Source of the DNA: an uncultured Acidobacteriota bacterium
GTDB lineage: Bacteria; Acidobacteriota; Thermoanaerobaculia; Multivoradales; UBA5704
Length of the DNA: 64,000 nt
Direction of reading: 5' to 3'
Assembly: GCA_963770895.1 (NCBI GenBank)
Contig: CAVYRF010000002.1
Location: 3,296,001-3,360,000, forward strand
The notes beneath the pieces are model-generated. The model was not told the origin of the DNA, made no database searches, and saw only the letters and a list, made by a program, of their open reading frames with translations. Made by a program: the position numbers and the translations under genes. Below, in pieces: positions 1-64,000 of the stretch. Position 1 is the stretch's first letter. Every line of letters begins with the position of its first letter.

Positions 1-234
1 GAAACCAGGGCACGGTGGGCCGGCAACATGGCGATGGACTCCCAGCAGGTTGCGGCGACGGACGGCACATCCAAGGCCGCGGAGGGCCGGCGCCCGTCAA
101 ACCAGGTCAAGATGCGAACCCGGCAAGCGCCGGGACATGGACAGCGACGGCTGAGCGAGCGGGCCGGTCCGCGGATTCCGGGCTCCGGGTCCACCGGCGC
201 GAATGGCGCGACCGGCAAGCGACCTGACGTGCCG

Positions 235-1050
235 CTAACGCCCCGTCAAGGTCGCCGCGGGCCTGCCCGCGCGCGGCAGCCGCAGCAGCTTGGTGCCGTT
301 TGCAGGCAGGCTGGTGCGCTGGTCGCCGCCGCCCGCCCGCAGCCAAATATAGCGCAGCACCACCGCCTCGTCGGTCACCGCGTGGCTGAAGGACACCGAA
401 GCCACCCCGAACGCCGTCGAGCGATCGTCGAAGCGGCCGATCCCCGAAGCGAAGTCGATCTTGCGATACTCCAGTCCGATCATGGGGTACAGCTCACGCC
501 CGCGGCGCAGCGCCGCCGCCACCACCGCCGACACATCCGCGGATCGATCCAACCCGGGCTGCAGGCCGTAGAACACCAGAGGAAACCGCGGCTCCGCCGT
601 CTCCGCATAGCGCAGGTAGTCGACAAAATACCGCCCCACCTCGGGGTCGTCCGCCGACGCCGCCAGCGGATTGTCCGCGTCCGCCACAAAATGCACCGCC
701 ACCCCCATGCTCGCCACGATCTCGTCGAACGGACGATGGGTGCGGATCGCCGTCACCGCCTGCGCCACCGCCTCCTCCAGCGCGGCATTCAACCCCCCGC
801 TGCCGTCGGCACTCTGATGATGGCGGGCCGGGTCGGAATCGGAGAAGGGGCGCACCACCCCGGACAGATACGCCGCCCGGCGCCGCACCAGCTGCCGCGC
901 CAGGTCCGGCGGCGCCAGCTGCGCCGCCTCCCAGGCCATCGTCTCCTGCATGCGAGGAGTCCACGCCCAAGCCCCAGCCCGCGGGAGAGCCAGGTACATC
1001 GCGGCGAACACCAACATCGAACGCCATGGCCGGTAGCGCAGACTCGCCAT
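235..1050 (-). CDS. Secreted phospholipase C/P1-nuclease-fold-like hypothetical protein
   Basis: Signal peptide ending AGAWA then Trp as first mature residue, and an HFVAD motif; ATG at 1050 inside ORF 235..1563. Confidence 0.45.
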   Translation of the reverse strand: MASLRYRPWRSMLVFAAMYLALPRAGAWAWTPRMQETMAWEAAQLAPPDLARQLVRRRAAYLSGVVRPFSDSDPARHHQSADGSGGLNAALEEAVAQAVTAIRTHRPFDEIVASMGVAVHFVADADNPLAASADDPEVGRYFVDYLRYAETAEPRFPLVFYGLQPGLDRSADVSAVVAAALRRGRELYPMIGLEYRKIDFASGIGRFDDRSTAFGVASVSFSHAVTDEAVVLRYIWLRAGGGDQRTSLPANGTKLLRLPRAGRPAATLTGR

Positions 1051-1122
1051 GCGTGCACTATTGTACAGAGGAACCCTGCGCCCCCGCGTCTCACCGCGCC
1101 CCGTCGACCCAAGGAGGAGTCC

Positions 1123-1392
1123 GTGCCCGCCGCGAGTCCCCGCCACCTCGACGTGACCGGCACCTTCTGCCCCCTCCCCATCCTCCTCGCCGCCCGCGAG
1201 ATGCTCCGCCTCGCCACTGGCGACCTGCTGGAAATCGTCGGCGACGACCCCGCCATCCTGGAAGACATGCCCGTCTGGTGCGAACGCGCCGGCCACCGCC
1301 TGGTCCAGATCGAAGACCGCGACGGCCAGATCATCTCTCTGGTCGAAAAAGGCGCCGCCCCCCGCCGCCAACCTAAGCCCCGCCGCACCTGA
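1123..1392 (+). CDS. tusA: TusA-family sulfur carrier protein
   Basis: LDVTGTFCPLP (CPxP) motif and DDP..EDMPVWC; AAGGAGG RBS before GTG at 1123. Confidence 0.85.
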   Translation: MPAASPRHLDVTGTFCPLPILLAAREMLRLATGDLLEIVGDDPAILEDMPVWCERAGHRLVQIEDRDGQIISLVEKGAAPRRQPKPRRT

Positions 1393-1605
1393 TCCCCCGC
1401 GGGCGCCGGCGTCGGCGGCCGCGACGACCGCTCCGGACGGCGCCAGTCGCAGCTTCACCAGGAGCGGCAGCACCGATCCACCAGCCCCAACCGTACCCGT
1501 TTGATCCCAAACCATATCCAGCTGGTCGTCAACCAACCGTACCCAGCAGGTCCCAAACCGCATCCGCCGCCTTCAATCCAGGGGCGCGCCGGCTCCGTCC
1601 GGGGT

Positions 1606-2829
1606 CTACGGCGGTGACGCCGTCACCACTTCCGCCAGCGCTGCCAGCAAAGTGTCGATCTCCTCGCGGGTGTTGTAGTAGTGCGGAGACATCCGCAGCA
1701 CCGACACCGCCCGCTTCGCATCCATGTCCCACACCCCATGCGAGCGGGTCGCGGAGCTCGTATTGATGCCACGCTGGCGCAGCCGCTGTTTCACGTCCGC
1801 CGCGCGCCACCCCTGGATCTCCGCCGTCACGATCGCGCACCGCTCCCCGCCGCGGTCCAGCACCCGCGCCCAAGGCATCGCCGCCAGCCGTTCGCGCAAC
1901 TCCGCCGCCAGCCCCCAGGCGCGAGCGAACCCGCCCTCGCCAACCTGCAGCGCATACCGGGCCGCCGCCCCCATCCCCAGGACCAACGCGTAAGGGAGCT
2001 CCCACTGTTCGAACCGCCGCGCCCCCGCAGCCAGCTCATACCCACCCGTCCCCGTCCACTCCGCCCCCCGCAGATCCGGCAACATCGGCCGCGTCCCGCG
2101 AGCAATCGCCGCCCCAGACACATACAGGAATCCGATCCCCCGCGGCCCGCGCAAGAACTTCCGCGCCGACGCCGCCAGAAAATCACACCCCAGCCGCCCC
2201 ACATCCACCGCCATCTGCCCCACGCACTGGCAAGCATCCACCAGGAACGGCACCCCCGCCGCCGCGCACACCGCGCCCACCTCCGCCGCCGCCTGCACCA
2301 ACCCCGAATTCGTCGGCACCCACGACAAGCAGACCAGCTTGCACCGCCCATCGCTCACCAGCTGCCGCACGCTCGCCGGGTCGATCCCCCCCTCCGGCCG
2401 CTCCGCCGCCACCACCGTCTCCACCCCAAACCGCTCCCCCAGCGCCAGGAACATGATCTGGTGCGAAGGGTAGTCGCACAGACTCGTCACAATCCGATCC
2501 CCCCGCTCCAGCCCCAGCGACCCCAGCACCACCTCCACCCCCCGCGTCGCACTCTCCACCACCGCAATCGCCCCCGCACCCGCCCCAATCAGCTCCCCAA
2601 TCGCCTCATACACCCCCGCCACCCGCTCCCAAGCCTCCTCCGCCGCCTCATACCCCCCAATCTCCGCCTCCCGCCGCCAATGCCCCTCCACCACCTCGAC
2701 CACCCCCCGAGGCATCAACCCCGCCCCCGCATTATTGAAATGCACCCGCCCCGCACACCCCGGCGTCTCCGCCCGCCACTCCGCCACCCGCGCCTCCACC
2801 AAATCCCCGTTCAGGTCCCCGTTCGTCAT
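1606..2829 (-). CDS. Class V PLP-dependent aminotransferase (cysteine desulfurase/EgtE-like C-S lyase)
   Basis: HFNNAGAG, VDACQCVGQ, ASARKFLRGPRG (PLP lysine), RMSPHYYNT. Confidence 0.85.
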   Translation of the reverse strand: MTNGDLNGDLVEARVAEWRAETPGCAGRVHFNNAGAGLMPRGVVEVVEGHWRREAEIGGYEAAEEAWERVAGVYEAIGELIGAGAGAIAVVESATRGVEVVLGSLGLERGDRIVTSLCDYPSHQIMFLALGERFGVETVVAAERPEGGIDPASVRQLVSDGRCKLVCLSWVPTNSGLVQAAAEVGAVCAAAGVPFLVDACQCVGQMAVDVGRLGCDFLAASARKFLRGPRGIGFLYVSGAAIARGTRPMLPDLRGAEWTGTGGYELAAGARRFEQWELPYALVLGMGAAARYALQVGEGGFARAWGLAAELRERLAAMPWARVLDRGGERCAIVTAEIQGWRAADVKQRLRQRGINTSSATRSHGVWDMDAKRAVSVLRMSPHYYNTREEIDTLLAALAEVVTASPP

Positions 2830-3035
2830 CGCCAGTCCCCTCAAGTCCCCCACCAAGCCCGCCAAGCCAGCGGCTCCCAGGCCCCCCCCGTTCCCTTCCG
2901 GCTGCAATTGCGACCAGCATAGCCGCCCCCACGCCTCCGGCGCCCTCCCCAAGCCCGCACCTCTCCCCGTACCTTGACGACCATCCCTGCACCTGCTACA
3001 AACTACCCCCCTCGGAGGCCGCACCAGCCTCCCCT

Positions 3036-3111
3036 GCCCAGGTAGCTCAGTTGGTAGAGCACGTGACTGAAAATCACGGTGTCGGCGGTTCAATTCCGTC
3101 CCTGGGCACCA
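3036..3111 (+). tRNA. tRNA-Phe(GAA)
   Basis: 76-nt cloverleaf GCCCAGG...CCTGGGC-ACCA; anticodon arm CGTGA-CTGAAAA-TCACG; T loop GGTTCAATTCC. Confidence 0.98.
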
Positions 3112-3179
3112 AATAATACCAATGAAATCAGCGATTTAGTGATAGTCGACGGGCAAGGTGTCTTTGCCTGTTTGGCGCC

Positions 3180-3201
3180 TGGGCTGCCGCTGGGCTGTCG
3201 C
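3180..3201 (+). repeat. Two tandem 11-bp repeats TGGGCTGYCGC, putative integrase arm-type sites (left end)
   Basis: The same motif occurs three times at 54208-54250, upstream of the second integrase. Confidence 0.7.
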
Positions 3202-3268
3202 AGATCGGGTTTCGCGACCCCTGCCAATCGGCGGCGACGGGTCTAGAATTGCCGGTGAGGGAGCCTCC

Positions 3269-3586
3269 ATGATCGCCGCGACCCCGACCACCTACGAGCA
3301 CATCGCCCTGGACGACCAGGGTATCCCGTGGATACCGGCAGCCAACACCAAGGTGGTCGAGCTGGTCGCCAGCGTCAGGGCGCACGGCTGGAGCCCCGAA
3401 GAGCTGGTCTTCCAGTATCCCCATCTGACCCTCGGCCAAGTGCACTCCGCTCTCGCCTTCTATTGGGACCACCAAAAAGAGGTCGATGCGGACCTGGCCC
3501 GCCGCGAGGCATATGCGGAGCGTCTGCGCGCCGAGCAGGGCGACTCGCCCGTCATCGCCAAGCTGAGAGCCCGGGGCCTGATCTAA
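3269..3586 (+). CDS. DUF433 antitoxin
   Basis: HI..D..GIPWI, GWSPEEL..QYPHLTLGQVHSALAFYWD. Confidence 0.85.
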   Translation: MIAATPTTYEHIALDDQGIPWIPAANTKVVELVASVRAHGWSPEELVFQYPHLTLGQVHSALAFYWDHQKEVDADLARREAYAERLRAEQGDSPVIAKLRARGLI

Positions 3587-3588
3587 CC

Positions 3589-3800
3589 TTGCCGGTTCGT
3601 CTCTACTTCGACCACAACGTAAACCAGGCAATCGTCCACGGTCTCTCCGCGGTCTGTCCCCTCCGTCTTTGAAGACGGGACGTACCGTTTTCCCGACTCG
3701 GATCTGCTGGACCGGGCAATGGCGATCGGCCGGGTGCTCGTCTCCTGCGACCTGGACCTGGTAGTCGAGGCCCGCTGCCGCCAGCGCGCCGGTAGCGTCT
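3589..3800 (+). pseudogene. DUF5615 PIN-like toxin, disrupted
   Basis: VRLYFDHNV in one frame and GRVLVSCDLD in another; directly after DUF433; 3' end approximate. Confidence 0.7.
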
Positions 3801-3942
3801 CTCAATGGGCGGCTGCACCGGCGCGGCACGGCAGGGACCTGCTTCACCCTTGTGCCTTGCACCCTGCCGCTGAACAGGCGTACGCCCAGGTGTGGGCGCC
3901 GCAGCGCACTAGGCATAGAATGGACCTGGAGGGACGTTGCTT

Positions 3943-4191
3943 ATGGCGCCGCGTGACAATCTCCATCGGCTGGTGGACTCTCTCCCCGAGAGCGAGCTGG
4001 AGCGCGCCGAGCGCGTGCTTGAGGCGTTGCGCCTGGTGGCCGACCCGCCCTATCGGCCGCTGGAGGACGCTCCCCTTGACGACGAAGCCGAGACCCCCGA
4101 GGAGAAGGCGGCGGTGGCCGAGGCGCGGGACGACGTGGCGGTCGGGCGCGTGGTTTCCCATGAAGAGGCAAGGCGGCGCTGGGGCCTTTAG
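3943..4191 (+). CDS. Putative antitoxin
   Basis: Small acidic protein (LHRLVDSLPESEL...GRVVSHEE) abutting a RelE-like gene. Confidence 0.7.
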   Translation: MAPRDNLHRLVDSLPESELERAERVLEALRLVADPPYRPLEDAPLDDEAETPEEKAAVAEARDDVAVGRVVSHEEARRRWGL

Positions 4192-4467
4192 GTGGAGCAG
4201 CCTCCTCCGCCACGCCTCCGCCTTGATTGGTCGACTCGGGCGCTGCGAGACGCCGATCGACTCGATCCCAAGACCCGCACGAGGGTTGTCGCGGCGCTCG
4301 ACCGCTACGTCGAGACGCGCCACGGTGACGTGGCGAAGCTGGCCGGCATCGACCCACCGGAATATCGCCTGCGGGTCGGTCCATGGCGCGTGCGCTTCAC
4401 ATGGGACCAAACCGCCGGCGTTGTGACCGTTCTGCACATCTTCGGGCGTGGCCAGGGATACGAATAG
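4192..4467 (+). CDS. RelE/ParE-family toxin
   Basis: DVAKLAG..EYRLRVGPWRVRF...VLHIFGR. Confidence 0.85.
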   Translation: MEQPPPPRLRLDWSTRALRDADRLDPKTRTRVVAALDRYVETRHGDVAKLAGIDPPEYRLRVGPWRVRFTWDQTAGVVTVLHIFGRGQGYE

Positions 4468-5079
4468 GGGAGAGAGCGGAGAGCGTCCCGCTGTTCCGTT
4501 CGCGTGTAGGCCGCCGATTCGTGACCGTGGCAAGGGGGGGCTTCCGCCGCTCACCCCGAGCTGGGTCGGCAGTCGATCGACGCTGGCTCGCCGAGGAAAG
4601 ACCGTAGCTCCAACCACCTCCCGCCCACCGCCCGGGTCCTGCCGCTCCCATCGTCCCGGAGTCCGAGTTTTTCCAGACGGGCATCGACCGGTGGTGCTCC
4701 CGTTAACCGGCGCCGGGACCGTCCATCGATGTCGGCCGCAGGACCACGGCGGCGTCGTCTACCCCCTCCCCTACGGCAGGGGCACCGCAAGGACTCGGCC
4801 GGGTCGCTTCACCCGTCAGATTCGGCAAGGCCCTCCGCCCTGCTGCTTTTTTCACTTAACTTGGTACTTAGTTATCGGGTCTAAATGTTGTGGGTGCAGG
4901 ATTCTAGGCCGTTCAGCGGTGCCCCCAATCGGTCGTGCATGGTGCTCCTCACTCCCGGTGGGGTACTGCATCGCCGATGGACACACTACTTCTCTGCCGT
5001 CCCCTCCCGAGCCGTCACAGCGTCACAAAGCCTGATCCATAAGGGTTTGTGCCCATTCTCGATCCGTCACAGCTCCTCG

Positions 5080-5180
5080 TGCGTATTCCGGCGAAAGTGG
5101 ACAGCCGTTCCGATCCAAAGTGGACAGCAATCGGAGCGAAGCGACGCTCAGGTGATCCTCAGTTGAAGGTGTCCACTTTG
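5080..5180. mobile_element. Isolated IS21-like terminal remnant
   Basis: Begins TGCGTATTCCGGCG with repeated AAAGTGGACAG boxes and an inverted TGTCCACTTT; resembles 29066. Confidence 0.55.
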
Positions 5181-5200
5181 AGGTCTCGAGATCTCCTCTC

Positions 5201-6655
5201 TTGTTTCTGACCCTGCACGGCACCACGGTCGCACGCCGTGCGCTCGACAGTGCGATCAACGGCCAGGTTCTCGACGTGTGCCAAAGGCCCGTGCCTGCCG
5301 CAAGTTTCCTCGCCTTTTTCGCCGATCGCAACCGAACTGCCGGCGAGTCCCCCGCCTCCGGAGATCTGCCCATGCCCGACATCGAGCCCGTCACCCCGGG
5401 CGCCCACGAGAAGCCGCGAGAAGTGTTCATCTCCTATGCCTGGGGAGACGAATCCCCGGAGGGGAAAGTTCGCGACGAGGCCGTCGAGCGGCTTCAGGCT
5501 GCGCTCACCGCGGATGGACTCCTCCCGGTCCGCGACCGCGATCAGCTGCACTCAGGCGCGCGAATCTCGTCCTTCATGCGCCGCCTCACCCAAGCCGATG
5601 TCGTGGTGACCATCATCAGCGACAAGTACCTGCACTCTCCGTACTGCATGTACGAGATCTACAGGCTCTGGCAGCGCAGCCAAGACGTCCCCGACGACTT
5701 GGCGCGGCATCTCGTTCCGGTCATCCTCCCCGAGGTGACGATCGGCAGCTTCGACGCTCGCGTGCCCTACCTGCAATTTTGGTCGGACCGCGCCGCCAAG
5801 CTCGAAGCGCTGATCCGCGATCCGAACCTCCAGCCCTCCCGCGAGTCTTGGGACGAGGTGCGCCTGGTGTGCGAGTTCGCGCACCACGTGGACAGCATCC
5901 TGGTCTTTCTCCAAGACATCCTCATGCCCCGCAACCTCGACGCTCATTTCGACAATGGGTTCAAGGCCGTGCGGGAAGCCTTGCACAGCCGCCTGAAAGC
6001 CCCGGAACTGGCAAACCATGCCACGGTCTTGCCCCCCGCAAGAGCGGACGCACCTATTCCCGACGTCGACGTCGAACCCCGCCTCCAGACAAAGCTACGC
6101 GTTCTGGTTCTCGCAGCCAACCAGGACTGGGGGGGCATCCAGCTCGATCTGGACGAAGAGATGAGGAGCTTGCAGGTCGAGCTGGGAAGCGTCAGATTCA
6201 GGGACCAAATCTCCCTCAAAGTCATCCACTCGGTGCGCCCGGACGACCTGCTACGGCATGTCCGATCGGAGAAGCCCCATATCGTCCATTTCAGTGGCCA
6301 CGCCTCCAAAACCGGCATTGCGCTTCGTGACGATCGAGGCGGAAGCATCGAGGTGACGGGGTCAGCGCTGCGGCGTTTCCTGAAAGATCGCGGGGTCCAG
6401 CTCTTGGTGCTCAATGCTTGCTACACCCAGGACCTTTGTACTGAAGCCTCCAAGGTGGTCGGAGCCGTTGTGGGAACGACCGAAGGCATCAGCGACGAGC
6501 AGGCACAGCGTTTTTCCACGGCTTTCTATCGCGCCATCGGCGACGGGCTCTCCGTTGGAGAAGCCTTTCGGGATGGCGGCGATGCCGTTGTGCTCCACGG
6601 TCTGCAAGACGCATTCTGGAGCGAGGGCAACCTGGACCAGATCCTGCTCCAGTAA
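5201..6655 (+). CDS. TIR domain + CHAT (caspase-like) protease protein, probably 5'-truncated (alternative ATG 5372)
   Basis: TIR: VFISYAW, SDKYLHSPYCMYE; CHAT: PHIVHFSGH and LLVLNACYT. Confidence 0.85.
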   Translation: MFLTLHGTTVARRALDSAINGQVLDVCQRPVPAASFLAFFADRNRTAGESPASGDLPMPDIEPVTPGAHEKPREVFISYAWGDESPEGKVRDEAVERLQAALTADGLLPVRDRDQLHSGARISSFMRRLTQADVVVTIISDKYLHSPYCMYEIYRLWQRSQDVPDDLARHLVPVILPEVTIGSFDARVPYLQFWSDRAAKLEALIRDPNLQPSRESWDEVRLVCEFAHHVDSILVFLQDILMPRNLDAHFDNGFKAVREALHSRLKAPELANHATVLPPARADAPIPDVDVEPRLQTKLRVLVLAANQDWGGIQLDLDEEMRSLQVELGSVRFRDQISLKVIHSVRPDDLLRHVRSEKPHIVHFSGHASKTGIALRDDRGGSIEVTGSALRRFLKDRGVQLLVLNACYTQDLCTEASKVVGAVVGTTEGISDEQAQRFSTAFYRAIGDGLSVGEAFRDGGDAVVLHGLQDAFWSEGNLDQILLQ

Positions 6656-6853
6656 GCGTGAAGCAATACCGAGACGGCCGCCGGTAAGGCGGTTTCATTC
6701 CTCCCGCGGTCCCAACCTCGAGGTATCTCGCGGAGTGCCACCGCGGAGTTTCTCGCGACATGCGAGCCCGACCGAGGCGCCCGTGTATAGCTCGTAGATC
6801 TTTGGACCTCGGATAATGTAGGGCCCCGAGCAGGGGCCCCCGAGGAGACCGAG

Positions 6854-7156
6854 ATGTCGAGGAAGAGCGAGCGGAAGCCGGAGGAGCGGGTTGAGGCGGT
6901 TCTGGCGTTGCTGAGGCGCGAGGAGCCAGCAGCGGCGCTGGCGCGTCGGTACCAGGTCAGCGAGGCGACGATCTATCGCTGGCGGGACCAGTTCGTGGCG
7001 GCGGGTACGGCAGGGGTGGCCAAGCCGGATGGCGCTGGCGATCAAGCGTCGGCGCGGCGAATCGAGCAGTTGGAGCGCGAGGTGGACAAGCGCGCCCAGA
7101 TCATCGGCGAGCTCTCGATCGCCAACGACATTTTAAAAAAACTGCAACCCCGTTAG
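6854..7156 (+). CDS. IS transposase OrfA (HTH)
   Basis: LARRYQVSEATIYRWRDQF helix-turn-helix followed by a coiled coil. Confidence 0.85.
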   Translation: MSRKSERKPEERVEAVLALLRREEPAAALARRYQVSEATIYRWRDQFVAAGTAGVAKPDGAGDQASARRIEQLEREVDKRAQIIGELSIANDILKKLQPR

Positions 7157-7158
7157 CG

Positions 7159-8148
7159 TTGACGGAAGAGCTGAAGATCATGATCCGCGATGCCGTCAAG
7201 GCTCATCCCGAAGCGAGGCTCAAGGCAGTCGTGCGCGCTTTAGGGCTGGCGTGTTCAAGCTTCTTTAGGCAGAGAGTTGCATTACGACGTCGCCCTGGTC
7301 CGCGTCCGCGTCCGCTCGATCCGGAGAGGAGCGCGGTCGTCCGGAGCTTCGCCTTGCAGTATCCGTGGTGGGGTTACAAGCGCCTGGCTGTGGTGCTGAG
7401 GCGGGCCGGCGAAGCGGTCACGAATCGCTTCGTCTACCGAGTTCTGAAGGCAGCGGGCCTGTTGATCCGCAAGCGCAGCCGAGACGCCGAGATCTACCAG
7501 GCGGCTCGGCTTTTCGAGCTACTGCCTCGCGGTCCCAATGAACTCTGGCAGGCTGACGTGACGTACATCCACATCCCTGGTCATGGCTGGCGGTACGCAG
7601 TCACCGTCATCGATTACTACAGCCGCTATTTGCTGGCGATGCACTTGTCGGCGAGTTTCGACGCGTCGGCGCTGATCGTGGGCATCGACCAGGCCCTCGC
7701 CGAAGCGGAACGGCTTCATGGCCCGCTCCTGCGGCGGCCAACGCTGGTCACGGACAACGGCGCGAGCTTCCTGTCGCGGCGCTTCCAAGGGCACATTGCT
7801 GCGAGTCTGGATCACATGCGGACCCGCTACCGGACGCCTGAGCAGCTCGGCCTGCTCGAGCGCTTCCACCGGACGCTCAAAGACGAGGAAGTGCACTGGC
7901 AACTCTACCGCTCGCCGCAGGACGCGAGGGAGAAGCTCGAAGCCTTCCGCCAGCGATACAACGAGATCAGGCCGCATTGGGCGCTGGTGGCGCCTTCGGG
8001 CGGCGATCCCATCACCCCTGCCGAGGTCTACCGGGACGCCAAGGTCGTCCAACTACCGGCGTGGCAGGGTTGGGCAAGGGCTGCCAAGGAAAAGCTGGAA
8101 AAGCTTCAGCTAGGGCAACAGCTGTACGTGGAGGCGATCCCGGCCTGA
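7159..8148 (+). CDS. IS transposase OrfB (DDE integrase core)
   Basis: WQADVTY, VIDYYSRY, TDNGA, ERFHRTLKDE. Confidence 0.9.
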   Translation: MTEELKIMIRDAVKAHPEARLKAVVRALGLACSSFFRQRVALRRRPGPRPRPLDPERSAVVRSFALQYPWWGYKRLAVVLRRAGEAVTNRFVYRVLKAAGLLIRKRSRDAEIYQAARLFELLPRGPNELWQADVTYIHIPGHGWRYAVTVIDYYSRYLLAMHLSASFDASALIVGIDQALAEAERLHGPLLRRPTLVTDNGASFLSRRFQGHIAASLDHMRTRYRTPEQLGLLERFHRTLKDEEVHWQLYRSPQDAREKLEAFRQRYNEIRPHWALVAPSGGDPITPAEVYRDAKVVQLPAWQGWARAAKEKLEKLQLGQQLYVEAIPA

Positions 8149-8163
8149 CCGCCGGAGACGAGG

Positions 8164-9120
8164 TCACACACAAACCGACCAACCGGGTCCATCTGATCTC
8201 CGAGCCAAGACACCCGGGCCGGAGCTGCGCGTCCAGGCCTTGATGCCGGTACCACAACCTCGCGGTTTTCCCCACCTCGCCGCCGCTTCGTCTACAGTGC
8301 TCGGGACCCGCCGGCATGGGCTTGCCAATCCTCGGGGCACTTCTCGGCCACAAACAACCAAGCGGGTGTCTGCGCTTAGAGAAGGGCCGACCCGGAGCCC
8401 CTGCTTGGACAGGACCAAGAGCTGGTCGGCTTGCGGAACCGTGAGCGGCACGCTGCCGTCCCCGAGCCACTTGTACACAAAAACCGTCACTTGATCGCCC
8501 ACCTGCAGTTCCGCCGGCGCTTGCATATCCTCGCTACAGAAGATGTAGGACCCGATCCGGAAGTGCGCGATAGGCGAAAGCAAATAGATGCTCGAAAGAG
8601 CCTGCGCAGTTGCCGCGCGCAATGTCTTGGTAACTGAGACGGAGGCGATGGTACTGGGCGTTCCAGCTCCAGACAAGAATCCGGGTGTCCTGGCTGTGAC
8701 GGTGCCAACGTAGACTCCGACCGAGTTAGCGGCCAAACTTTCGAGACTTCCCGTCGATGAAGCTGGCGCAGTGATGTGGCCAAATGCAGAGTTGACGGTA
8801 TAGGTGATGCACTCGCTTGCGCTGACCTCAGCCACTGTCGTGTCGTTTGTGGCGCCGGAGCCGAGTTCCTTTGCCAACTCGCGCACGACACTGTGCAAGT
8901 AGCTGTCCTCCGAGGTGTCGCCGATCAGATCGTAGTTGAGGACATGATCTCGGTCGGCAGCCGCTGTCGCCGAGACCCAAACAGGAGGAGCGTTGTCGAT
9001 TCCTTTATCCCGAGGGAACTGAATCACGTCCGGCAGCGCACTCCCAGGCGCCTGCCCCAGCGCAGTGCCTGCCCCACCTAACTGAGACGCCACTACTAGG
9101 AGAACCAGCAAGAATTTCAT
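8164..9120 (-). CDS. Secreted hypothetical protein; C-terminus runs into the IS end
   Basis: Signal peptide MKFLLVLLVVASQLGGAGTALG; lower GC; no family recognised. Confidence 0.6.
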   Translation of the reverse strand: MKFLLVLLVVASQLGGAGTALGQAPGSALPDVIQFPRDKGIDNAPPVWVSATAAADRDHVLNYDLIGDTSEDSYLHSVVRELAKELGSGATNDTTVAEVSASECITYTVNSAFGHITAPASSTGSLESLAANSVGVYVGTVTARTPGFLSGAGTPSTIASVSVTKTLRAATAQALSSIYLLSPIAHFRIGSYIFCSEDMQAPAELQVGDQVTVFVYKWLGDGSVPLTVPQADQLLVLSKQGLRVGPSLSADTRLVVCGREVPRGLASPCRRVPSTVDEAAARWGKPRGCGTGIKAWTRSSGPGVLARRSDGPGWSVCV

Positions 9121-9787
9121 GTGTGTGTAGCCCTTTCTTGATGCGCCTCGTTAATCGGGTGAAATCGCTTGGCGGGCGCGACGCCATGCTTCAAGCTAGG
9201 AGCCACAGCGCTTGATGGTACATCCGTATCAAGGATCGACACCGAGAATGACTCCCCAGGAAAAGCGATGACCCCAGTGTCGCCGCGCGGCCTCCCCGAC
9301 GAACCCTTCCGACAGAGTGTAGGTAAGCACGGCTTACCCACTCGCGGCTTCTGCAACTATTTCATATCATGCGTAACTTCTTTGCGGACCTGATTACAGG
9401 AGGGAGCGCGGCCTCGCCGAGTGGCCCCACAGCTACCCCCTGCAGGTATAGTTGCCTAAGCCAGCCATCCAGAGACAAAGCAATCGCGGCTGCTGCGTAA
9501 TTCAGGTTGGGGGGCGCCTGCAGCAGCCTGCAGTCCGGCGATACCCCTTAGGCTCCGACGGCGGCGCCACGGCGCCGGGGATCGGACGGTGGGGCGGCGA
9601 CTGCCGGCGGGCGCTCCAGGCCGCCCGCAGCCGGGGGGTGCGGGCCGAGGACCCGCCGTGCTCGAGCTTGTTTTCGCCGGCCGGTTGTGGCGCGGTGCCG
9701 CAGGTGGAAGGCGTGCCCCGGCCGTTCGGAGGCGTCGCTGTACGAACCGGACATGGCAGACGCCGGCTGAGCCCAACGGCGCACCGA

Positions 9788-12583
9788 TCAGTTCTCTTGC
9801 GTCGACCAGGTGGCGTACAGAGCCTGCCCCATGCTCATTGCGGCGTGGACGTTCTCCTGGTCGTCGCCGGCGGCGCCGGCGCTTTCGAGCGCGCCCTCGA
9901 TTGACAGGCCGTCGACTTGAACCGAGGCGCTGACCTTGCGGGCGACGAGATGAAGGGCCGTCTCCTGGCCTGTCGCCTTGTAGTAGGGGACTTCGATCAG
10001 CACGTCGCGCGTCTGGCCGATGCGGTGGATGCGGCCGTTTGCCTGGCGCACGACGCGGGCATCGTAGTCCACGCCCTCGGCCCAGATGGCGCTCGAGAAA
10101 TGGACCAGGTTGTTGAGGCCGGTCTGGACCGCGCGGGGGTTGGCGATAAGGATGCGGCAGCCGGGCCGGATCACATTGGCGTTGAGCCATGCCTCGCGCT
10201 CGGCCGGAGTGACCCTGGTCACGTCGAGGAAGACCGCCGTTTCGCCGAGATAGAGCCGCAGGAGTTGTTGGTAGCGCTTGGGCAGGCCAGCGTTGCCCGT
10301 ATGGCGGAGAAAGAGGATCACGTTGCGGCCATCCGCCAGGTGCTGGCCGAGCCGGTCGACGATCCATCGCTCCTTGGGCGTGCGCCAGCCGGCGGGTAGA
10401 GCCTTCGCCACGGCGAGAATCTCACCACCATCCGCCTCGGGGTAGCGGATCACGAAAGGTGGCAGGTCCGCCGTGGCGCGGTCGGGATAGGACGGCAGCT
10501 CGGCCATGGCGCCCCAGAGCTTGCCAGTCCGTGGTGTATAGAGGTCCTTTCTGATCTGGCGGCCGAGAAGCTCGATGAGGCGGCGGTACTCGGTGGCGAG
10601 CTCGGCCGCGAAGGGGTCGGCGGTTTCCAGGTCGATCGGAACCGGCAGCTCCTGGCAGGGCGGCAGCTCCTCGTCGAGATCGGCCTTATGCATGACCAGG
10701 CCAATCGGGAGCAGGTGCTTGATGATGAAGTCGGGGAGGATGCCGGGGGCCTCCCCGACCTGACGGGCGGCGGGCGACTCGCGGATCTCTTCGCGGTCGC
10801 TCGTGGTGCCGTAGCCGACGACCCGCGCCTCCGCATCCTCGCCGACGGGCTGGTAGATCTTGCGATAGCCAAAGCGGCTGACGAAGGCCTGGCGCTCGTT
10901 GCGGTGGAACTCGCGGCGGAAGCGCGGGCTGAGCGCCCAGAAGTTGGCGAAGAGCGAGCTGGCGTATCCGCTCATGAGCGACCCCGAGAGTGCGATCGTG
11001 GGCACGCCCGGAAGCGCGACCAGGCGATGGGCAGCCTTCTGCTGCGCCGAGCCCTGGTGGGAGAATTCATGCACCTCGTCAAGGACCAAGAGGTCGAAGC
11101 GGCGGCGGTGGCGCTTGAGGATGAGCCGTGCGAGAGGATACCTGCGAGGCTCGGGGACGGGCTGGAAGAGCGGCTCGCCGCAGGGATCGGTTTCGATCCA
11201 GCTGCCGGCCTTGCCGAGGAGCGCCAGGCAGGCCAGCTCATCGGGAGTGGTGTCGTGGCTGGGGCGGTTCGCGAGGACGCGACCGGCAAGGTCGGTGAGC
11301 CGGCGGTTCAGCTCGTCCTGGTGGTAGACCTCGGTAGTCCATGCCTCGGCGGGTCTGGCGCGGGCGAGCTCCACAGCCTGGCGGCAGCGAGCGGCGGCGG
11401 CATGCAGGCCGTCATGGATCTCCTGCTGCAGGCCGGCCGCGAGGGCGAGCCGGTGAAGAGCCGTTTCGAGGTCGCGGCTCGGGGTGCGCTGCAGGCACCG
11501 GTCGAGGACGATCTCGGCGAGCGCGAGGAGGTCCGAGCGGAGGTCCTCCTGCTCGCGCGGTGACCGCGGCGCAGCGGCGCAGTCGTCGCGGTGGCGCTCG
11601 AGCGCCAGGTGAAGAATGCGGTGGTGCTTGAGGAGATGGCGGACGACCGGATCGGTGGGGTAGGAGGAGAGCAGATGCGACGCGAGACGCTCGGCGAGAC
11701 GGGCGACCGGGTCCTGGGGCAGGCGGGCGACGTGTTCGCAACGCGCTCTCGTGGTAGCGAGCTTGGAGGGTGGGAGCTGGATCTCGCCGCCACACCGGGG
11801 ACAGTACGGCAAGCCGACGCCGCGCACGCCGGGGCCGAGCTTCGCGGTCTCGCGGCTCAGGATGTAGATCTCGGCGTTTCGGGAGAGGTCCGAGAGGGTG
11901 TGGATGACGACGATCCGGGCGTCGGGCAGGACAGCCGCCGCCTGGTCGGCCCAGCTGGTGAGGAGGTGAGGCGGACAGACCACCAGGATGCGGCGGACGG
12001 GGCGCAGCCGGCGCGGGTCGAAGCCTGCGCGACGGAGTTCGGCCGTGGTGGCCTGAAAGTGGCACGGCCGGAGGGCGCCGGCGATCGAAAGGGCGACCGT
12101 GCTCTTGCCGGTGCCGACCTCGGCGGCCGCGACCAGGTTCTCCCCCCGCGTGAGTAGCTTGAGGCCGGCGGTAATGACATCGCGCTGGCAACGGAAGGGC
12201 TGGCGCGCGAGGGCCGGCAGGGCGATGGCGTGCTCGGGGTTGCTCGGATCATGCAGGGCCGGGAACTGCTCGCGCATGTGGCGGCCGAGGCTCACCGCGT
12301 AGCTCGCGACAAGATCGGCGCTGTTGAAGTTGGCGAGGTCCTGGGTGCCGGAGGGCGTTGCACCGGGGGCGATCTCGTGGAACTCGAGGGTGTCGAGCCG
12401 CAGGATGTTGAGAGTCAGGCGCGGCCGCTGCACCAGGATCTCCCCGACCTTCTCGCCTTCCGGGTTGAAGCGCTCCTCGACGGTCACAAAGCGCCGGTGG
12501 AGCGAGCCCTTGACGAGCAGTGGCGGCAGGCCGGGCCGATCGGCGGTGATGTGCTTGCCATTGAGCATGCCGGAGGAGAGCGC
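9788..12583 (-). pseudogene. 3' part (SF2/SNF2-like helicase) of an interrupted methyltransferase-helicase fusion
   Basis: AEVGTGKS, LDEVHE, LSGSLMSGYA, VQTGLNNL, QANGRIHRIGQ; joins 19592-20490 in frame (HIALAL/SSGMLNG) once the transposon is removed. Confidence 0.85.
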
Positions 12584-12744
12584 TGAGAGCGGTCGCGGTA
12601 AACGATGGAAGGCGGGCGTTGGTTGATCAAGATAAGCGATGGTCGTGGGGTGGCGACCATCAAGTAGCGTGATCGGCAGGGTAGGTCAGCATCATCGGCG
12701 CCCGCAGGGCGCCATCCGCTCAAAACAAGGAAGCCCTCCAGGGG

Positions 12745-13389
12745 TTGACGCCACCCCCGGAGGGCTTGTCTGCTTTCGTTGTCGACGCGAAAGGAGACGA
12801 TCCCTTGTACCAGACCTTGCTGCGAGATTCCAGCTTGTTCGAGCTACTGCTGCGCTTCGACGCCGATCTGGCGGCAATGGTTCGCGAGGGCGGATGCGCC
12901 GTCTGCGGAGGGGCGCTGCACAGCGCTCGCTACCGGCGCAAGCCACGGGGCGGTCCCCTGGGGCTCGGGGCCGAGTACGCCTTGCGGCAGAGCTTCTGCT
13001 GCGCCACCGAGGGCTGCCGGCGGCGAGCGACGCCACCGTCGGTACGGTTCCTCGGCCGCAAGGTGTTCTTCGGTCTCTGGGTGCTGCTGCTGCCGGTGCT
13101 TCGGGAAGGGCCGACAGCCGAGCGCCTGCACCGTCTGGAGGAGGTTTTTAGAGTGAGCCGGCGGACCCTGTTGCGCTGGCGGCGGTGGTGGCGCGAGGTC
13201 GTGCCACGGAGCCGATTCTGGCAGTCGCGGCGCGGCGACTGGGCTTCGCCAGTGCCGCCGGCGGCGCTACCGAGCTCCCTGCTGGCCGGGTTCGAGCACC
13301 TTGCCGGGATCGCCGAGCAGGCGTTGTCGGCGCTGCGCTGGCTGGCGCCGCTCGGCGCCACCGGCAGCTTCTTGGATCACGCTCGGTGA
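12745..13389 (+). CDS. Zn-ribbon/HTH accessory protein of the transposon
   Basis: CAVCGG, SFCC..GCRRR, VSRRTLLRWRRWW. Confidence 0.7.
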   Translation: MTPPPEGLSAFVVDAKGDDPLYQTLLRDSSLFELLLRFDADLAAMVREGGCAVCGGALHSARYRRKPRGGPLGLGAEYALRQSFCCATEGCRRRATPPSVRFLGRKVFFGLWVLLLPVLREGPTAERLHRLEEVFRVSRRTLLRWRRWWREVVPRSRFWQSRRGDWASPVPPAALPSSLLAGFEHLAGIAEQALSALRWLAPLGATGSFLDHAR

Positions 13390-14376
13390 GGTCCGACGCC
13401 GACCCGCAGAAGATGCGTCTGGCGGTCGTCGGGCAACCGCCGTAGCCTCGGCTTCGCCGGCGAGAAACCCCAGGACGCCGGTTCCGGGAGGCGCGCGATG
13501 CCGCACGAGCACGAGGTGCGCTCTCACGAGCGCTGGGCGCATCTGCGCTTTGCTGTTGTCGGGCCGCTGCTGGCCTCGCCGCCGGCAGCCGGCGAGCTCC
13601 AGACGGAGCTGTCCCGTCTGGCGTCGAGACTCTGGCAGCATCCGGTCTCCGGTCAGCCGGTGCGCTTTGCCGTCTCGACGATCGAGCGCTGGTACTACCA
13701 GGCCCGACACGGCAACGACCCGGTGGCCGTCTTGCGCCGCAAGATCCGCAGCGACAGCGGCCAGCAGCAGGCCCTCAGCGCTGAGCTCGGAGAGGCGCTG
13801 CGACGCCAGCATGCAGCCCATCCGAGCTGGAGCTACCAGCTGCACCTCGACAATCTGGCCGTCCTGGTCGCCGAGCAGTCGAACTGGGGTCCACTGCCGT
13901 CCTACGCCAGCCTGCGGCGCTACATGGTGGTGCATGGCTGGCTGCGACGCCGGCGAGTGCCGCGTGGCCAGCGCCCGGGAGAGCGCCTGGCCGAAGAGCG
14001 CCGAGAGGCGCGCGAGACGCGCAGCTACGAGGCTGAGTACGTCGGCGGCCTCTGGCATCTGGACTTCCATCACGGATCGCTGAAGATCCTCAATGCGCAG
14101 GGCGAGTGGGTGCAGCCGGTGCTGCTGGCGATCCTCGACGATCGATCGCGACTGCTCTGCCACGCCCAGTGGTATCTGAGCGAAACCGCCGCGAGTCTGG
14201 TGCACGGCCTGGTGCAGGCCTTTCAAAAGCGCGGTCTGCCGCGGGCGCTGCTGACCGACAACGGCGGCCCGATGCTTGCGGCCGAAACCACCCAAGGTCT
14301 ACAACGCCTCGCCGTCGTCCACTCCACCACGCTCTCGTACTCCCCGCATCAGAAAGGCTGCGCTTCATACTGCACC

Positions 14377-16458
14377 TCATCCGTTGGAATCGGTGCGACT
14401 TGCGTGCCGCACCGTGGGCCGCAAGGGCTGCGGCTTGTGTTTGAATTTGATAGGCCGGTCGGCACCTGGAAGCTCAAAAAGGTGCTGGCCCTTGTCGTTG
14501 TATGCATGGGCCTTGAGCAGGCCCGCGCGGCGCCAGAGCTTGATCGTGCAGGGAGTGACGTTGAGCCGCTTGGCGATCTGCGTGATGTCCATCATACCCG
14601 CCGCCCGAAGACGATCGTATCGGCTCCGGAGCTTGTATTCCAAGCGGATTCGATAGACGAATACCGGCTTGAAGTTCTTGCCACTGCCTGACCGGAAAGC
14701 TTGTTGGTTGAGGATGGCTGCGATCTGTTTGTCGGTATGATGGTCGAGCAACCTGTCGATTTCCGCCACCACCTCCTTGCTGGTTTGAGAGATCTCCCAA
14801 ACTCGCAACGCGGGCGGGAGGCCCAGTGTCGTGGTTGCGCCACCGCGGAAGCGAATCTGCGCCGTGATCTGTGTTCCTCTGCTGAGTGTTACATCTTCGA
14901 TGAGAAGCCTGACCATCCGTTTGCGGTCGCGATCCGTCGTCGTTGGCTCGTACCAGAGCTTCGTCAGATCCGTAGCGAGGGCGAGGATGCGCGAGCGTTG
15001 CGCTTCATCGATAACTATTGTCTCGGCTTTCCGCCGTCGCTCATACTCTTCCTGAGCACTGGTGAGCGTCCGCAGCTTCCGGTTCCAGTCAGCCTCGAGT
15101 TCGTCAGCCACCAGACGATTATCGGGATCGACCTGCATGAAACGCCGGCGTGCCAGGTCCGCCTCATAACGAGCGCGCTCGACCTGTCGAGACCATAGCC
15201 GCTCCGCTTCATCGGCGCGCGACTGAAGCTGCTGCTGAACCGTCAGCGTGGCCTCGAGAGCCATCGGCGTCATGGCTTCGACGAGGAGGCGCCCGACCGC
15301 CGCATCGATGTGGGTGCCCGAGATGCTCTGGCATAAGGGTTCGCCGCGCTCGATGCCTTGTCGCTGGCAGGTGTAGACAGTTAGGCGCTTGCCGTAGCTG
15401 TGGTTGTAACGGACCGTCATCCGTTCACCGCAGACACCGCAGATCACCAAACCCTGGAGGAGTGCTGGCCCTTCTCGGGGAGGGCTCTTGCGGCGTTCGC
15501 TGCCTTGGGCTTGCGAGTTCTCGCGCAGGCGTCGCTGGTTTTCCTCGAACTCGTCCCAGGTGATGTAGCCTGGGTGCGAATCGCGGATGAGTGCGGTCCA
15601 CTCCTCCCGCGGCAACCTCTCAAACGTGCCGCTGCGATTCCCATAGTGGCGTTGTCGACTACGGCCAAAGAAGAAGGCTCCGGCAAATCGCGGATTGTGC
15701 AGCACCCAGAGGGCACGGGAATGCTGCAGATCTCCCCAGATCACCTCACCTTTGGCCGGCCCCGTCCGCACGCGGTGAGGAAACCGGAGTCCCTGTGCGC
15801 GGAAGGCCTTCATCGTTCCGGTCGCCGAACCTGTGCGGCGGAAAATCTGGAAGAAGGTGCGGATCGTCTCCTGCACCTGCTTGTCAGGATCGAGAATAAC
15901 GCGCTGTTGAGCGTCGTAACGGAAGCCAATGGGAAGTGGCGACTCAAGCTCGCCGCGGCGCGCCTTGTTGAGGATGCCGCCCCGTAGTCGCGCCCGCAGC
16001 ACGTGCAGCTCCGCCTCGCTCATGGTGCCCTTGAGGCCAAGCAGAAGGCGGTCGTTGAAGTGCGCGGGGTCATAGACGCCATCTTCGTCGAGGATGAGCG
16101 TGTCGCTGAGCGCAGAGATCTCGAGGAGCCGATGCCAGTCGGAGGAGTTCCGCGCCAGCCGCGACACCTCGAGCCCCATCACGATTCCCGCGCGTCCCAT
16201 GCCGACATCGGCGACAAGTCTCTGGAAGCCGTCGCGTCGCTCCGCCGACGCGCCCGACTGCCCCTGGTCGCAGTCAATGATGATGATCTGCTCCTGGGCC
16301 CAACCTAGCGCTACCGCTCGCTGCCTCAGGGCGTACTGGCGATCGGTACTTTCGGTGTTCTCGAAGACCTGTCGCAGCGTGGACTGCCGGATGTAGAGGT
16401 AGGCGTTTCGCTTAAGGTGTCGGGCCGTGACCTTCTGGTGCGCTTCGTTGCCCATCAT
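14377..16458 (-). CDS. Large serine recombinase with Zn ribbon
   Basis: AYLYIRQST, LEVSRLARN, LLLGLKGTMSEAEL, LLQGLVICGVCG. Confidence 0.92.
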   Translation of the reverse strand: MMGNEAHQKVTARHLKRNAYLYIRQSTLRQVFENTESTDRQYALRQRAVALGWAQEQIIIIDCDQGQSGASAERRDGFQRLVADVGMGRAGIVMGLEVSRLARNSSDWHRLLEISALSDTLILDEDGVYDPAHFNDRLLLGLKGTMSEAELHVLRARLRGGILNKARRGELESPLPIGFRYDAQQRVILDPDKQVQETIRTFFQIFRRTGSATGTMKAFRAQGLRFPHRVRTGPAKGEVIWGDLQHSRALWVLHNPRFAGAFFFGRSRQRHYGNRSGTFERLPREEWTALIRDSHPGYITWDEFEENQRRLRENSQAQGSERRKSPPREGPALLQGLVICGVCGERMTVRYNHSYGKRLTVYTCQRQGIERGEPLCQSISGTHIDAAVGRLLVEAMTPMALEATLTVQQQLQSRADEAERLWSRQVERARYEADLARRRFMQVDPDNRLVADELEADWNRKLRTLTSAQEEYERRRKAETIVIDEAQRSRILALATDLTKLWYEPTTTDRDRKRMVRLLIEDVTLSRGTQITAQIRFRGGATTTLGLPPALRVWEISQTSKEVVAEIDRLLDHHTDKQIAAILNQQAFRSGSGKNFKPVFVYRIRLEYKLRSRYDRLRAAGMMDITQIAKRLNVTPCTIKLWRRAGLLKAHAYNDKGQHLFELPGADRPIKFKHKPQPLRPTVRHASRTDSNG

Positions 16459-16766
16459 GTCGTCACTCCTCTCGGGGCGTAAGCCGACAGAGCCATTTCG
16501 GCAAGGAGCATGGCCACTTCGACTCGGAAGTCCTGTGGCATGAAAGATGGCTCCGCGGCTGATCGCCGAGCCCCCGCCTCGGACGGCCTGATCAGCGCCG
16601 CGCACCTCTCCATCCAGGCGGCCATGCCACTGCGGATGAACAATCCCCATCCAACCTCACGACTTGACCCGGCAAGACGACCGAGCGCGCTACGCCGGAG
16701 ATCCTCGTAGCCAGCGATCAGGGCATCTTGCGCTCCCGCCATGACAGAGTCGGACACGGAGGTCAC
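16455..16766 (-). CDS. Small hypothetical protein of the recombinase element
   Basis: YEDLR...GLFIRSGMAAWM; overlaps both neighbours. Confidence 0.65.
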   Translation of the reverse strand: MTSVSDSVMAGAQDALIAGYEDLRRSALGRLAGSSREVGWGLFIRSGMAAWMERCAALIRPSEAGARRSAAEPSFMPQDFRVEVAMLLAEMALSAYAPRGVTT

Positions 16767-17230
16767 CGTCGTTTTTTTTCCAGCCGACGCAGCGCACGCT
16801 CGATGCTGCGGGGATGAACCTCAACACCGAAGCGTTCCTTGACCAGGGGCACGAGCGCCGCCGCGGTGAGCGAGAGGTCGGCCCCCCGCTGCTCTTCGAT
16901 AAAGGCCATCACGTCCGGGCTGAGCTTATGAGCCTCTCGCGGCCCGCGCCTGCGTGGCAAGAGGCCAGCGAGCCCGCCGTCGGCGAAGGCGTCGCGCGCC
17001 TTGTAGAACGAGGGCCGCGAGAAGCCGAAAGCCTCTGCCGCTTCGGCGACAGGCGCCTCGTCGACCTGCGCACGCCGGATCATCTCGTACTTGACCTGGA
17101 GAAGATCTCTTGGATCGAAGAAGTCCGACCGTGCGAAGAGCTCGTCGGTGACGCGCTCCGGCCGCGGGTTGAGGGTCCGGCGCTCCCGCAAGGCGGCGAG
17201 CTTCGGATCGGAGGGCTTGCGGTCTGGCAT
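16763..17230 (-). CDS. HTH protein of the recombinase element
   Basis: FFDPRDLLQVKYEMIR, FGFSRPSFY, VHPRSIERAL. Confidence 0.8.
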   Translation of the reverse strand: MPDRKPSDPKLAALRERRTLNPRPERVTDELFARSDFFDPRDLLQVKYEMIRRAQVDEAPVAEAAEAFGFSRPSFYKARDAFADGGLAGLLPRRRGPREAHKLSPDVMAFIEEQRGADLSLTAAALVPLVKERFGVEVHPRSIERALRRLEKKRR

Positions 17231-17402
17231 CAGTGATCTCCAACATGTGTAAGAGGAATTATGCCGTCTATCTAGAGCACAGTCAAGCCCCCGCGACGCG
17301 CAACTACGTAATCTACGGAGATTGCTGTGCTTTCTCTGGGCACGCCTATGCGTTTTGAAACCGAGTGCGGCGGCATAGTTCCCTTGACACTAGCGGCATA
17401 AT

Positions 17403-17675
17403 TTACTTTACTCTTGCTTCGTCTTTAAGTTGGGTAATGAGGTTAGCCAGCCGCAGGAGATCCTCCGTCCTGAACCGGCTCTGGCCGGCCGCCATCACCC
17501 GGAATGGGTCCAGCGGCGCAACGTTGGTCCATCCGATGGGCATGTGGTGAAGCCGGCCCTTATCATCGAGGAAGTAGACGCGATCCTCGCCCCACGCCTG
17601 CTTGTACTCCACCAGTTCGAACTCGCAACCAGACAAGGGATGGAACGGGTGTGTCACTCGAACAAGCGGCCGCAC
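17403..17675 (-). CDS. DUF5372 (Y4bD/Y4pK-like) protein
   Basis: VTHPFHPL.G, WGEDRV, P.GWT. Confidence 0.75.
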   Translation of the reverse strand: MRPLVRVTHPFHPLSGCEFELVEYKQAWGEDRVYFLDDKGRLHHMPIGWTNVAPLDPFRVMAAGQSRFRTEDLLRLANLITQLKDEARVK

Positions 17676-18306
17676 ATCTGTTGAAGCTGCTGTAGTTGAC
17701 TGCCTTCTCCAACGGCAAGCAAGAGGTGTTCTGGGTGCAGGTCGAAGGCCGGCTGCTGGCCATGCTCGAAGATCAGCCTGACCTGACGCTGGGCCTGCTC
17801 AACGAGGCCACGCTCGCCTGGGTGGAGATGGAGTACCAGCGGACCCGGCACTCCGAGACCGGCCAGGCCCCGCTGACGCGCTGGCTCGATGGCCCCACGG
17901 TGATCCGTCCTTGTCCAGAGACCAACGACCTCCGCTTCGCCTTCACCGCTGCGGCCGAACGCACTCAGCGTCAGAGCGACGGCACCCTCAGCCTCGACGG
18001 CACCCGCTTCGAGGTCCCCGGCCGCTTTCGCCACCTGCGGCGGCTGGCGCTACGGTATGCGAGCTGGGATCTGCGCTCGGTCTGGCTCGTCGACCCACGC
18101 ACCGGCGTCGCTCTCGAGCGGCTCTATCCTCTCGACCGCACCCGAAACTCCGAGGGCGTAAGACGCCCGCTCGCACCGCCGTCGCTACCGACCGCGGAGA
18201 TCACTGCCCAGCCCGGCGGCATCGCGCCGCTGCTGCGCCAGCTCATGGCCGACTACGCCGCCACCGGCCTGCCTCCCGCTTACATCGCCTACGACGAGGA
18301 GCACAC

Positions 18307-19167
18307 ATGATGACCCGCAACCTGCTGGCCCTATTCGGCGTCAAGTGGAATCCGTTCTCACCCGACATTCCGATCGAGGCGCTTTGGCGCACCCCCAAGA
18401 TCGAGCACTTCTGCTGGCGGCTCGAAAACCTGGCGCGCGAGGGCGGCTTCGCCCTGATCACCGGCGATCCCGGAACGGGCAAGTCCGTCGCCCTCCGCGC
18501 TCTCGCCCACCATCTCGCCGCGCTGCCCGACGTCACCATCGGTGTCCTCAGCCGGCCGCAGAGCGCTCTCGGTGACTTCTACCGCGAGATGGGACAGCTC
18601 TTCGGCCTCGCGCTCTCTCCCCACAACCGCTGGGGCGGCTTCAAGATCCTCCGGGAAAGCTGGCTTGCCCACGTCGAAGCCACCCGCTGCCGCCCCGTGC
18701 TGCTCGTCGACGAAGCTCAGGAGATGCCCGCTGCCGTCCTCGCCGAAATCCGCATCCTTGCCGCCACCGAGTTTGATTCGCGCTCGATCCTCACCGTCGT
18801 GCTCTGCGGCGACAGCCGCCTAACGCAACAATTCCGCAGTGATGAGCTGCTGCCCATCGCCAGCCGCATCCGCGCTCGCTTGACGCTCGACTATCTCACT
18901 CCCAAGGAGCTGCTCGATTGGCTCCAGCACGCCCTCGCCCAGGCCGGCAATCCCCAGCTGCTCACCTCCGAGGTCAAGACCACCTTGGCCGAACACGCGG
19001 CCGGCAACCTGCGCGTCCTCACCACCCTGGGCAACGAGCTGCTCGCACTCGCCGCTCACCGACAGCTCGCCCAGATCGATCAAAAACTCTATCTCGAAGT
19101 CTTCGCCTCGCAACCCCGACCCAAACTCAAAGCCCAAACCCCAGGCAGCAAGCACCCTCGCGCCTGA
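18307..19167 (+). CDS. ExeA-like AAA+ ATPase (transposition helper)
   Basis: GDPGTGKS Walker A, LLVDEAQEM Walker B; ATGA overlap with the transposase stop. Confidence 0.9.
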   Translation: MMTRNLLALFGVKWNPFSPDIPIEALWRTPKIEHFCWRLENLAREGGFALITGDPGTGKSVALRALAHHLAALPDVTIGVLSRPQSALGDFYREMGQLFGLALSPHNRWGGFKILRESWLAHVEATRCRPVLLVDEAQEMPAAVLAEIRILAATEFDSRSILTVVLCGDSRLTQQFRSDELLPIASRIRARLTLDYLTPKELLDWLQHALAQAGNPQLLTSEVKTTLAEHAAGNLRVLTTLGNELLALAAHRQLAQIDQKLYLEVFASQPRPKLKAQTPGSKHPRA

Positions 19168-19210
19168 ACCTTGGCCGGCTCTCGGCTCTCCCGCCTTCCC
19201 GAGAACCACC

Positions 19211-19558
19211 ATGCTCGCTGACGCCTATATCCGCTGCATACTCGACCTCTACCGCAGCACTCCCGATACCCCGGGGCGTGCCCGCCCCGCCGACCGCCAA
19301 CTCGCCGCCTCACTCCACCAACTCGAAATCCCTCTCGATCTTGTCGCCGCCGCGCTCGTCCTTGCCACCGCCCGGCGCAGACACCGCCATCCCCAAACTC
19401 CGCCTCTTCGCCCAATACGCTCGCTTCACTACTTTCTGCCCGTCATCGACGAGCTGATCAACGATCCGCCTCCACGCGCATATTGCGACTACCTCCGCCG
19501 AAGGCTCGAAACCTCTGCCCCCAAACTCATCGCCACGATCGACCATCAAATACCATGA
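19211..19558 (+). CDS. Hypothetical protein, last gene of the transposon
   Basis: LY...PDTP, PIRSLHYFLPVIDE; lies inside the right inverted repeat. Confidence 0.7.
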   Translation: MLADAYIRCILDLYRSTPDTPGRARPADRQLAASLHQLEIPLDLVAAALVLATARRRHRHPQTPPLRPIRSLHYFLPVIDELINDPPPRAYCDYLRRRLETSAPKLIATIDHQIP

Positions 19559-19591
19559 CCGAACCGCCATCAAATACCGCGACCGCTCTCA

Positions 19592-20490
19592 AGCGCCAGG
19601 GCGATGTGGGCAGGTCGCGGTGGCAGGGCGACAACGGACTTGGCGCCGATCAGCTCGCGCACGGTGCGATCAGTGGCGACGAGCGGGGAGTCGGCCCACG
19701 GGCGGAAACCTGCGAGGAGGTCGGCGAGGTCGAGCGCGGTTTCTGTGAGTTCGAGCTCCGCCGACTCGATCGCGACGCTGTAGAGGGGTGCATGCTGGCG
19801 GCCAAGCTCGGGGAGGAGCGACGGGTCGGCTGCCCAGCGCTCGATGCGCCGCCGGTCGAGCTCGGCCTCCGGGATGGCAAAGGACCGCCGCCGGCCGACG
19901 AGGACGCACTGGCGAAACGCGGCAAAGAGCGGGGCGGGTAGGCGCCAGGCGCGGAGGTTGTCGAATTGGCAGGCGAGGTGGTCGGCACTCGCCTCCAGAG
20001 AAGGATGCGGGACGAGGAGGACGAGGATGCCGGCGCCGGGAGCGAGGCAGGAGGTCCAGCGATCGAGGAAGCGCTGCTCGAGTCGGCGGTGGACCCTGTC
20101 GGTATCGTAGGGTGGGTTGAGGAAGAGCAGGGACGCGCCGCAGCCCTCCTCGTCGGCGCGGGAGATGGTGAACCGGAAGGCGTCGGCATGGAAGTGACGG
20201 CTGTGAGGGATCCTCGACTTGAGCTGACCGTAGCGGCCTGCTTCCATCTCAATGGCGAAGATCGCCCCTGCGGGGGAGGTGCCCGTCGCGGTCTGCGATG
20301 GAGTGCCGGCAAACCAAAGCTTGCAAAGGGTGTCGATGGCCTCGCCGCCGCCGGCGCATGGATCGACGAGGATGTGCCTCGCGCTGTTGCGCTCAAGCGG
20401 ATGGAACGTGACGAGAGAAGCGATGGCGGGCAAGATCTCCGGCGGTGTCGGGAAGTAGCCTGCGAGCGCCTGGGACTCGGGCCTGGCCAT
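19592..20490 (-). pseudogene. 5' part (DUF6094-like adenine methyltransferase domain) of the methyltransferase-helicase fusion
   Basis: GYFPTP, DPCAGGG SAM-binding motif, LFLNPPY. Confidence 0.85.
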
Positions 20491-21256
20491 GGATGGGTTC
20501 CTCCTGGAGTCGTAGCAGGTTTCGTGCGGTCTGCTCGGCGAGGAACGCCGAGAAGCTTGCGTGGGTGGTCGAGACGAGGAGCGGCCGCTCGAGACCGAGG
20601 GCATCGTGGCCCTCGGCGAAGAGCTTGGAGACGCGATAGGGAGAGATCTGCGTTTGATGGCACCAGTCGGAGGCAAGGGCGGCGCGGTAGAGCGCGAGGT
20701 GGAAGCGGAGGTCGTCTGCAATCGGCAGCGGCGAGCGGCGATCGAGAAAGGCGACGAAGTACGCCGCTACAGCCGCCTCGCGGGCGTCGGGGCCGAGCTC
20801 GGTGAGGGTCGCCGCCTCGCGCTCGACCCACCAGGTGGGTGGCATACAGAGGAAGCGAAGGGTGCCGTGTTCGGCGGTGGCTGGCAGCTGCGAGAACGCG
20901 CCGGGCAGGTAGGCGAAGGTGAGAGTTCCGCCGTCGCATGAAAACGTCTCGTAGCGAAACCCGGCGGAGCGCGGGATCTCGACGCGGAAGTTGCCGATGC
21001 CGCGTTGGTCGTGGATGGCTGGGCGGCCGGAGCGGAGGTTGGCGGTGAAGGCGCGGGACTGCTCATCGGTCGCGGCGTAGGCGAGGAGGACTGGGCGCAG
21101 GGTGTTGTCGCGGGAGCTTGAGCCAAACTCCCATTGCAGGCCGGGGGCGGCAACGACAGTGATCAGGTCCGCGTGAAAGATTCGGGTTTTTTGGCCCTCG
21201 CGCGTGGGTTTCGCCTCGATCGCCAGGTGTCTCTGGACGGGAAACTGCGCGGCCAT
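20393..21256 (-). CDS. Hypothetical protein upstream of the methylase-helicase
   Basis: AAGGAG RBS before ATG 21256; protein-like composition; no family recognised. Confidence 0.6.
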   Translation of the reverse strand: MAAQFPVQRHLAIEAKPTREGQKTRIFHADLITVVAAPGLQWEFGSSSRDNTLRPVLLAYAATDEQSRAFTANLRSGRPAIHDQRGIGNFRVEIPRSAGFRYETFSCDGGTLTFAYLPGAFSQLPATAEHGTLRFLCMPPTWWVEREAATLTELGPDAREAAVAAYFVAFLDRRSPLPIADDLRFHLALYRAALASDWCHQTQISPYRVSKLFAEGHDALGLERPLLVSTTHASFSAFLAEQTARNLLRLQEEPIHGQARVPGARRLLPDTAGDLARHRFSRHVPSA

Positions 21257-21478
21257 CTCGAGGTCTCCTTTGGTCGTGGTGCTCGCCGTTGCGGCGAGCG
21301 CTCGACTTGGAGAACCCTCATATTTCTTGCTCTTCATGGGTGGAATGGCGCTCAGAACGCCGCCGCCGCTCCTGTGTGGTCCTGCTCGGTGCGGCGGTAC
21401 TCCCACCTACTCCTATTGAAGCCGATGTTCAGGCGCCCGACGGTCCGGCAACAATGCTGGCAAGAGCCTAGCCGGCAC

Positions 21479-21673
21479 TCATCGCCACTCGTCTGGATCG
21501 TTCGCAGCGGCGTCCAATAGGGTGAGGATTTCCTCAAAATCCTGATCGTAGAGAACTGGGGGTGAGGCCGGACGGCTTTCACGCTCGCGACGTTGATCCG
21601 CAAGAAGCTGGCGAAAGCGCTTCCGGATCGCATTCACAGTTTTGGGCGTCAGTTTGGGGAGCTTGCTGGACAT
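21479..21673 (-). CDS. Small hypothetical protein
   Basis: 64 aa, AAAGGA RBS, helical composition. Confidence 0.45.
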   Translation of the reverse strand: MSSKLPKLTPKTVNAIRKRFRQLLADQRRERESRPASPPVLYDQDFEEILTLLDAAANDPDEWR

Positions 21674-22025
21674 GTCGGGTCCTTTTTCACGGCTTTGGAC
21701 AGCAGCGGAGCTGCGGGTTCGTGAAGCGGCTCCTTGTATCGGTTACTTTGCTGTCTCGGCACCTCCCGCGCCTAGCGGCGTCGGTGCCGGGATCGCGCCT
21801 TGGATGGAAGCAGGAGCAAAGAGAGAGGTTGTGACGGCTGCTGACGTTGGCGTTGGCAGTCGAGGCCGCCGGTCGGCGGTCTTCAAGTCGTCATGCGAGC
21901 GCTCGATGCGGCCTTCGACTGCCCTCCTTCCGAGAGAGACCGGCAAGCCGCGTCGCCGAAGTGGGCGGGGGCCTTGGAGATCGCCAACCTGCATTTCGTT
22001 GCAGATAGCACGTAAGATTGTGCGC

Positions 22026-24479
22026 ATGAAGCGAGCCTGGTGGGAGGAAGGGTCAGGTAGTGTCCGCCACGCCGCCAGGAGGCTGCGGAAGAGCCCTGGC
22101 TTTACGGCGTCGGCCACCCTCACCCTCATGCTCTGCATCGGCGCAAACACGGCGCTTGTAACTGCCGTGGACTCGGTTGTCGTCCGGCCGTTGCCATTCC
22201 CCCAGGTCGATCGCCTAGCCGAGGTGGCCGTCGCAATCGGCGCCGGGGGCCACGAGGTTGAGGGTTCGCAGAGCAGCGGCCTGGCGTACCAGGTGCTCCA
22301 GGCGCACGCCTCGACGCTCCTGTGCGCGGCGATCTCGGACAGCGCGGCGGGCGTCAACGTCGTAGCCGGGGGCGTGCCCGAATTCGCACAGCGGCAACGC
22401 ATCTCGGCGGGGCTTTTCGCGGTCTTGGGAGTCCAACCGCTTTACGGACGCGAGTTCTCGGCTGCCGGAGAACAGGACGGCGCCGCCGCAGTGATTCTGA
22501 GCCACAGCATGTGGCGGCGCGACTTCGCCGGCGACCCCGCCGTGCTGGGCCGGTCGATCCAGGTGGGCGGCGCGCCGCACACGGTCGTCGGCGTCATGCC
22601 GCCCGGGTTGCAAAGCTGGCTTCCGGCCGATCTCTGGACGCCCCTGCGGCCAGACCGAGACGAGGGCAGCTACCAATTGGTGGCTCGCCTGCGCCCTGCG
22701 GTCCGCTGGCGGCGAGCGGAGGCGGAGGTGCAGAGCCTGGCCGGCGCCGCACTCGCAGACTTGCCACGGAGCGGCGGCCCCCTGAGCCTGCGATTGATCC
22801 CGCTGCAGGAGGGCCTCACCCAGGGGATTCGCTTGCCGCTTCTCGTCGTCGCGGCGGCTGGCGGGGTCGTGCTGCTGATCGGATGCCTCAATCTCGCTGG
22901 CCTGATGCTCGCTCGTCAGGGCCGGCGCAGGCGCGAGATCGCTACGCGTCTGGCGCTCGGGGGCGGGCGTGCCATAGTGGTCCGTGAGGTGATGAGCGAG
23001 AGTGCCCTGTTGGCGGTGGCCGGCGGCATCGCCGGCCTGGCCGCCGGCAGCCTGGGCCTGTGGTACCTGCGGCAGCTTGCCAGCAACAGCGCCTATGGCG
23101 TATTGGCGCGGCACCTGGTGGGCCTGGACGGGCGGACCCTGGCTGGGACAGGATGCCTTTCGCTTCTGACCGTAGTCCTTTTTGCGTGGGTCCCGGCCCT
23201 GCGCCTGAGCGCCACCGATCCTCGCCTGGCTTTGCACGCGGTGACCGGCGACACTGGTACTGCCAAGCGGTGGCCTCGGCAGCTGCTGATCGCCACCGAA
23301 GTTGCGCTTGCCGTCATGCTCGTGGTGGCGACGGGCTTGCTGATCCGCAGCATGGCGTACCAGCTGCGCCGGGTGGCGGGCTTCGACCCCACCCACCTCC
23401 TGGTTGTCCGAGCGTCGCTCGCCGATGCCCGTTACGAATCCGGTCCGCGCCGGAACCGGCTGTTCACCGCGAGCCTGGAGGGCATCCGTAGAGTGCCGGG
23501 CGTCCAAGCGGCAGCGGTGAGTCTGGGTCTGCCCTATGAACGCTCCATGCGCCTCGTCTTCTCCCGGCTCGGCGGGCCGGACCGCGCTGGCGATGGGGCG
23601 GGTCAGCGCATCACGGGTGTGGTCTACATCACACCAGACTATTTTTCGACGCTGCGGATTCCGCTGCTGCGCGGCCGCGCCTTCGACGCGCGCGACCGCG
23701 ATGGTGCTGCCACTGTGGCGATCGTGAACCATGCTTTTGCCAGCCGTTACTACCCCGACCAAACTGTGGTGGGCCGCCGGATCAAGATGGCCGGCGTTCG
23801 GCGCGAGATCGTGGGGGTGGTGGGCGACGTCCTGCAACGGCTCGACATCAACCCCTACGGCCCGCTGGTAACCGCGCCCACGGCGTACATCCCGGCAACC
23901 CAGCTGTCCGAGGGTTTGGCCAGGATTGTCCACATGGGGTTTTCGCCCGCCTGGGTGGTGCGCACGGCGGGGCCGTGGAAAGCCGCCGTGCAGGGCGTCG
24001 AGCGGGCGGTGGCGGCCGCCGATTCCGCGCTCCCTCTGCACAGTTTCCAGAGCATGGAGGGGGTACGGGCGAGCTCACTTGGCGCGCAGCGTTTCCAGAC
24101 CATCCTGCTCGCGTCCTTTGCCGGGCTCGCCCTGCTACTCACGGCGATCGGACTCTACGGCCTGATCGCCCAATCCGTGGTCGAGCGCACGCGGGAGCTG
24201 GGCATCCGTATGGCCCTGGGGGCGACGGTCGTGCGGGCCGTCCAGGCGGTGGCGCTGCCGGGAATCGGCCTGACGCTGGCGGGTGCCGCGGCGGGCCTGG
24301 CGGCGGCACGCGCCGCCTCGCAGCTGCTGATGCACATGCTCTTCGGCATCACAGGCGGCGATCCCCTGACCTACGCCGGCGCTGCCGTGCTGCTGGCCGG
24401 CGTCGGCATCTGCGCCACTGTCATCCCCGCCTTGCGTGTCGCAAAGCTCGATCCGGTGGCGCCGCTGCGCAGCGATTAG
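22026..24479 (+). CDS. ADOP/MacB-FtsX duplicated permease
   Basis: RRLRKSPGF..LCIGANTA, REIATRLALG, ERTRELGIRMALGA, terminal DPVAPLRSD. Confidence 0.9.
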   Translation: MKRAWWEEGSGSVRHAARRLRKSPGFTASATLTLMLCIGANTALVTAVDSVVVRPLPFPQVDRLAEVAVAIGAGGHEVEGSQSSGLAYQVLQAHASTLLCAAISDSAAGVNVVAGGVPEFAQRQRISAGLFAVLGVQPLYGREFSAAGEQDGAAAVILSHSMWRRDFAGDPAVLGRSIQVGGAPHTVVGVMPPGLQSWLPADLWTPLRPDRDEGSYQLVARLRPAVRWRRAEAEVQSLAGAALADLPRSGGPLSLRLIPLQEGLTQGIRLPLLVVAAAGGVVLLIGCLNLAGLMLARQGRRRREIATRLALGGGRAIVVREVMSESALLAVAGGIAGLAAGSLGLWYLRQLASNSAYGVLARHLVGLDGRTLAGTGCLSLLTVVLFAWVPALRLSATDPRLALHAVTGDTGTAKRWPRQLLIATEVALAVMLVVATGLLIRSMAYQLRRVAGFDPTHLLVVRASLADARYESGPRRNRLFTASLEGIRRVPGVQAAAVSLGLPYERSMRLVFSRLGGPDRAGDGAGQRITGVVYITPDYFSTLRIPLLRGRAFDARDRDGAATVAIVNHAFASRYYPDQTVVGRRIKMAGVRREIVGVVGDVLQRLDINPYGPLVTAPTAYIPATQLSEGLARIVHMGFSPAWVVRTAGPWKAAVQGVERAVAAADSALPLHSFQSMEGVRASSLGAQRFQTILLASFAGLALLLTAIGLYGLIAQSVVERTRELGIRMALGATVVRAVQAVALPGIGLTLAGAAAGLAAARAASQLLMHMLFGITGGDPLTYAGAAVLLAGVGICATVIPALRVAKLDPVAPLRSD

Positions 24480-25669
24480 GGCGCGAGCAGGAGCAGGCGG
24501 TCCCATTCCGGGCGGATCGGCGAGCTGGCCGCCAACAGGGCGAGGCCGATGCCTGCCGCACCACCCAGGAAGCCAGGCTGCGAGGCCCATCCGAACGTGC
24601 CATCGGCGCCCCTGGCGCGGCACAAGAAGCCGCCGATCCCCGAACCGGGCCGCCGCTGCGCAAGGGTCCGCCGCAGCCAGTGACGGGCCGCGTTCAGCTG
24701 GCCCGGGTCGCCGGTGGCCAGGTGCATTCGGTGGAAGAGGTGGGACAACCCCGCGGTGCCGTGGCACAAGGCAGGATCGAAGCCGTGCACCACATCGAGA
24801 TAGCGCCCTGCCGCGACCTGGGCAAGGTGCAGTGCCTGCTGCTGCCACGCTGGCCGGGAGCAGGCGCGGCCGGCGCCGAGCAGCGCCACCGAGAGGCCGC
24901 ACGTACCGGCACACCAGGCCAGGTCGCCGTCGGCGCTCTCCCGCTCCAGGACCTCCGACCCGAGGACGCCGTCGACCGCCGCCGAAAGGATCGGCACAGC
25001 GTCGGGGCCGGCGGCACCCAGGATGACGGCCCTGGCGAGCAAGGCGATCACGCCCCCAATCCCATGTGCCATCCCAAGATCCGGCCCAGCAGCGCCGTGT
25101 CGCGGGCCGCGGCCGAGGACGACCCATGCACGCCGCCCGGCACACTCGGCGAGCCGCGCCAGGACCAGCGCAAAGATCGCGGTGGCCGATGGCCGGGGCA
25201 ACCGTTCCAGGGCATAGACGCCCCACCCGACGAGGCCCTGGAGCAGGTCGAAGTCGCCGCGCCACGGCTGCCGCGAAAGGAGCGCGACGAGAGCCTGATC
25301 GACGTCGGAGTTGGGGTCGTCGTCTTCGCTCGGACATTGGCCGCCATCCAGGTGTTCGACCACCCACGCGACGCCGGTAAAGCCGTGATAGAGACTGGCT
25401 TCCGCGCTCGGCAGCGAGGCCAGGCCCGCGATCGCCCGGTCGAGCCAGAGCTCGGCCGGCGGCTCCGCCAGGGTGCCGCCCAGCGCTCGCTCGAGGTATG
25501 CCCAGAACAGGGCGATGCCGGCCATGCCACCGGCCAGCGCGGGTCCCTGCACTCCCTCCAGGTCGGCACGCGAGAGATCGCTGGCGATGGCTTGCACCGC
25601 GGCGAGAGCCTCCTCGGCTTCTGCCCCCGCAACCAGCGGCGTCCAGGCGCACGGAGCGAGCGCGCTCAT
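24476..25669 (-). CDS. lanC: LanC-like lanthionine cyclase, second copy
   Basis: GMAHGIGG, AWCAG, LCHGTAG; TGATG coupling to the upstream LanC. Confidence 0.88.
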   Translation of the reverse strand: MSALAPCAWTPLVAGAEAEEALAAVQAIASDLSRADLEGVQGPALAGGMAGIALFWAYLERALGGTLAEPPAELWLDRAIAGLASLPSAEASLYHGFTGVAWVVEHLDGGQCPSEDDDPNSDVDQALVALLSRQPWRGDFDLLQGLVGWGVYALERLPRPSATAIFALVLARLAECAGRRAWVVLGRGPRHGAAGPDLGMAHGIGGVIALLARAVILGAAGPDAVPILSAAVDGVLGSEVLERESADGDLAWCAGTCGLSVALLGAGRACSRPAWQQQALHLAQVAAGRYLDVVHGFDPALCHGTAGLSHLFHRMHLATGDPGQLNAARHWLRRTLAQRRPGSGIGGFLCRARGADGTFGWASQPGFLGGAAGIGLALLAASSPIRPEWDRLLLLAP

Positions 25670-27006
25670 CAGGCGGGCGCCGCAGCGGATCGCCTGGACG
25701 GCGGGAGAGGTGATAACAGCAGGAGGCGGTCCCAGGCCGGCTCGACAGCGCTCGTGGCGGCGAGCAAGGCCATGGCCATGCCGGCCGAACCGATGAGGAA
25801 TCCCGGCGCTTCCTGCCAGGAAAGCTCCTGGTCGTAGTCGTCGCCGGCGACGGTGAAGGCGAGGAAGCCGCCGATCCCACTGCCGGGCTGCCAGTAGTCG
25901 AGCGCGCGGTGGAACCACGCGCACGCCGCGGCCCGCAGCTCGGGCTCGCCGGTCGCCTGGTAGAGACGGTTGAGCAGGTGCCCAAGGCCCGTCGCCCCAT
26001 GACAAAGGCCGGCATCGTCCACGCGGCAATGCTCGACGGGGCGGCGCGCCACGGAGTGTGCCAGCGCCAGAGCTTCGCGCTCCCAGCCGGGCTCCTCCGC
26101 CGCGCGGCCGGCGGCGAGCAGCGCGAGGGCGATGCCCGGATCGCCGTAGCACCATGCGGCTCGCGCCGGATGCATCTTGAGGCCCGTCCCGACGCTGTAC
26201 GGAAACACGGAGCGGCTGCCCGGCGCCATCTTCTGTGCGAGCAGCCAGGTCACGGCGTCGGTGAGCAGCGACCTTGTCTTAGACGTTGCCACTCCCGAGG
26301 CACAGATCCGCGCCAGCACGGCGATCACGCCTGGAGTGCCGTGGGCGACGCCAAGGTAGTCGACGCCTTGCGGATAGTGAGGGCGGTTCGGCGGCGGCAG
26401 GAGGTCGCAGGGGGTGTGCCAGGCCCGCCCCCCTGGACGCACCTGCGAGATCTCCTGCAGGTGTTCGACGATCTGCTCGATACAATCGACCGCCGCGCCT
26501 CGTGGCAGGCGATCGAGCGCATAGACCGCGTAGCCGACCAGGCCTGCGACTAGATCGAAGTGCTGATCCCAGGGTGTCCGCCGCAGGTGCGCAAGGAGGG
26601 CGGCGTCGATGTCGGCGTTGGGGTCCGCTGTGTCGGCCTCGTCGGCCCCACCGGTCGCCGGGACCGGCACTGCGTCGGCCTGCTCCCAGCGATCATAGAG
26701 GTGGTCGGAGGTCCACGCCACGCCGGTAAATCCCGCATACAGGCTGGGGGTCAGATACGACGTGGCCATCGCGTCGATGGCCCCCTCCAGCCAGCGGCAA
26801 GCCTGTTCGCGGAAACCACAGCCAGGGCTCGCCTGATCGAGATAGTCGAAAAACAGCGCCACGCCGGCGTCGCCCGCGGCAAGCGGCGATCGATTGTGCG
26901 CCGGCGACAGAGGTCCATCCCCCAGAGCAGCGGCGACCGCGGCGATCGCAGCAGCGGCCTTTGCGGCGTCCTCGCCTTCGAGGATCGGTTGCCACGAATA
27001 CCCCAT
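25669..27006 (-). CDS. lanC: LanC lanthionine cyclase
   Basis: FDLVAGLVG, GVAHGTPG, RAAWCYGDPG, GLCHGATG. Confidence 0.92.
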   Translation of the reverse strand: MGYSWQPILEGEDAAKAAAAIAAVAAALGDGPLSPAHNRSPLAAGDAGVALFFDYLDQASPGCGFREQACRWLEGAIDAMATSYLTPSLYAGFTGVAWTSDHLYDRWEQADAVPVPATGGADEADTADPNADIDAALLAHLRRTPWDQHFDLVAGLVGYAVYALDRLPRGAAVDCIEQIVEHLQEISQVRPGGRAWHTPCDLLPPPNRPHYPQGVDYLGVAHGTPGVIAVLARICASGVATSKTRSLLTDAVTWLLAQKMAPGSRSVFPYSVGTGLKMHPARAAWCYGDPGIALALLAAGRAAEEPGWEREALALAHSVARRPVEHCRVDDAGLCHGATGLGHLLNRLYQATGEPELRAAACAWFHRALDYWQPGSGIGGFLAFTVAGDDYDQELSWQEAPGFLIGSAGMAMALLAATSAVEPAWDRLLLLSPLPPSRRSAAAPA

Positions 27007-27046
27007 CCGAACCCGGCAATCCTGGCGCCGCGTCAGCGGGTCGCGG

Positions 27047-27265
27047 CTAGCACGAAACCCCACATGCGGTACAGCCCCTGGTGCAGCCAGAGCAAACATT
27101 CGTGCACGCTGTGCAAGCCACCGTGCAGTCCGTGCAGGCGTTCGTGCAGTTGGAGGCGACTCCCGAGATGCCGCCCCCGGTCCCTCCAGCGGCACCCATC
27201 AAGTCGGCCACGCCCAGGACCATCAACGTCTCATGGTTGAGGACGAGCTTCTTGCGCTTGCGCAT
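27047..27265 (-). CDS. lanA: Lanthipeptide precursor with 10-Cys core
   Basis: Leader KKLVLNHETL..L ending AAGG; Cys/Thr-rich core; AGGGAG RBS; directly upstream of lanC. Confidence 0.88.
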   Translation of the reverse strand: MRKRKKLVLNHETLMVLGVADLMGAAGGTGGGISGVASNCTNACTDCTVACTACTNVCSGCTRGCTACGVSC

Positions 27266-27621
27266 GGCGATCTCCCTTTGGTTGCCATCTTTTGAATGCG
27301 TCGGGCTTCTTGGTGCCGCCCGCGAGTACCCCCATCTGGTAACTTTGTTGCCAATGACCACACTTCAGAGACATCGATTTTTTTCGGCCTACAAACATCG
27401 GCCCCTTAATTTAACCGCCATGAAGCCTCTGCTGCTGCTCCGCCGTGCGGCCGTCCGTGTAGACTCGAGGAGAGCCTCGGGAACGCTCACAGTCACACGC
27501 CCGACCGGCCCGTTGGATGCGGCCTGTTCAGAGAGAGGTTTTCTTGCCGGAGGAGGATCGGCTGGAGGGCCGTCCTCGGCCGCGCCCAAGATCCGGTCGA
27601 GCATGGAGGACGGCGCCTGTC

Positions 27622-27943
27622 TTAGGCCGAGATGGCGGCATTGCGGATCTCCTGACGATCGATCTCCACTGCAAGGGCGTGGTAGTCCCTGGCGCCGGAG
27701 CTGGTGGGTGAGTAGATATTGATCGGTGCGGTTGCGCCCCATGCCTCGCGAAGGCGTACGGACTCACGGATGACGGTGTCGAGAGCGGCCAAAGGGAACC
27801 GCCGATGCAAGCTGGCTACGACATCCCGCGCCAGGATGGTGCGAGCATCGACCCGGCAGGCGAAAATACCGCAGAGCTTGAGGTCAGGGTGGAGGAGCTT
27901 CTGCACGCGATTGATCGTCAGGAGCAGATTGGCAAGACCCGCG
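27622..27943 (-). pseudogene. C-terminal fragment of a ParA-family ATPase
   Basis: TVIRESVRLREA...PINIYSP.S.GARDY..LA.E; 5' part replaced by an IS3 fragment. Confidence 0.75.
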
Positions 27944-28470
27944 GCCGATATCACCTACATCCCGACCTGGATGGGATTCTTGTACTTGGCGGTCGTGCTT
28001 GATGCCTGGAGCCGGCGGATCGTGGGTTGGTCGATGGCGACGCACCTGCGAACGGAGTTGGTGCTTGAGGCGCTGGCGATGGCGGTGGGTCAGCGGCACC
28101 CGAAGGGCGTGATCCACCATTCGGACCAGGGGACGCAGTACACGTCGATCGCGTTTGGTCAGCGGTGTCGGGAAATGGGGTACGGCCGTCGATGGGATCG
28201 GTCGGCGACTGCTTCGACAACGCGATGTGCGAGAGCTTCTTTGCGACCCTGGAATGTGAGCTCTTGGATCGTCGCAAATTCAAGACGCAGATCGAGGCGC
28301 GGCTGGCGGTCTTTGAGTTCCTGGAAGGTTGGTACAACTCGCGCCGCCGGCATTCGGCGCTCGGCTATCTGAGCCCCGTTGAATGCGAGCGGCAAGCGGA
28401 AGGACAACCGCTGCGGAAAACGCCCCCTCTTCCTCCGGACCCCCATCACCCCGGCCGGCGGTCCGCCGGG
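27944..28470 (+). pseudogene. IS3-family transposase fragment with frameshift
   Basis: ADITYIPT, HHSDQGTQYTS, then DNAMCESFFATL in another frame. Confidence 0.85.
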
Positions 28471-28578
28471 CTATGGAAGGCTGCCGCCCCCGCCCCACCT
28501 CCCGGCACCCTCCCACAGCCCTTGGAAAACGCTCCGCGTTTTCCACAGCCCGCAACAGGGACCAGGCGCCGCGGAACC

Positions 28579-28842
28579 CTACTCGCCGCTGCAGTCGAAG
28601 AACATGTCCACCTCGTACTGCGTCATCTCGCCGGTGCAGGTCCAGAGCTCGCAGCAGTTGTGGTGGCACAACCCCACCTGGGTCGTGTAGGTGGCGTCGC
28701 TGAAGTACCGGGCAAAGGCGCCGGGGACGCAGCTGGCGGATGCGAACCGTTGGTGCGGTCCGATCAGCGCGACGGCGACCATGACGGCCATGATCAGCAG
28801 CAGGCTCAGGCGATGGCGAACGGGGTTTTTTGATGCGGTCAT
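28579..28842 (-). CDS. Small secreted 6-Cys protein (DUF6289-like)
   Basis: Signal peptide, YFSDATYTTQVG motif, GGAGAGG RBS. Confidence 0.65.
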   Translation of the reverse strand: MTASKNPVRHRLSLLLIMAVMVAVALIGPHQRFASASCVPGAFARYFSDATYTTQVGLCHHNCCELWTCTGEMTQYEVDMFFDCSGE

Positions 28843-29065
28843 GTTCCTCTCCTCTCCAAGGTACAGCCGGGCTGTATGCAGCCTGGCTGATTTACGCAAC
28901 GTGGAATACGCGAACTTCCGGTCGAGCTTATATGTGCTCGACCGGGCGAAGGCAATACCGCCCCGGGGCTGGCAGCCCTGCATTCACACTTTTGATCCCG
29001 CGGCCGGCGCTTGCGCAGCTCAGGTGCAGGGCCTCACGCCGTTTTGGGCCTTCGGTTGCCCCGAC

Positions 29066-29135
29066 TGCGGATTCCGGCGAAGGCGACCACCCATTCCGAC
29101 GGAAGGCGACCACCCATCGGAGCGAGGCGGTGAGC
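29066..29135. mobile_element. IS21-like terminal remnant
   Basis: TGCGGATTCCGGC start, two GAAGGCGACCACCCAT repeats, ATCGGAGCGA shared with 5080-5150. Confidence 0.55.
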
Positions 29136-29299
29136 GGAGGCTCATGGTTGGTTGAGGTGGTCGGCTTGGGACGGGCCGGGCTGTCGGGCGGCGGCCGGCC
29201 GCTGTCGAGGCCTCGCCAGACGCCATAGGCGGGGGGGCGCTGAGGCTCGCGGGGGGGTGGGGGGCACCCACGCAACGCCGAGCTGGATCGCGGTGATCT

Positions 29300-29649
29300 G
29301 AAAGCCGTCCTCCGAGCCCTGCATATCCACGCAGCGAGGGAGCCCGAAGCTGCCCGCTGCATCGGCTACGTCTTCCGCAACCGACAGCGGATGCACTACC
29401 CCGACTTCCATCGCCAAGGACTCTGCACATCTACTGGCGTCCTGGAGGCCGGCTGCAAGGTCGTCGCGGCCACCCGACTCAAGCGCGCAGGCATGCACTG
29501 GACCCTACGCGGTGCCAATGCCATCCTGGCCCTGCGCTGCGCCAAGCTCAACTACCGCCTCGACGATTTCTGGCAACAACGGGCAGCTTATTGTAAGGGG
29601 GCGCCGGCGCATCGAGCTCACCCGATCTCACAAATTTGTCGTGCATCCC
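29300..29649 (+). pseudogene. ISKra4-family transposase 3' fragment with right end
   Basis: RMHY..F..QGL..STGVLEAGCK....RLKRAGMHW...GANAIL.LR. Confidence 0.8.
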
Positions 29650-29731
29650 CGCTGGGGGACTGGTTGTTTCAAATACAGGAAAATGCGTGTATCATGCAGC
29701 TTGTTTCTAACGCATAAATGTGGAGAGAGCC

Positions 29732-30061
29732 ATGGCACAGAAAGGCAAGATGATCCACAAGGCGGCATTCCTGGTCCTGTTGGTCGGTGCGCTAGCGATG
29801 TTCGGAATGACAGGAGAGCCCGCTGCTCTGCTGGCGGCCACGCCGTCCACTCCGGCCGTCGCCGCGCCCGCGGCGCAATCGCCGGCCGGCTCGCTCCTCC
29901 AAGGGGCGCCGAAAGGCTCTGGCAACAACCTGCTCCCACCGACCCCTCAACCCCTGTGTCGCGCAGGCGCGTGCTTCGGCGACGGCACGCCCTGTGGGGA
30001 TTACGGCCAGGGCGTTTGCTCGCAACCCCCGGGGCAGGGGTGCGGTATCTGCGTCTTCTGA
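29732..30061 (+). CDS. Secreted prepro-peptide with C-terminal 6-Cys domain
   Basis: Signal peptide, Ala/Pro-rich linker, CX4CX6CX7CX7CX2C tail; GGAGAG RBS. Confidence 0.7.
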   Translation: MAQKGKMIHKAAFLVLLVGALAMFGMTGEPAALLAATPSTPAVAAPAAQSPAGSLLQGAPKGSGNNLLPPTPQPLCRAGACFGDGTPCGDYGQGVCSQPPGQGCGICVF

Positions 30062-30239
30062 TTCCCGCCCCTCTTCTGGAGCGGGCGTTGTCATGGTCGG
30101 CGTGCGCCAGGGATGGGAACACGGGCGTCGCAGAAGTCTTCGAGCTCGGCGCCGTGGGCTTAGCGCGCCCTCTCGCCGGTAGCCGCACCGAGAAGGAGGA
30201 TAGTGGTCCTCCTCGGATCAAAGGCCTAGAGCACGCGCC

Positions 30240-30372
30240 GAGTCGCGGCGTCAGCTCCGCCTCGAGAAGGTCGACCGCCAGCATCGCGCCCGCGGGGAGG
30301 CGCTGAATGAGCTCGCCGCGTAGGGCTACCAGATCGAGCGCGTCTTCGCGGCTGAGCACGCCGGCGATGCAG
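30240..30372 (-). pseudogene. PKS acyltransferase fragment
   Basis: IAGVLSREDALDLVALRGELIQRLPAGAMLAV. Confidence 0.7.
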
Positions 30373-30405
30373 GTTCGAGGCGAGCCGAGGAGCGGTTTCC
30401 AGCTC

Positions 30406-31689
30406 TCACTCTCCAGCGGAGACCACGCCAGCCACTAGCTCGGGAGACGACGCTGCCTCTTCCGAGGAGATGCGTGTCAACTCTTCCGCCCAAGTGGCCA
30501 AGGCTTGCCTCTTCTCCTTGTCGAACCGATAGCGGTTATAGATGCTGGTCACGCCTCGAGGCTTGTGGTTCAAGATCTCAGGCACCAAGTCGCTGAAGCC
30601 GAGGCGCGCGATATGGGTGGCACAGGTCCGGCGCAGATCGTGGGGAGTAAAGTTAATGCCCGTAGCTTGCCGGACCTCTAGCAACGGCTTGCGGATCGAG
30701 GCGAGCGGCCGGCCAGGCGACCCGGAGAAGACGTAGGGCGAGCCATCTTTGCGCAGCCGCCGCTCGGCGATGACCGCTCTCGCAGGCTCCGAGAGATAGA
30801 CGCGCGACGCGACTCCGTTCTTCGAATGCGCAGCGCGCAGGTTGTACCACTCGTCGCCATCGAAGTCAGCCCAAGCCATGTGCATGGCCTCGCCCGGCCG
30901 CATGCCGGTCAACAGAATGAGCTTGGCAACCTGATAAGCGGCGTCGCCACCGTCGCCGTGGAGCTTCTGCAGGAGGGTCCGCAGCTCCCGCTCGTTCAGA
31001 TAGCGGTCCTTCGGCGTCTCCTTATTTTTCGAGATGCCCACGACGGGGTTGAAGCTCACTAGGTCCCGTTGCAGGCCGAAGTTGAACATCTTCGACAGCA
31101 GCGCCTGTAGGCGGTTCGCGGCAACCGGACCGGCGGTTACGCGGGCTTCATCGAGATAGGCGATGACCGTGCGGCGGTCAATCTCGGCAAGCGGCACGTC
31201 GCTCCATCGTGGCAGGAGCTTGTAGCGCATCGCCCGCTCGTCGGGCACAGGGTCCTTCTTCCGAATCCAGGCATGGTGCTGTAAGTACTCGGCGACGAGC
31301 TGGCCAAAGCTCGCCGGCAGGAAGCCGTCCGGCAGGAACGCCACGAGGCGACCCGCAACAGCGGTCCTGTCCGAGGCCTGGGGGCGCTCGGTCGCCGGCC
31401 CCGGGTCCACCCCCTTTGCCAGATCACCGAGAGCCGCTCGGGCTCGCTGGCGGGCCCTTGCAAGACTGATTGCCGGTGCTTCGAGCCCATAGTGACCGAG
31501 ATCCAGCCGCCGAACCTTCCGGTCCCTGGCCTTACCGGCGCTCGGTGTGCGGTACATCAGGAAGAAGCTCTTCTTGCCAGTCCGGCCCCAAACCCGAACC
31601 CCGAACCCCGCGATTCCGCCCTCGCCGTCAAAGACGTCCTCTCGCTCCTGCTGCGTCCTCAGTGCTCGCACCTGCTTATCGGTCAGCAT
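30406..31689 (-). CDS. int: Tyrosine integrase (P4-like, with arm-binding domain)
   Basis: GFGVRV arm-binding N-terminus, LTGMRPGE, SKNG, HDLRRT, LNH, IYNRY. Confidence 0.95.
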   Translation of the reverse strand: MLTDKQVRALRTQQEREDVFDGEGGIAGFGVRVWGRTGKKSFFLMYRTPSAGKARDRKVRRLDLGHYGLEAPAISLARARQRARAALGDLAKGVDPGPATERPQASDRTAVAGRLVAFLPDGFLPASFGQLVAEYLQHHAWIRKKDPVPDERAMRYKLLPRWSDVPLAEIDRRTVIAYLDEARVTAGPVAANRLQALLSKMFNFGLQRDLVSFNPVVGISKNKETPKDRYLNERELRTLLQKLHGDGGDAAYQVAKLILLTGMRPGEAMHMAWADFDGDEWYNLRAAHSKNGVASRVYLSEPARAVIAERRLRKDGSPYVFSGSPGRPLASIRKPLLEVRQATGINFTPHDLRRTCATHIARLGFSDLVPEILNHKPRGVTSIYNRYRFDKEKRQALATWAEELTRISSEEAASSPELVAGVVSAGE

Positions 31690-31727
31690 GACCCCCTCCT
31701 GGCCTGATTGCCGTGCTGGTGTTAGGC

Positions 31728-31758
31728 TGTGTTACCCGTATGCCTGGCGGGTAACACA
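31728..31758. repeat. Perfect 11-bp inverted repeat TGTGTTACCCG upstream of integrase 1 (arm site or operator)
   Basis: 31728-31738 and 31748-31758. Confidence 0.55.
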
Positions 31759-31884
31759 CAGCCGGAGACAACAGGCGACACGTAACGCCAGCCAAAGACA
31801 TGTAACCTATTATACTACAGCATGATAAGTGCAGAAATGTGCAGGTGTAGTCAGCTAGAGACAAGCGCATAACGTCATGAAACA

Positions 31885-31900
31885 TGACTGAAAATCACGG
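31885..31900 (+). repeat. att core 1: 16-bp copy of tRNA-Phe 3064-3079
   Basis: TGACTGAAAATCACGG identical to the tRNA anticodon arm. Confidence 0.85.
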
Positions 31901-32707
31901 GTCGAGTGGCGCGGGGGAATTTCACCCCCGCGCTCTCACGGAACCGGACGTGAGGCTCTCGCCTCATCCGGCTCTTACGATCCAGCCTCCGGTTGCGCCC
32001 CGAGGGTCCACAGCACGAATAGCGTCGGGTTGCGCCGAGCGACGAGTCCCAGCCAATGCACTGAGGCCCGCTTTCGGCGTTGCAGCCGTTTGTACTTCCG
32101 TCGCGCCCAGGCCGCGAGGGCCTCGTTGAGGTGGCGAAGGACCTGGAGACACTTCGACCTGTAGAACCGGCCATAGTAGTTCATCCAGCCCCGTACCGAC
32201 GGATTGACGAGCCGAGCCAGATCCTCCAGGGTTTGATTGTTCCTGGCGGACGCCATCCGCCACTGCCGGATGGTGGCGCGGATCGCCTTGGCGGCGTTGG
32301 TGCTGATCGCCGGCAGGAAGCTGACGAAAAACTCTCCCTGGGGGTTCTTTGCGCGTCGAGGTTGGAAGGTGTAGCCCAGGAAGTCGAACGCTACGTGTTC
32401 GTGCTCCCCACGCCGATTGTCGTCCTTGCAGTAGACGATCCGGGTCTTCACCGGGTGAAGATCCAGACCGCACTGCTCGAACCGATCCCGGATGGCGTCC
32501 AACACTTCTTCGGCCTGCGACCTGCTCCGGCAATGGACGATCGCGTCGTCCGCATAACGTTCGAACTGGACGCTCCGGAAGTTCCCTTGCATCCAGTGCT
32601 CGGCGACAATTACTGCTGTGCAGTGGCGACAACTACACCTGTGCAATTTGAGCAGCGCGTGAAGTGGTTGGCGGTCTCGTACCCCCGGCGACCGGGGAGG
32701 AGGCTGT

Positions 32708-34183
32708 TTGGTCACGAGCGACGCACAGGTGAGACGACTCATGGAAGAGCTGGAGCGAGAAGGCAGGATCGGCAAAGCCGCCCTACGTGCGGGGATGCAC
32801 CGCAACACGGCGCGGCGGTACCGGAAGCTGGGAAAGTTGCCATCGGAGCTGAAGCAGCCGCGGACGTGGCGGACGCGGGAGGACCCGTTTGCCGCGGATT
32901 GGCCGGCTTTGGCGCAGCGTCTTTCGGAGGCGCCGGAGCTGGAAGCGAAGGTACTGTTCGAGGATTTGGTGGCGCGGCGTCCGGAGCGTTACGGGCCCGG
33001 GCAGATGCGGACGTTTCAGCGGCGGGTCAAGGTGTGGCGGGCGCAGCAAGGTCCCGCCAAGGAGGTGTTTTTCTCGCAGCAGCATCGGCCGGGTGAGGCG
33101 ATGCAGAGCGACTTCACCTGGGCCAAGGAGCTGGCGATCACGATCGGCGGCAAGCCGTTCAGCCACCTGCTGTGTCAGGCGGTGCTGCCGTACTCGAATT
33201 GGTCGTGGGTGACGGTGTGCTTTTCGGAATCGCTGTCGGCTCTGCGCCGCGGCGTACAGAGCGCGGTGTTCCGGTTGGGGCGGGTACCGCGGTTTCATCA
33301 GACGGATAACTCCACGGCGGCGACGCACGACCTGCGGACGGGCAAGCGCGGCTTCAACGCTGAGTATGAGGCGTTGATGCGTCACTTGGGGATGGAACCG
33401 CGGACCATCGAACCGGGCCAGAAGCATCAGAACGGTGACGTCGAGGCGCTCAACGGCGCGCTCAAGCGCCGGATCGAGCAGCATCTGTTGTTGCGTGGCA
33501 GCCGCGACTTTGCGAGCCAGGAGGCCTACGAATCGTGGCTTGTGGAGGTGATGGAGAAAGCCAACCGGCTGCGCCGCCGTCGGCTGGCTGAGGAGCTGGA
33601 GGCGATGCATGCGCTACGCGTGGATCGTCTGCCGGAGTACAGCGAGGTGGAGGTCCGGGTGAGCAGCTGGAGCACGATTCGCGTCAAGCACAACGCCTAC
33701 TCGGTGCCGTCACGCTTGACCGGCGAGCGGGTACGGGTGCGGCTGTTTGACGCCCGGTTGGAGGTCTTCTACGGCGGCAGTCATCAGCTGACGATCGATC
33801 GGCTGCGCGGCGAAGGGGGTCACCGCATCGACTACCGTCACATCATCTGGTCATTGGTGCGCAAGCCCGGCGCCTTCGCCCGCTACCGCTATCGCGAGGA
33901 GCTGTTTCCAACGCCGGCCTTTCGCCGCGCCTATGACCGACTGCACGCCGCACGGGCGACGCCGCGGGCCGATCTGGAGTACCTGCGGATTCTGCATTTG
34001 GCCGCCTCGACGATGGAGTCGGAGGTGGAGGTGGCGTTGGAGCTGTTGGGCAAGGAGTTGCCATTGTACGAGCGCGTCAAGGGCCTGGTGCAGCCTGCGC
34101 GATCGTTGGCGGCGCCGGCGGTTTCGGAGCCGGTGGTCGACTTGCGTGCTTACGATGCGTTGCTGGCACAGGTGGCGTCATGA
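32708..34183 (+). CDS. istA: IS21 transposase IstA
   Basis: RTREDPF, QSDFT, TDNS, NGDVE, YSVPSRL. Confidence 0.92.
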   Translation: MVTSDAQVRRLMEELEREGRIGKAALRAGMHRNTARRYRKLGKLPSELKQPRTWRTREDPFAADWPALAQRLSEAPELEAKVLFEDLVARRPERYGPGQMRTFQRRVKVWRAQQGPAKEVFFSQQHRPGEAMQSDFTWAKELAITIGGKPFSHLLCQAVLPYSNWSWVTVCFSESLSALRRGVQSAVFRLGRVPRFHQTDNSTAATHDLRTGKRGFNAEYEALMRHLGMEPRTIEPGQKHQNGDVEALNGALKRRIEQHLLLRGSRDFASQEAYESWLVEVMEKANRLRRRRLAEELEAMHALRVDRLPEYSEVEVRVSSWSTIRVKHNAYSVPSRLTGERVRVRLFDARLEVFYGGSHQLTIDRLRGEGGHRIDYRHIIWSLVRKPGAFARYRYREELFPTPAFRRAYDRLHAARATPRADLEYLRILHLAASTMESEVEVALELLGKELPLYERVKGLVQPARSLAAPAVSEPVVDLRAYDALLAQVAS

Positions 34184-34947
34184 GCGCGGCGGCGGCAAGT
34201 CTGTCGATCCAGCTGCGGGAGCTCAAGCTGCCGGCGTTCGTGGCCTACCACGCGGAGGTAGCGCAGCGGGCCGAGCAGGGCGGCTGGTCGTTTGAGGAGT
34301 ACCTGGTGCAGCTGACGCAGCTGGAGCTCGACGAGCGCCAACAGCGCAAGCTCGAACGCCTGCGCCGGGCCTCGCAGTTACCGGCGGAGAAGACGCTGGC
34401 GACGCTGGACCTATCGCGTCTTCCGGCCAAGGTCCGTCGCCTCCTGCCCAGCCTGTGCGAGGGCGGCTTCGTCGAGCGGGCGGAGAATCTGCTGGCGTTC
34501 GGCCTGCCCGGTCGGGGCAAGTCGCACACGTTGTGCGCGGTCGGTCACGCGCTGGTCGAGCGCGGCTACAAGGTGCTGTTCACGCCGGCGTACCGGCTGG
34601 TGCAGCGTCTGCTGGTGGCCAAGCGGAACCTCGCGTTGGAGGGCGAGCTGCGCCGTCTGGACGGCTTTGACGCCGTGCTGGTGGACGACATCGGCTACAT
34701 CCAGCAGGACCGCGAGGAGATGGAGGTACTGTTCACGTTTCTTGCCGAGCGCTACGAGCGCAAGAGCGTGCTGATCACCAGCAACCTGGTGTTTTCCCAG
34801 TGGGATCAGATCTTCAAGAACCCGATGACCACGGCCGCGGCGATCGACCGCCTGGTCCACCACGCGGTGATCCTGGAGATGACCGGTCCTAGCCTGCGCT
34901 CGGAAACCGCCGTATTGAAGAATCGCGCCGAGGCAGACAGTGCATAA
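34180..34947 (+). CDS. istB: IS21 helper ATPase IstB
   Basis: GLPGRGKSH, DDIGY, AAIDRLVHH. Confidence 0.95.
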   Translation: MSAAAASLSIQLRELKLPAFVAYHAEVAQRAEQGGWSFEEYLVQLTQLELDERQQRKLERLRRASQLPAEKTLATLDLSRLPAKVRRLLPSLCEGGFVERAENLLAFGLPGRGKSHTLCAVGHALVERGYKVLFTPAYRLVQRLLVAKRNLALEGELRRLDGFDAVLVDDIGYIQQDREEMEVLFTFLAERYERKSVLITSNLVFSQWDQIFKNPMTTAAAIDRLVHHAVILEMTGPSLRSETAVLKNRAEADSA

Positions 34948-35611
34948 GCAAACGCTGCCGGCCTGTGGAAGGTGCCGTCCTGTGGAAAACTGGAGCCGCC
35001 GCCCGCCCCACCTCCAGTTTCCCACAGGACTTGGACCACCCACTCGCGTTTCCCACACCTCCGCACAGGCCCGGCGGCGACTAGGCTCTATGCGCCTGAT
35101 TCCATTGAAGAAAGAAGCTACCCCGAAGGCCGGGCCTGCGGCCCGCCCTTCTCCCCCTACACAATGCACAAGTGTAATTGTCGTCGCTGCACAAGTGTAG
35201 TTGACGCCGGGCAATCCAGGTGTCGAACGCATAGTGCAGGAAGAGGTTGGCCAGCAGCGGACTGAGGACTCCGCCCTGCGGCGTGCCCCTCGTGCGCGGC
35301 TCCACGGTCCCGTCTGCCCGCTGCACGGGGGCGCGAAGCCACCGTGCAACGTACAGGCGGACCCATGGGATGTCGGTGTGGTGCGCCACGGCGCGCTCGA
35401 CGAGATCGTGATCCAGGCTGTCAAAGAACGCCTTGATGTCCAGATCGATGACCCAGTCGGCGGCCCAGCATCGCCTCCTGGCAGTCTCCACGGCGTCGAG
35501 CGCAGACCGGCCAGGTCGATAGGCGAACGAGTCGGGATGGAAGCTTGGCTCCACCAGCGGCTCGAGCACCATCTTCGTGACCGTCTGAGCAACGCGGTCG
35601 GCAACCGTGGG

Positions 35612-36567
35612 AATCGTGGTTTCAAATTGCGCCTCTTGCAGTAGTGGTTTGAGTTCGTAGCTTGATCCGCGTCGAACGAGAGACTCTCTGCCGGCAGGCT
35701 TCCTCCACGGCACGCGAAAACGGCACGCTCAAGCGCCCGCCCGCGCCGCGGCGCACGTCAAGCTGGCCGCAAGAGATCCAGTAGTAGACCACGCTCTCCG
35801 CGAGGTCGAGGCGATCGGCGATCTCGGCGACGGTCAACTCGCCGGGGCCGACAAGCGATCGTAGGGGGGCGGGAATCTTGTTCGCATAACGAATCCAGCG
35901 GACGGCGGCGGCGTTGAAGGGACGCCCCGCGCCGGTCGTCAAGCCGGCAGCCGCAAGCTCGGCCACGAGCTCCTCGGCGCTGCGCCCGGAGTGGCGCCTC
36001 ACCAGGTCGATCGCAGCGGCGGGGGTCTGCCGCGGCACGGAGCGAAGGACGACCAGCTCTTCGCTCGCTCCTGTCCGCCAGCGAATGCCCACGCGTATCC
36101 GCGCCCGTCCTCCGAGATCAAGGCAACGTCGGCCACAAGGGTACGCAAGAGGCGTTTGCGATCTTTGGGCGAAGTGGTGGGCGCGGCCCACAGATGAGGT
36201 AAGTCCAGGGCCAACGCTGCCAGATCGTCGCGTGACGGCAAGGGAGCGGCCACCGCCCGCGACGTCGCCAAGGCAGCCTCCGCCTCGCCGAGGACCACCA
36301 GCTTCTCCTCCCAGCGTTGCTCGAGGCTGCGAGCGACCAGACGGTTCTCGGGCTCACAGCGGTGGAACGCCCGCTCCGCCCTCGCTGCCTCGTAGCGGGC
36401 TCGCTCCACTTGGAGTTCTTGCGCTCGGGTGCTGCGCTCCCGTCGCGTGGTGACTTCCTCCGCCGCCGCCAAGGCCAGCGCGATTTGTTCTGGAGCCACG
36501 GCCGCGAGCAGTCGTTCGGCCACCGCGACCCCTTGGTGGCATGGGCGGCATCGCTCCCCATCATCTA
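35612..36567 (-). pseudogene. C-terminal fragment of a second y4bA-like serine recombinase, with its element end
   Basis: ERARYEA, EPENRLVARSLE..W, DRKRLLRTLV paralogous to 14377-16458; frameshifted. Confidence 0.85.
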
Positions 36568-36571
36568 CTAA

Positions 36572-38074
36572 CTCTACTTTGTCAGATTCGTCGACGAGGT
36601 AGAGGCCCTGGATTCTTGCTGTCGGCGAGAAGCAGAGTCGATAGCGGCTTGACGTTGGCGGTGCCGGCTCTGCACCTGACGGATCGACTCCTCGATGTCG
36701 AGGTCCCGCCGGGGTAAGAGCCGAACGAGCAGATGTTTCACGTCGGCAGCACTCAGGAGAGGAAGAGCCTCGCTCTGCAACTGCTTTTCTTTCAGAATGA
36801 AAAGCAGCGCCATCATGACGAGGGCCATGTGGTGATACCAAGCTTGCCAGCTTCGCGCCTGGTATTCGTCCATGCCGGCCTCGTTCTTGGCTTCCTGGAA
36901 GGCACGTTCGACCCAGTAGCGCTGCCGCTGCATATAAGCCAACCGTTGCAAAGAGGTCTGCTCGGCGGCATTGCTGAAGCTGTACTTGGTGGTGTCGGGC
37001 GCACCGATCTCGCGCGTCACGATCAACTGCCAACAGCGGGCTTGGGTCTCTGTGGCTTCGCGCACCCAGACGCGGCAACGCAGGGCTTGCACACGAAGCT
37101 CCCCTTGGGTCCCGCGCCGGACCCATACTTCTTGCCATGCTGCGGCCGGTTGGCGAGCAACCCATTCGTCCACACGCAAGTCTTCAGCGCGAGACTCCGG
37201 TGTCGCCCGACGTCGTTTGGCCCGACGCGGGTTGTCAAGAAAGACCCGTTGGTCCCGGTGAACATCGATGACAAACGTCTCATCGGCGTCGTCGAGGGCG
37301 CGCAGCAGAGCGCGATCCTGACCATACGTCCCATCCGCCGCCACCCAGGCGAAGTGCACTCCGTTGCGTCGTGCTCGTCGAACCAGATCCAGAGCCAACG
37401 CTGGCTTCGTCTTCATCACGCGGCGCTCAACCGGCACACCCGCCGCGGCACATCGCATTGGATCCTCGACCCACTCCCGCGGCAGGTACAGCTCCGCATC
37501 GATCAGGCTGACCCGCTTGCCTCGCGCCAAGGCGGCGAAGACCGCCACCTGGCAGTTATCCGTCTTGCCCTGCAAGCCGAACCACTGCCGAGCTACGCCC
37601 ACCGACCGAACGCCTTTCTTCGCAAAGCAGGTCTCGTCGAGCAGCAGGCAGGTGTCCTGATCTCCGCCCAACAGCCCGCCGACCTCTTTCGCCACTTGAT
37701 CCATGACGGCTCGCGCATCCCAGGGCGAATGAGCGAGAAAGTGGTGCAGTGCCTGAGCCTCGGTGCCGGGCACCACCTCTGCCATCCGCTGGACGTTGCG
37801 CTTTGCGGCCTGCAACAAACCGCTCAGATACGCCCGTGCTTGCAAGTTCACGTCTCGGGTCCGCAGGCGGAAAAGAAGCGCAAATCCCCGCTGAAAGGCC
37901 AGGAATCGCGCTCCCAGCTCTTGCAGGGGAGCTGGGGCATAGCGTCTCTCCTTCCGACTATGGTCCTTTGAGGGGGGGAAGCATCTGGTCTCGGCGAGAA
38001 ATCATACTTTCCAGCCCAATTCTAAGAGCTAACCGCCTTGGAATCAAGCGCTTCCGAAATCTGACAAAGTAGAG
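36572..38074 (-). mobile_element. IS701-family element (transposase ORF 36574-37851)
   Basis: Inverted repeats CTCTACTTTGTCAGATT flanked by CTAA; LDETCFAKKG.RSVGVARQ, ADGTYG, VERAFQEAK. Confidence 0.92.
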
Positions 38075-38079
38075 CTAAG

Positions 38080-38560
38080 CCGGGCTGTATGCCTCGGCCG
38101 GCTGTGACCCGCGCCTTCCGCGCCGGCACCGACCGCCGCGGCTTCTGCAAGATCGTTCGGTCAAGACCAACCTCGGGCACCTCGATTCGGCGGCCGGCAT
38201 CGCCGGTCTGATCAAGAGCGTGCTCGCCTTGGAGCACCGGCTCATCCCGCCGAGCTTGCACTGCGCGAGCCCAACCCGGCGGTGCCGTGGGAGGAAACGC
38301 CATTCACCGTCGCCGCCGCCGCGGAGCCCTGGGAGAGCTCCGGCGGGCCGCGGCGGGCAGGCGTCAATTCCTTCCGCATCGGTGGCACCAACGCCCACGT
38401 GGTGCTCGAAGAGGCGCCGCCCGCGGCCGCCTCGGGACCCTCGCGCCCCTGGCAGTTGGTGGTGCTGTCGGCGGCAAACGCCGCCGCGGGCGATCTCGCC
38501 GGCTGGCTCGGTGCTCATCCCGAGGTGCCGCTGGCCCCGCCTGCCCTCGTGCACCGCCTA
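38080..38560 (+). pseudogene. PKS ketosynthase C-terminal fragment, frameshifted
   Basis: [44 protein letters not shown]. Confidence 0.8.
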
Positions 38561-38569
38561 CGCCAGGCG

Positions 38570-38794
38570 CTTCATGAACGAGCGCAACCGCAGCGCCGCC
38601 GCGACGCTCGCCGACTTCGCCACGGCGCGCGGCTGCTCGCTGCGCGAGCTGGCGTTCTCCTGGCTGCTGCACCGGCCGGTCGTCTCATCGGTCATCGCCG
38701 GCGCCACCAGCGCGTACGGGCCAACGCCGCAGCCCCCGGCCGGCAGCTCACCGCCGAGGATCTCGCTGCGATCGACCGGCTCGCGACGCTCTGA
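38570..38794 (+). pseudogene. Aldo/keto reductase C-terminal fragment
   Basis: [21 protein letters not shown], then [12 protein letters not shown] in another frame. Confidence 0.7.
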
Positions 38795-38935
38795 CGGAGC
38801 GCTCGGCTTCTTGGCGGAGGAGACTAGCCCCATAAGGGCTTGTTTCTTTCTCTTCTTTATTCTAGAATTACTATTCTTGAGGATTCCTTGCATGACGCTG
38901 ACTTCTATACCCTCGGGCTGCTCGACCTAGGCGCA

Positions 38936-41659
38936 ATGCTTGGAAACACAGACCTTACTCAGTCGACAGGCCTGCCCGCTCCCCCGGTCATCGCCCGGCT
39001 CGCAGGCCTATCCGCACAGGCCATCGAATCCCTTACGAGCCCGTCCTGCCTCGCCCTTCTGCAAGCCCGGGAGCTTCTCCAAGCAGAGCTCGAAGAATCC
39101 AGACGATCCATGGCCGAGGCCATCGGCCACGCCCTGCTTGGATTCAACGTTGAGCACCGCCGGTTCCTGCTGGCGATCAAGCGCAGCTGCTTCAACCGCC
39201 GCGAGATCGGGATTCACCGCGAAAAAACACTCTGGAACGTGCTTATCCGGCTTTCCCCCAATCTGGCAGAGAGGATGGCGGCTCTTGAAGATCAACTCCG
39301 CGCGAACGATCTCGCTCTCACCGCCCTTTACAAGCGTGAGCGCACCCGCGAACGACGACATGTCCTCGACCTGATAGAAGACCACCGCTTCTTACGGGGT
39401 GTGGCCCTGGGAAGTCCTGGCTTAGTTCAGAAGATACGCGCTCATGCCCCATCTCTAACGGCTTCCGACCCACTGAAACACCCCGCGAAGTGGGAACAGA
39501 GCCTTCTTCGCTTCGTTACCCGCGCGGCGGCCAAGCTGTCCGCCAACTCGACGCTCACTACCTATGCTTTGGGGAGCATCCAGGCATCGCCATCCTCGCA
39601 AGCCCTGCATTTCGTCCACTCTCCACAAAGAGAGCTTTCATTAGTGCGCGCGGACCGCCCAGAGACCGAGAAGCTCGAAAATCTTCTTCTGCGCCATCCG
39701 GCGGTACGAGCGCGCGCCTTTGTCGCCAGCAACAACAAATGCGAAGAACTCGAGGCGGGGCGGCATCGCTTCCTGCGTGGTGGCCACTGGACCCTCGATC
39801 CTGGCGCGAAAGATCTTCGCTTTGTCGCGCCCTCACGGATTACGCTGAACCTCTCCAACTCGCTCTTGGGAGTTGCCCAAAAAGCTCTCCGTAGCGGTGA
39901 GCTCCGATATGACCGACTGCTGGCTATTCTAAGAGACGCACTTCAAGGGATTCCGATAGCCGACACGCCCAGCACGTGCCCCGAGAGCGCGCTCGATCAA
40001 TTCCTTGACCTCGGACTCCTTGTTCTCATGCCGCCATGGCGACCTTATGATGCCTGGTTGGAGCAACAAATCTGCGAGTTCCTGCGAGCGGTGCCAAACG
40101 CACCCGCTCTTCTCTCGATTGCCGACATCCTGGACGAGCTCCTCGCCGCCGAAAGACGATTCGCTTCAACGCCCCGGCCCGAGACTGCGATCGCCAGCAT
40201 GGAAGATACCTTCTCGCGGCTGCTCAACACGGTTGCCCACCAAGTCGGCCATGAGGGTTCGCTCACAACTCGGCCCCATTTCTTCGAAGACGTGCTCGTA
40301 GAACCCGTGGCGCCCTCAGCAGACAACCGGATACTCATTCAGGTCGCGGCGTCAACGGTTCAGAAGATCCTCGAGAGCGCAACCCTTGTCTCACGCTTTG
40401 CGGGCTTGTTCAACCATCGCCACGACGTTCTGCACACCCTGGCCGCCTGGTGGAAGGATCACGAGCCAAGCCGTCGCGAGATCCCCTTTCTCGTGATCGC
40501 CCAGGGGTTTGCCCCGATCTGGAGCCAGTTCATCCATTTTAACAAGACCGCGAACGCGTCTACCCTCAGCATGTTCGATCCGCTGCAAACGTCTAGTCTC
40601 CGGACGCTGCTGGAATTACGCCGGACACTCCTCGTCAACTACAGAGCTTTGCTGAGCGCATCGCCAACAAAAGATCTCATCTCACCGCAAGATCTCGCAG
40701 AGCTCGTACAGTCGCTTCCCTGCCGCTACGCCCCTCTGGTCGGATCATGCGTCTTCGTCCAACCCATCGATGCCGATGGCGATTACTGGGTGCTCAACGA
40801 TATTCATGAGGGGACGGGCCGCTACTTGAGCCGCGTCACACCACTGTTGGAAAAGCCACTCCAGCAGCGGTTCCTCGACCATCTAACTGCGAGATCGACT
40901 GTCGCTCTCGAAGGAGAGGAGGCCGATCTACTGGAGGTCATGAATCCCTGGGGCAACCTGGTAAATGCGCATCCGCCTCAGGCAGCGAAAGTCTTGGACA
41001 TCCCGGGCCTGCGCCTTGATCTGCCGCCAGCGCGGAGGATCCGGCTCGGCGACCTCACAGTGCAAGCGGATCTCGACGCCGAGGACTTCCGTTTGGTCGA
41101 CGCTTCAGGACGGCGCATGCTCCCCGTCAACCTGAGCACCCTGGCCGATGTCTGGCATCCAAATATCCTACGCTTTCTTCTCGCGTTTGGGCCTGGCCAG
41201 ACTCGCGGTGTCTTTCCCCCTGCGCACTCGGAGGGCGATGATAACCTGTGCAGCTTCGACCGCTTAACCTGCGGCAAGTTGGTGCTACGCCGGCGGCGCT
41301 GGATGATCGCTATCCAATGCCTCCGCGAAGGGTTGCAGGGTCTTTCCGCTCTCGAATCTTACGCTTACGTCCAAACCTGGCGCCGTCGGTTACAGCTGCC
41401 GCAGGTGGGCTTTTATTCCGAGCGCACCTATCATGGTGCATTCAAGCCACAGTATGTTGACCTAAGCTCTCCGTCCCTGTGCGGACTTTTCGTGTCCAGC
41501 CTGAGCAGGATGACGGCTGGACATCTGGTCCTTGAAGAAGCCCTGCCTTCACCCGCAAGCTACCCTTTCGATGTGATGGCAAATCGCCGAGGGCTTGAGC
41601 TTCTGATAGATAGCTTGGCAATCCGTGCCGCTGGTGGAGCTCACTCTGCCAAGGCATGA
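38936..41659 (+). CDS. lanB: LanB-type dehydratase glutamylation domain (small LanB/PEARL-like)
   Basis: N-terminal RLAGL, RAAAK..NST, RRRW, KPQYVDLSSP, EEALP; about 907 aa with no fused elimination domain. Confidence 0.85.
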   Translation: MLGNTDLTQSTGLPAPPVIARLAGLSAQAIESLTSPSCLALLQARELLQAELEESRRSMAEAIGHALLGFNVEHRRFLLAIKRSCFNRREIGIHREKTLWNVLIRLSPNLAERMAALEDQLRANDLALTALYKRERTRERRHVLDLIEDHRFLRGVALGSPGLVQKIRAHAPSLTASDPLKHPAKWEQSLLRFVTRAAAKLSANSTLTTYALGSIQASPSSQALHFVHSPQRELSLVRADRPETEKLENLLLRHPAVRARAFVASNNKCEELEAGRHRFLRGGHWTLDPGAKDLRFVAPSRITLNLSNSLLGVAQKALRSGELRYDRLLAILRDALQGIPIADTPSTCPESALDQFLDLGLLVLMPPWRPYDAWLEQQICEFLRAVPNAPALLSIADILDELLAAERRFASTPRPETAIASMEDTFSRLLNTVAHQVGHEGSLTTRPHFFEDVLVEPVAPSADNRILIQVAASTVQKILESATLVSRFAGLFNHRHDVLHTLAAWWKDHEPSRREIPFLVIAQGFAPIWSQFIHFNKTANASTLSMFDPLQTSSLRTLLELRRTLLVNYRALLSASPTKDLISPQDLAELVQSLPCRYAPLVGSCVFVQPIDADGDYWVLNDIHEGTGRYLSRVTPLLEKPLQQRFLDHLTARSTVALEGEEADLLEVMNPWGNLVNAHPPQAAKVLDIPGLRLDLPPARRIRLGDLTVQADLDAEDFRLVDASGRRMLPVNLSTLADVWHPNILRFLLAFGPGQTRGVFPPAHSEGDDNLCSFDRLTCGKLVLRRRRWMIAIQCLREGLQGLSALESYAYVQTWRRRLQLPQVGFYSERTYHGAFKPQYVDLSSPSLCGLFVSSLSRMTAGHLVLEEALPSPASYPFDVMANRRGLELLIDSLAIRAAGGAHSAKA

Positions 41660-41699
41660 GTACGACAGAGAGATGAATCTCTCAGAAAGGAAGTGCAAA

Positions 41700-41861
41700 A
41701 TGTCAGAGACACTGGACCCGAAGGCGGACGTCGAGATCGAGACCCTTTCCGAAGAAGATCTCGATTCGGTCAGTGGTGGGGTCAACAGCGGGGCTCCCGA
41801 CAACACCGGAACCGGAACCTGCGTCAACAACTCAGGGACCGGGACCTGCTCTGGTTCCTAG
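41700..41861 (+). CDS. RiPP precursor with double-glycine leader
   Basis: ETLSEEDLDSVSGG leader; core VNSGAPDNTGTGTCVNNSGTGTCSGS; AAAGGAAG RBS. Confidence 0.88.
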   Translation: MSETLDPKADVEIETLSEEDLDSVSGGVNSGAPDNTGTGTCVNNSGTGTCSGS

Positions 41862-41874
41862 TCTTCGGAGCGAC

Positions 41875-41908
41875 TCCCCGCCCCCGATCGCTTGGTCGGG
41901 GGCGGGGA
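41875..41908 (+). terminator. Strong hairpin after the precursor gene (partial terminator or mRNA stabiliser)
   Basis: 13-bp stem TCCCCGCCCCCGA/TCGGGGGCGGGGA with no long U tract. Confidence 0.6.
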
Positions 41909-41970
41909 ATTCCGGTTCGTTATTCGTCGGACGGGGTTTGGCGCTTACCCACGGCAAGGGAGGTAGTGTG

Positions 41971-43212
41971 ATGGAGCATAATGCGCGATCCTTTAGGGAC
42001 CTGATCGCCCCACTATCCTTCGACGATTTTCTTGCGAATTACTGGGAGAGAACCTTCCTTCATCTTCAGGGTGAGCCTGAACGCTTTGCCGATTATTTCT
42101 CGTCGCGCGATATTGATAGCTGGCTAACCTCGACGCGGTCGGGACTGCCGGACAGCATCATGATCACAGCCCCTGAAGGCGCCGAGGCTCGATCCGACAA
42201 GTGTCGCCCAGGTGATATTGGCGCGGATGCGGTCCATATGGCGTTTGCGAGGGGCTCCTCGCTGGTCCTGAACCACATGGAAGACTGGCCCTCGCTGCAT
42301 CGTCTCGTCAAGGCGCTGGGACGAGACTTTCATGCCGATATCGGCGTGAACGCCTATTTCACTCCCAAAGGAGCGCGGACGCTTCCGATACACACCGATG
42401 AGCATGACGTCTTGATTCTACACCTTGAGGGAGAAAAGGTCTGGCGCCTTCATGAGTTTTCCCTCCTGCAGGTCCGTCTCGCACAGAAGAAGAATCTTCG
42501 GTTTTCCCAGGAATGGTACGGCAGGACCAGTACGCCGCTCCTCGCCGAGATAGTAATCCGGCCCGGCGACCTACTGTACATTCCACGCGGAATGCCGCAT
42601 TTCGCGGTAGCGCAAGACAGCACTTGCCTGCACCTGACGGTGAGCGTGTCACCGTTGTACTGGATGGATTTCCTGAAGATCGCCGCCGAGCAGGCGGCAA
42701 TCTATTCACAGGAGCTGCGGCGAGCACTACCGCCCGGCTTTGTCGACAGCCAAGAGCTCTGCGACCGAATGCGGCGCGCTTTCCCAGACATCATGAGGGC
42801 GTTCCAGGAATTCACTTCCTTCGACGAAGTGCTCGCAGCGATCAAGCGAAACCGAGTGACATTCCAGGGCGCCCCCGCGGATGGCCAATTTGCGCTTTTC
42901 TCATCAACCGATGATCTCGTCGCCGAATCCGAGGTCGAGCGACGCCGAGACGTCCTCTGTGTAGTCGACGAGGTCTTCGACAATGAGCGGAACAAGAAGA
43001 TTGCAATTTGGTTTGCCAATCAATACGTTGCCGGCCCGCCGCACCTGCGACGGACGCTGGAGTTCATCCGCGACCATGCCAAGTTCCGCGTGTCCGAGAT
43101 GCCTGGTCTCGATGAGAACGGCCAGATGATTCTGGTGCGCCGCTTGATCAGGGAGGGCCTATTGCGCCGAGTAGCAGAGCGCACCACGGCGCCAGAGCTC
43201 GTCTTGGCCTGA
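41971..43212 (+). CDS. JmjC/cupin_4 (YcfD/NO66-like) Fe(II)/2-oxoglutarate oxygenase
   Basis: NAYFTP, PIHTDEHDV (HxD), GEKVW, PGDLLYIPRGMPH, LVRRLIREGLL winged-helix tail. Confidence 0.9.
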   Translation: MEHNARSFRDLIAPLSFDDFLANYWERTFLHLQGEPERFADYFSSRDIDSWLTSTRSGLPDSIMITAPEGAEARSDKCRPGDIGADAVHMAFARGSSLVLNHMEDWPSLHRLVKALGRDFHADIGVNAYFTPKGARTLPIHTDEHDVLILHLEGEKVWRLHEFSLLQVRLAQKKNLRFSQEWYGRTSTPLLAEIVIRPGDLLYIPRGMPHFAVAQDSTCLHLTVSVSPLYWMDFLKIAAEQAAIYSQELRRALPPGFVDSQELCDRMRRAFPDIMRAFQEFTSFDEVLAAIKRNRVTFQGAPADGQFALFSSTDDLVAESEVERRRDVLCVVDEVFDNERNKKIAIWFANQYVAGPPHLRRTLEFIRDHAKFRVSEMPGLDENGQMILVRRLIREGLLRRVAERTTAPELVLA

Positions 43213-43237
43213 GCAGCTTGCGCTACCGCTTTCAGGC

Positions 43238-44314
43238 TCAAGGTAGACGGGAGCCTGGCCTCCCGGGGGGGGCGGCGAGCTTGGCGAGAGCTTTAGAGAG
43301 AAGGTCGCCGAAGGCCGTCCCTGGTTGCTCCACCGCTCCCCACATATTGTGTTTCCGAAGCCAGGACAGGCTCTCTCCGGGTTTGGCGCGAAGCTCGCAA
43401 AAGGTCACGCTCAAGAGCCGGCTAATGTAGACCTCCTCTGCGTTGCAGAGACCCAGCCGCGTCGCGGTCATGTGCAACTGGCTTCCGCCGATACGCGCTC
43501 TGGTCGAGCGGTCGGAGTCTCTGATCGCGTTCGAGAGTCGGCCAGCACCCAGGGCGAGGAGGTCCCCTTCCATGCCGCATGACCCTTCGACCCGCAGCGC
43601 GCGCGCCTCGGCCAAGCTATCACCTAAGAGTTGGAGAAAGGTCGTCATTTTGGAACATGCGACGGCATCCCCCTTTTCGACGACCCTGGGCAGTGCCCCG
43701 CCCCACGAATCCACGCCATACCTGATGAGATCGATCAATTCGAGCTCATCGACCGAGAAACCGAGAGCCTGTCGAAACAGAAGCTGGAGGGCGTGCGCGA
43801 GTTGCACAGACCGCGACACTTCCGCACATTTCGCGAGAAACTGAAGGGCCGCGGCGCTCGACAGCGTGAAGAAGTCGAGCGATGCCCGGAAAAGGACTGG
43901 TCCTCCGTAGCGTTCGACCTCGGGCCGGAACGGCGCAAACCGGAACCAGTTGTCCGGATAGACCGAGTCGTCAGTCTCATTAGGTTCCCCTCTGAGGAGG
44001 GACTCGTTGGTTCGCCGAATCGTCTCCTTGTCAACCGATCGGGTCGAGGGAGTGAGTTGCAAAAAGCGTTGAGCGCACTGCTGCATTGCTTCCTGAATGC
44101 GCTTTCTGCTCCCTGGCCTAATCCGAAGTCGCAGACGGATGTGAGGCCCCCCCAAGGCATAACGGACGAAAAAGAATGCACCGATCTCGTCTTCTCTAAC
44201 AAGAGAGGCAACGAGAGGATGCACAAAGGACCGAACTACCTGATCGAGGCTTTGGTGATAGTAGAGATGACCCGCGATCCAGCTGTTTTGGATTTCCTCG
44301 ATTGTTCCAGGCAT
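43238..44314 (-). CDS. Stand-alone lantibiotic dehydratase C-terminal (elimination) domain, thiopeptide-type
   Basis: W...HLYY, FFVRY..GGPHIRLR, PEVERYGG, SQLHMT..RLG. Confidence 0.88.
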   Translation of the reverse strand: MPGTIEEIQNSWIAGHLYYHQSLDQVVRSFVHPLVASLVREDEIGAFFFVRYALGGPHIRLRLRIRPGSRKRIQEAMQQCAQRFLQLTPSTRSVDKETIRRTNESLLRGEPNETDDSVYPDNWFRFAPFRPEVERYGGPVLFRASLDFFTLSSAAALQFLAKCAEVSRSVQLAHALQLLFRQALGFSVDELELIDLIRYGVDSWGGALPRVVEKGDAVACSKMTTFLQLLGDSLAEARALRVEGSCGMEGDLLALGAGRLSNAIRDSDRSTRARIGGSQLHMTATRLGLCNAEEVYISRLLSVTFCELRAKPGESLSWLRKHNMWGAVEQPGTAFGDLLSKALAKLAAPPGRPGSRLP

Positions 44315-44734
44315 TTGAGGATCCCCAGGGTGCTCTCGACCCTTGACAAAGGCCGTCGGATAGGTTGCGGTTGGTTGCGCAGCCCATATATCACGTATAG
44401 CTAATATGAGCAATATGTGAACCCGCTCCGCGCACGATCGCGCTCGCTGGGCGGGGATGCCAGTCACAGTCAGATCTTTCACCATCGTTGCGTGAGCGGC
44501 AGAAGCGGCTAACCCAACCTCCGGTCGCGCGAGGGGCCTCGCGCGTCGCCGGAATCCGCCGTTTAGGGGCTGCTTGTCTGTTGCCAGCCCTTTTGGCTGC
44601 CGGTGCCTGAGTAGGTGTCCCATGCTCCGTTTCCACAGCCACCGTTCGGGCCTCCGCCGGCAACGAGCCCCATCTTTTGCCGGACGCTTGCCACTCTAGT
44701 ACGCGAAAGGCCCGATCTGGTCGCGCTCCATACC

Positions 44735-44860
44735 GTTCCCCCCGCTGTCGCCAAATCCTCGGCGCTGGGCGTTGGGTCGCCGCTGGGATGGGTATGAAAG
44801 AGGGCCATGCCTCCGGCGCCTCGTAGCAGGCACTCCTGCAGACTCACCTGCGCTAGCGCA
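44735..44860 (-). pseudogene. RadC/JAB fragment
   Basis: ECLLRGAGGMALFHTHPSGDPTPSAED, paralogous to 51835-52557. Confidence 0.75.
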
Positions 44861-44928
44861 CGCAACCCGGCGGCGGCCAGCCCGCCGCCGCCCCTGCGAT
44901 CCGCCCTCGCCCCTCGCCCGGCCGCCGC

Positions 44929-45760
44929 TTACTGGTAGTACCCGTTGACGTCGATCAGCAGATTGAGCGACGAGGCCGAGTCCACCTGCACCTTGACCGA
45001 GCCGGCGCCGTTGTGCGCCAGGCCCATCATCACGTTGTTGGCCAGCACCGCCCCGGCGTTGAACGACACGGTGGTGGAGAGCGGCGACACCGTCTCGTCA
45101 CCCGGATACAGCCGCACGTCGCCGCCGGCACCGGGCTGCACCACCGTGACGTTGGTGGCCAGCGACTTGGCCGTGGTCGGCACCCCGCAGGCGCCCCGCA
45201 GGCGCCGGTGAGCACGAACGTCCGCGTCGAATTCGCCGCCAGCGCCGGCCCGCCCAACGGCCCCGCGGCGTTGCGCGTATCGACCAGGCGACATGGCGTG
45301 ATCGTATGGAACCGCGCCGCCGGCAGATTGTTGAGGTAGTGCGTCGTGGTCGACGCCATCGCGATCCCGTGCCCCGAATCGCGGTCGGTGCCCGCCGACA
45401 TGATGTCGAGCGCCGACTCGAGCATCGCCACGCGCACCTGGTCCGGCGACGGGTGCGTCGGCAGCGACAGCGCGAGCGCCGCCATCGCCGCCGCGTGCGG
45501 CGCCGCCGCCGAGGTGCCGCAGAAGGGGCTGAAGCCGGTCACCGCCGTCGGCACGCAGTCCGCCGCGGTGACGTCGACCTTCGGCAGCACCGTGCCGCCG
45601 TTGGTGGCGATGAGGAAATTGCCCGGCGTGATCGACGTGCCGTTGGGGTTGAAGAAGATGCGGCGCGGGCCGTCCGAGCTGTAGAACTCGACCGCCGTCG
45701 AACCGCTGGCGGTGAACGCCCCGCCCGCCGCCTTCGACACCGGCACCGCCTTGGAGTTGC
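44929..45760 (-). pseudogene. S8 serine peptidase C-terminal fragment with surface domain, frameshifted
   Basis: GTSAAAPH, PCRLVDTR, IDVNGYY; an 11-bp tandem duplication CCGCAGGCGCC at 45185-45206 shifts the frame. Confidence 0.8.
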
Positions 45761-46070
45761 ACCGAGGCGGACGCCAAGCCCCAGCCCAGAGGCTCGCGCT
45801 ACAGGCCTTGCCCGGCACCAAAGGATCCTCATGTTCGCCACGACGCCGCACCAGCCGATCTGTCCGTGTCCGAATCGCCACCATCGGGTCCGGCCGGCCA
45901 AGGATCCTCGGCCGCAGCAGCTGACTGCCGGGAACTTGAGCAAATCCGTCGTCGACACCCGTGAGCCCCGCCCTTGCCTGTGCGGCTGGAGCGCCAGCCT
46001 CGTTGCCCAAGGTCCTCGCCATGCCCTTGACTGCAAAACGAAAACACCCGGCGCCAGGCGGCAGCCGCCA

Positions 46071-47381
46071 TCAGTTGGTAGACAGCAGCAGCCGCGGCGC
46101 CTGGTTGAGCGTCGTGCCGTCGGCGAGCTTCACCTGCAGAGTCCAACGGTAGGCGCCCGGCTCTGTCGGCATCGTCACGTCGAGCACGTAGTCGCCACGT
46201 TCGGGATCGAGCGCAAGCGGCTGCTGCCTCAGTTGAGTCCCCGTGATCGAGAGCTTGACCGCGGCGTCCTGAATCGGCTTGCCGGCGGCATCCTGCACCA
46301 CTACCGCCAGGCGGTTGGTGTCCCCCGGCACGAAGAACTTGTCGTTCTTGAAGGCCGAGAAGACCATCACCGGCGCCAGTTCCAGGCCCAGGAGGAGCGG
46401 CGTCAGCACCTTCGCCTGCAGCTGATCGTCGCCGTAGAGCTCCGAGTGATCGCACTGCGGCAACGCAAAACGCCGTAGCATCGGGGCCGTGAGTCGATTG
46501 CCGCGGCCGGAGATCTCTGGCACGGTTGAGTCGCCGCGCGGTTGCGGATTGGCAATCTGCAGGCCGCCGGCGGTGGCGCCGGCCGCCGCCACCAAAGTGT
46601 CCAGCCGCGTGCCGTAAACCAGCGCCGCGCGCACGGGCAGCGCATCCGGCAGCCCGCCGACGACGGTGCGCGCAGCCGCCAGGAGCTGCTGCATCGCGGG
46701 TGTCGCGCACCAATCCGGCACGTCCAAGGCCGACCTGGAGACACCCTCCCACAGGAAGAGCTTTTCGGCCGGATTGCTGGGCAGCAGCTCGAAGGCCCCG
46801 GGCGCCGTGCGGGCCGCGGCCATCAAGTCGGCGGCGGAGAACAGGTAGAAGGGGCGTTGGCCCAGCAGCGCCTGGAGGGTTTCGAGCATGCCGTGGTGAG
46901 GCGTGCCGAAAGTGATCAGCCAATCGACCTGATCGGCGAGCTCTGGATGCTGCGCCAGGCAGGCGCGCGCCACCAGGCCCCCTTGACTGTGGGCCAGGAG
47001 GTTGACCTTGGCGGCGCCGCTCTGGGTCAACACGGTGCGGATCTGGCGGCTGAGCTTTTCCACGCTGTCGAGCAGCGAGCGGCGCCAATCGAAGGAGAAC
47101 TCGGACACTGTCAGGTGCAGCGTGTTCCTGAGGAAGTTGAGGAAATCGCGGTACACGTCGAGGCGAAAGAAGCCGGGGATGAGGCTGACCTCTTCGAGGA
47201 TGCCGCCGGCCACCAGGCGATCGGGGTCCGCAGGGTCGAAATGGAGCGCCGCCATGGTCGATCCACCGTCGAGGAGACGTTCGCCGTCGAGCCAGACCAG
47301 CTCGTCGTGGGCCTCCAAGTTGAGCTTCGAGCCGTAGAAGCCAGGCAGAACGATCACCGGATTGAGGGATGGTGCGGGCAC
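46071..47381 (-). CDS. LCAT/PGAP1-like alpha/beta hydrolase (lipase/acyltransferase) with C-terminal Ig-like domain
   Basis: LPGFYGS, FDWRRS, AHSQGG nucleophile elbow, GTPHHG, GDSTVP, H; GGAGG RBS. Confidence 0.88.
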   Translation of the reverse strand: MPAPSLNPVIVLPGFYGSKLNLEAHDELVWLDGERLLDGGSTMAALHFDPADPDRLVAGGILEEVSLIPGFFRLDVYRDFLNFLRNTLHLTVSEFSFDWRRSLLDSVEKLSRQIRTVLTQSGAAKVNLLAHSQGGLVARACLAQHPELADQVDWLITFGTPHHGMLETLQALLGQRPFYLFSAADLMAAARTAPGAFELLPSNPAEKLFLWEGVSRSALDVPDWCATPAMQQLLAAARTVVGGLPDALPVRAALVYGTRLDTLVAAAGATAGGLQIANPQPRGDSTVPEISGRGNRLTAPMLRRFALPQCDHSELYGDDQLQAKVLTPLLLGLELAPVMVFSAFKNDKFFVPGDTNRLAVVVQDAAGKPIQDAAVKLSITGTQLRQQPLALDPERGDYVLDVTMPTEPGAYRWTLQVKLADGTTLNQAPRLLLSTN

Positions 47382-47874
47382 AGGCGCCTCCTTTCCAAAG
47401 ACGGCATGCTCAAGGAGACGGACCTGCCTGGCCTTTTTCCCGCCCCGGTCGCGACCGCCGACGAGACAGCCGGCGGCTCAGCAGTTGGGGGTCGCTGGCG
47501 CAGCCGGCACACTCCAGGACGCTCGACGCCGAGGATCTCGCCCTCGCCGCGAGCATCCGCCACCACGGCATCCTCGAACCAGCCGATCACCGACACATGT
47601 CCGTGCGCATCCCTCGCACCGAGGGCCTCCCATCCGGCGCAAGGGCTTCGACGCCGGTACCCACTGCGCCCCCGGAATGTCACAAATCCCCCCGCTACCG
47701 GACTATTCCCAGCAGAAGCCTCCTCGCCCCCGCCACCGCCACCCCACTCCACCCCCATGCCCGCCTCCCACCCCCCCGCCCCCATCCTCGCGAGGCGTAC
47801 CGAATGCTGCGGCCCGAAGCTCTCCTCCGGCGACCCTGAAGACCCTGCTACAATAAGCAAGGCTCCCCATCCCC

Positions 47875-49536
47875 ATGCTCTTCGGCCGCCTCTTCATCTC
47901 CTCGGTCTTCGGCGGCCTCCTCGACCTGCGCGCCGCCGCCGCCGCGGCGGCGAAGCTCGCCGGCTTCGAGCCGGTGCTGACCGAAACCCACGTCGCACAA
48001 CCCCTCGCCGTTCGCGACGCGCTGACCCGCGAGATCGACGCCTGCGACACCTACCTGGGCCTCTTCGATCAACGTCGAGGCACCGTCCCCAAGACCGGCA
48101 CCGCCGACCATCGGGCGATCACCGAGGAAGAGCTCCGCCTGGCCCGCGAGCGCGGGTTGCGCTGCCTGGTCTTCCTGTCGCGAGACGCAGCCGGCACCCG
48201 CGACCCGCGGCTGACGGAGTTTCTCGACCGTGAGGTCACCGACTACGCCGCCGGCCTGTGGACGCGGCCCTACGACGGCGAGGCCGGCCTGCGGCGCGAG
48301 ATCGTCGCGGCTCTCGCCGCCCTGCGGCCGCGATTGGTCCTCGCCCTCGAGGCGCAACCAAGCGCCGCCCCGGGGGCGTTCCAGGCGAGCCTCGACCTCC
48401 GACCCCTGGGTCCCGCCTGGGCCGGTCCCGCCGCCGCCGGCCCCCTGCCCGCGGACCTCCACCTCGACCCCGGCACCACCGCCGTGCTCGCGGCGTTTCG
48501 CCACGGCGAGGACGCACGCAACCGCCTCGATCCGGCGGCCCTGCAAGTCGCCGGGGCGGCTCTCGCCGGCACCCTGCCAAGCCCCCTGCGCGACGCCCTG
48601 GCCCAGGTGCTCGACATGACCGCCGGCCGCGGGCGGCTGGTACTGCTCGAGGTGCGGTCCGCCGACAGCGGCGTGCTCGGCCTGCCGTGGGAGCTGCTCT
48701 CGCTGCCGGGGCACCCCCTGCCCGTGCGAGAGGGTCTCCTCGAGATCGTCCGCCGGGTCGTGCTCCCCGGAACGCCGGCGGCTCCGGCCCTGGAGCCAGC
48801 GACCGCGGTGCCCGCCGACCGCCTGGACGTCCTCGGCTTCACCGCTTCGCCGATCGAGGATCAGCAGGAGGGCGCCGGCCTCGGCAACGCCGGCCTGACC
48901 GGCGACAGCGATCTCTTCTGGGAGCGCGAGCAGGAGCGCCTGCTCGTCGCGCTCGACGGCTTGGTGCGCCAGGGCCGCGGGAGGCTGACCCTCCCCGAGA
49001 CCGGCGACCGCGACGAGCTCCGCCGGGAGCTGGCGCGCCCCGACCGGCCGCAGCTCGTCCACCTCGCCTGCCACGGCGGCACTCGGCCCGCAACCGACGG
49101 CGCCGCCGAGCCCGTGCTCTATCTCGAAGACGTCGACGCGCATCGCGCCGCCATCGGCCCGGGCGAGTTGCTCGGCTGGTGCCGCGCCACCCCCACCGCC
49201 GCCGACCTCGAGCTGATGGTGCTCGCCGCCTGCAGCACCGCCAGCGCTCCGGCAGCTGGCCGCGCCGGCGGCACCGCCGCCGGCCTGCGCGCCGCAGCCG
49301 CTACGCCACCGCCGCCGGAGGAGGCACCCCCGGCGCGGGGTTTCGCCGAAAGGCTCGTGCGCGGCGGCGTGCCGCGCGTCCTCGCGATGCAGAGCGTGAC
49401 AGCCGATGAGGGCCGGCGGCGCCAGCGAGTGTCTACAGGAAGCAAAGTCTCCGTTGCTCGAAGAGTCTGGGGTAAAGTGCTACAGTTAAGCCATGTGCGC
49501 ATGCGGCCTTCGTCTAAGATGAATTCAAGTCCATGA
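47875..49536 (+). CDS. DUF4062 + CHAT domain protein, probably 3'-truncated near 49410
   Basis: LFISSVF..L...R, ITEEE...A; GLPWELL, LVHLACHG, VLAACST, VLAMQ; tail loses composition. Confidence 0.8.
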   Translation: MLFGRLFISSVFGGLLDLRAAAAAAAKLAGFEPVLTETHVAQPLAVRDALTREIDACDTYLGLFDQRRGTVPKTGTADHRAITEEELRLARERGLRCLVFLSRDAAGTRDPRLTEFLDREVTDYAAGLWTRPYDGEAGLRREIVAALAALRPRLVLALEAQPSAAPGAFQASLDLRPLGPAWAGPAAAGPLPADLHLDPGTTAVLAAFRHGEDARNRLDPAALQVAGAALAGTLPSPLRDALAQVLDMTAGRGRLVLLEVRSADSGVLGLPWELLSLPGHPLPVREGLLEIVRRVVLPGTPAAPALEPATAVPADRLDVLGFTASPIEDQQEGAGLGNAGLTGDSDLFWEREQERLLVALDGLVRQGRGRLTLPETGDRDELRRELARPDRPQLVHLACHGGTRPATDGAAEPVLYLEDVDAHRAAIGPGELLGWCRATPTAADLELMVLAACSTASAPAAGRAGGTAAGLRAAAATPPPPEEAPPARGFAERLVRGGVPRVLAMQSVTADEGRRRQRVSTGSKVSVARRVWGKVLQLSHVRMRPSSKMNSSP

Positions 49537-50573
49537 GATTACCCTTCCGCAACTGGCTGCAGGAGCAGCTTCTCGACCACGACTCGCGTTCGCTCTACGA
49601 CGAGGCGATCCTCTCCTATCAAGTCGGGGCCAATCGTGGCGCGCTGTTACTGTCCTACCTTGCATTTCTGAGAACGATTGCTGGTCGGCTGATGCAGGCT
49701 AGTAAACCTACTTGCATTCCTGAGAGACTTTGGGAAAGCATCCAAGGGGGGCTAAGAAACGACCTGCAATGGGAGCGGCAAGCGTTTGACGCGCTATCGC
49801 GTACGCAGCCGATTTCCATTTTCCTGATAGATGATGAGATCCGCCAGCAGCTGGAATACTGGCGCGGGAGAAGAAACGATGTGGCTCACTCGCGCGGCAA
49901 CGAAATAGGTCAAGCGCACGTCGAGGCTTTTTGGATGTTTGTGCGATCCAATCTATCCAAGTTTGTTGTAAACGGCGGGCGCGAAGGATTGCTAGAGAGA
50001 TTCCGGCGGCACTTCGATCCGGGCCAGACTCCGCCAGACCAGGACTTTACGCATTTGGTTGCAGAGATCTCAAGTGCTGTTAGGCCACAGGAGCGGCGCG
50101 ACTTTTTCAGATCTCTCGTCGAGGCGACCGGAGCATTCGGAGATATAGACATTGCCCAAATGGATTACAGAATAGCGAGCAAGGGTAAGGCTCTGCTCGA
50201 TTCCGTGAGTCGTGTGAATGATGCGGTGCTAATTGAGAATCTGGCCGAGGAGATGCGAGCGCGTCCAGACTTGTTAGTTGCGTGCCTGCTTGCTAGGCCG
50301 CAGCTCGTGCACTGGTTCGGCGAAGATCGCTCTCTCATTAGGTCTCTTTGGCACGACCTTCTTCCACTTGAAGCGTCAATTTATCACGCCCCGCTAATAT
50401 TACTCCGTTATGTCATGAGGAGTCATTCTGAAAGGTCCTCCGGCAGACTGGGCAGCATCCGGCCCATCGAACGAGAAGAATCTGGAGCTTCTGACGGGTC
50501 TGGGGAAGGGTCCAGGATGGAGTTTTTTTGGAGCGAAGCGTCTCCAAGGCGAGAAACGCATAGGCGAGGCTGA
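49533..50573 (+). CDS. Low-GC HEPN-like protein, truncated by an IS701 end near 50397
   Basis: YDEAI.SY..GA.R..LL N-terminal helix and RNDVAH (RX4H). Confidence 0.6.
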   Translation: MRLPFRNWLQEQLLDHDSRSLYDEAILSYQVGANRGALLLSYLAFLRTIAGRLMQASKPTCIPERLWESIQGGLRNDLQWERQAFDALSRTQPISIFLIDDEIRQQLEYWRGRRNDVAHSRGNEIGQAHVEAFWMFVRSNLSKFVVNGGREGLLERFRRHFDPGQTPPDQDFTHLVAEISSAVRPQERRDFFRSLVEATGAFGDIDIAQMDYRIASKGKALLDSVSRVNDAVLIENLAEEMRARPDLLVACLLARPQLVHWFGEDRSLIRSLWHDLLPLEASIYHAPLILLRYVMRSHSERSSGRLGSIRPIEREESGASDGSGEGSRMEFFWSEASPRRETHRRG

Positions 50574-50640
50574 CCAAGGTCACGTGATGGTGCCAACCTC
50601 TCCACGAACGGCCCTCAAAATGGGGAGCATGGGCCGCCAC
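50398..50640 (-). pseudogene. IS701 transposase 3' fragment
   Basis: HFEGRSWRGWHHHVTLV; CTAA at the end. Confidence 0.8.
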
Positions 50641-50987
50641 CGCCCCCGGCGGCTTTCGACGGCCGCGACAGCCCCCAGCGCCCGGATGCTGGTCGCCGAG
50701 GTGGCGGCTCGCTGCGGGCGCCGGGGCCGGCGGGCGCTAACCTCCTGCCGCCCCGGCTATCGATCGCCCCGTGGCGCCGCGGCCAGCGCGGGGCAAGGGC
50801 AACGAGGCGTCCATCGGGCAAGGCCGGCCCAGGTGGCGGGCGGCTCAAAGGGTGCTCGCGGGCAAGGCGGCTCCGGCGGTTGCCCGGCCTGGCGGCGGCG
50901 GCCCGTGTCGGCACTCAGCTCGCCGCTCGCGCCTGGCGGCCGGCGGCGCGGCAGCTCCGGCAGCCGGGGTGGGGGGGCCTGGCCACC

Positions 50988-51234
50988 TCAGTCGCCGCCG
51001 CCGTCCAAGGAGAACGCGATCGGCTTCCCGTAGAGCCTGGTAAACACCTGAAGCTCGGTAGGATCGATGCGTCGCTCGCCAGACTCGCACTTCGAGACGA
51101 AGGACTGCGGGCGCCTGAAGTGCGTCGCGACCGCCACCTGCGTCAGCCCGGCAGCTTGGCGGGCCTGCCGGAGCTTGGCGAGCATCCGCCGGTACTGTGG
51201 GGGGAGTGTGGATCGACTTCGGAGCGCCGGCCAT
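50988..51234 (-). CDS. XRE-family HTH regulator, possibly frameshifted in a C6 run (ORF proper 50988-51185)
   Basis: LRQARQAAGLTQ...PQSFVSKCESGERRID; KSIHT lies in another frame upstream. Confidence 0.75.
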
Positions 51235-51316
51235 CACGGTCCTCGGACCCGGGAACGATGGCCCCGCCGCCGGCTGCCTGCTGCTCCTCGCAGGCCAGCG
51301 GCGGGGCGTCGCTACT

Positions 51317-51832
51317 TTAGGCGGGATGTGAGCTGCGCGACCGCTCTGGCGAGCTGCCCCTGCCGGCAGCGTCGGCACTCTCTGAGCTGCCTGCTTGTAG
51401 CTCCAGAAAGGCCAAACAGCAATGGGCGACGGCCTTGCCGCACTCCTGCGCCAGCCGCACGGCCGCCTTGTGGGAGCTGGTGGGGGTCTCTGCCGCAAGC
51501 GTTCGAGTGTCAGGCGGCAGGGTACCGTCTCCTCCTTGCTCTTCGGCCTGCCGCTGAGCGCGATACAGGTCCGCCATGGTCAGGCCCATGGCTTCGACGA
51601 TTCGCCACAGGTTGCTGGCTCTCGGCTGCAATTCGCCATGCTCGTAGCGGTCAAGGGAGGTTAGCGAGACGCCCGACTCGGCGGCGAGTTGCCGGAGGGT
51701 CATGCCGGACGCCCGACGGGCAGCCAAGAGCGCCCGTCCAACGATCTCCGCATCGTCGCTGTTCCGCTTCCTCGGTCGCGATCGTTTCGGGCCAATCTTC
51801 ACGAGTTCGATGGGTTCCACCTTTTGGGTCAT
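51317..51832 (-). CDS. XRE-family HTH regulator
   Basis: RRASGMTLRQLAAESGVSLTSLDRYEHGELQP. Confidence 0.8.
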   Translation of the reverse strand: MTQKVEPIELVKIGPKRSRPRKRNSDDAEIVGRALLAARRASGMTLRQLAAESGVSLTSLDRYEHGELQPRASNLWRIVEAMGLTMADLYRAQRQAEEQGGDGTLPPDTRTLAAETPTSSHKAAVRLAQECGKAVAHCCLAFLELQAGSSESADAAGRGSSPERSRSSHPA

Positions 51833-51834
51833 AG

Positions 51835-52557
51835 TCACCAAGCCCCTCTGCGGTGGAGCGATGCCCACCGGCCAGTCGCGCCAAGTACGAGATGGTCGAG
51901 CAGCTCGACGCCCATCACATCGGCGGCTTCCTTCATGCGCTTGGTGAAGTGCCAATCCTCAGCGCTGGGCGTTGGATCACCGCTGGGATGGGTGTGAAAG
52001 AGCGCCACACCGGCGGCGCCTCGGAACAGGCATTCCTTCAAGATCTCGCGGGCCTCGACGTAGACCCGGTGCTGGGTGCCCCGGTAAATCTCCTTCTCGC
52101 CGATGAGGCTGTGGCGCAGGTCGAAGAACAGGGCACCGAGGACTTCCTGGTCGCGCTGCTGGTAGCGGAGCGTCAGGTAGCGGGCCAGCTCCGCCGGGCG
52201 GGTCAGCACGTGGTGGTCGGGAATGTACTGGCGCGCCAGGCGCCCGGCCAGCTCGGAGGCGGCGAGAACAACGGCAGCCTGGGTGTCGCGCAGGCCGCAA
52301 TGCCGAAGTAGGGCGAGGGTCAAGGCCGGGATGGCGGGCAGGCCGCCTCGGTCGGCCAGGAGGTGATGCGCCAGGGCCAGAGGCCGGTCACCGCTGCGAC
52401 CGCCACCGATCAGGACGGCGATGACCTCGCAGTCCGAGAGCGATGCGCTGCCCGCCCGCAGGAGCCGTGCCGCCGGCGGCTCCGCGGCGGGCATCGGCAA
52501 CGGGGCAGCCGGTGACGCATCCCGGTCGGCTGTGGTGACGAGTTGGAGGGCGTTCAT
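51835..52557 (-). CDS. radC: RadC-family JAB domain protein
   Basis: LSDCEVIAVLI, QE, HTHPSGDPTPSAED, LLDHLVLG. Confidence 0.92.
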   Translation of the reverse strand: MNALQLVTTADRDASPAAPLPMPAAEPPAARLLRAGSASLSDCEVIAVLIGGGRSGDRPLALAHHLLADRGGLPAIPALTLALLRHCGLRDTQAAVVLAASELAGRLARQYIPDHHVLTRPAELARYLTLRYQQRDQEVLGALFFDLRHSLIGEKEIYRGTQHRVYVEAREILKECLFRGAAGVALFHTHPSGDPTPSAEDWHFTKRMKEAADVMGVELLDHLVLGATGRWASLHRRGAW

Positions 52558-52886
52558 GGGCGTCTCCGCTGCAACCGCTCGTAGAACTCCCGTTGCAGCT
52601 CTTGGTCGGTGACCTGAGCCGACCGTAGCAGCGAGTGGATGGCAGGCCAGAGATCGTCGCCCACAACACATTCGATGGTGCCGAGAATGTCCGTGGCGAC
52701 GTCGTACGCCTTGCGTCCTTCCTGGCGGTCGGCAATGTCGGTAGGCGCCGGCAGTCCGTCGTGGACCTCTTCGAGGAGGTCCGTTACGGCGAGGAGTTGG
52801 GCGGCGGCATCGCTGAGGGCGGTCTGTGCCCTGGCGACCGTCCACGGGATAGGGGAAGAAGAGGTATCTTCGCTACAGCTCGGCAT
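52554..52886 (-). CDS. Hypothetical protein between integrase and radC
   Basis: 110 aa, GGAGGA RBS, ATGA coupling to radC. Confidence 0.6.
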   Translation of the reverse strand: MPSCSEDTSSSPIPWTVARAQTALSDAAAQLLAVTDLLEEVHDGLPAPTDIADRQEGRKAYDVATDILGTIECVVGDDLWPAIHSLLRSAQVTDQELQREFYERLQRRRP

Positions 52887-52991
52887 CGGGAGTCCTCCGG
52901 TGTCCGGGTCAGGCTCCGGCGGGAGCCTTCAACTCTCGCCGGGGCCGTCTGGTTGAGAAATTGGGGCGGCACGATGCCGCCCCGCCGTGCA

Positions 52992-54191
52992 TCAGGACTT
53001 CTTGAAGGGGATCACCTCCGCGGCCGGCTGGCCGTTGAGATCGGCGGCGATCTGGTTGGAGATCCGCGCGGCGGCGGCGCGGCGCGGGTCGTCGTCCAAG
53101 TGCGCGTAACGTGCGGTGGTCGCCGGGTGGCGGTGGCCGAGGATGGCGCCCAGCACCGGCAGCCCGAGATTGGCGGCTACGCCCACGGAGGCAAATCCGT
53201 GGCGAAGGTCATGCAGCCGGACATCCCCCAGCCCGGCCCGCTCGCGGATGCGCGTCCAGGGGCGCTGTAGGCCCACGAAGCGCCCATTCGGCCGGCGGCC
53301 GGGGATGACATAGGGGCTGCCTTCCAAGCGCGGCGCAGCGGCCAGCAGCTCGGCGGGCGCCGGACCGAGCGGGATGGACTTCTTGCCGGTCTTGCTGTCG
53401 GGCAGGTTGAGGGTGCCGGTGGCGAGGTCCACGTCCTGCCAGCGCAGATTGAGGATCTCGTTGCGCCGAGCGCCGGTCAGCAGGAGCAGCCGGATCGCCA
53501 GGACCGCGGCCGGGTCCTCCGAGCCGTCCTGTTCGACCGCGGAGAGCGCTTCGCCGAGCCGGCGAAGCTCGGCACCGGACATAAACCGTTCGCGCTTGCT
53601 CTCGCGAAAGCGGGCGATCCTCGGGCAGGGGTTCGAATGGAGCGGCCGGAGTCCCCACGTCTCGGCCAGGTTGAGCATCTTGCTCACCAAGGCGAGGACG
53701 CGGTTGGCCTGTACCGGCTTCTCCCGCAGGCTGTGGTGCAGGTCGGAGACCTCCTTCAGTCCGACCGCGGCAACCTTCCGCCGCCGGAGCGCCGGCAGGA
53801 CGTAGAGCCGCAAGCTCCGCTCATCGGCTTCGATGCTGGCCGGCTTCTTCTTCGGGCCGGCATGCTCCTCCAGGTAGCGACGGGCGAGGTCGGCGAACGT
53901 CGGCGCGGTCTTCTCGTCGGCCCGCTCGGCCGCCGGGTCCTCGCCGCGCGCTACCCGGCCGAGGATCTCCCGCGCGCGGTCCCGGGCCTGGTCAACGGTG
54001 ACCGGGCCGAACTCGCCCAGCGTCAGCCGGCGGGTCCGGCGCTCCCGCATCCACTCGACGGCGAACCACTGGCGCCCACTGGCCCGCACCCGGACGACGA
54101 AGCCGCGCAGCTCCGTGTCCCACACCTTGACCTCGCCGGCTGCCGGCGGCGGCAGGGAGTCGAGAAGACGTTTGGTGATCTTGGCTCGCAT
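52992..54191 (-). CDS. int: Tyrosine integrase (with arm-binding domain)
   Basis: WDTELRGFVVRV, LTGARRNE, DSKTG, HDLRH, LGH...TTARYAH. Confidence 0.95.
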   Translation of the reverse strand: MRAKITKRLLDSLPPPAAGEVKVWDTELRGFVVRVRASGRQWFAVEWMRERRTRRLTLGEFGPVTVDQARDRAREILGRVARGEDPAAERADEKTAPTFADLARRYLEEHAGPKKKPASIEADERSLRLYVLPALRRRKVAAVGLKEVSDLHHSLREKPVQANRVLALVSKMLNLAETWGLRPLHSNPCPRIARFRESKRERFMSGAELRRLGEALSAVEQDGSEDPAAVLAIRLLLLTGARRNEILNLRWQDVDLATGTLNLPDSKTGKKSIPLGPAPAELLAAAPRLEGSPYVIPGRRPNGRFVGLQRPWTRIRERAGLGDVRLHDLRHGFASVGVAANLGLPVLGAILGHRHPATTARYAHLDDDPRRAAAARISNQIAADLNGQPAAEVIPFKKS

Positions 54192-54207
54192 GGGTCGGGT
54201 CTTTGGC

Positions 54208-54250
54208 TGGGCTGTCGCTGGGATATCCTGGGCTGTCGCTGGGCTGTCGT
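54208..54250 (+). repeat. Three TGGGCTGTCGY repeats, putative arm-type sites (right end)
   Basis: Copies at 54208-54218, 54229-54239 and 54240-54250 match 3180-3201. Confidence 0.75.
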
Positions 54251-54354
54251 GGAACGGGATTCACAGAGTATCACCGGGATGCAGAAAGTCAAGAAACCCC
54301 ATAGAATAAAGGTTTGAGAGCACAACCGGGAACCATGAAAATTCGAGACACCAA

Positions 54355-54369
54355 GACTGAAAATCACGG
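54355..54369 (+). repeat. att core 2: 15-bp copy of tRNA-Phe 3065-3079
   Basis: GACTGAAAATCACGG. Confidence 0.85.
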
Positions 54370-56050
54370 GTCGAGTGGCGCGGGGGAATTTCACCCCCGC
54401 GCTCTCACGGAACCGGACGTGAGGCTCTCGCCTCATCCGGCTCTTACGATCCAGCCTCCGGTTGCGCCCCGAGGGTCCACAGCACGAATAGCGTCGGGTC
54501 GCGCCGAGCGACGAGTCCCAGCCAATGCACCGAGGCCCGTTTTCGGCGTTGCAGCCGTTTGTACTTCCGTCGCGCCCAGGTCGCCAGGGCCTCGTTGAGA
54601 TGGCGAAGGACTTGGAGACACTTCGACCGGTAGAACCGGCCGTAGTAGTTCATCCAGCCCCGCACCGATGGATTGACGAGCCGAGCCAAATCCTCCAGGG
54701 TCTGATTGTTCCTGGTGGACGCCATCCGCCACTGCCGGATGGTGGCGCGGATCGCCGTGGCGGCCTTGGTGCTGATCGCCGGCAGGAAGCTGACGAAAAA
54801 CTCTCCCTGGCGGTTCTTTGCTCGTCGAGGTTGGAAGGTGTAGCCCAGGAAGTCGAACGCTACGTGTTCGTGCTCCCCACGCCGATTGTCGTCTTTGCAG
54901 TAGACGATCCGGGTCTTCACCGGGTGAAGCTCCAGACCGCACCGTTCGAACCGACCCCGGATGGCGTCCAGCACTTCTTCGGCCTGCGACCTGCTCCGGC
55001 AATGGACGATCGCGTCGTCCGCATAGCGTTCGAACTGGACGCTCCGGAAGTTCCATTGCATCCAGGTGTCGAACGCGTAGTGCAGGAAGAGGTTGGCCAG
55101 CAGCGGACTGAGGACTCCGCCCTGCGGCGTGCCCTTCGTGCGCGGCTCCACGGTCCCGTCTCCCCTCTGCACGGAGGCACGAAGCCACCGTGCAACGTAC
55201 AGGCGGACCCATGGGATGTCGGTGTGGTGCGCCACGGCGCGCTCGACGAGATCGTGATCCAGGCTGTCAAAGAACGCCTTGATGTCCAGATCGATAACCC
55301 AGTCGGCGGCCCAGCATCGCCTCCTGGCAGTCTCCACGGCGTCGAGCGCAGACCGACCAGGCCGATAGGCGAACGAGTCGGGATGGAAGCTTGGCTCCAC
55401 CAGCGGCTCGAGCACCATCTTGGTGACCGTCTGAGCAACGCGGTCGGCAACCGTGGGTATGCCGAGGGGGCGCGTGCCCCCGTCTGCCTTCGGAATCTCA
55501 ACGAGCCGCACCGCTGGCGGGAAGTACGACCCCGACGACATTCGATTCCAGATCTTGTACAGGTTGCCCTTCAGATCCTTCTCGAACGCCGTCAACGTCT
55601 CGCCATCGATGCCAGCCGCACCGCGGTTCGCCTTCACCCGCTGGTACGCTTCCCAAACGAGTCGCTTCGGAATCTGGTAAGGCTTTGCCTCAGGCACAGG
55701 CTCCTCCCATTGCTGGTTGACCTAAACCGTTGGCCCGATCGTCGGGCTCCTTCGCTCCACCCGCATTACCAGGCTTCGCCGCTACTACGAGCCCGTCCGC
55801 CCCTTCGCCCCGCATCGGTACTCGACTCCTCGTGGGTCCACCACTTGGAGGTCTCCCTTAGCATCGAGGCGAGAGGTTCCCACGTTCCGCACAAGAGCCT
55901 GCACTGGGCTCACGCCGTCTCCATGCCGGTCGCCGCTCGGGCCGTCGGCAGGCACCCCCCGAGCTTCATCCCGGGCCGCCAACAGGAGCCCGGTTTCGGC
56001 GACATCCCTGAACTTTCGACACCTCGTCAACGGTTCACTCGCGTTCGTCG
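54370..56050 (-). mobile_element. Group II intron copy 2 (class D/IIB), lacking the 5' part of domain I
   Basis: Domains V and VI identical to copy 1; RmInt1-like domain I motifs extend up to GACGAACGCGAGTGAACC; no GUGYG start seen. Confidence 0.9.
54444..55697 (-). CDS. ltrA: Group II intron reverse transcriptase/maturase, no endonuclease domain
   Basis: VKANRGAAGIDG, GIPTVADR, GTPQGG, RYADD, FLGY, RGWMNYYG; 417 aa. Confidence 0.97.
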   Translation of the reverse strand: MPEAKPYQIPKRLVWEAYQRVKANRGAAGIDGETLTAFEKDLKGNLYKIWNRMSSGSYFPPAVRLVEIPKADGGTRPLGIPTVADRVAQTVTKMVLEPLVEPSFHPDSFAYRPGRSALDAVETARRRCWAADWVIDLDIKAFFDSLDHDLVERAVAHHTDIPWVRLYVARWLRASVQRGDGTVEPRTKGTPQGGVLSPLLANLFLHYAFDTWMQWNFRSVQFERYADDAIVHCRSRSQAEEVLDAIRGRFERCGLELHPVKTRIVYCKDDNRRGEHEHVAFDFLGYTFQPRRAKNRQGEFFVSFLPAISTKAATAIRATIRQWRMASTRNNQTLEDLARLVNPSVRGWMNYYGRFYRSKCLQVLRHLNEALATWARRKYKRLQRRKRASVHWLGLVARRDPTLFVLWTLGAQPEAGS

Positions 56051-56217
56051 AGCAGAGCGAGCAGCTCCACCCTGTGGTCGCGAAGCGTCTGCGCGATGTC
56101 GGGCGTCATGCTGGCGCGCGGCCCCCTAACGCGCAGGCTGTCGCCGTCCACCGCGATGGAGAGCCCCATCCGCGCCAACGTCGCGAGCAGCTCGGCCGCG
56201 CTCACGTGATCGTCCAT
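56035..56217 (-). CDS. TubC N-terminal docking-domain-like small protein, abutting the truncated intron
   Basis: LL..L...G..I.VDGDSLRVRGP...T......LR.HR.ELLALL. Confidence 0.6.
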   Translation of the reverse strand: MDDHVSAAELLATLARMGLSIAVDGDSLRVRGPRASMTPDIAQTLRDHRVELLALLDERE

Positions 56218-56615
56218 TCCCCGGTGTCGGCCTCTGCCTCTGTCCCAGCAGTCTCGGTTCGGGCCAGCAGCGCTGCTGGCGCTCCCGTGTCACCCGACAG
56301 CTCGCTCGGTTCCATTGCGTGGTCCGTCTCGGGCCCCTCCCCTCCGGGAGGAACGGGCGAAGGCGTGCGCGAAGTCCTGCCGGACGTAGCCCTTGGCCGT
56401 CCTGGCTCCGTCGCGGAGCGACCTCGACCGTATGCCAAACCAGGCGGCATCCCGCGTGTGGCCGCCAGGCGGCTGACGGCAGCGCGGAGCGTTTCAGCTA
56501 CCGCCGCGCACGATACTCTCAGAGACGAAAAAAACTGGCGGAGGCGGGTGGGCTGGTCGGCCCGCTGGCCAATTCTGCCTCGGGGGGGCACCCCGAGAGC
56601 GACAAGGAGCCACCG

Positions 56616-56795
56616 ATGAGAAAGGCCAACAGGAAGCTTCCGGTCTGCCGTGAGACCCTCCACGCCCTGACCCTCAGCGCGGCGCCCCTGCGGGATGCGG
56701 TTGGCGGCTACCCGACGCAGTCCACGGTGCCAGGCTGCAGCGCCAACTGCACAAAGGTGCTCGCCTGCTCGATCAGGATCAACTGCACCCAGTAA
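56616..56795 (+). CDS. Orphan lanthipeptide-type precursor
   Basis: Leader MRKANRKLPVCRETLHAL...AVGG resembles 27047-27265; core has 4 Cys and several Ser/Thr; AAGGAG RBS. Confidence 0.75.
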   Translation: MRKANRKLPVCRETLHALTLSAAPLRDAVGGYPTQSTVPGCSANCTKVLACSIRINCTQ

Positions 56796-56974
56796 AGCGC
56801 CCTCACGCATCGCTCCGAGGCGGCGGCGACGGGCGACATCGACCACGGTCTCGCCCTCGCGCCGCGATCGTTTCGCCGGTGGGCCGCCGATCACGCCACC
56901 GCGCTTATGGAAGGTCCAACCGCATCGAGTTGACCCTTGCCGCGGTCAGGCACCGGACCATCTTCGCCGAGGGA

Positions 56975-57215
56975 GGCCGAAGTCGCCGTGGGTGACGAAC
57001 TCGACGATTTTGGTGCGCAGGATCGCGTCGGGGTCGATGAGGCGCGTCAGGGAGCCGTCGAGGAAGCTCTGGCGCAAGCTGGTGAGCCGCCAAGCGCCGG
57101 TCTCTTTGAGGGTCGGTGGCCAGTTGCGGTCGAGGTAGCCGGCTCCGATAGATTCGTTGAGGAGGGCGCTGGATTTGAGGGTGCTGAGGACTCTTCCGCA
57201 GAGGGTCTCTCCGCG
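56975..57215 (-). pseudogene. Internal fragment resembling the DUF499 ATPase C-terminal region
   Basis: Manual translation GETLCGRVLSTLKSSALLNESIGAGYLDRNWPPTLKETGAW..TSLRQSFLDGSLTRLIDPD; family recalled from memory. Confidence 0.5.
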
Positions 57216-58047
57216 GCGTGGCTACGCCGCCCGATCGATCTGCACGCGGTGCAAGCGGGCGACTGTCCAGCGTCACGCACTACATCGTGGCGCTCCGGGA
57301 CGGTGGCGACTGGTCGCTCGACAACGGCCAGGGCGTCAGCGCCGGTTGGCCCAACGAGCTGGGGGCGGAGGAGCGCGCCAGAAGGATGGGGGGGTTGCTA
57401 TCACCGCCAAGCACCACAGAGAGCTCGATGAGCGTTTAATTGTCCGGGCACTACGCAATCAACGCCCGATCGACAAAATTGCGAATGCGACTCGAACGCA
57501 CCACACACCCGGGAAAATCAAGCGAAGGATACGAAATCACAGATCACGGCGTTCTGCCGATTCCTCCACACCGCCGGCGCCGCCGGCCGTACCTGCGGCT
57601 CCAATCCCGTCGTCGTCTTTCGCAGTGTGGCGGTCCGGCCAATCGCTGGGGTAGCCTGCTGCGTCTACGCCAGCGCCGTCATGAGCGGCCTGCGTCCCTT
57701 CCCCTCGTCGAGCCCGGCGTGGTGCGGCTCGGCGTCATCCCGATGGACTTCTACAATCGCTACGATCCCTTCCTGCGTGTGCTGCTTGCCGCCAACCCGC
57801 TGCACTCCGGCGACGACGATGCGGCAAGACCCGCCAAGCCGGCAGCACGGCCGGCCACCCCGCCGCCGGCCCGGCCGCGGTAGGCCGGCGGCGGCCGGAC
57901 GGACGCTGTGTGGCATGGCGCCTCGCTGCCGGCGCCCCCGCATCGGCCCCCTCGGATCGGACGCTCGCTCCCTGCCCACCGAGGGCCGCAGCGGCGGGCG
58001 TGCCGAGTCGCAGCACGCCTGCAGCCGGCCTTCGGGGCACGGACCTC

Positions 58048-59133
58048 CTACGGGCAGGGCAGCGCCGCCGTGTCGGCCACGGTCACCGTGGTGGTGCCGT
58101 TGTTGTTGAGGTACCCCTTGTGGTGGCCGGTCTGGGTATCGACCACCTCGACGCCCCAGCCCTGGTTGGTGAGGCCGCCGATGAAGACCCAGAAGCTGTT
58201 GTTGATCGCGCAGGCATCCAGCACCTTGACGCCCATCTCGAAGTTGCTCGAATCGGTGAAGTAGAAGAATACCGACTCGTCGCTCTCTGCGCGCGTACCG
58301 TTGAAGCTCAGCACACTGGCAGAACCGCTGCCGGTGGTCGTGTTGTCGTAGGCCGCGCTCACCTGGAACCGCGAGCTGAGCAGACAACCGCTGCTCGAGG
58401 TCGGCGAGCACGAGGTGGCCACGGAGCAGGTCGAGCCCGAAGGCTCGTCGAGCGGGAATTCCACGAACCCGTTGCTCTCCGGCGCCGAGGCCGTGCCGCC
58501 TCTGGTGAAGGTGCGGATGTCCGCCAGGTGGGTGCCCGAGATCAGGACGATCGACAGGTAGTAGCAGCCGGGGGTATTGGGCGGTGCGTAGGCGATCTCG
58601 CCGGTGTCCACGCTGCCGGTGTCCGTGCCGCCCGTGAGCACTGCGTCGAGGTCGGCCAGCGCCAGCTGGTAGTAGGTGAAGGTGCCGCTGGTGAGGGCAG
58701 GCACCACGGCGGTGGCCCACAGGGCGATCTTGAGGTCGCCGGTGGTGCCGCCCGCGTTGGTGTCGATGATGTCCGATACCTTGACCTCCGCCTGACCATT
58801 TCCCCAGGTGGCACCGATGGCATCGACCAGGTAGAGGCCGGACGCGGCGTCCTTCGGCTGCAGCGAGGTCGAGAGCACCTGGCCCGCGCCGTCGTTCCGC
58901 GCCGCCCGCGCATGCACGGGACCGATCGACACGTATGAGCGCACCGCCGGCAGGGCGCTTGCGGGCGTCGCCGCGCCGCCCCCGGCCTGGCCGAGGTCGG
59001 CGAAGACGACGGCCTCCGGCGGTGGCGCGGCAAAGGCCGCGGTGGCCAGCAGGCCGGCGGCAGTAATGGTGGCGAGCGCCAGCGAACGCGTCCGGCGACG
59101 ATCGATTCTCTGCGACTGCATGGAGTTCGACAT
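58048..59133 (-). CDS. Secreted protein with a conserved C-terminal domain shared with 61441-63327
   Basis: Signal peptide; CL..SRFQV, FFYF...NFEMGVKVLDAC..N..FWVF. Confidence 0.8.
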   Translation of the reverse strand: MSNSMQSQRIDRRRTRSLALATITAAGLLATAAFAAPPPEAVVFADLGQAGGGAATPASALPAVRSYVSIGPVHARAARNDGAGQVLSTSLQPKDAASGLYLVDAIGATWGNGQAEVKVSDIIDTNAGGTTGDLKIALWATAVVPALTSGTFTYYQLALADLDAVLTGGTDTGSVDTGEIAYAPPNTPGCYYLSIVLISGTHLADIRTFTRGGTASAPESNGFVEFPLDEPSGSTCSVATSCSPTSSSGCLLSSRFQVSAAYDNTTTGSGSASVLSFNGTRAESDESVFFYFTDSSNFEMGVKVLDACAINNSFWVFIGGLTNQGWGVEVVDTQTGHHKGYLNNNGTTTVTVADTAALPCP

Positions 59134-59497
59134 ACGCGGTCTCTCCTTTCCGGCCCGGTCGGCATCCAGCCTCCGGGAGGCTGTACCGGATGGCCTGGCC
59201 GACAGATCTCGGCGAAAACTGTGAGAAGGGTGATGCTTAGAGATTGTACCAGAGCTCGACCCCGCGTACAGTCCGGCTGCGGAGCGCCGGTCCCCGGCCG
59301 CCCCGAGCGCTGATCAGCTGCCGGTTCCGTCTCTGTCGGATGAGCCGTACTCGGAAAGGAGGCACCCCTACCCAAGCAACCGCTCAATCCGATGATCTTT
59401 CTACCCGGCTTCTACGGCTCGCAGCTCAACCTGGAGCGACCAAGGATCAGGAACGCGAGCTTGGCCGGCGCGCTCGCATCTTGATCAAGGAGCTGTG

Positions 59498-59800
59498 ATG
59501 AACAAGAAGCATTTCGGCGAGATGCTGGGTTCGCTCGATGAGGCCGTCGAGATCGCCCGCGGAAGCGGACGCCCGGCAGGGCCTACACTCTGAGCAAGCC
59601 GGATGCGCGCGCGATCCGCCGGTCGCTTGGCCTGACGCAGGTGGAGTTTGCCGCGCTCCTCAACATTCCGGTGACCACCATTCAGGGGTATGAGCAGGGG
59701 CGGCGCGCACCCGATGCGCCAGCCCGCACTCTGCTGCGCGTCGCTCTGGCAGCGCCAGAGCTCCTGCGGAGCATCCACGCTGAAAGGAAGGTCGCGAGAG
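59498..59800 (+). pseudogene. HigA-like XRE antitoxin, frameshifted, preceded by a probable toxin C-terminal remnant
   Basis: MNKKHFGEMLGSLDEAVEIARG, then IRRSLGLTQVEFA...YEQGRRAP in another frame; TGATG coupling. Confidence 0.7.
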
Positions 59801-60106
59801 CGGCTGGCTCGCCGGGGCAGCCACGCGGCAAGGCCGAGCCGGCCGGCGCTCAACGCCCAGGCCCTGATCTCCCTGGCGGCCGGGGTGCACAACCGGGCAT
59901 CGGTTGCGCGCCCCCCTATAGCAGATGGCATGCGGTTGGCCGCGGCGCGCAGCGGTTCGTCGGCGCAGAAATGCGTGCTCAGGCGCCGTATCGGCCTCGA
60001 AATCGGGCGCCCACCTGGCCAGGCTGTCGGTGATGGTGGCGATGAGGACGAGCAGAGCTGCGCGCTGGAAGTCTCCGTGCGGGCGGCCAGGTCTGGTGCT
60101 CGCGCC

Positions 60107-60700
60107 TCATGGCACCCGCAGCTCGAAGCCGAGCCAGGCGTCCAGGAAGCGGAGGTCGCCGGCCCCGGTACCGTTCACTGCGTGAGCGGTGACCCCGGTC
60201 TCGAGCGCGGCGCGAGCGGTCACCGGCACCTCGAGGCCCACCCCGGCCTGGTAGCCCCCATGGGTGCTGCCGAGGGCACGGTACAGTCCCACCCCGGCGC
60301 TGGCGAAGGGGCGCCACAGACCGCTCCCGCCGAGGACCTTGACCGCCAGGGCGGCGTCGGTGACCCCCAGGTTGCCGGGCGGGGCCGCCGGCGTTGGGGC
60401 GAAGGCGTGGTAGCCGAGCTCCACTCCAGCCCGGAAGTGCTGGGTGAACGGCCACTCGAGGTCGACTCGGGATTCGAAGCCGGGGGAGTAGGCGTCATGC
60501 ATCTTGGCGACCGGATAGTCGCCGCCCACCGACACCCCCAGAAGGAGCGCATGGGGCGAGCCGAACGCGCCCGCCGCTCCCGAACCGCCAGCGCCGCCCA
60601 CGGCGCCAGAGCCGCCCGCGACCGCGCCGTCGGGGGCGCGGCGGATGCCGGCCAGTTGATAGAAGACGGTCGAAACCACCGGCCCCACGACGTAGGCGTG
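60107..60700 (-). pseudogene. Outer-membrane beta-barrel C-terminal fragment
   Basis: Amphipathic strands RPFASAGVGLY, YQAGVGLEV, LGFELRVP; no credible N-terminus. Confidence 0.55.
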
Positions 60701-61440
60701 CTGGTGGGGATCGTAGTGCTTCGCGTGCGGGTCAACGACTCGCGCGATGAGGTAGACGGTCGTCGAGGGGAACAGATCGCGCTGGGTTCCAGCGCAGATC
60801 GGGCCTTCCTTGTCCGGGCTCTGCAGCGAGTCCCGCCCTGTCGTCGATCGGCCGGCAGTGGGGATGCCCTGACTGCAATCGACGACCCCGGGCTCCCCGA
60901 GGCGATGCCTGACCTCGACATGCGGCGGCTGTGAAAGCGGCGCCACCGCGCAGCGCCTGCCGTCGCGCAGCTCGCCTGGCTCGCATTTGCCGACCAGCCA
61001 GGGGCGGATCGAATCGCCGGTGCGCGTCTTCGGCTCTGGGACCCGCTGGCCCGCAAGGCCCACAGGGACCGCAAGGCGTCTCTGCGCCGGCTGGCGTGCG
61101 AGTGTTCACGGCTTCCCAATGCAGCAGCGCCTGCACGCTTGTCGTCCCCGCCGGAGTCGGCCAGGTGATAGTCGAGGCCTGGGGAGCCGGTGGTGGAGGT
61201 GGTGGCGCCATCACCCCGCCGGTCGATGTAGCCACGGTCATGGTCCTCCCGTCCGTTGCGGCCTGCAGGGCGGTCGCCGTCGCGTTTCTCGGTCTCGCTG
61301 TCGTCGTCGCCGCGACGACCTATGCGGCAAGCCCACTATCCGAGCTCCATGATCTCGGCGTGACGCCGGGCAGGCGGGTTAATTCTCCCAGATGCCCAAT
61401 GGTATCTGGACAGGTGCATTGGTCTACCCCAGCTTGCTTT

Positions 61441-63327
61441 CTATGGACAAGTTAGCGCGGCCGTGTCCTGGACGGGCGGCGCGGCCGTGCCTTCGGGATT
61501 TGTGTAGATCTTCTGGTGCCTGGTCTGGCCGTCGATGACCGTAACGGTGAAGCCGACGTTGGTGTCCGCAGCGTAGAAGATCCAGTACCGCTTGTTGACG
61601 GCGCAACCATCGATCACCTTGATCAGCATCTCTGGGTTGTCGGCGCTGAAGAACCAGAACAGCCCGCCCTGTTCGATCCCGAGGGTTTGCAGGGATATGG
61701 CGTTGCCCTTGCCGGCGTTGCCGCTGCCCGCGTTGTAGCTGACGGTCACCTGGAAGCGGCTGTCGATGCAGAGCGTCTTGGGGCCGGGGGTGCAATCGGC
61801 AGCGGCTTCCGGCGATGCGGCGATCGCGCTTCCGGGTGCTGACGCGATGGCGCTGGGGAATGACCAGGTGGCGTCATGCAGGGGCGAAGGCGCAAGGGCG
61901 CCGGCCGGAGGGGCGAGGTCCGCTGCGTCAGGGTCCGGTGGCGCCGGCGCGGTGGATGGGCCGTCGCCATTGATGCAGGCGAACGCCGAGGTGTCCTGGA
62001 TCGGCGGCGCGGCTCTGCCGTCAGAGTTGGTATAGGCCTTGGCCCGCCCGGTGCTGGTGTCCCTGACGGTGATCGTGAAGCCGACGTTGGTGCCGGCGGC
62101 GGAAAAGACCCAGAACTGCTGGTTGACCCCGCAGCCGTCCACTACCTTGACCAGCATCTCCGGGTTGTTGGCGGCGAAGAACCAGAAGAGGCCGCCTTGC
62201 GTGACGCCGAGGCTGCTGAGCTGGACGGCGGTGCCGTAGCCGGAGCTGCCTCCTCCCTCGGCGGTGTGGTAGGCGGTCTTGACCTGCCAGCGCCGGTCGC
62301 CTGGCTGGTCGTCGAGGCACAGGCTGCCGCCGCCGGGCGAGCAGGGCGGCGCGGCACGGCCGATCTTTCCGGCAAGGCCCTCGCTGAACCACATGTTGCC
62401 ATCCGGCCCGCCGGTGATCGCCTGCGGATAGGCGCCCGCGGTCGGAATCTGCACCTCGGTCACCGCCCCGGCGGTGGTGATCCAGCCGATGGCGTTGGCG
62501 TTCTCGTTTTCGACGAACCAGAGGTTGCCGTCGGGTCCCGTGGCGATCTGATAGGCGGGGTTGGTGGTCGGGAACTTGGTGATATCGCCGGCGGCGGTCA
62601 TGCGCCCGATCTGGTTGGTGAACTCCATGGTGAACCATAGGTTGCCGTCCGGCCCGGAGGCGATGCCGATCGGGCTCGGTGGGCATGGGAACTCCGTCAA
62701 CGCGCCGCCGGGAGTGATGCGGCCGATCTTGGCGGCGAAGCCCTCCGTAAACCAGAGATTGCCGTCGGGTCCGGTGGTGATGTCGGTCGGCGCCGAGCCG
62801 GCGTACGGCAGCGGCAGCTCGGTGATCGCGCCTGCGGTCGTGATGCGCCCGATCTTGCCGCTGTTGTACTCGGTGAACCAGAGGTTTCCGTCGGGGCCGG
62901 GCGTGATTCCGGCCGGGTCCGCCAGCGCGGTAGGCAACGGGAACTCGGTGATCACACCTGCCGGCGTGATGCGCGCGATCTTGTTGCCCAACGGCTCGGT
63001 GAACCAGACGTTGCCGTCGGGGCCCGGGGCGATCCCCGCGGGATTCTCGACGTAGAAGACGTTGGCGGCGACCGGGAATTCTCCGAGCACGACGCCGGAT
63101 GGGGACATCTTGCCGATCTTGCTCGCCCGTATCTCGATGAACCAAAGGTTGCCGTCGGGCCCGGTGGTGATGCTCGCCGGATCCGAGTTCGCGGCCGGCA
63201 GCGGGAACTCGGTGATCGGGATGGTGGCGGCCGAGACGGCTGCCACCCCTGCGGACAGCACGGTACAGAGCGCAATCGCCGCAGGTCTGGCGAGGCGCGA
63301 GCAGTTCGACACGATCGAGCGGGCCAT
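61441..63327 (-). CDS. Secreted Vgb-like beta-propeller protein with two C-terminal repeat domains
   Basis: Signal peptide; seven GPDGN(L/V/M)WF repeats; two GGLFWFF..NPEML.KV.DGC.VN domains. Confidence 0.88.
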   Translation of the reverse strand: MARSIVSNCSRLARPAAIALCTVLSAGVAAVSAATIPITEFPLPAANSDPASITTGPDGNLWFIEIRASKIGKMSPSGVVLGEFPVAANVFYVENPAGIAPGPDGNVWFTEPLGNKIARITPAGVITEFPLPTALADPAGITPGPDGNLWFTEYNSGKIGRITTAGAITELPLPYAGSAPTDITTGPDGNLWFTEGFAAKIGRITPGGALTEFPCPPSPIGIASGPDGNLWFTMEFTNQIGRMTAAGDITKFPTTNPAYQIATGPDGNLWFVENENANAIGWITTAGAVTEVQIPTAGAYPQAITGGPDGNMWFSEGLAGKIGRAAPPCSPGGGSLCLDDQPGDRRWQVKTAYHTAEGGGSSGYGTAVQLSSLGVTQGGLFWFFAANNPEMLVKVVDGCGVNQQFWVFSAAGTNVGFTITVRDTSTGRAKAYTNSDGRAAPPIQDTSAFACINGDGPSTAPAPPDPDAADLAPPAGALAPSPLHDATWSFPSAIASAPGSAIAASPEAAADCTPGPKTLCIDSRFQVTVSYNAGSGNAGKGNAISLQTLGIEQGGLFWFFSADNPEMLIKVIDGCAVNKRYWIFYAADTNVGFTVTVIDGQTRHQKIYTNPEGTAAPPVQDTAALTCP

Positions 63328-63465
63328 GGGAGAGCCTCCTGACGAGATAGATCGGGTGCGGCGCTGCCGCGCAGAACGCAGTGTAATCAAAGATGCTAGC
63401 AGGGCGACTATCGAGCGAGCAAGGCGACTCCGGCCCGGCAGTGACAGCGGAGTAGGATTATCGCC

Positions 63466-64000
63466 ATGGGGAAGGTCGCCTTGGGGGTGGCCGTCGCGGC
63501 GGCGCTGGTCGCGGCGGCAGTGCCGGTGCTCTGCGCCCAGCCTCTGCCTGCGGCGATTGCTCAGCTCGACCACACGGTGTGGACGGTCCGCGACGGCGCT
63601 CCCGTGGGAGTCAACGCGCTCGCGCAGTCCGCCGACGGTGTGCTGTGGATCGGCACCACCACGGGCCTCTACCAGTTCGACGGCGTGGAGTTCGCGCCGT
63701 ACGAGCCAGGCGCGGGGCAAGCGCTGCTCTCGCTGTCGGTGTCGACGCTGCTGGCGCTGCCGGACGGCGGGCTCTGGGTCGGCTACCACTGGGGCGGCGT
63801 CAGCTCGCTCGTCAGGGGACGGCTCACCAGTTGGCTGCCGGGGGACGCGCTGCCCAGCGGCACGGTGACCGGGCTCGCTCGCGACAGCAGTGGGGAGATC
63901 TGGGCGTCGACAACGACCGGTCTTGCGCGGTTCCGCGGCGGGCTCTGGAACCGTCTCGGTGCCGAGAGCGGCTACCCGGGTGGCATGACCTCCGACCTCG
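63466..64000 (+). CDS. Two-component regulator propeller-domain sensor kinase, N-terminus only (runs off window)
   Basis: Manual translation: signal peptide, HTVWTVRDGAP, ALAQSADGVLWIGT.TGLYQFDG. Confidence 0.8.
   Translation, partial: MGKVALGVAVAAALVAAAVPVLCAQPLPAAIAQLDHTVWTVRDGAPVGVNALAQSADGVLWIGTTTGLYQFDGVEFAPYEPGAGQALLSLSVSTLLALPDGGLWVGYHWGGVSSLVRGRLTSWLPGDALPSGTVTGLARDSSGEIWASTTTGLARFRGGLWNRLGAESGYPGGMTSDL

What the first reader, a model, noticed from the sequence alone, without database searches (positions are those of the whole stretch)
54355..56050. Group II intron programmed to home antisense into the tRNA-Phe-derived att core of integrative elements
Seen: both introns end (...ACTCGAC, minus strand) at the same base of a tRNA-Phe core, so the 3' exon is CCGTGATTTTCAGTC at 31900 and at 54369. 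By analogy with the intact tRNA, the missing 5' exon would end ...CCGCCGACA. In copy 2 the hairpin at 55971-55993 (CCGGGC/GCCCGG) sits where RmInt1 has EBS1. Its loop contains UGUUGGCG (55984-55977), which pairs with CGCCGACA with a single G-U wobble. Known: class D introns choose targets by EBS/IBS pairing and usually sit in IS elements; class C-attC introns target integron attC sites. Inference: this lineage targets tRNA-type att sites. Antisense insertion cannot be spliced from a tRNA, so only redundant att copies tolerate it, and the real tRNA at 3036 is intron-free.
Basis: partly seen in the sequence, partly recalled or inferred. Interest (0 to 1): 0.85.

Follow-up and report, generated by a model that had tools for sequence, protein, structure and literature searches.

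The report
Group II intron homing into tRNA-derived att sites
Broken copies of a mobile group II intron sit backwards in leftover tRNA-Phe fragments left by integrating genomic islands, and relatives show that this intron clade re-aimed its guide sequences at such tRNA fragments, a target type I did not find in print.

Summary
Window copies at 31901 and 54370, and a third copy elsewhere in the genome, are RmInt1-like (class D type) intron copies. All end at the same base, next to a 15-nt antisense copy of the tRNA-Phe anticodon arm. All three lack their 5' ends and their 5' exon.

Full-length relatives supply the missing half. In a same-genus genome two copies, and in soil metagenomes 11 of 11 copies with a visible 5' junction, lie in antisense tRNA 3' halves (Phe or Thr). 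None lies in a complete tRNA gene.

In the window both pair perfectly with the antisense tRNA-Phe variable-loop/T-arm sequence.

The wider lineage has a different target: 40 of 52 relatives sit in the YADD codons of other reverse-transcriptase genes. The tRNA-homers form one well-supported clade nested among these.

Both window sites lie about 200 bp from P4-type tyrosine integrase genes. That adjacency was not seen at the sites examined in other genomes.

It is a new variant of a known kind, with no mobility assay yet.

The parts
3036..3111 (+). Intact tRNA-Phe(GAA) gene, the only tRNA-Phe found in the genome. It holds the same target sequence, with the insertion point between 3079 and 3080, but has no intron.
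   Evidence: ARAGORN; Rfam tRNA 73 bits; genome-wide ARAGORN finds 1 tRNA-Phe among 69 tRNAs.
3179..3200 (+). Two copies of the motif CTGGGCTGYCG just downstream of the tRNA. They are candidate arm-type integrase sites (inferred).
   Evidence: the motif clusters here and at 54207-54249. There are 10 matches in the window against 2.7 expected.
30406..31689 (-). Tyrosine integrase 1 (427 aa). Its start codon lies about 200 bp from core copy 1.
   Evidence: Pfam Phage_integrase, Arm-DNA-bind_3 and Phage_int_M.
31886..31900 (+). att core copy 1. It is identical to tRNA-Phe positions 3065-3079 (anticodon arm) and, read on the minus strand, is the 3' exon of intron copy 1.
31901..32596 (-). Intron copy 1, 3' part: domains V-VI at 31901-31976 and the C-terminal part of the RT/maturase gene.
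   Evidence: Rfam RF00029; 96% identical to copy 2.
32597..35213 (+). IS21-family insertion sequence (IstA 32708-34183, IstB 34180-34947) inside intron copy 1. Its ends are TG...CA, and the 6-bp target duplication ATCCAG lies at 32591-32596 and 35214-35219.
   Evidence: Pfam rve/Mu-transpos_C_2 and IstB_IS21; sequence read; overlap of the matched ranges.
35214..35611 (-). Intron copy 1, middle part (inside the RT gene). Homology ends at about 35611, near intron position 790. The 5' 40% of the intron and the 5' exon are missing.
52992..54191 (-). Tyrosine integrase 2 (399 aa), only 31.7% identical to integrase 1.
   Evidence: Pfam; blastp.
54207..54249 (+). Three copies of CTGGGCTGTCG between integrase 2 and core copy 2. 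They are candidate arm-type sites (inferred).
54355..54369 (+). att core copy 2, which is the 3' exon of intron copy 2 on the minus strand. A related organism's contig carries this flank followed by TGTCGGCGGTTCAAT, an empty site.
   Evidence: loose end at 54369 in run X5.
54370..56049 (-). Intron copy 2, covering intron positions 201-1881 of 1881. It lacks the first 200 nt, including the GUGCG 5' end, and lacks the 5' exon.
54370..54445 (-). Domains V-VI of copy 2.
   Evidence: Rfam RF00029, 57.7 bits, model 1-77/77.
54444..55697 (-). Intron-encoded protein (417 aa, open frame). It has RT and maturase domains, no DNA-binding or endonuclease domain, a YADD motif, and the C-terminal sequence LGLVARRDPTLFVLW.
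55971..55993 (-). Conserved hairpin whose loop carries EBS1. EBS1 is UGUUGGCGG at 55984-55976. It pairs 9 of 9 (one G-U) with CCGCCGACA, the antisense of tRNA-Phe 3080-3088.
   Evidence: Covariation; RNAalifold.
56008..56012 (-). EBS2, UUCAG. It pairs with UUGAA, the antisense T-loop, at exon positions -10 to -14.
56041..56220 (-). Small ORF with a TubC_N-type docking domain. Its last codons and its stop codon lie inside the truncated intron end, so the 56049/56050 junction is a secondary deletion or fusion.
   Evidence: Pfam TubC_N, 3.1e-9; sequence.

Best explanation
These are dead copies of an endonuclease-less, RmInt1-like (class D type) group II intron. It belongs to a small clade whose guide sequences were re-aimed at the antisense strand of tRNA 3' halves.

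The target has three parts. EBS2 (UUCAG) pairs with the antisense T-loop. EBS1 pairs with the antisense T-stem and variable loop. The intron enters between the variable loop and the anticodon stem, so the antisense anticodon arm becomes the 3' exon.

[quoted passage not shown] This step is inferred, not shown.

The intron lies antisense, so it could never be spliced out of the tRNA transcript. A hit in the sole tRNA-Phe gene would be lethal and would not be observed. The copies that survive are in the redundant partial tRNA copies that tyrosine-integrase islands leave at their ends, the att sites.

In this genome at least two separate insertions happened, copy 1 and copy 2/3. Each copy later lost its 5' part and its 5' exon by deletion, and copy 1 was also hit by an IS21 element. 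No full-length copy was found in this genome's assembly, so the family looks extinct here.

The clade arose from ancestors that home into the YADD codons of other group II intron RT genes. That DNA resembles the antisense tRNA-Phe site at 13 of 16 positions around the junction.
For: SHOWN

Shared 3' junction. The same junction with the 15-nt core occurs at three places in the genome.

Exons in a relative. The full-length L008 and the ORF-less L116 in same-genus genome G003 have 5' exons tggtgcccaggggcggaattgaaccgtcgacc and ...ccgtcggcc, and 3' exon ccgtgattttcagtc. L008's exons are the exact antisense of G003's own tRNA-Phe.

EBS mapping. Mutual information over 52 distinct relatives pairs exon positions -2 to -6 with intron positions 267-271 (96-100% paired). 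It pairs exon positions -10 to -12 with intron positions 238-240 (90-96% paired).

Retargeted guides. YADD-homers carry EBS2 GCGUAG and EBS1 AGUCGUUGG. The tRNA-homers carry GUUCAG and tRNA-matching EBS1 loops. The window's loop pairs 9 of 9 with its own tRNA-Phe sequence.

Own-exon preference. Each intron pairs best, or equal best, with its own exon type: 11-12 of 12 pairs against about 8 of 12 with YADD exons.

Hairpin. The hairpin stem shows compensatory changes, G-C to A-U and G-C to C-G. RNAalifold predicts the hairpin.

Metagenomes. A pattern holding the EBS2 signature, with no exon bases, found 13 loci. All 11 of the 11 with a visible 5' junction lie in antisense tRNA 3' halves: 7 Phe-like and 4 Thr-like. 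The Thr exon equals the antisense of this genome's tRNA-Thr(CGU) 3' half.

No complete tRNA. None was found in the 8 loci checked.

Single origin. The five tRNA-homer proteins form one clade with 100/99 support, nested among YADD-homers.

Independence of copies 1 and 2. Integrases 1 and 2 are 31.7% identical while intron copies 1 and 2 are 96-97% identical.

Empty site. A related organism's contig shows the copy-2 flank and core followed by the tRNA remainder, with no intron.

Intron class. RVT_1 plus GIIM only; the class D C-terminal motif with one substitution; 52.7% identity to a 419-aa S. meliloti IEP inside an 1884-nt intron; and a shared Rfam RF01999 match.
Against: No copy in this genome keeps its 5' exon. 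For the window itself, the 5' exon is inferred from relatives and from unoccupied sites.

L008 and L116 have one A-C mismatch in the middle of EBS1-IBS1.

EBS3 could not be located by covariation.

Outside this genome, the ORFs scanned next to the core sides of L008, L116, L132 and L134 are not integrases. They are a PIN-domain protein, an M28 peptidase, an amino-acid permease-aminotransferase fusion and methyltransferases. tblastn with the two window integrases found no homologue in the 20 flanking loci searched. There, 'att site' rests only on the tRNA copy being partial.

By GC skew the intron's sense strand is the leading-strand template, which is the less-favoured orientation for RmInt1.

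The metagenome set was chosen by the EBS2 signature, so it does not sample the clade blindly.

Copies 2 and 3 may be one duplication.

Nothing here shows mobility or transcription in this organism.
Confidence: 0.84

Rival explanations
1. These are accidental ectopic hits. The intron is an ordinary YADD-homing element, and the antisense tRNA-Phe sequence is a chance look-alike of its normal site that was hit a few times, without any adaptation.
For: The two sites are alike at 13 of 16 positions around the junction: CCGACGACT|TCGTGAT against CCGCCGACA|CCGTGAT. L007 in a neighbouring genus and L010 in the same genus are close relatives that sit in YADD sites. One YADD-homer sits in a non-RT gene with a similar sequence: L095, YAGD after a His-rich run, which I read as HIT-like by recall and did not scan.
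Against: Both guide elements differ from the YADD-homers in the direction that restores pairing with the tRNA: EBS2 GCGUAG to GUUCAG, and EBS1 changed. Pairing with the intron's own exon is 11-12 of 12, against about 8 of 12 with YADD exons. The tRNA-homers form one clade. They recur in five same-genus genomes and in 11 of 11 metagenome loci.
Confidence: 0.06
2. There was one insertion, copied afterwards. The intron entered one att site once, and the copies arose by duplication or site-specific recombination of 'integrase-core-intron' blocks, not by repeated homing.
For: Copy 2 and the third copy (C2:5269098) share a 98%-identical integrase and a similar arm region. Insertion leaves the anticodon-arm core intact, so integrases could still recombine at an occupied core (inference).
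Against: Copy 1 and copy 2 have unrelated flanks right beyond the 15-16-nt core. Their integrases are 31.7% identical, while the introns are 96-97% alike. In other genomes and metagenomes the same junction has many unrelated neighbours.
Confidence: 0.07
3. The intron is a passenger of the islands. It belongs to the islands' own attP region and travels with them, rather than choosing the site itself.
For: In this genome all three copies lie at an integrase-arm-core junction.
Against: An element with an intron in the tRNA-restoring half of attP would break the sole tRNA-Phe gene on integration (inference from att-site logic; one tRNA-Phe). Sites in G003 and in the metagenomes have no integrase next to them. 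EBS-IBS covariation shows that the intron reads the site.
Confidence: 0.03

Closest known systems
RmInt1, RmInt2 and Sr.md.I1 (class D group II introns of Sinorhizobium; passages of PMC4615759 and PMC1802570 read)
   Same: IEP of about 417-419 aa with no DNA-binding or endonuclease domain. The class D C-terminal motif is present. The total length is about 1.88 kb. The target is read by EBS1 and EBS2 over exon positions -1 to -14, with a 1-2-nt linker. The usual homes are redundant mobile DNA rather than host genes. The IEP is 52.7% identical to a 419-aa S. meliloti IEP, and both introns match Rfam RF01999.
   Different: The target here is the antisense strand of tRNA-derived att-site copies, or YADD codons for the wider lineage, not an IS element. 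The motif has L where H is expected. The window copies are truncated and immobile. Their orientation is on the leading-strand template.
Class C introns that insert at integron attC sites (review PMC4424553, passages read)
   Same: A group II intron that uses the recombination site of an integrase-driven element as its landing pad.
   Different: Class C introns recognise a stem-loop motif with only short pairing. This intron shows a clear EBS2-IBS2 pairing and a long EBS1-IBS1 pairing, so it reads a defined homing site by base pairing. The recombinase system differs too: tRNA-targeting island integrases rather than integron integrases.
TeI4h of Thermosynechococcus elongatus in the tRNA-Ile(CAU) gene (PMC2882425, passages read)
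   Same: A bacterial group II intron whose homing site lies inside tRNA sequence.
   Different: TeI4h lies in the sense orientation in an essential, complete tRNA gene and must splice. The present clade lies antisense, cannot be spliced from the tRNA, and is seen only in partial tRNA copies.
Twintron-forming introns of T. elongatus and Methanosarcina acetivorans (PMC2882425 and PMC4424553, passages read)
   Same: Homing into conserved sites of other group II introns, as the wider lineage here does: RVT_1 in 5 of 5 tested 5' exons and GIIM in 4 of 5 tested 3' exons.
   Different: The site here is the YADD-coding DNA of the RT active site. The T. elongatus inner introns insert between the first two ATGs of the ORF. 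I found no paper naming a YADD-codon homing site.

Membership tests
Class D (RmInt1-like) bacterial group II introns | IEP with RT and maturase (X) domains but no DNA-binding or endonuclease domain | tested here: met
   P0001 is 417 aa with RVT_1 at 68-288 and GIIM at 315-389, and nothing beyond.
Class D (RmInt1-like) bacterial group II introns | C-terminal class D motif LX3AX3PXLF[V/A]HW (PMC4615759) | tested here: inconclusive
   The C-terminus reads LGLVARRDPTLFVLW. Every fixed position fits except H, which is L here. L008 reads LGRIARRNPTLFVLW.
Class D (RmInt1-like) bacterial group II introns | Group II ribozyme: GUGYG 5' end, domain I-IV core, domains V-VI | tested here: met
   Domains V-VI are found in both window copies. 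The 5' end and the RF01999 D1-D4 region are missing from the window copies but present in L008 and L007. They are also present in the S. meliloti 1884-nt intron.
Class D (RmInt1-like) bacterial group II introns | Target chosen by EBS1-IBS1 and EBS2-IBS2 pairing within exon positions -14 to -1 | tested here: met
   Covariation over 52 relatives.
Class D (RmInt1-like) bacterial group II introns | EBS3-IBS3 pair at exon position +1 | tested here: inconclusive
   No intron column covaries convincingly with +1.
Class D (RmInt1-like) bacterial group II introns | IEP groups with class D references in a tree that includes all classes | tested here: inconclusive
   Only one presumed class D reference was used, the S. 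meliloti IEP at 52.7% identity. It falls among these sequences on a long branch. No set of references from the other classes was available.
Class D (RmInt1-like) bacterial group II introns | Retrohoming without an endonuclease, biased to the lagging-strand template | not testable with these tools
   By GC skew the window copies lie on the leading-strand template. RmInt1 also uses that orientation, but less often (PMC1802570).
Class C attC-inserting introns | Class C (IIC) intron that selects a stem-loop DNA motif (attC or terminator) rather than a defined homing site | tested here: not met
   A clear EBS2-IBS2 and a 7-9-bp EBS1-IBS1 are present. The closest relative on record is RmInt1-like.
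tRNA-targeting tyrosine-integrase island att sites | Partial direct repeat of the 3' part of a tRNA gene that starts in the anticodon arm, with the complete gene at the other end of the island | tested here: met
   The core lies at 3065, 31886 and 54355 on the same strand. GC content is 59-70% across most of 4-56 kb, with one bin at 72%, against 70.7% for the genome. In the window the repeat is cut to 15-16 nt by the intron. Unoccupied full 3' halves exist at C2:5219987 and C2:5254124.
tRNA-targeting tyrosine-integrase island att sites | Tyrosine integrase with an arm-binding domain next to the repeat | tested here: met
   Met in this genome: integrases at 30406-31689 and 52992-54191, plus homologues next to the cores at C2:5254124 and C2:5269083. 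Not met at the sites examined in G003 and in the metagenomes.

The most novel reading that the evidence does not exclude
The intron clade lives on 'decoy' targets. Its homing site is identical in the essential single-copy tRNA gene, where a hit is lethal, and in the redundant att-site copies made by integrative islands. It can therefore persist only where islands keep supplying spare copies.

In return, an intron in the distal att site, or the deletion that follows it, locks the island in place. Excision would hand the sole tRNA-Phe gene a broken 3' half and kill the cell. Under this reading the intron acts as an island-stabilising lesion, and in this window both islands between 3112 and 54354 would be fixed in that way.
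Probability: 0.3. Interest if true: 0.75.

Novelty: new variant of a known kind. Interest (0 to 1): 0.65.

Why it matters
A review lists three target strategies for bacterial group II introns: defined homing sites, terminator motifs and integron attC sites (PMC4424553, passages read). This clade uses ordinary base-pair homing, but its home is the antisense strand of tRNA-derived attachment-site copies. My six literature searches found no paper describing such a target.

The case also shows, step by step, how a retroelement changes target. It starts from YADD codons of other introns' RT genes. It moves through a look-alike sequence. It ends with matched changes in both EBS1 and EBS2, and then spreads from tRNA-Phe to tRNA-Thr.

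It links two kinds of mobile DNA, since islands create the intron's safe landing sites. It also raises a testable idea: that intron insertion or decay at the outer att site makes island excision lethal.

The guide sequences and natural targets are now defined, so plasmid homing assays are straightforward to design.

Tried and rejected
Synteny of the right flank. I searched window 56050-64000 in five same-genus genomes to find the original island/chromosome junction. Only scattered paralogous pieces came back, so the size of the deletion at 56049/56050 could not be measured.

EBS3. Mutual information for exon positions +1 to +4 gave no convincing partner column.

Integrases near relatives' sites. 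tblastn with the two window integrases against 20 flanking loci gave only a 22-residue scrap in L132. Pfam on ten ORFs in the flanks of those loci gave none. More distant recombinases, or ones further away, were not excluded.

G002:C112. The partial tRNA-Phe 1.6 kb from an intron fragment is a separate, unoccupied copy, not that fragment's 5' exon.

Wider distribution. The EBS2-signature pattern was found in 0 of 400 other genomes sampled across the phylum (only 2 of them from the same family) and in 0 viral contigs. These are samples, not proof of absence.

Family scan. Several 2-mismatch hits (G034, G005:C547, G002:C46) have their mismatches in the intron part. They may be plain tRNA-like copies, so I did not count them as junctions.

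Sequencing runs. All runs were contigs, so depth and expression cannot be read from them. One RNA-library contig spans an intron/core junction in another context, which is no proof of transcription.

Literature. Searches found no report of tRNA-att or YADD-codon homing. [quoted passage not shown]

Arm motifs. The int2-type motif CTGGGCTGTCG lies next to the real tRNA, yet an int1-type integrase closes the first island. I could not derive the order of integrations.
Full report
WHAT IS IN THE WINDOW

The window is G000:C2:3296001-3360000 of an 8.16-Mb, 70.7% G+C genome in three contigs. It holds one tRNA gene, tRNA-Phe(GAA), at 3036-3111. That is the only tRNA-Phe ARAGORN finds among the 69 tRNAs of the genome.

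The 15-mer GACTGAAAATCACGG is the anticodon arm plus one base. It recurs on the same strand at 31886 and 54355. That makes three matches where 0.08 are expected, and 0 of 100 shuffles reach three.

Directly after each repeat, Rfam finds group II intron domains V-VI on the minus strand at 31901-31976 and 54370-54445. Each scores 57.7 bits over the full model. On the minus strand both introns therefore end ...CCACUCGAC and are followed by CCGUGAUUUUCAGUC.

About 200 bp to the left of each repeat lies the start of a tyrosine integrase gene with an arm-binding domain (30406-31689 and 52992-54191). G+C is 59-70% across most of 4-56 kb, with one bin at 72%. This fits two tandem islands downstream of the tRNA.

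STATE OF THE COPIES

Copy 2 (54370-56049) keeps an open 417-aa RT/maturase frame at 54444-55697. Copy 1 is 31901-32596 plus 35214-~35611. It is 96-97% identical to copy 2 and is split by an IS21-family element at 32597-35213 (IstA and IstB), which has a 6-bp duplication ATCCAG.

A third fragment of 132 nt has the same junction and lies at C2:5269098. It sits next to an integrase 98% identical to integrase 2.

Full-length relatives are 1878-1881 nt. Against them, copy 2 starts at intron position 201, copy 1 at about 790 and copy 3 at about 1750.

None of the three is followed by the rest of the tRNA. At 56049/56050 the intron remnant is fused to the end of a small TubC_N-type ORF. Contigs of three other sequencing runs continue into the missing intron 5' part at exactly 56049. 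All copies here are therefore secondarily truncated. No full-length copy was found in this assembly.

THE MISSING HALF, FROM RELATIVES

In same-genus genome G003, a full-length copy (L008, IEP intact) and an ORF-less deletion derivative (L116) begin GUGCG. Each is preceded by tggtgcccaggggcggaattgaaccgtcgacc (or ...ccgtcggcc) and followed by ccgtgattttcagtc. Joined, L008's exons are the exact antisense of G003's own tRNA-Phe from the anticodon loop to CCA. The similarity to the tRNA stops in the anticodon stem, and ARAGORN finds no complete tRNA at either site.

G005 (L009) has a 5' exon that equals the antisense 3' half of tRNA-Thr(CGU). G004 and G001 have 3' exons that are antisense tRNA-Thr anticodon arms.

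A family-wide pattern scan found the intron/tRNA-Phe junction in 5 of the 10 genomes of this genus. It found one doubtful hit in another genus and none in the other nine genera, out of 92 genomes in all.

Partial tRNA-Phe 3' halves are common in the genus. G003 has about eight unoccupied ones besides the two occupied. This genome has two unoccupied and three occupied.

A contig from a related organism shows the copy-2 flank and core followed by TGTCGGCGGTTCAAT. That is an empty site.

GUIDE SEQUENCES

I took the 80 loci that the search for related loci returned for the IEP. I kept the 50 that had a GTGYG near the predicted 5' end, both ends on the contig and a length of 1700-2100 nt. I added L007, L008, L009 and L116 and removed two duplicates. 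This left 52 distinct introns. The other 30 loci were dropped for missing ends or unclear boundaries.

Mutual information between exon positions and aligned intron columns pairs exon -2 to -6 with intron positions 267-271 (96-100% paired). It pairs exon -10 to -12 with positions 238-240 (90-96% paired).

Positions 257-279 form a hairpin whose stem shows compensatory changes and which RNAalifold predicts.

In the window, EBS1 is UGUUGGCGG (55984-55976). It pairs 9 of 9, with one G-U, with CCGCCGACA. EBS2 is UUCAG (56012-56008) and pairs with UUGAA of the antisense T-loop.

L009 pairs 12 of 12 with its Thr exon. L008 and L116 pair 11 of 12, with one A-C mismatch. Each intron pairs best, or equal best, with its own exon type.

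THE WIDER LINEAGE HAS ANOTHER TARGET

Of the 52 introns, 40 sit inside a Y/F-A-D/G-D codon run, typically ...CGCTACGCCGACGACT|TCGTGAT.... In five loci tested, all five 5' exons encode RVT_1 positions 1-155, ending at YADD. Four of the five 3' exons encode the group II maturase domain. These introns therefore home into the RT active-site codons of other group II introns and form twintrons.

Their guides are EBS2 GCGUAG and EBS1 AGUCGUUGG. The YADD site and the antisense tRNA-Phe site agree at 13 of 16 positions around the junction (read).

In an IEP tree of 53 rows, the five tRNA-homers form one clade with 100/99 support. These are the window copy, L008, L127, L132 and L134. The clade is nested among YADD-homers, and the Thr-targeted L127 lies inside it. 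Three rows with broken ORFs were left out, and L009 and L116 were not used.

INDEPENDENT SAMPLE

A pattern covering the EBS2 region with UUCAG, and holding no exon bases, found 13 metagenome loci. Eleven show a 5' junction, and all eleven lie in antisense tRNA 3' halves: 7 Phe-like and 4 Thr-like.

Five also show a 3' junction. L132, L137 and L134 have the Phe core, and L132 and L137 look like one element. L127 has a tRNA-Thr(UGU)-like core. L130 has a YADD-type 3' exon and looks like a recombinant between copies.

The pattern was absent from viral contigs. It was also absent from 400 other genomes sampled across the phylum.

CLASS

The IEP has RT and maturase domains only. Its C-terminus LGLVARRDPTLFVLW fits the published class D motif LX3AX3PXLF[V/A]HW, except for L in place of H.

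The IEP is 52.7% identical to a 419-aa IEP in an 1884-nt intron of a Sinorhizobium meliloti plasmid. I take that intron to be RmInt1 from its size and host, by recall; the record does not name it. That intron and L007/L008 both match Rfam RF01999. A tree with references from all intron classes was not possible.

MECHANISM

Shown: the target is defined by EBS1 and EBS2 pairing, and the insertion point and strand are constant.

By GC skew the replication origin lies near C2:1.95 Mb and the window's plus strand is the leading strand. The intron therefore lies on the leading-strand template, the less-used orientation for RmInt1.

Inferred: antisense insertion in the sole tRNA-Phe gene would be lethal, so only spare copies are seen occupied. 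The real gene carries the identical target from at least -32 to +15.

INDEPENDENCE OF THE COPIES

Integrases 1 and 2 are 31.7% identical and the flanks of copies 1 and 2 are unrelated, yet those introns are 96-97% alike. Copies 1 and 2 are therefore separate events. Copies 2 and 3 share their flank and may be one duplicated block.

WHAT SPEAKS AGAINST OR LIMITS THE READING

- No 5' exon survives in this genome.
- EBS3 was not found.
- L008 and L116 carry one EBS1 mismatch.
- Integrases were not found next to the sites examined in G003 and in the metagenomes.
- The metagenome sample was chosen by EBS2.
- There is no evidence of mobility or expression. The sequencing runs were contigs only.

NOVELTY

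A review names three bacterial target strategies: homing sites, terminators and attC sites (PMC4424553). A sense-oriented intron in tRNA-Ile is known (TeI4h, PMC2882425), and so are twintrons (same papers). Six full-text searches found no report of homing into tRNA-derived att sites or into YADD codons. Subscription papers, supplements and the intron database could not be checked. I rate it a new variant of a known kind.

Noticed in passing
L036-L115 (genome-contig loci), e.g. L041 4444-6329, L043, L067: A widespread lineage of RmInt1-like introns, found in many phyla at 55-82% IEP identity, sits in the YADD codons of other group II intron RT genes. This holds for 40 of 52 distinct copies. Their guides are EBS1 AGUCGUUGG and EBS2 GCGUAG, and the insertions form twintrons. 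I found no paper describing this homing site.
   Followed up: yes
L130 (metagenome contig), intron 800-2677: This intron has an antisense tRNA-Thr 5' exon but a YADD-type 3' exon (tcgtggtcctgtg...). It looks like a recombinant between a tRNA-inserted copy and an RT-inserted copy.
   Followed up: no
L106 and L078 (genome-contig loci): Intron copies lie head to tail: the 5' exon of one copy is the 3' end of another (...gactcacc|GTGCGCCA). Tandem insertion of this kind was reported for RmInt2 in a homing assay (PMC4615759).
   Followed up: no
G000:C2:5219987-5269229 (outside the window): A second array holds tRNA-Phe-derived att copies: two with intact 3' halves and one with a 132-nt intron stub. 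Integrases 80% and 98% identical to integrase 2 accompany them. The array lies 1.9 Mb from the tRNA-Phe gene and has no complete tRNA at its left end, which suggests a rearrangement or secondary integration sites.
   Followed up: partly
G000:C1:1428684-1439262 and C2:2957890: tRNA-Thr(CGU) has two partial 3'-half copies in this genome, both without an intron. One lies 10.5 kb downstream of the gene, next to an integrase 35% identical to integrase 2. They are unoccupied targets of the Thr-homing branch.
   Followed up: partly
window 3179-3200 and 54207-54249: The motif CTGGGCTGTCG clusters next to the real tRNA and next to integrase 2, but not next to integrase 1, which has its own inverted repeat at 31728-31758. 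The two islands therefore do not form a simple tandem pair, and the order of integrations is unresolved.
   Followed up: partly
window 61441-63999 (-): A long ORF (852 aa, open at the window end) is built of diverged repeats spaced about 117-138 nt apart (families D3 and D5). It may be a repeat-rich protein. It was not scanned.
   Followed up: no
L132, L134, L137, L012, L122: At several occupied Phe cores outside this genome, a neighbouring ORF ends at the TGA inside the core (gacTGAaaa). In L132 and L134 that ORF is a methyltransferase. The gene reading into the att core is thus closed by the tRNA anticodon-arm sequence.
   Followed up: partly
G000:C2:3438826-3438857 (L006) and C1:2076522-2076643 (L005): Two more small intron scraps exist. 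One is a 33-nt 3' end followed by cggtgatcctcaggc, perhaps a decayed older site. The other is a 122-nt internal piece.
   Followed up: no
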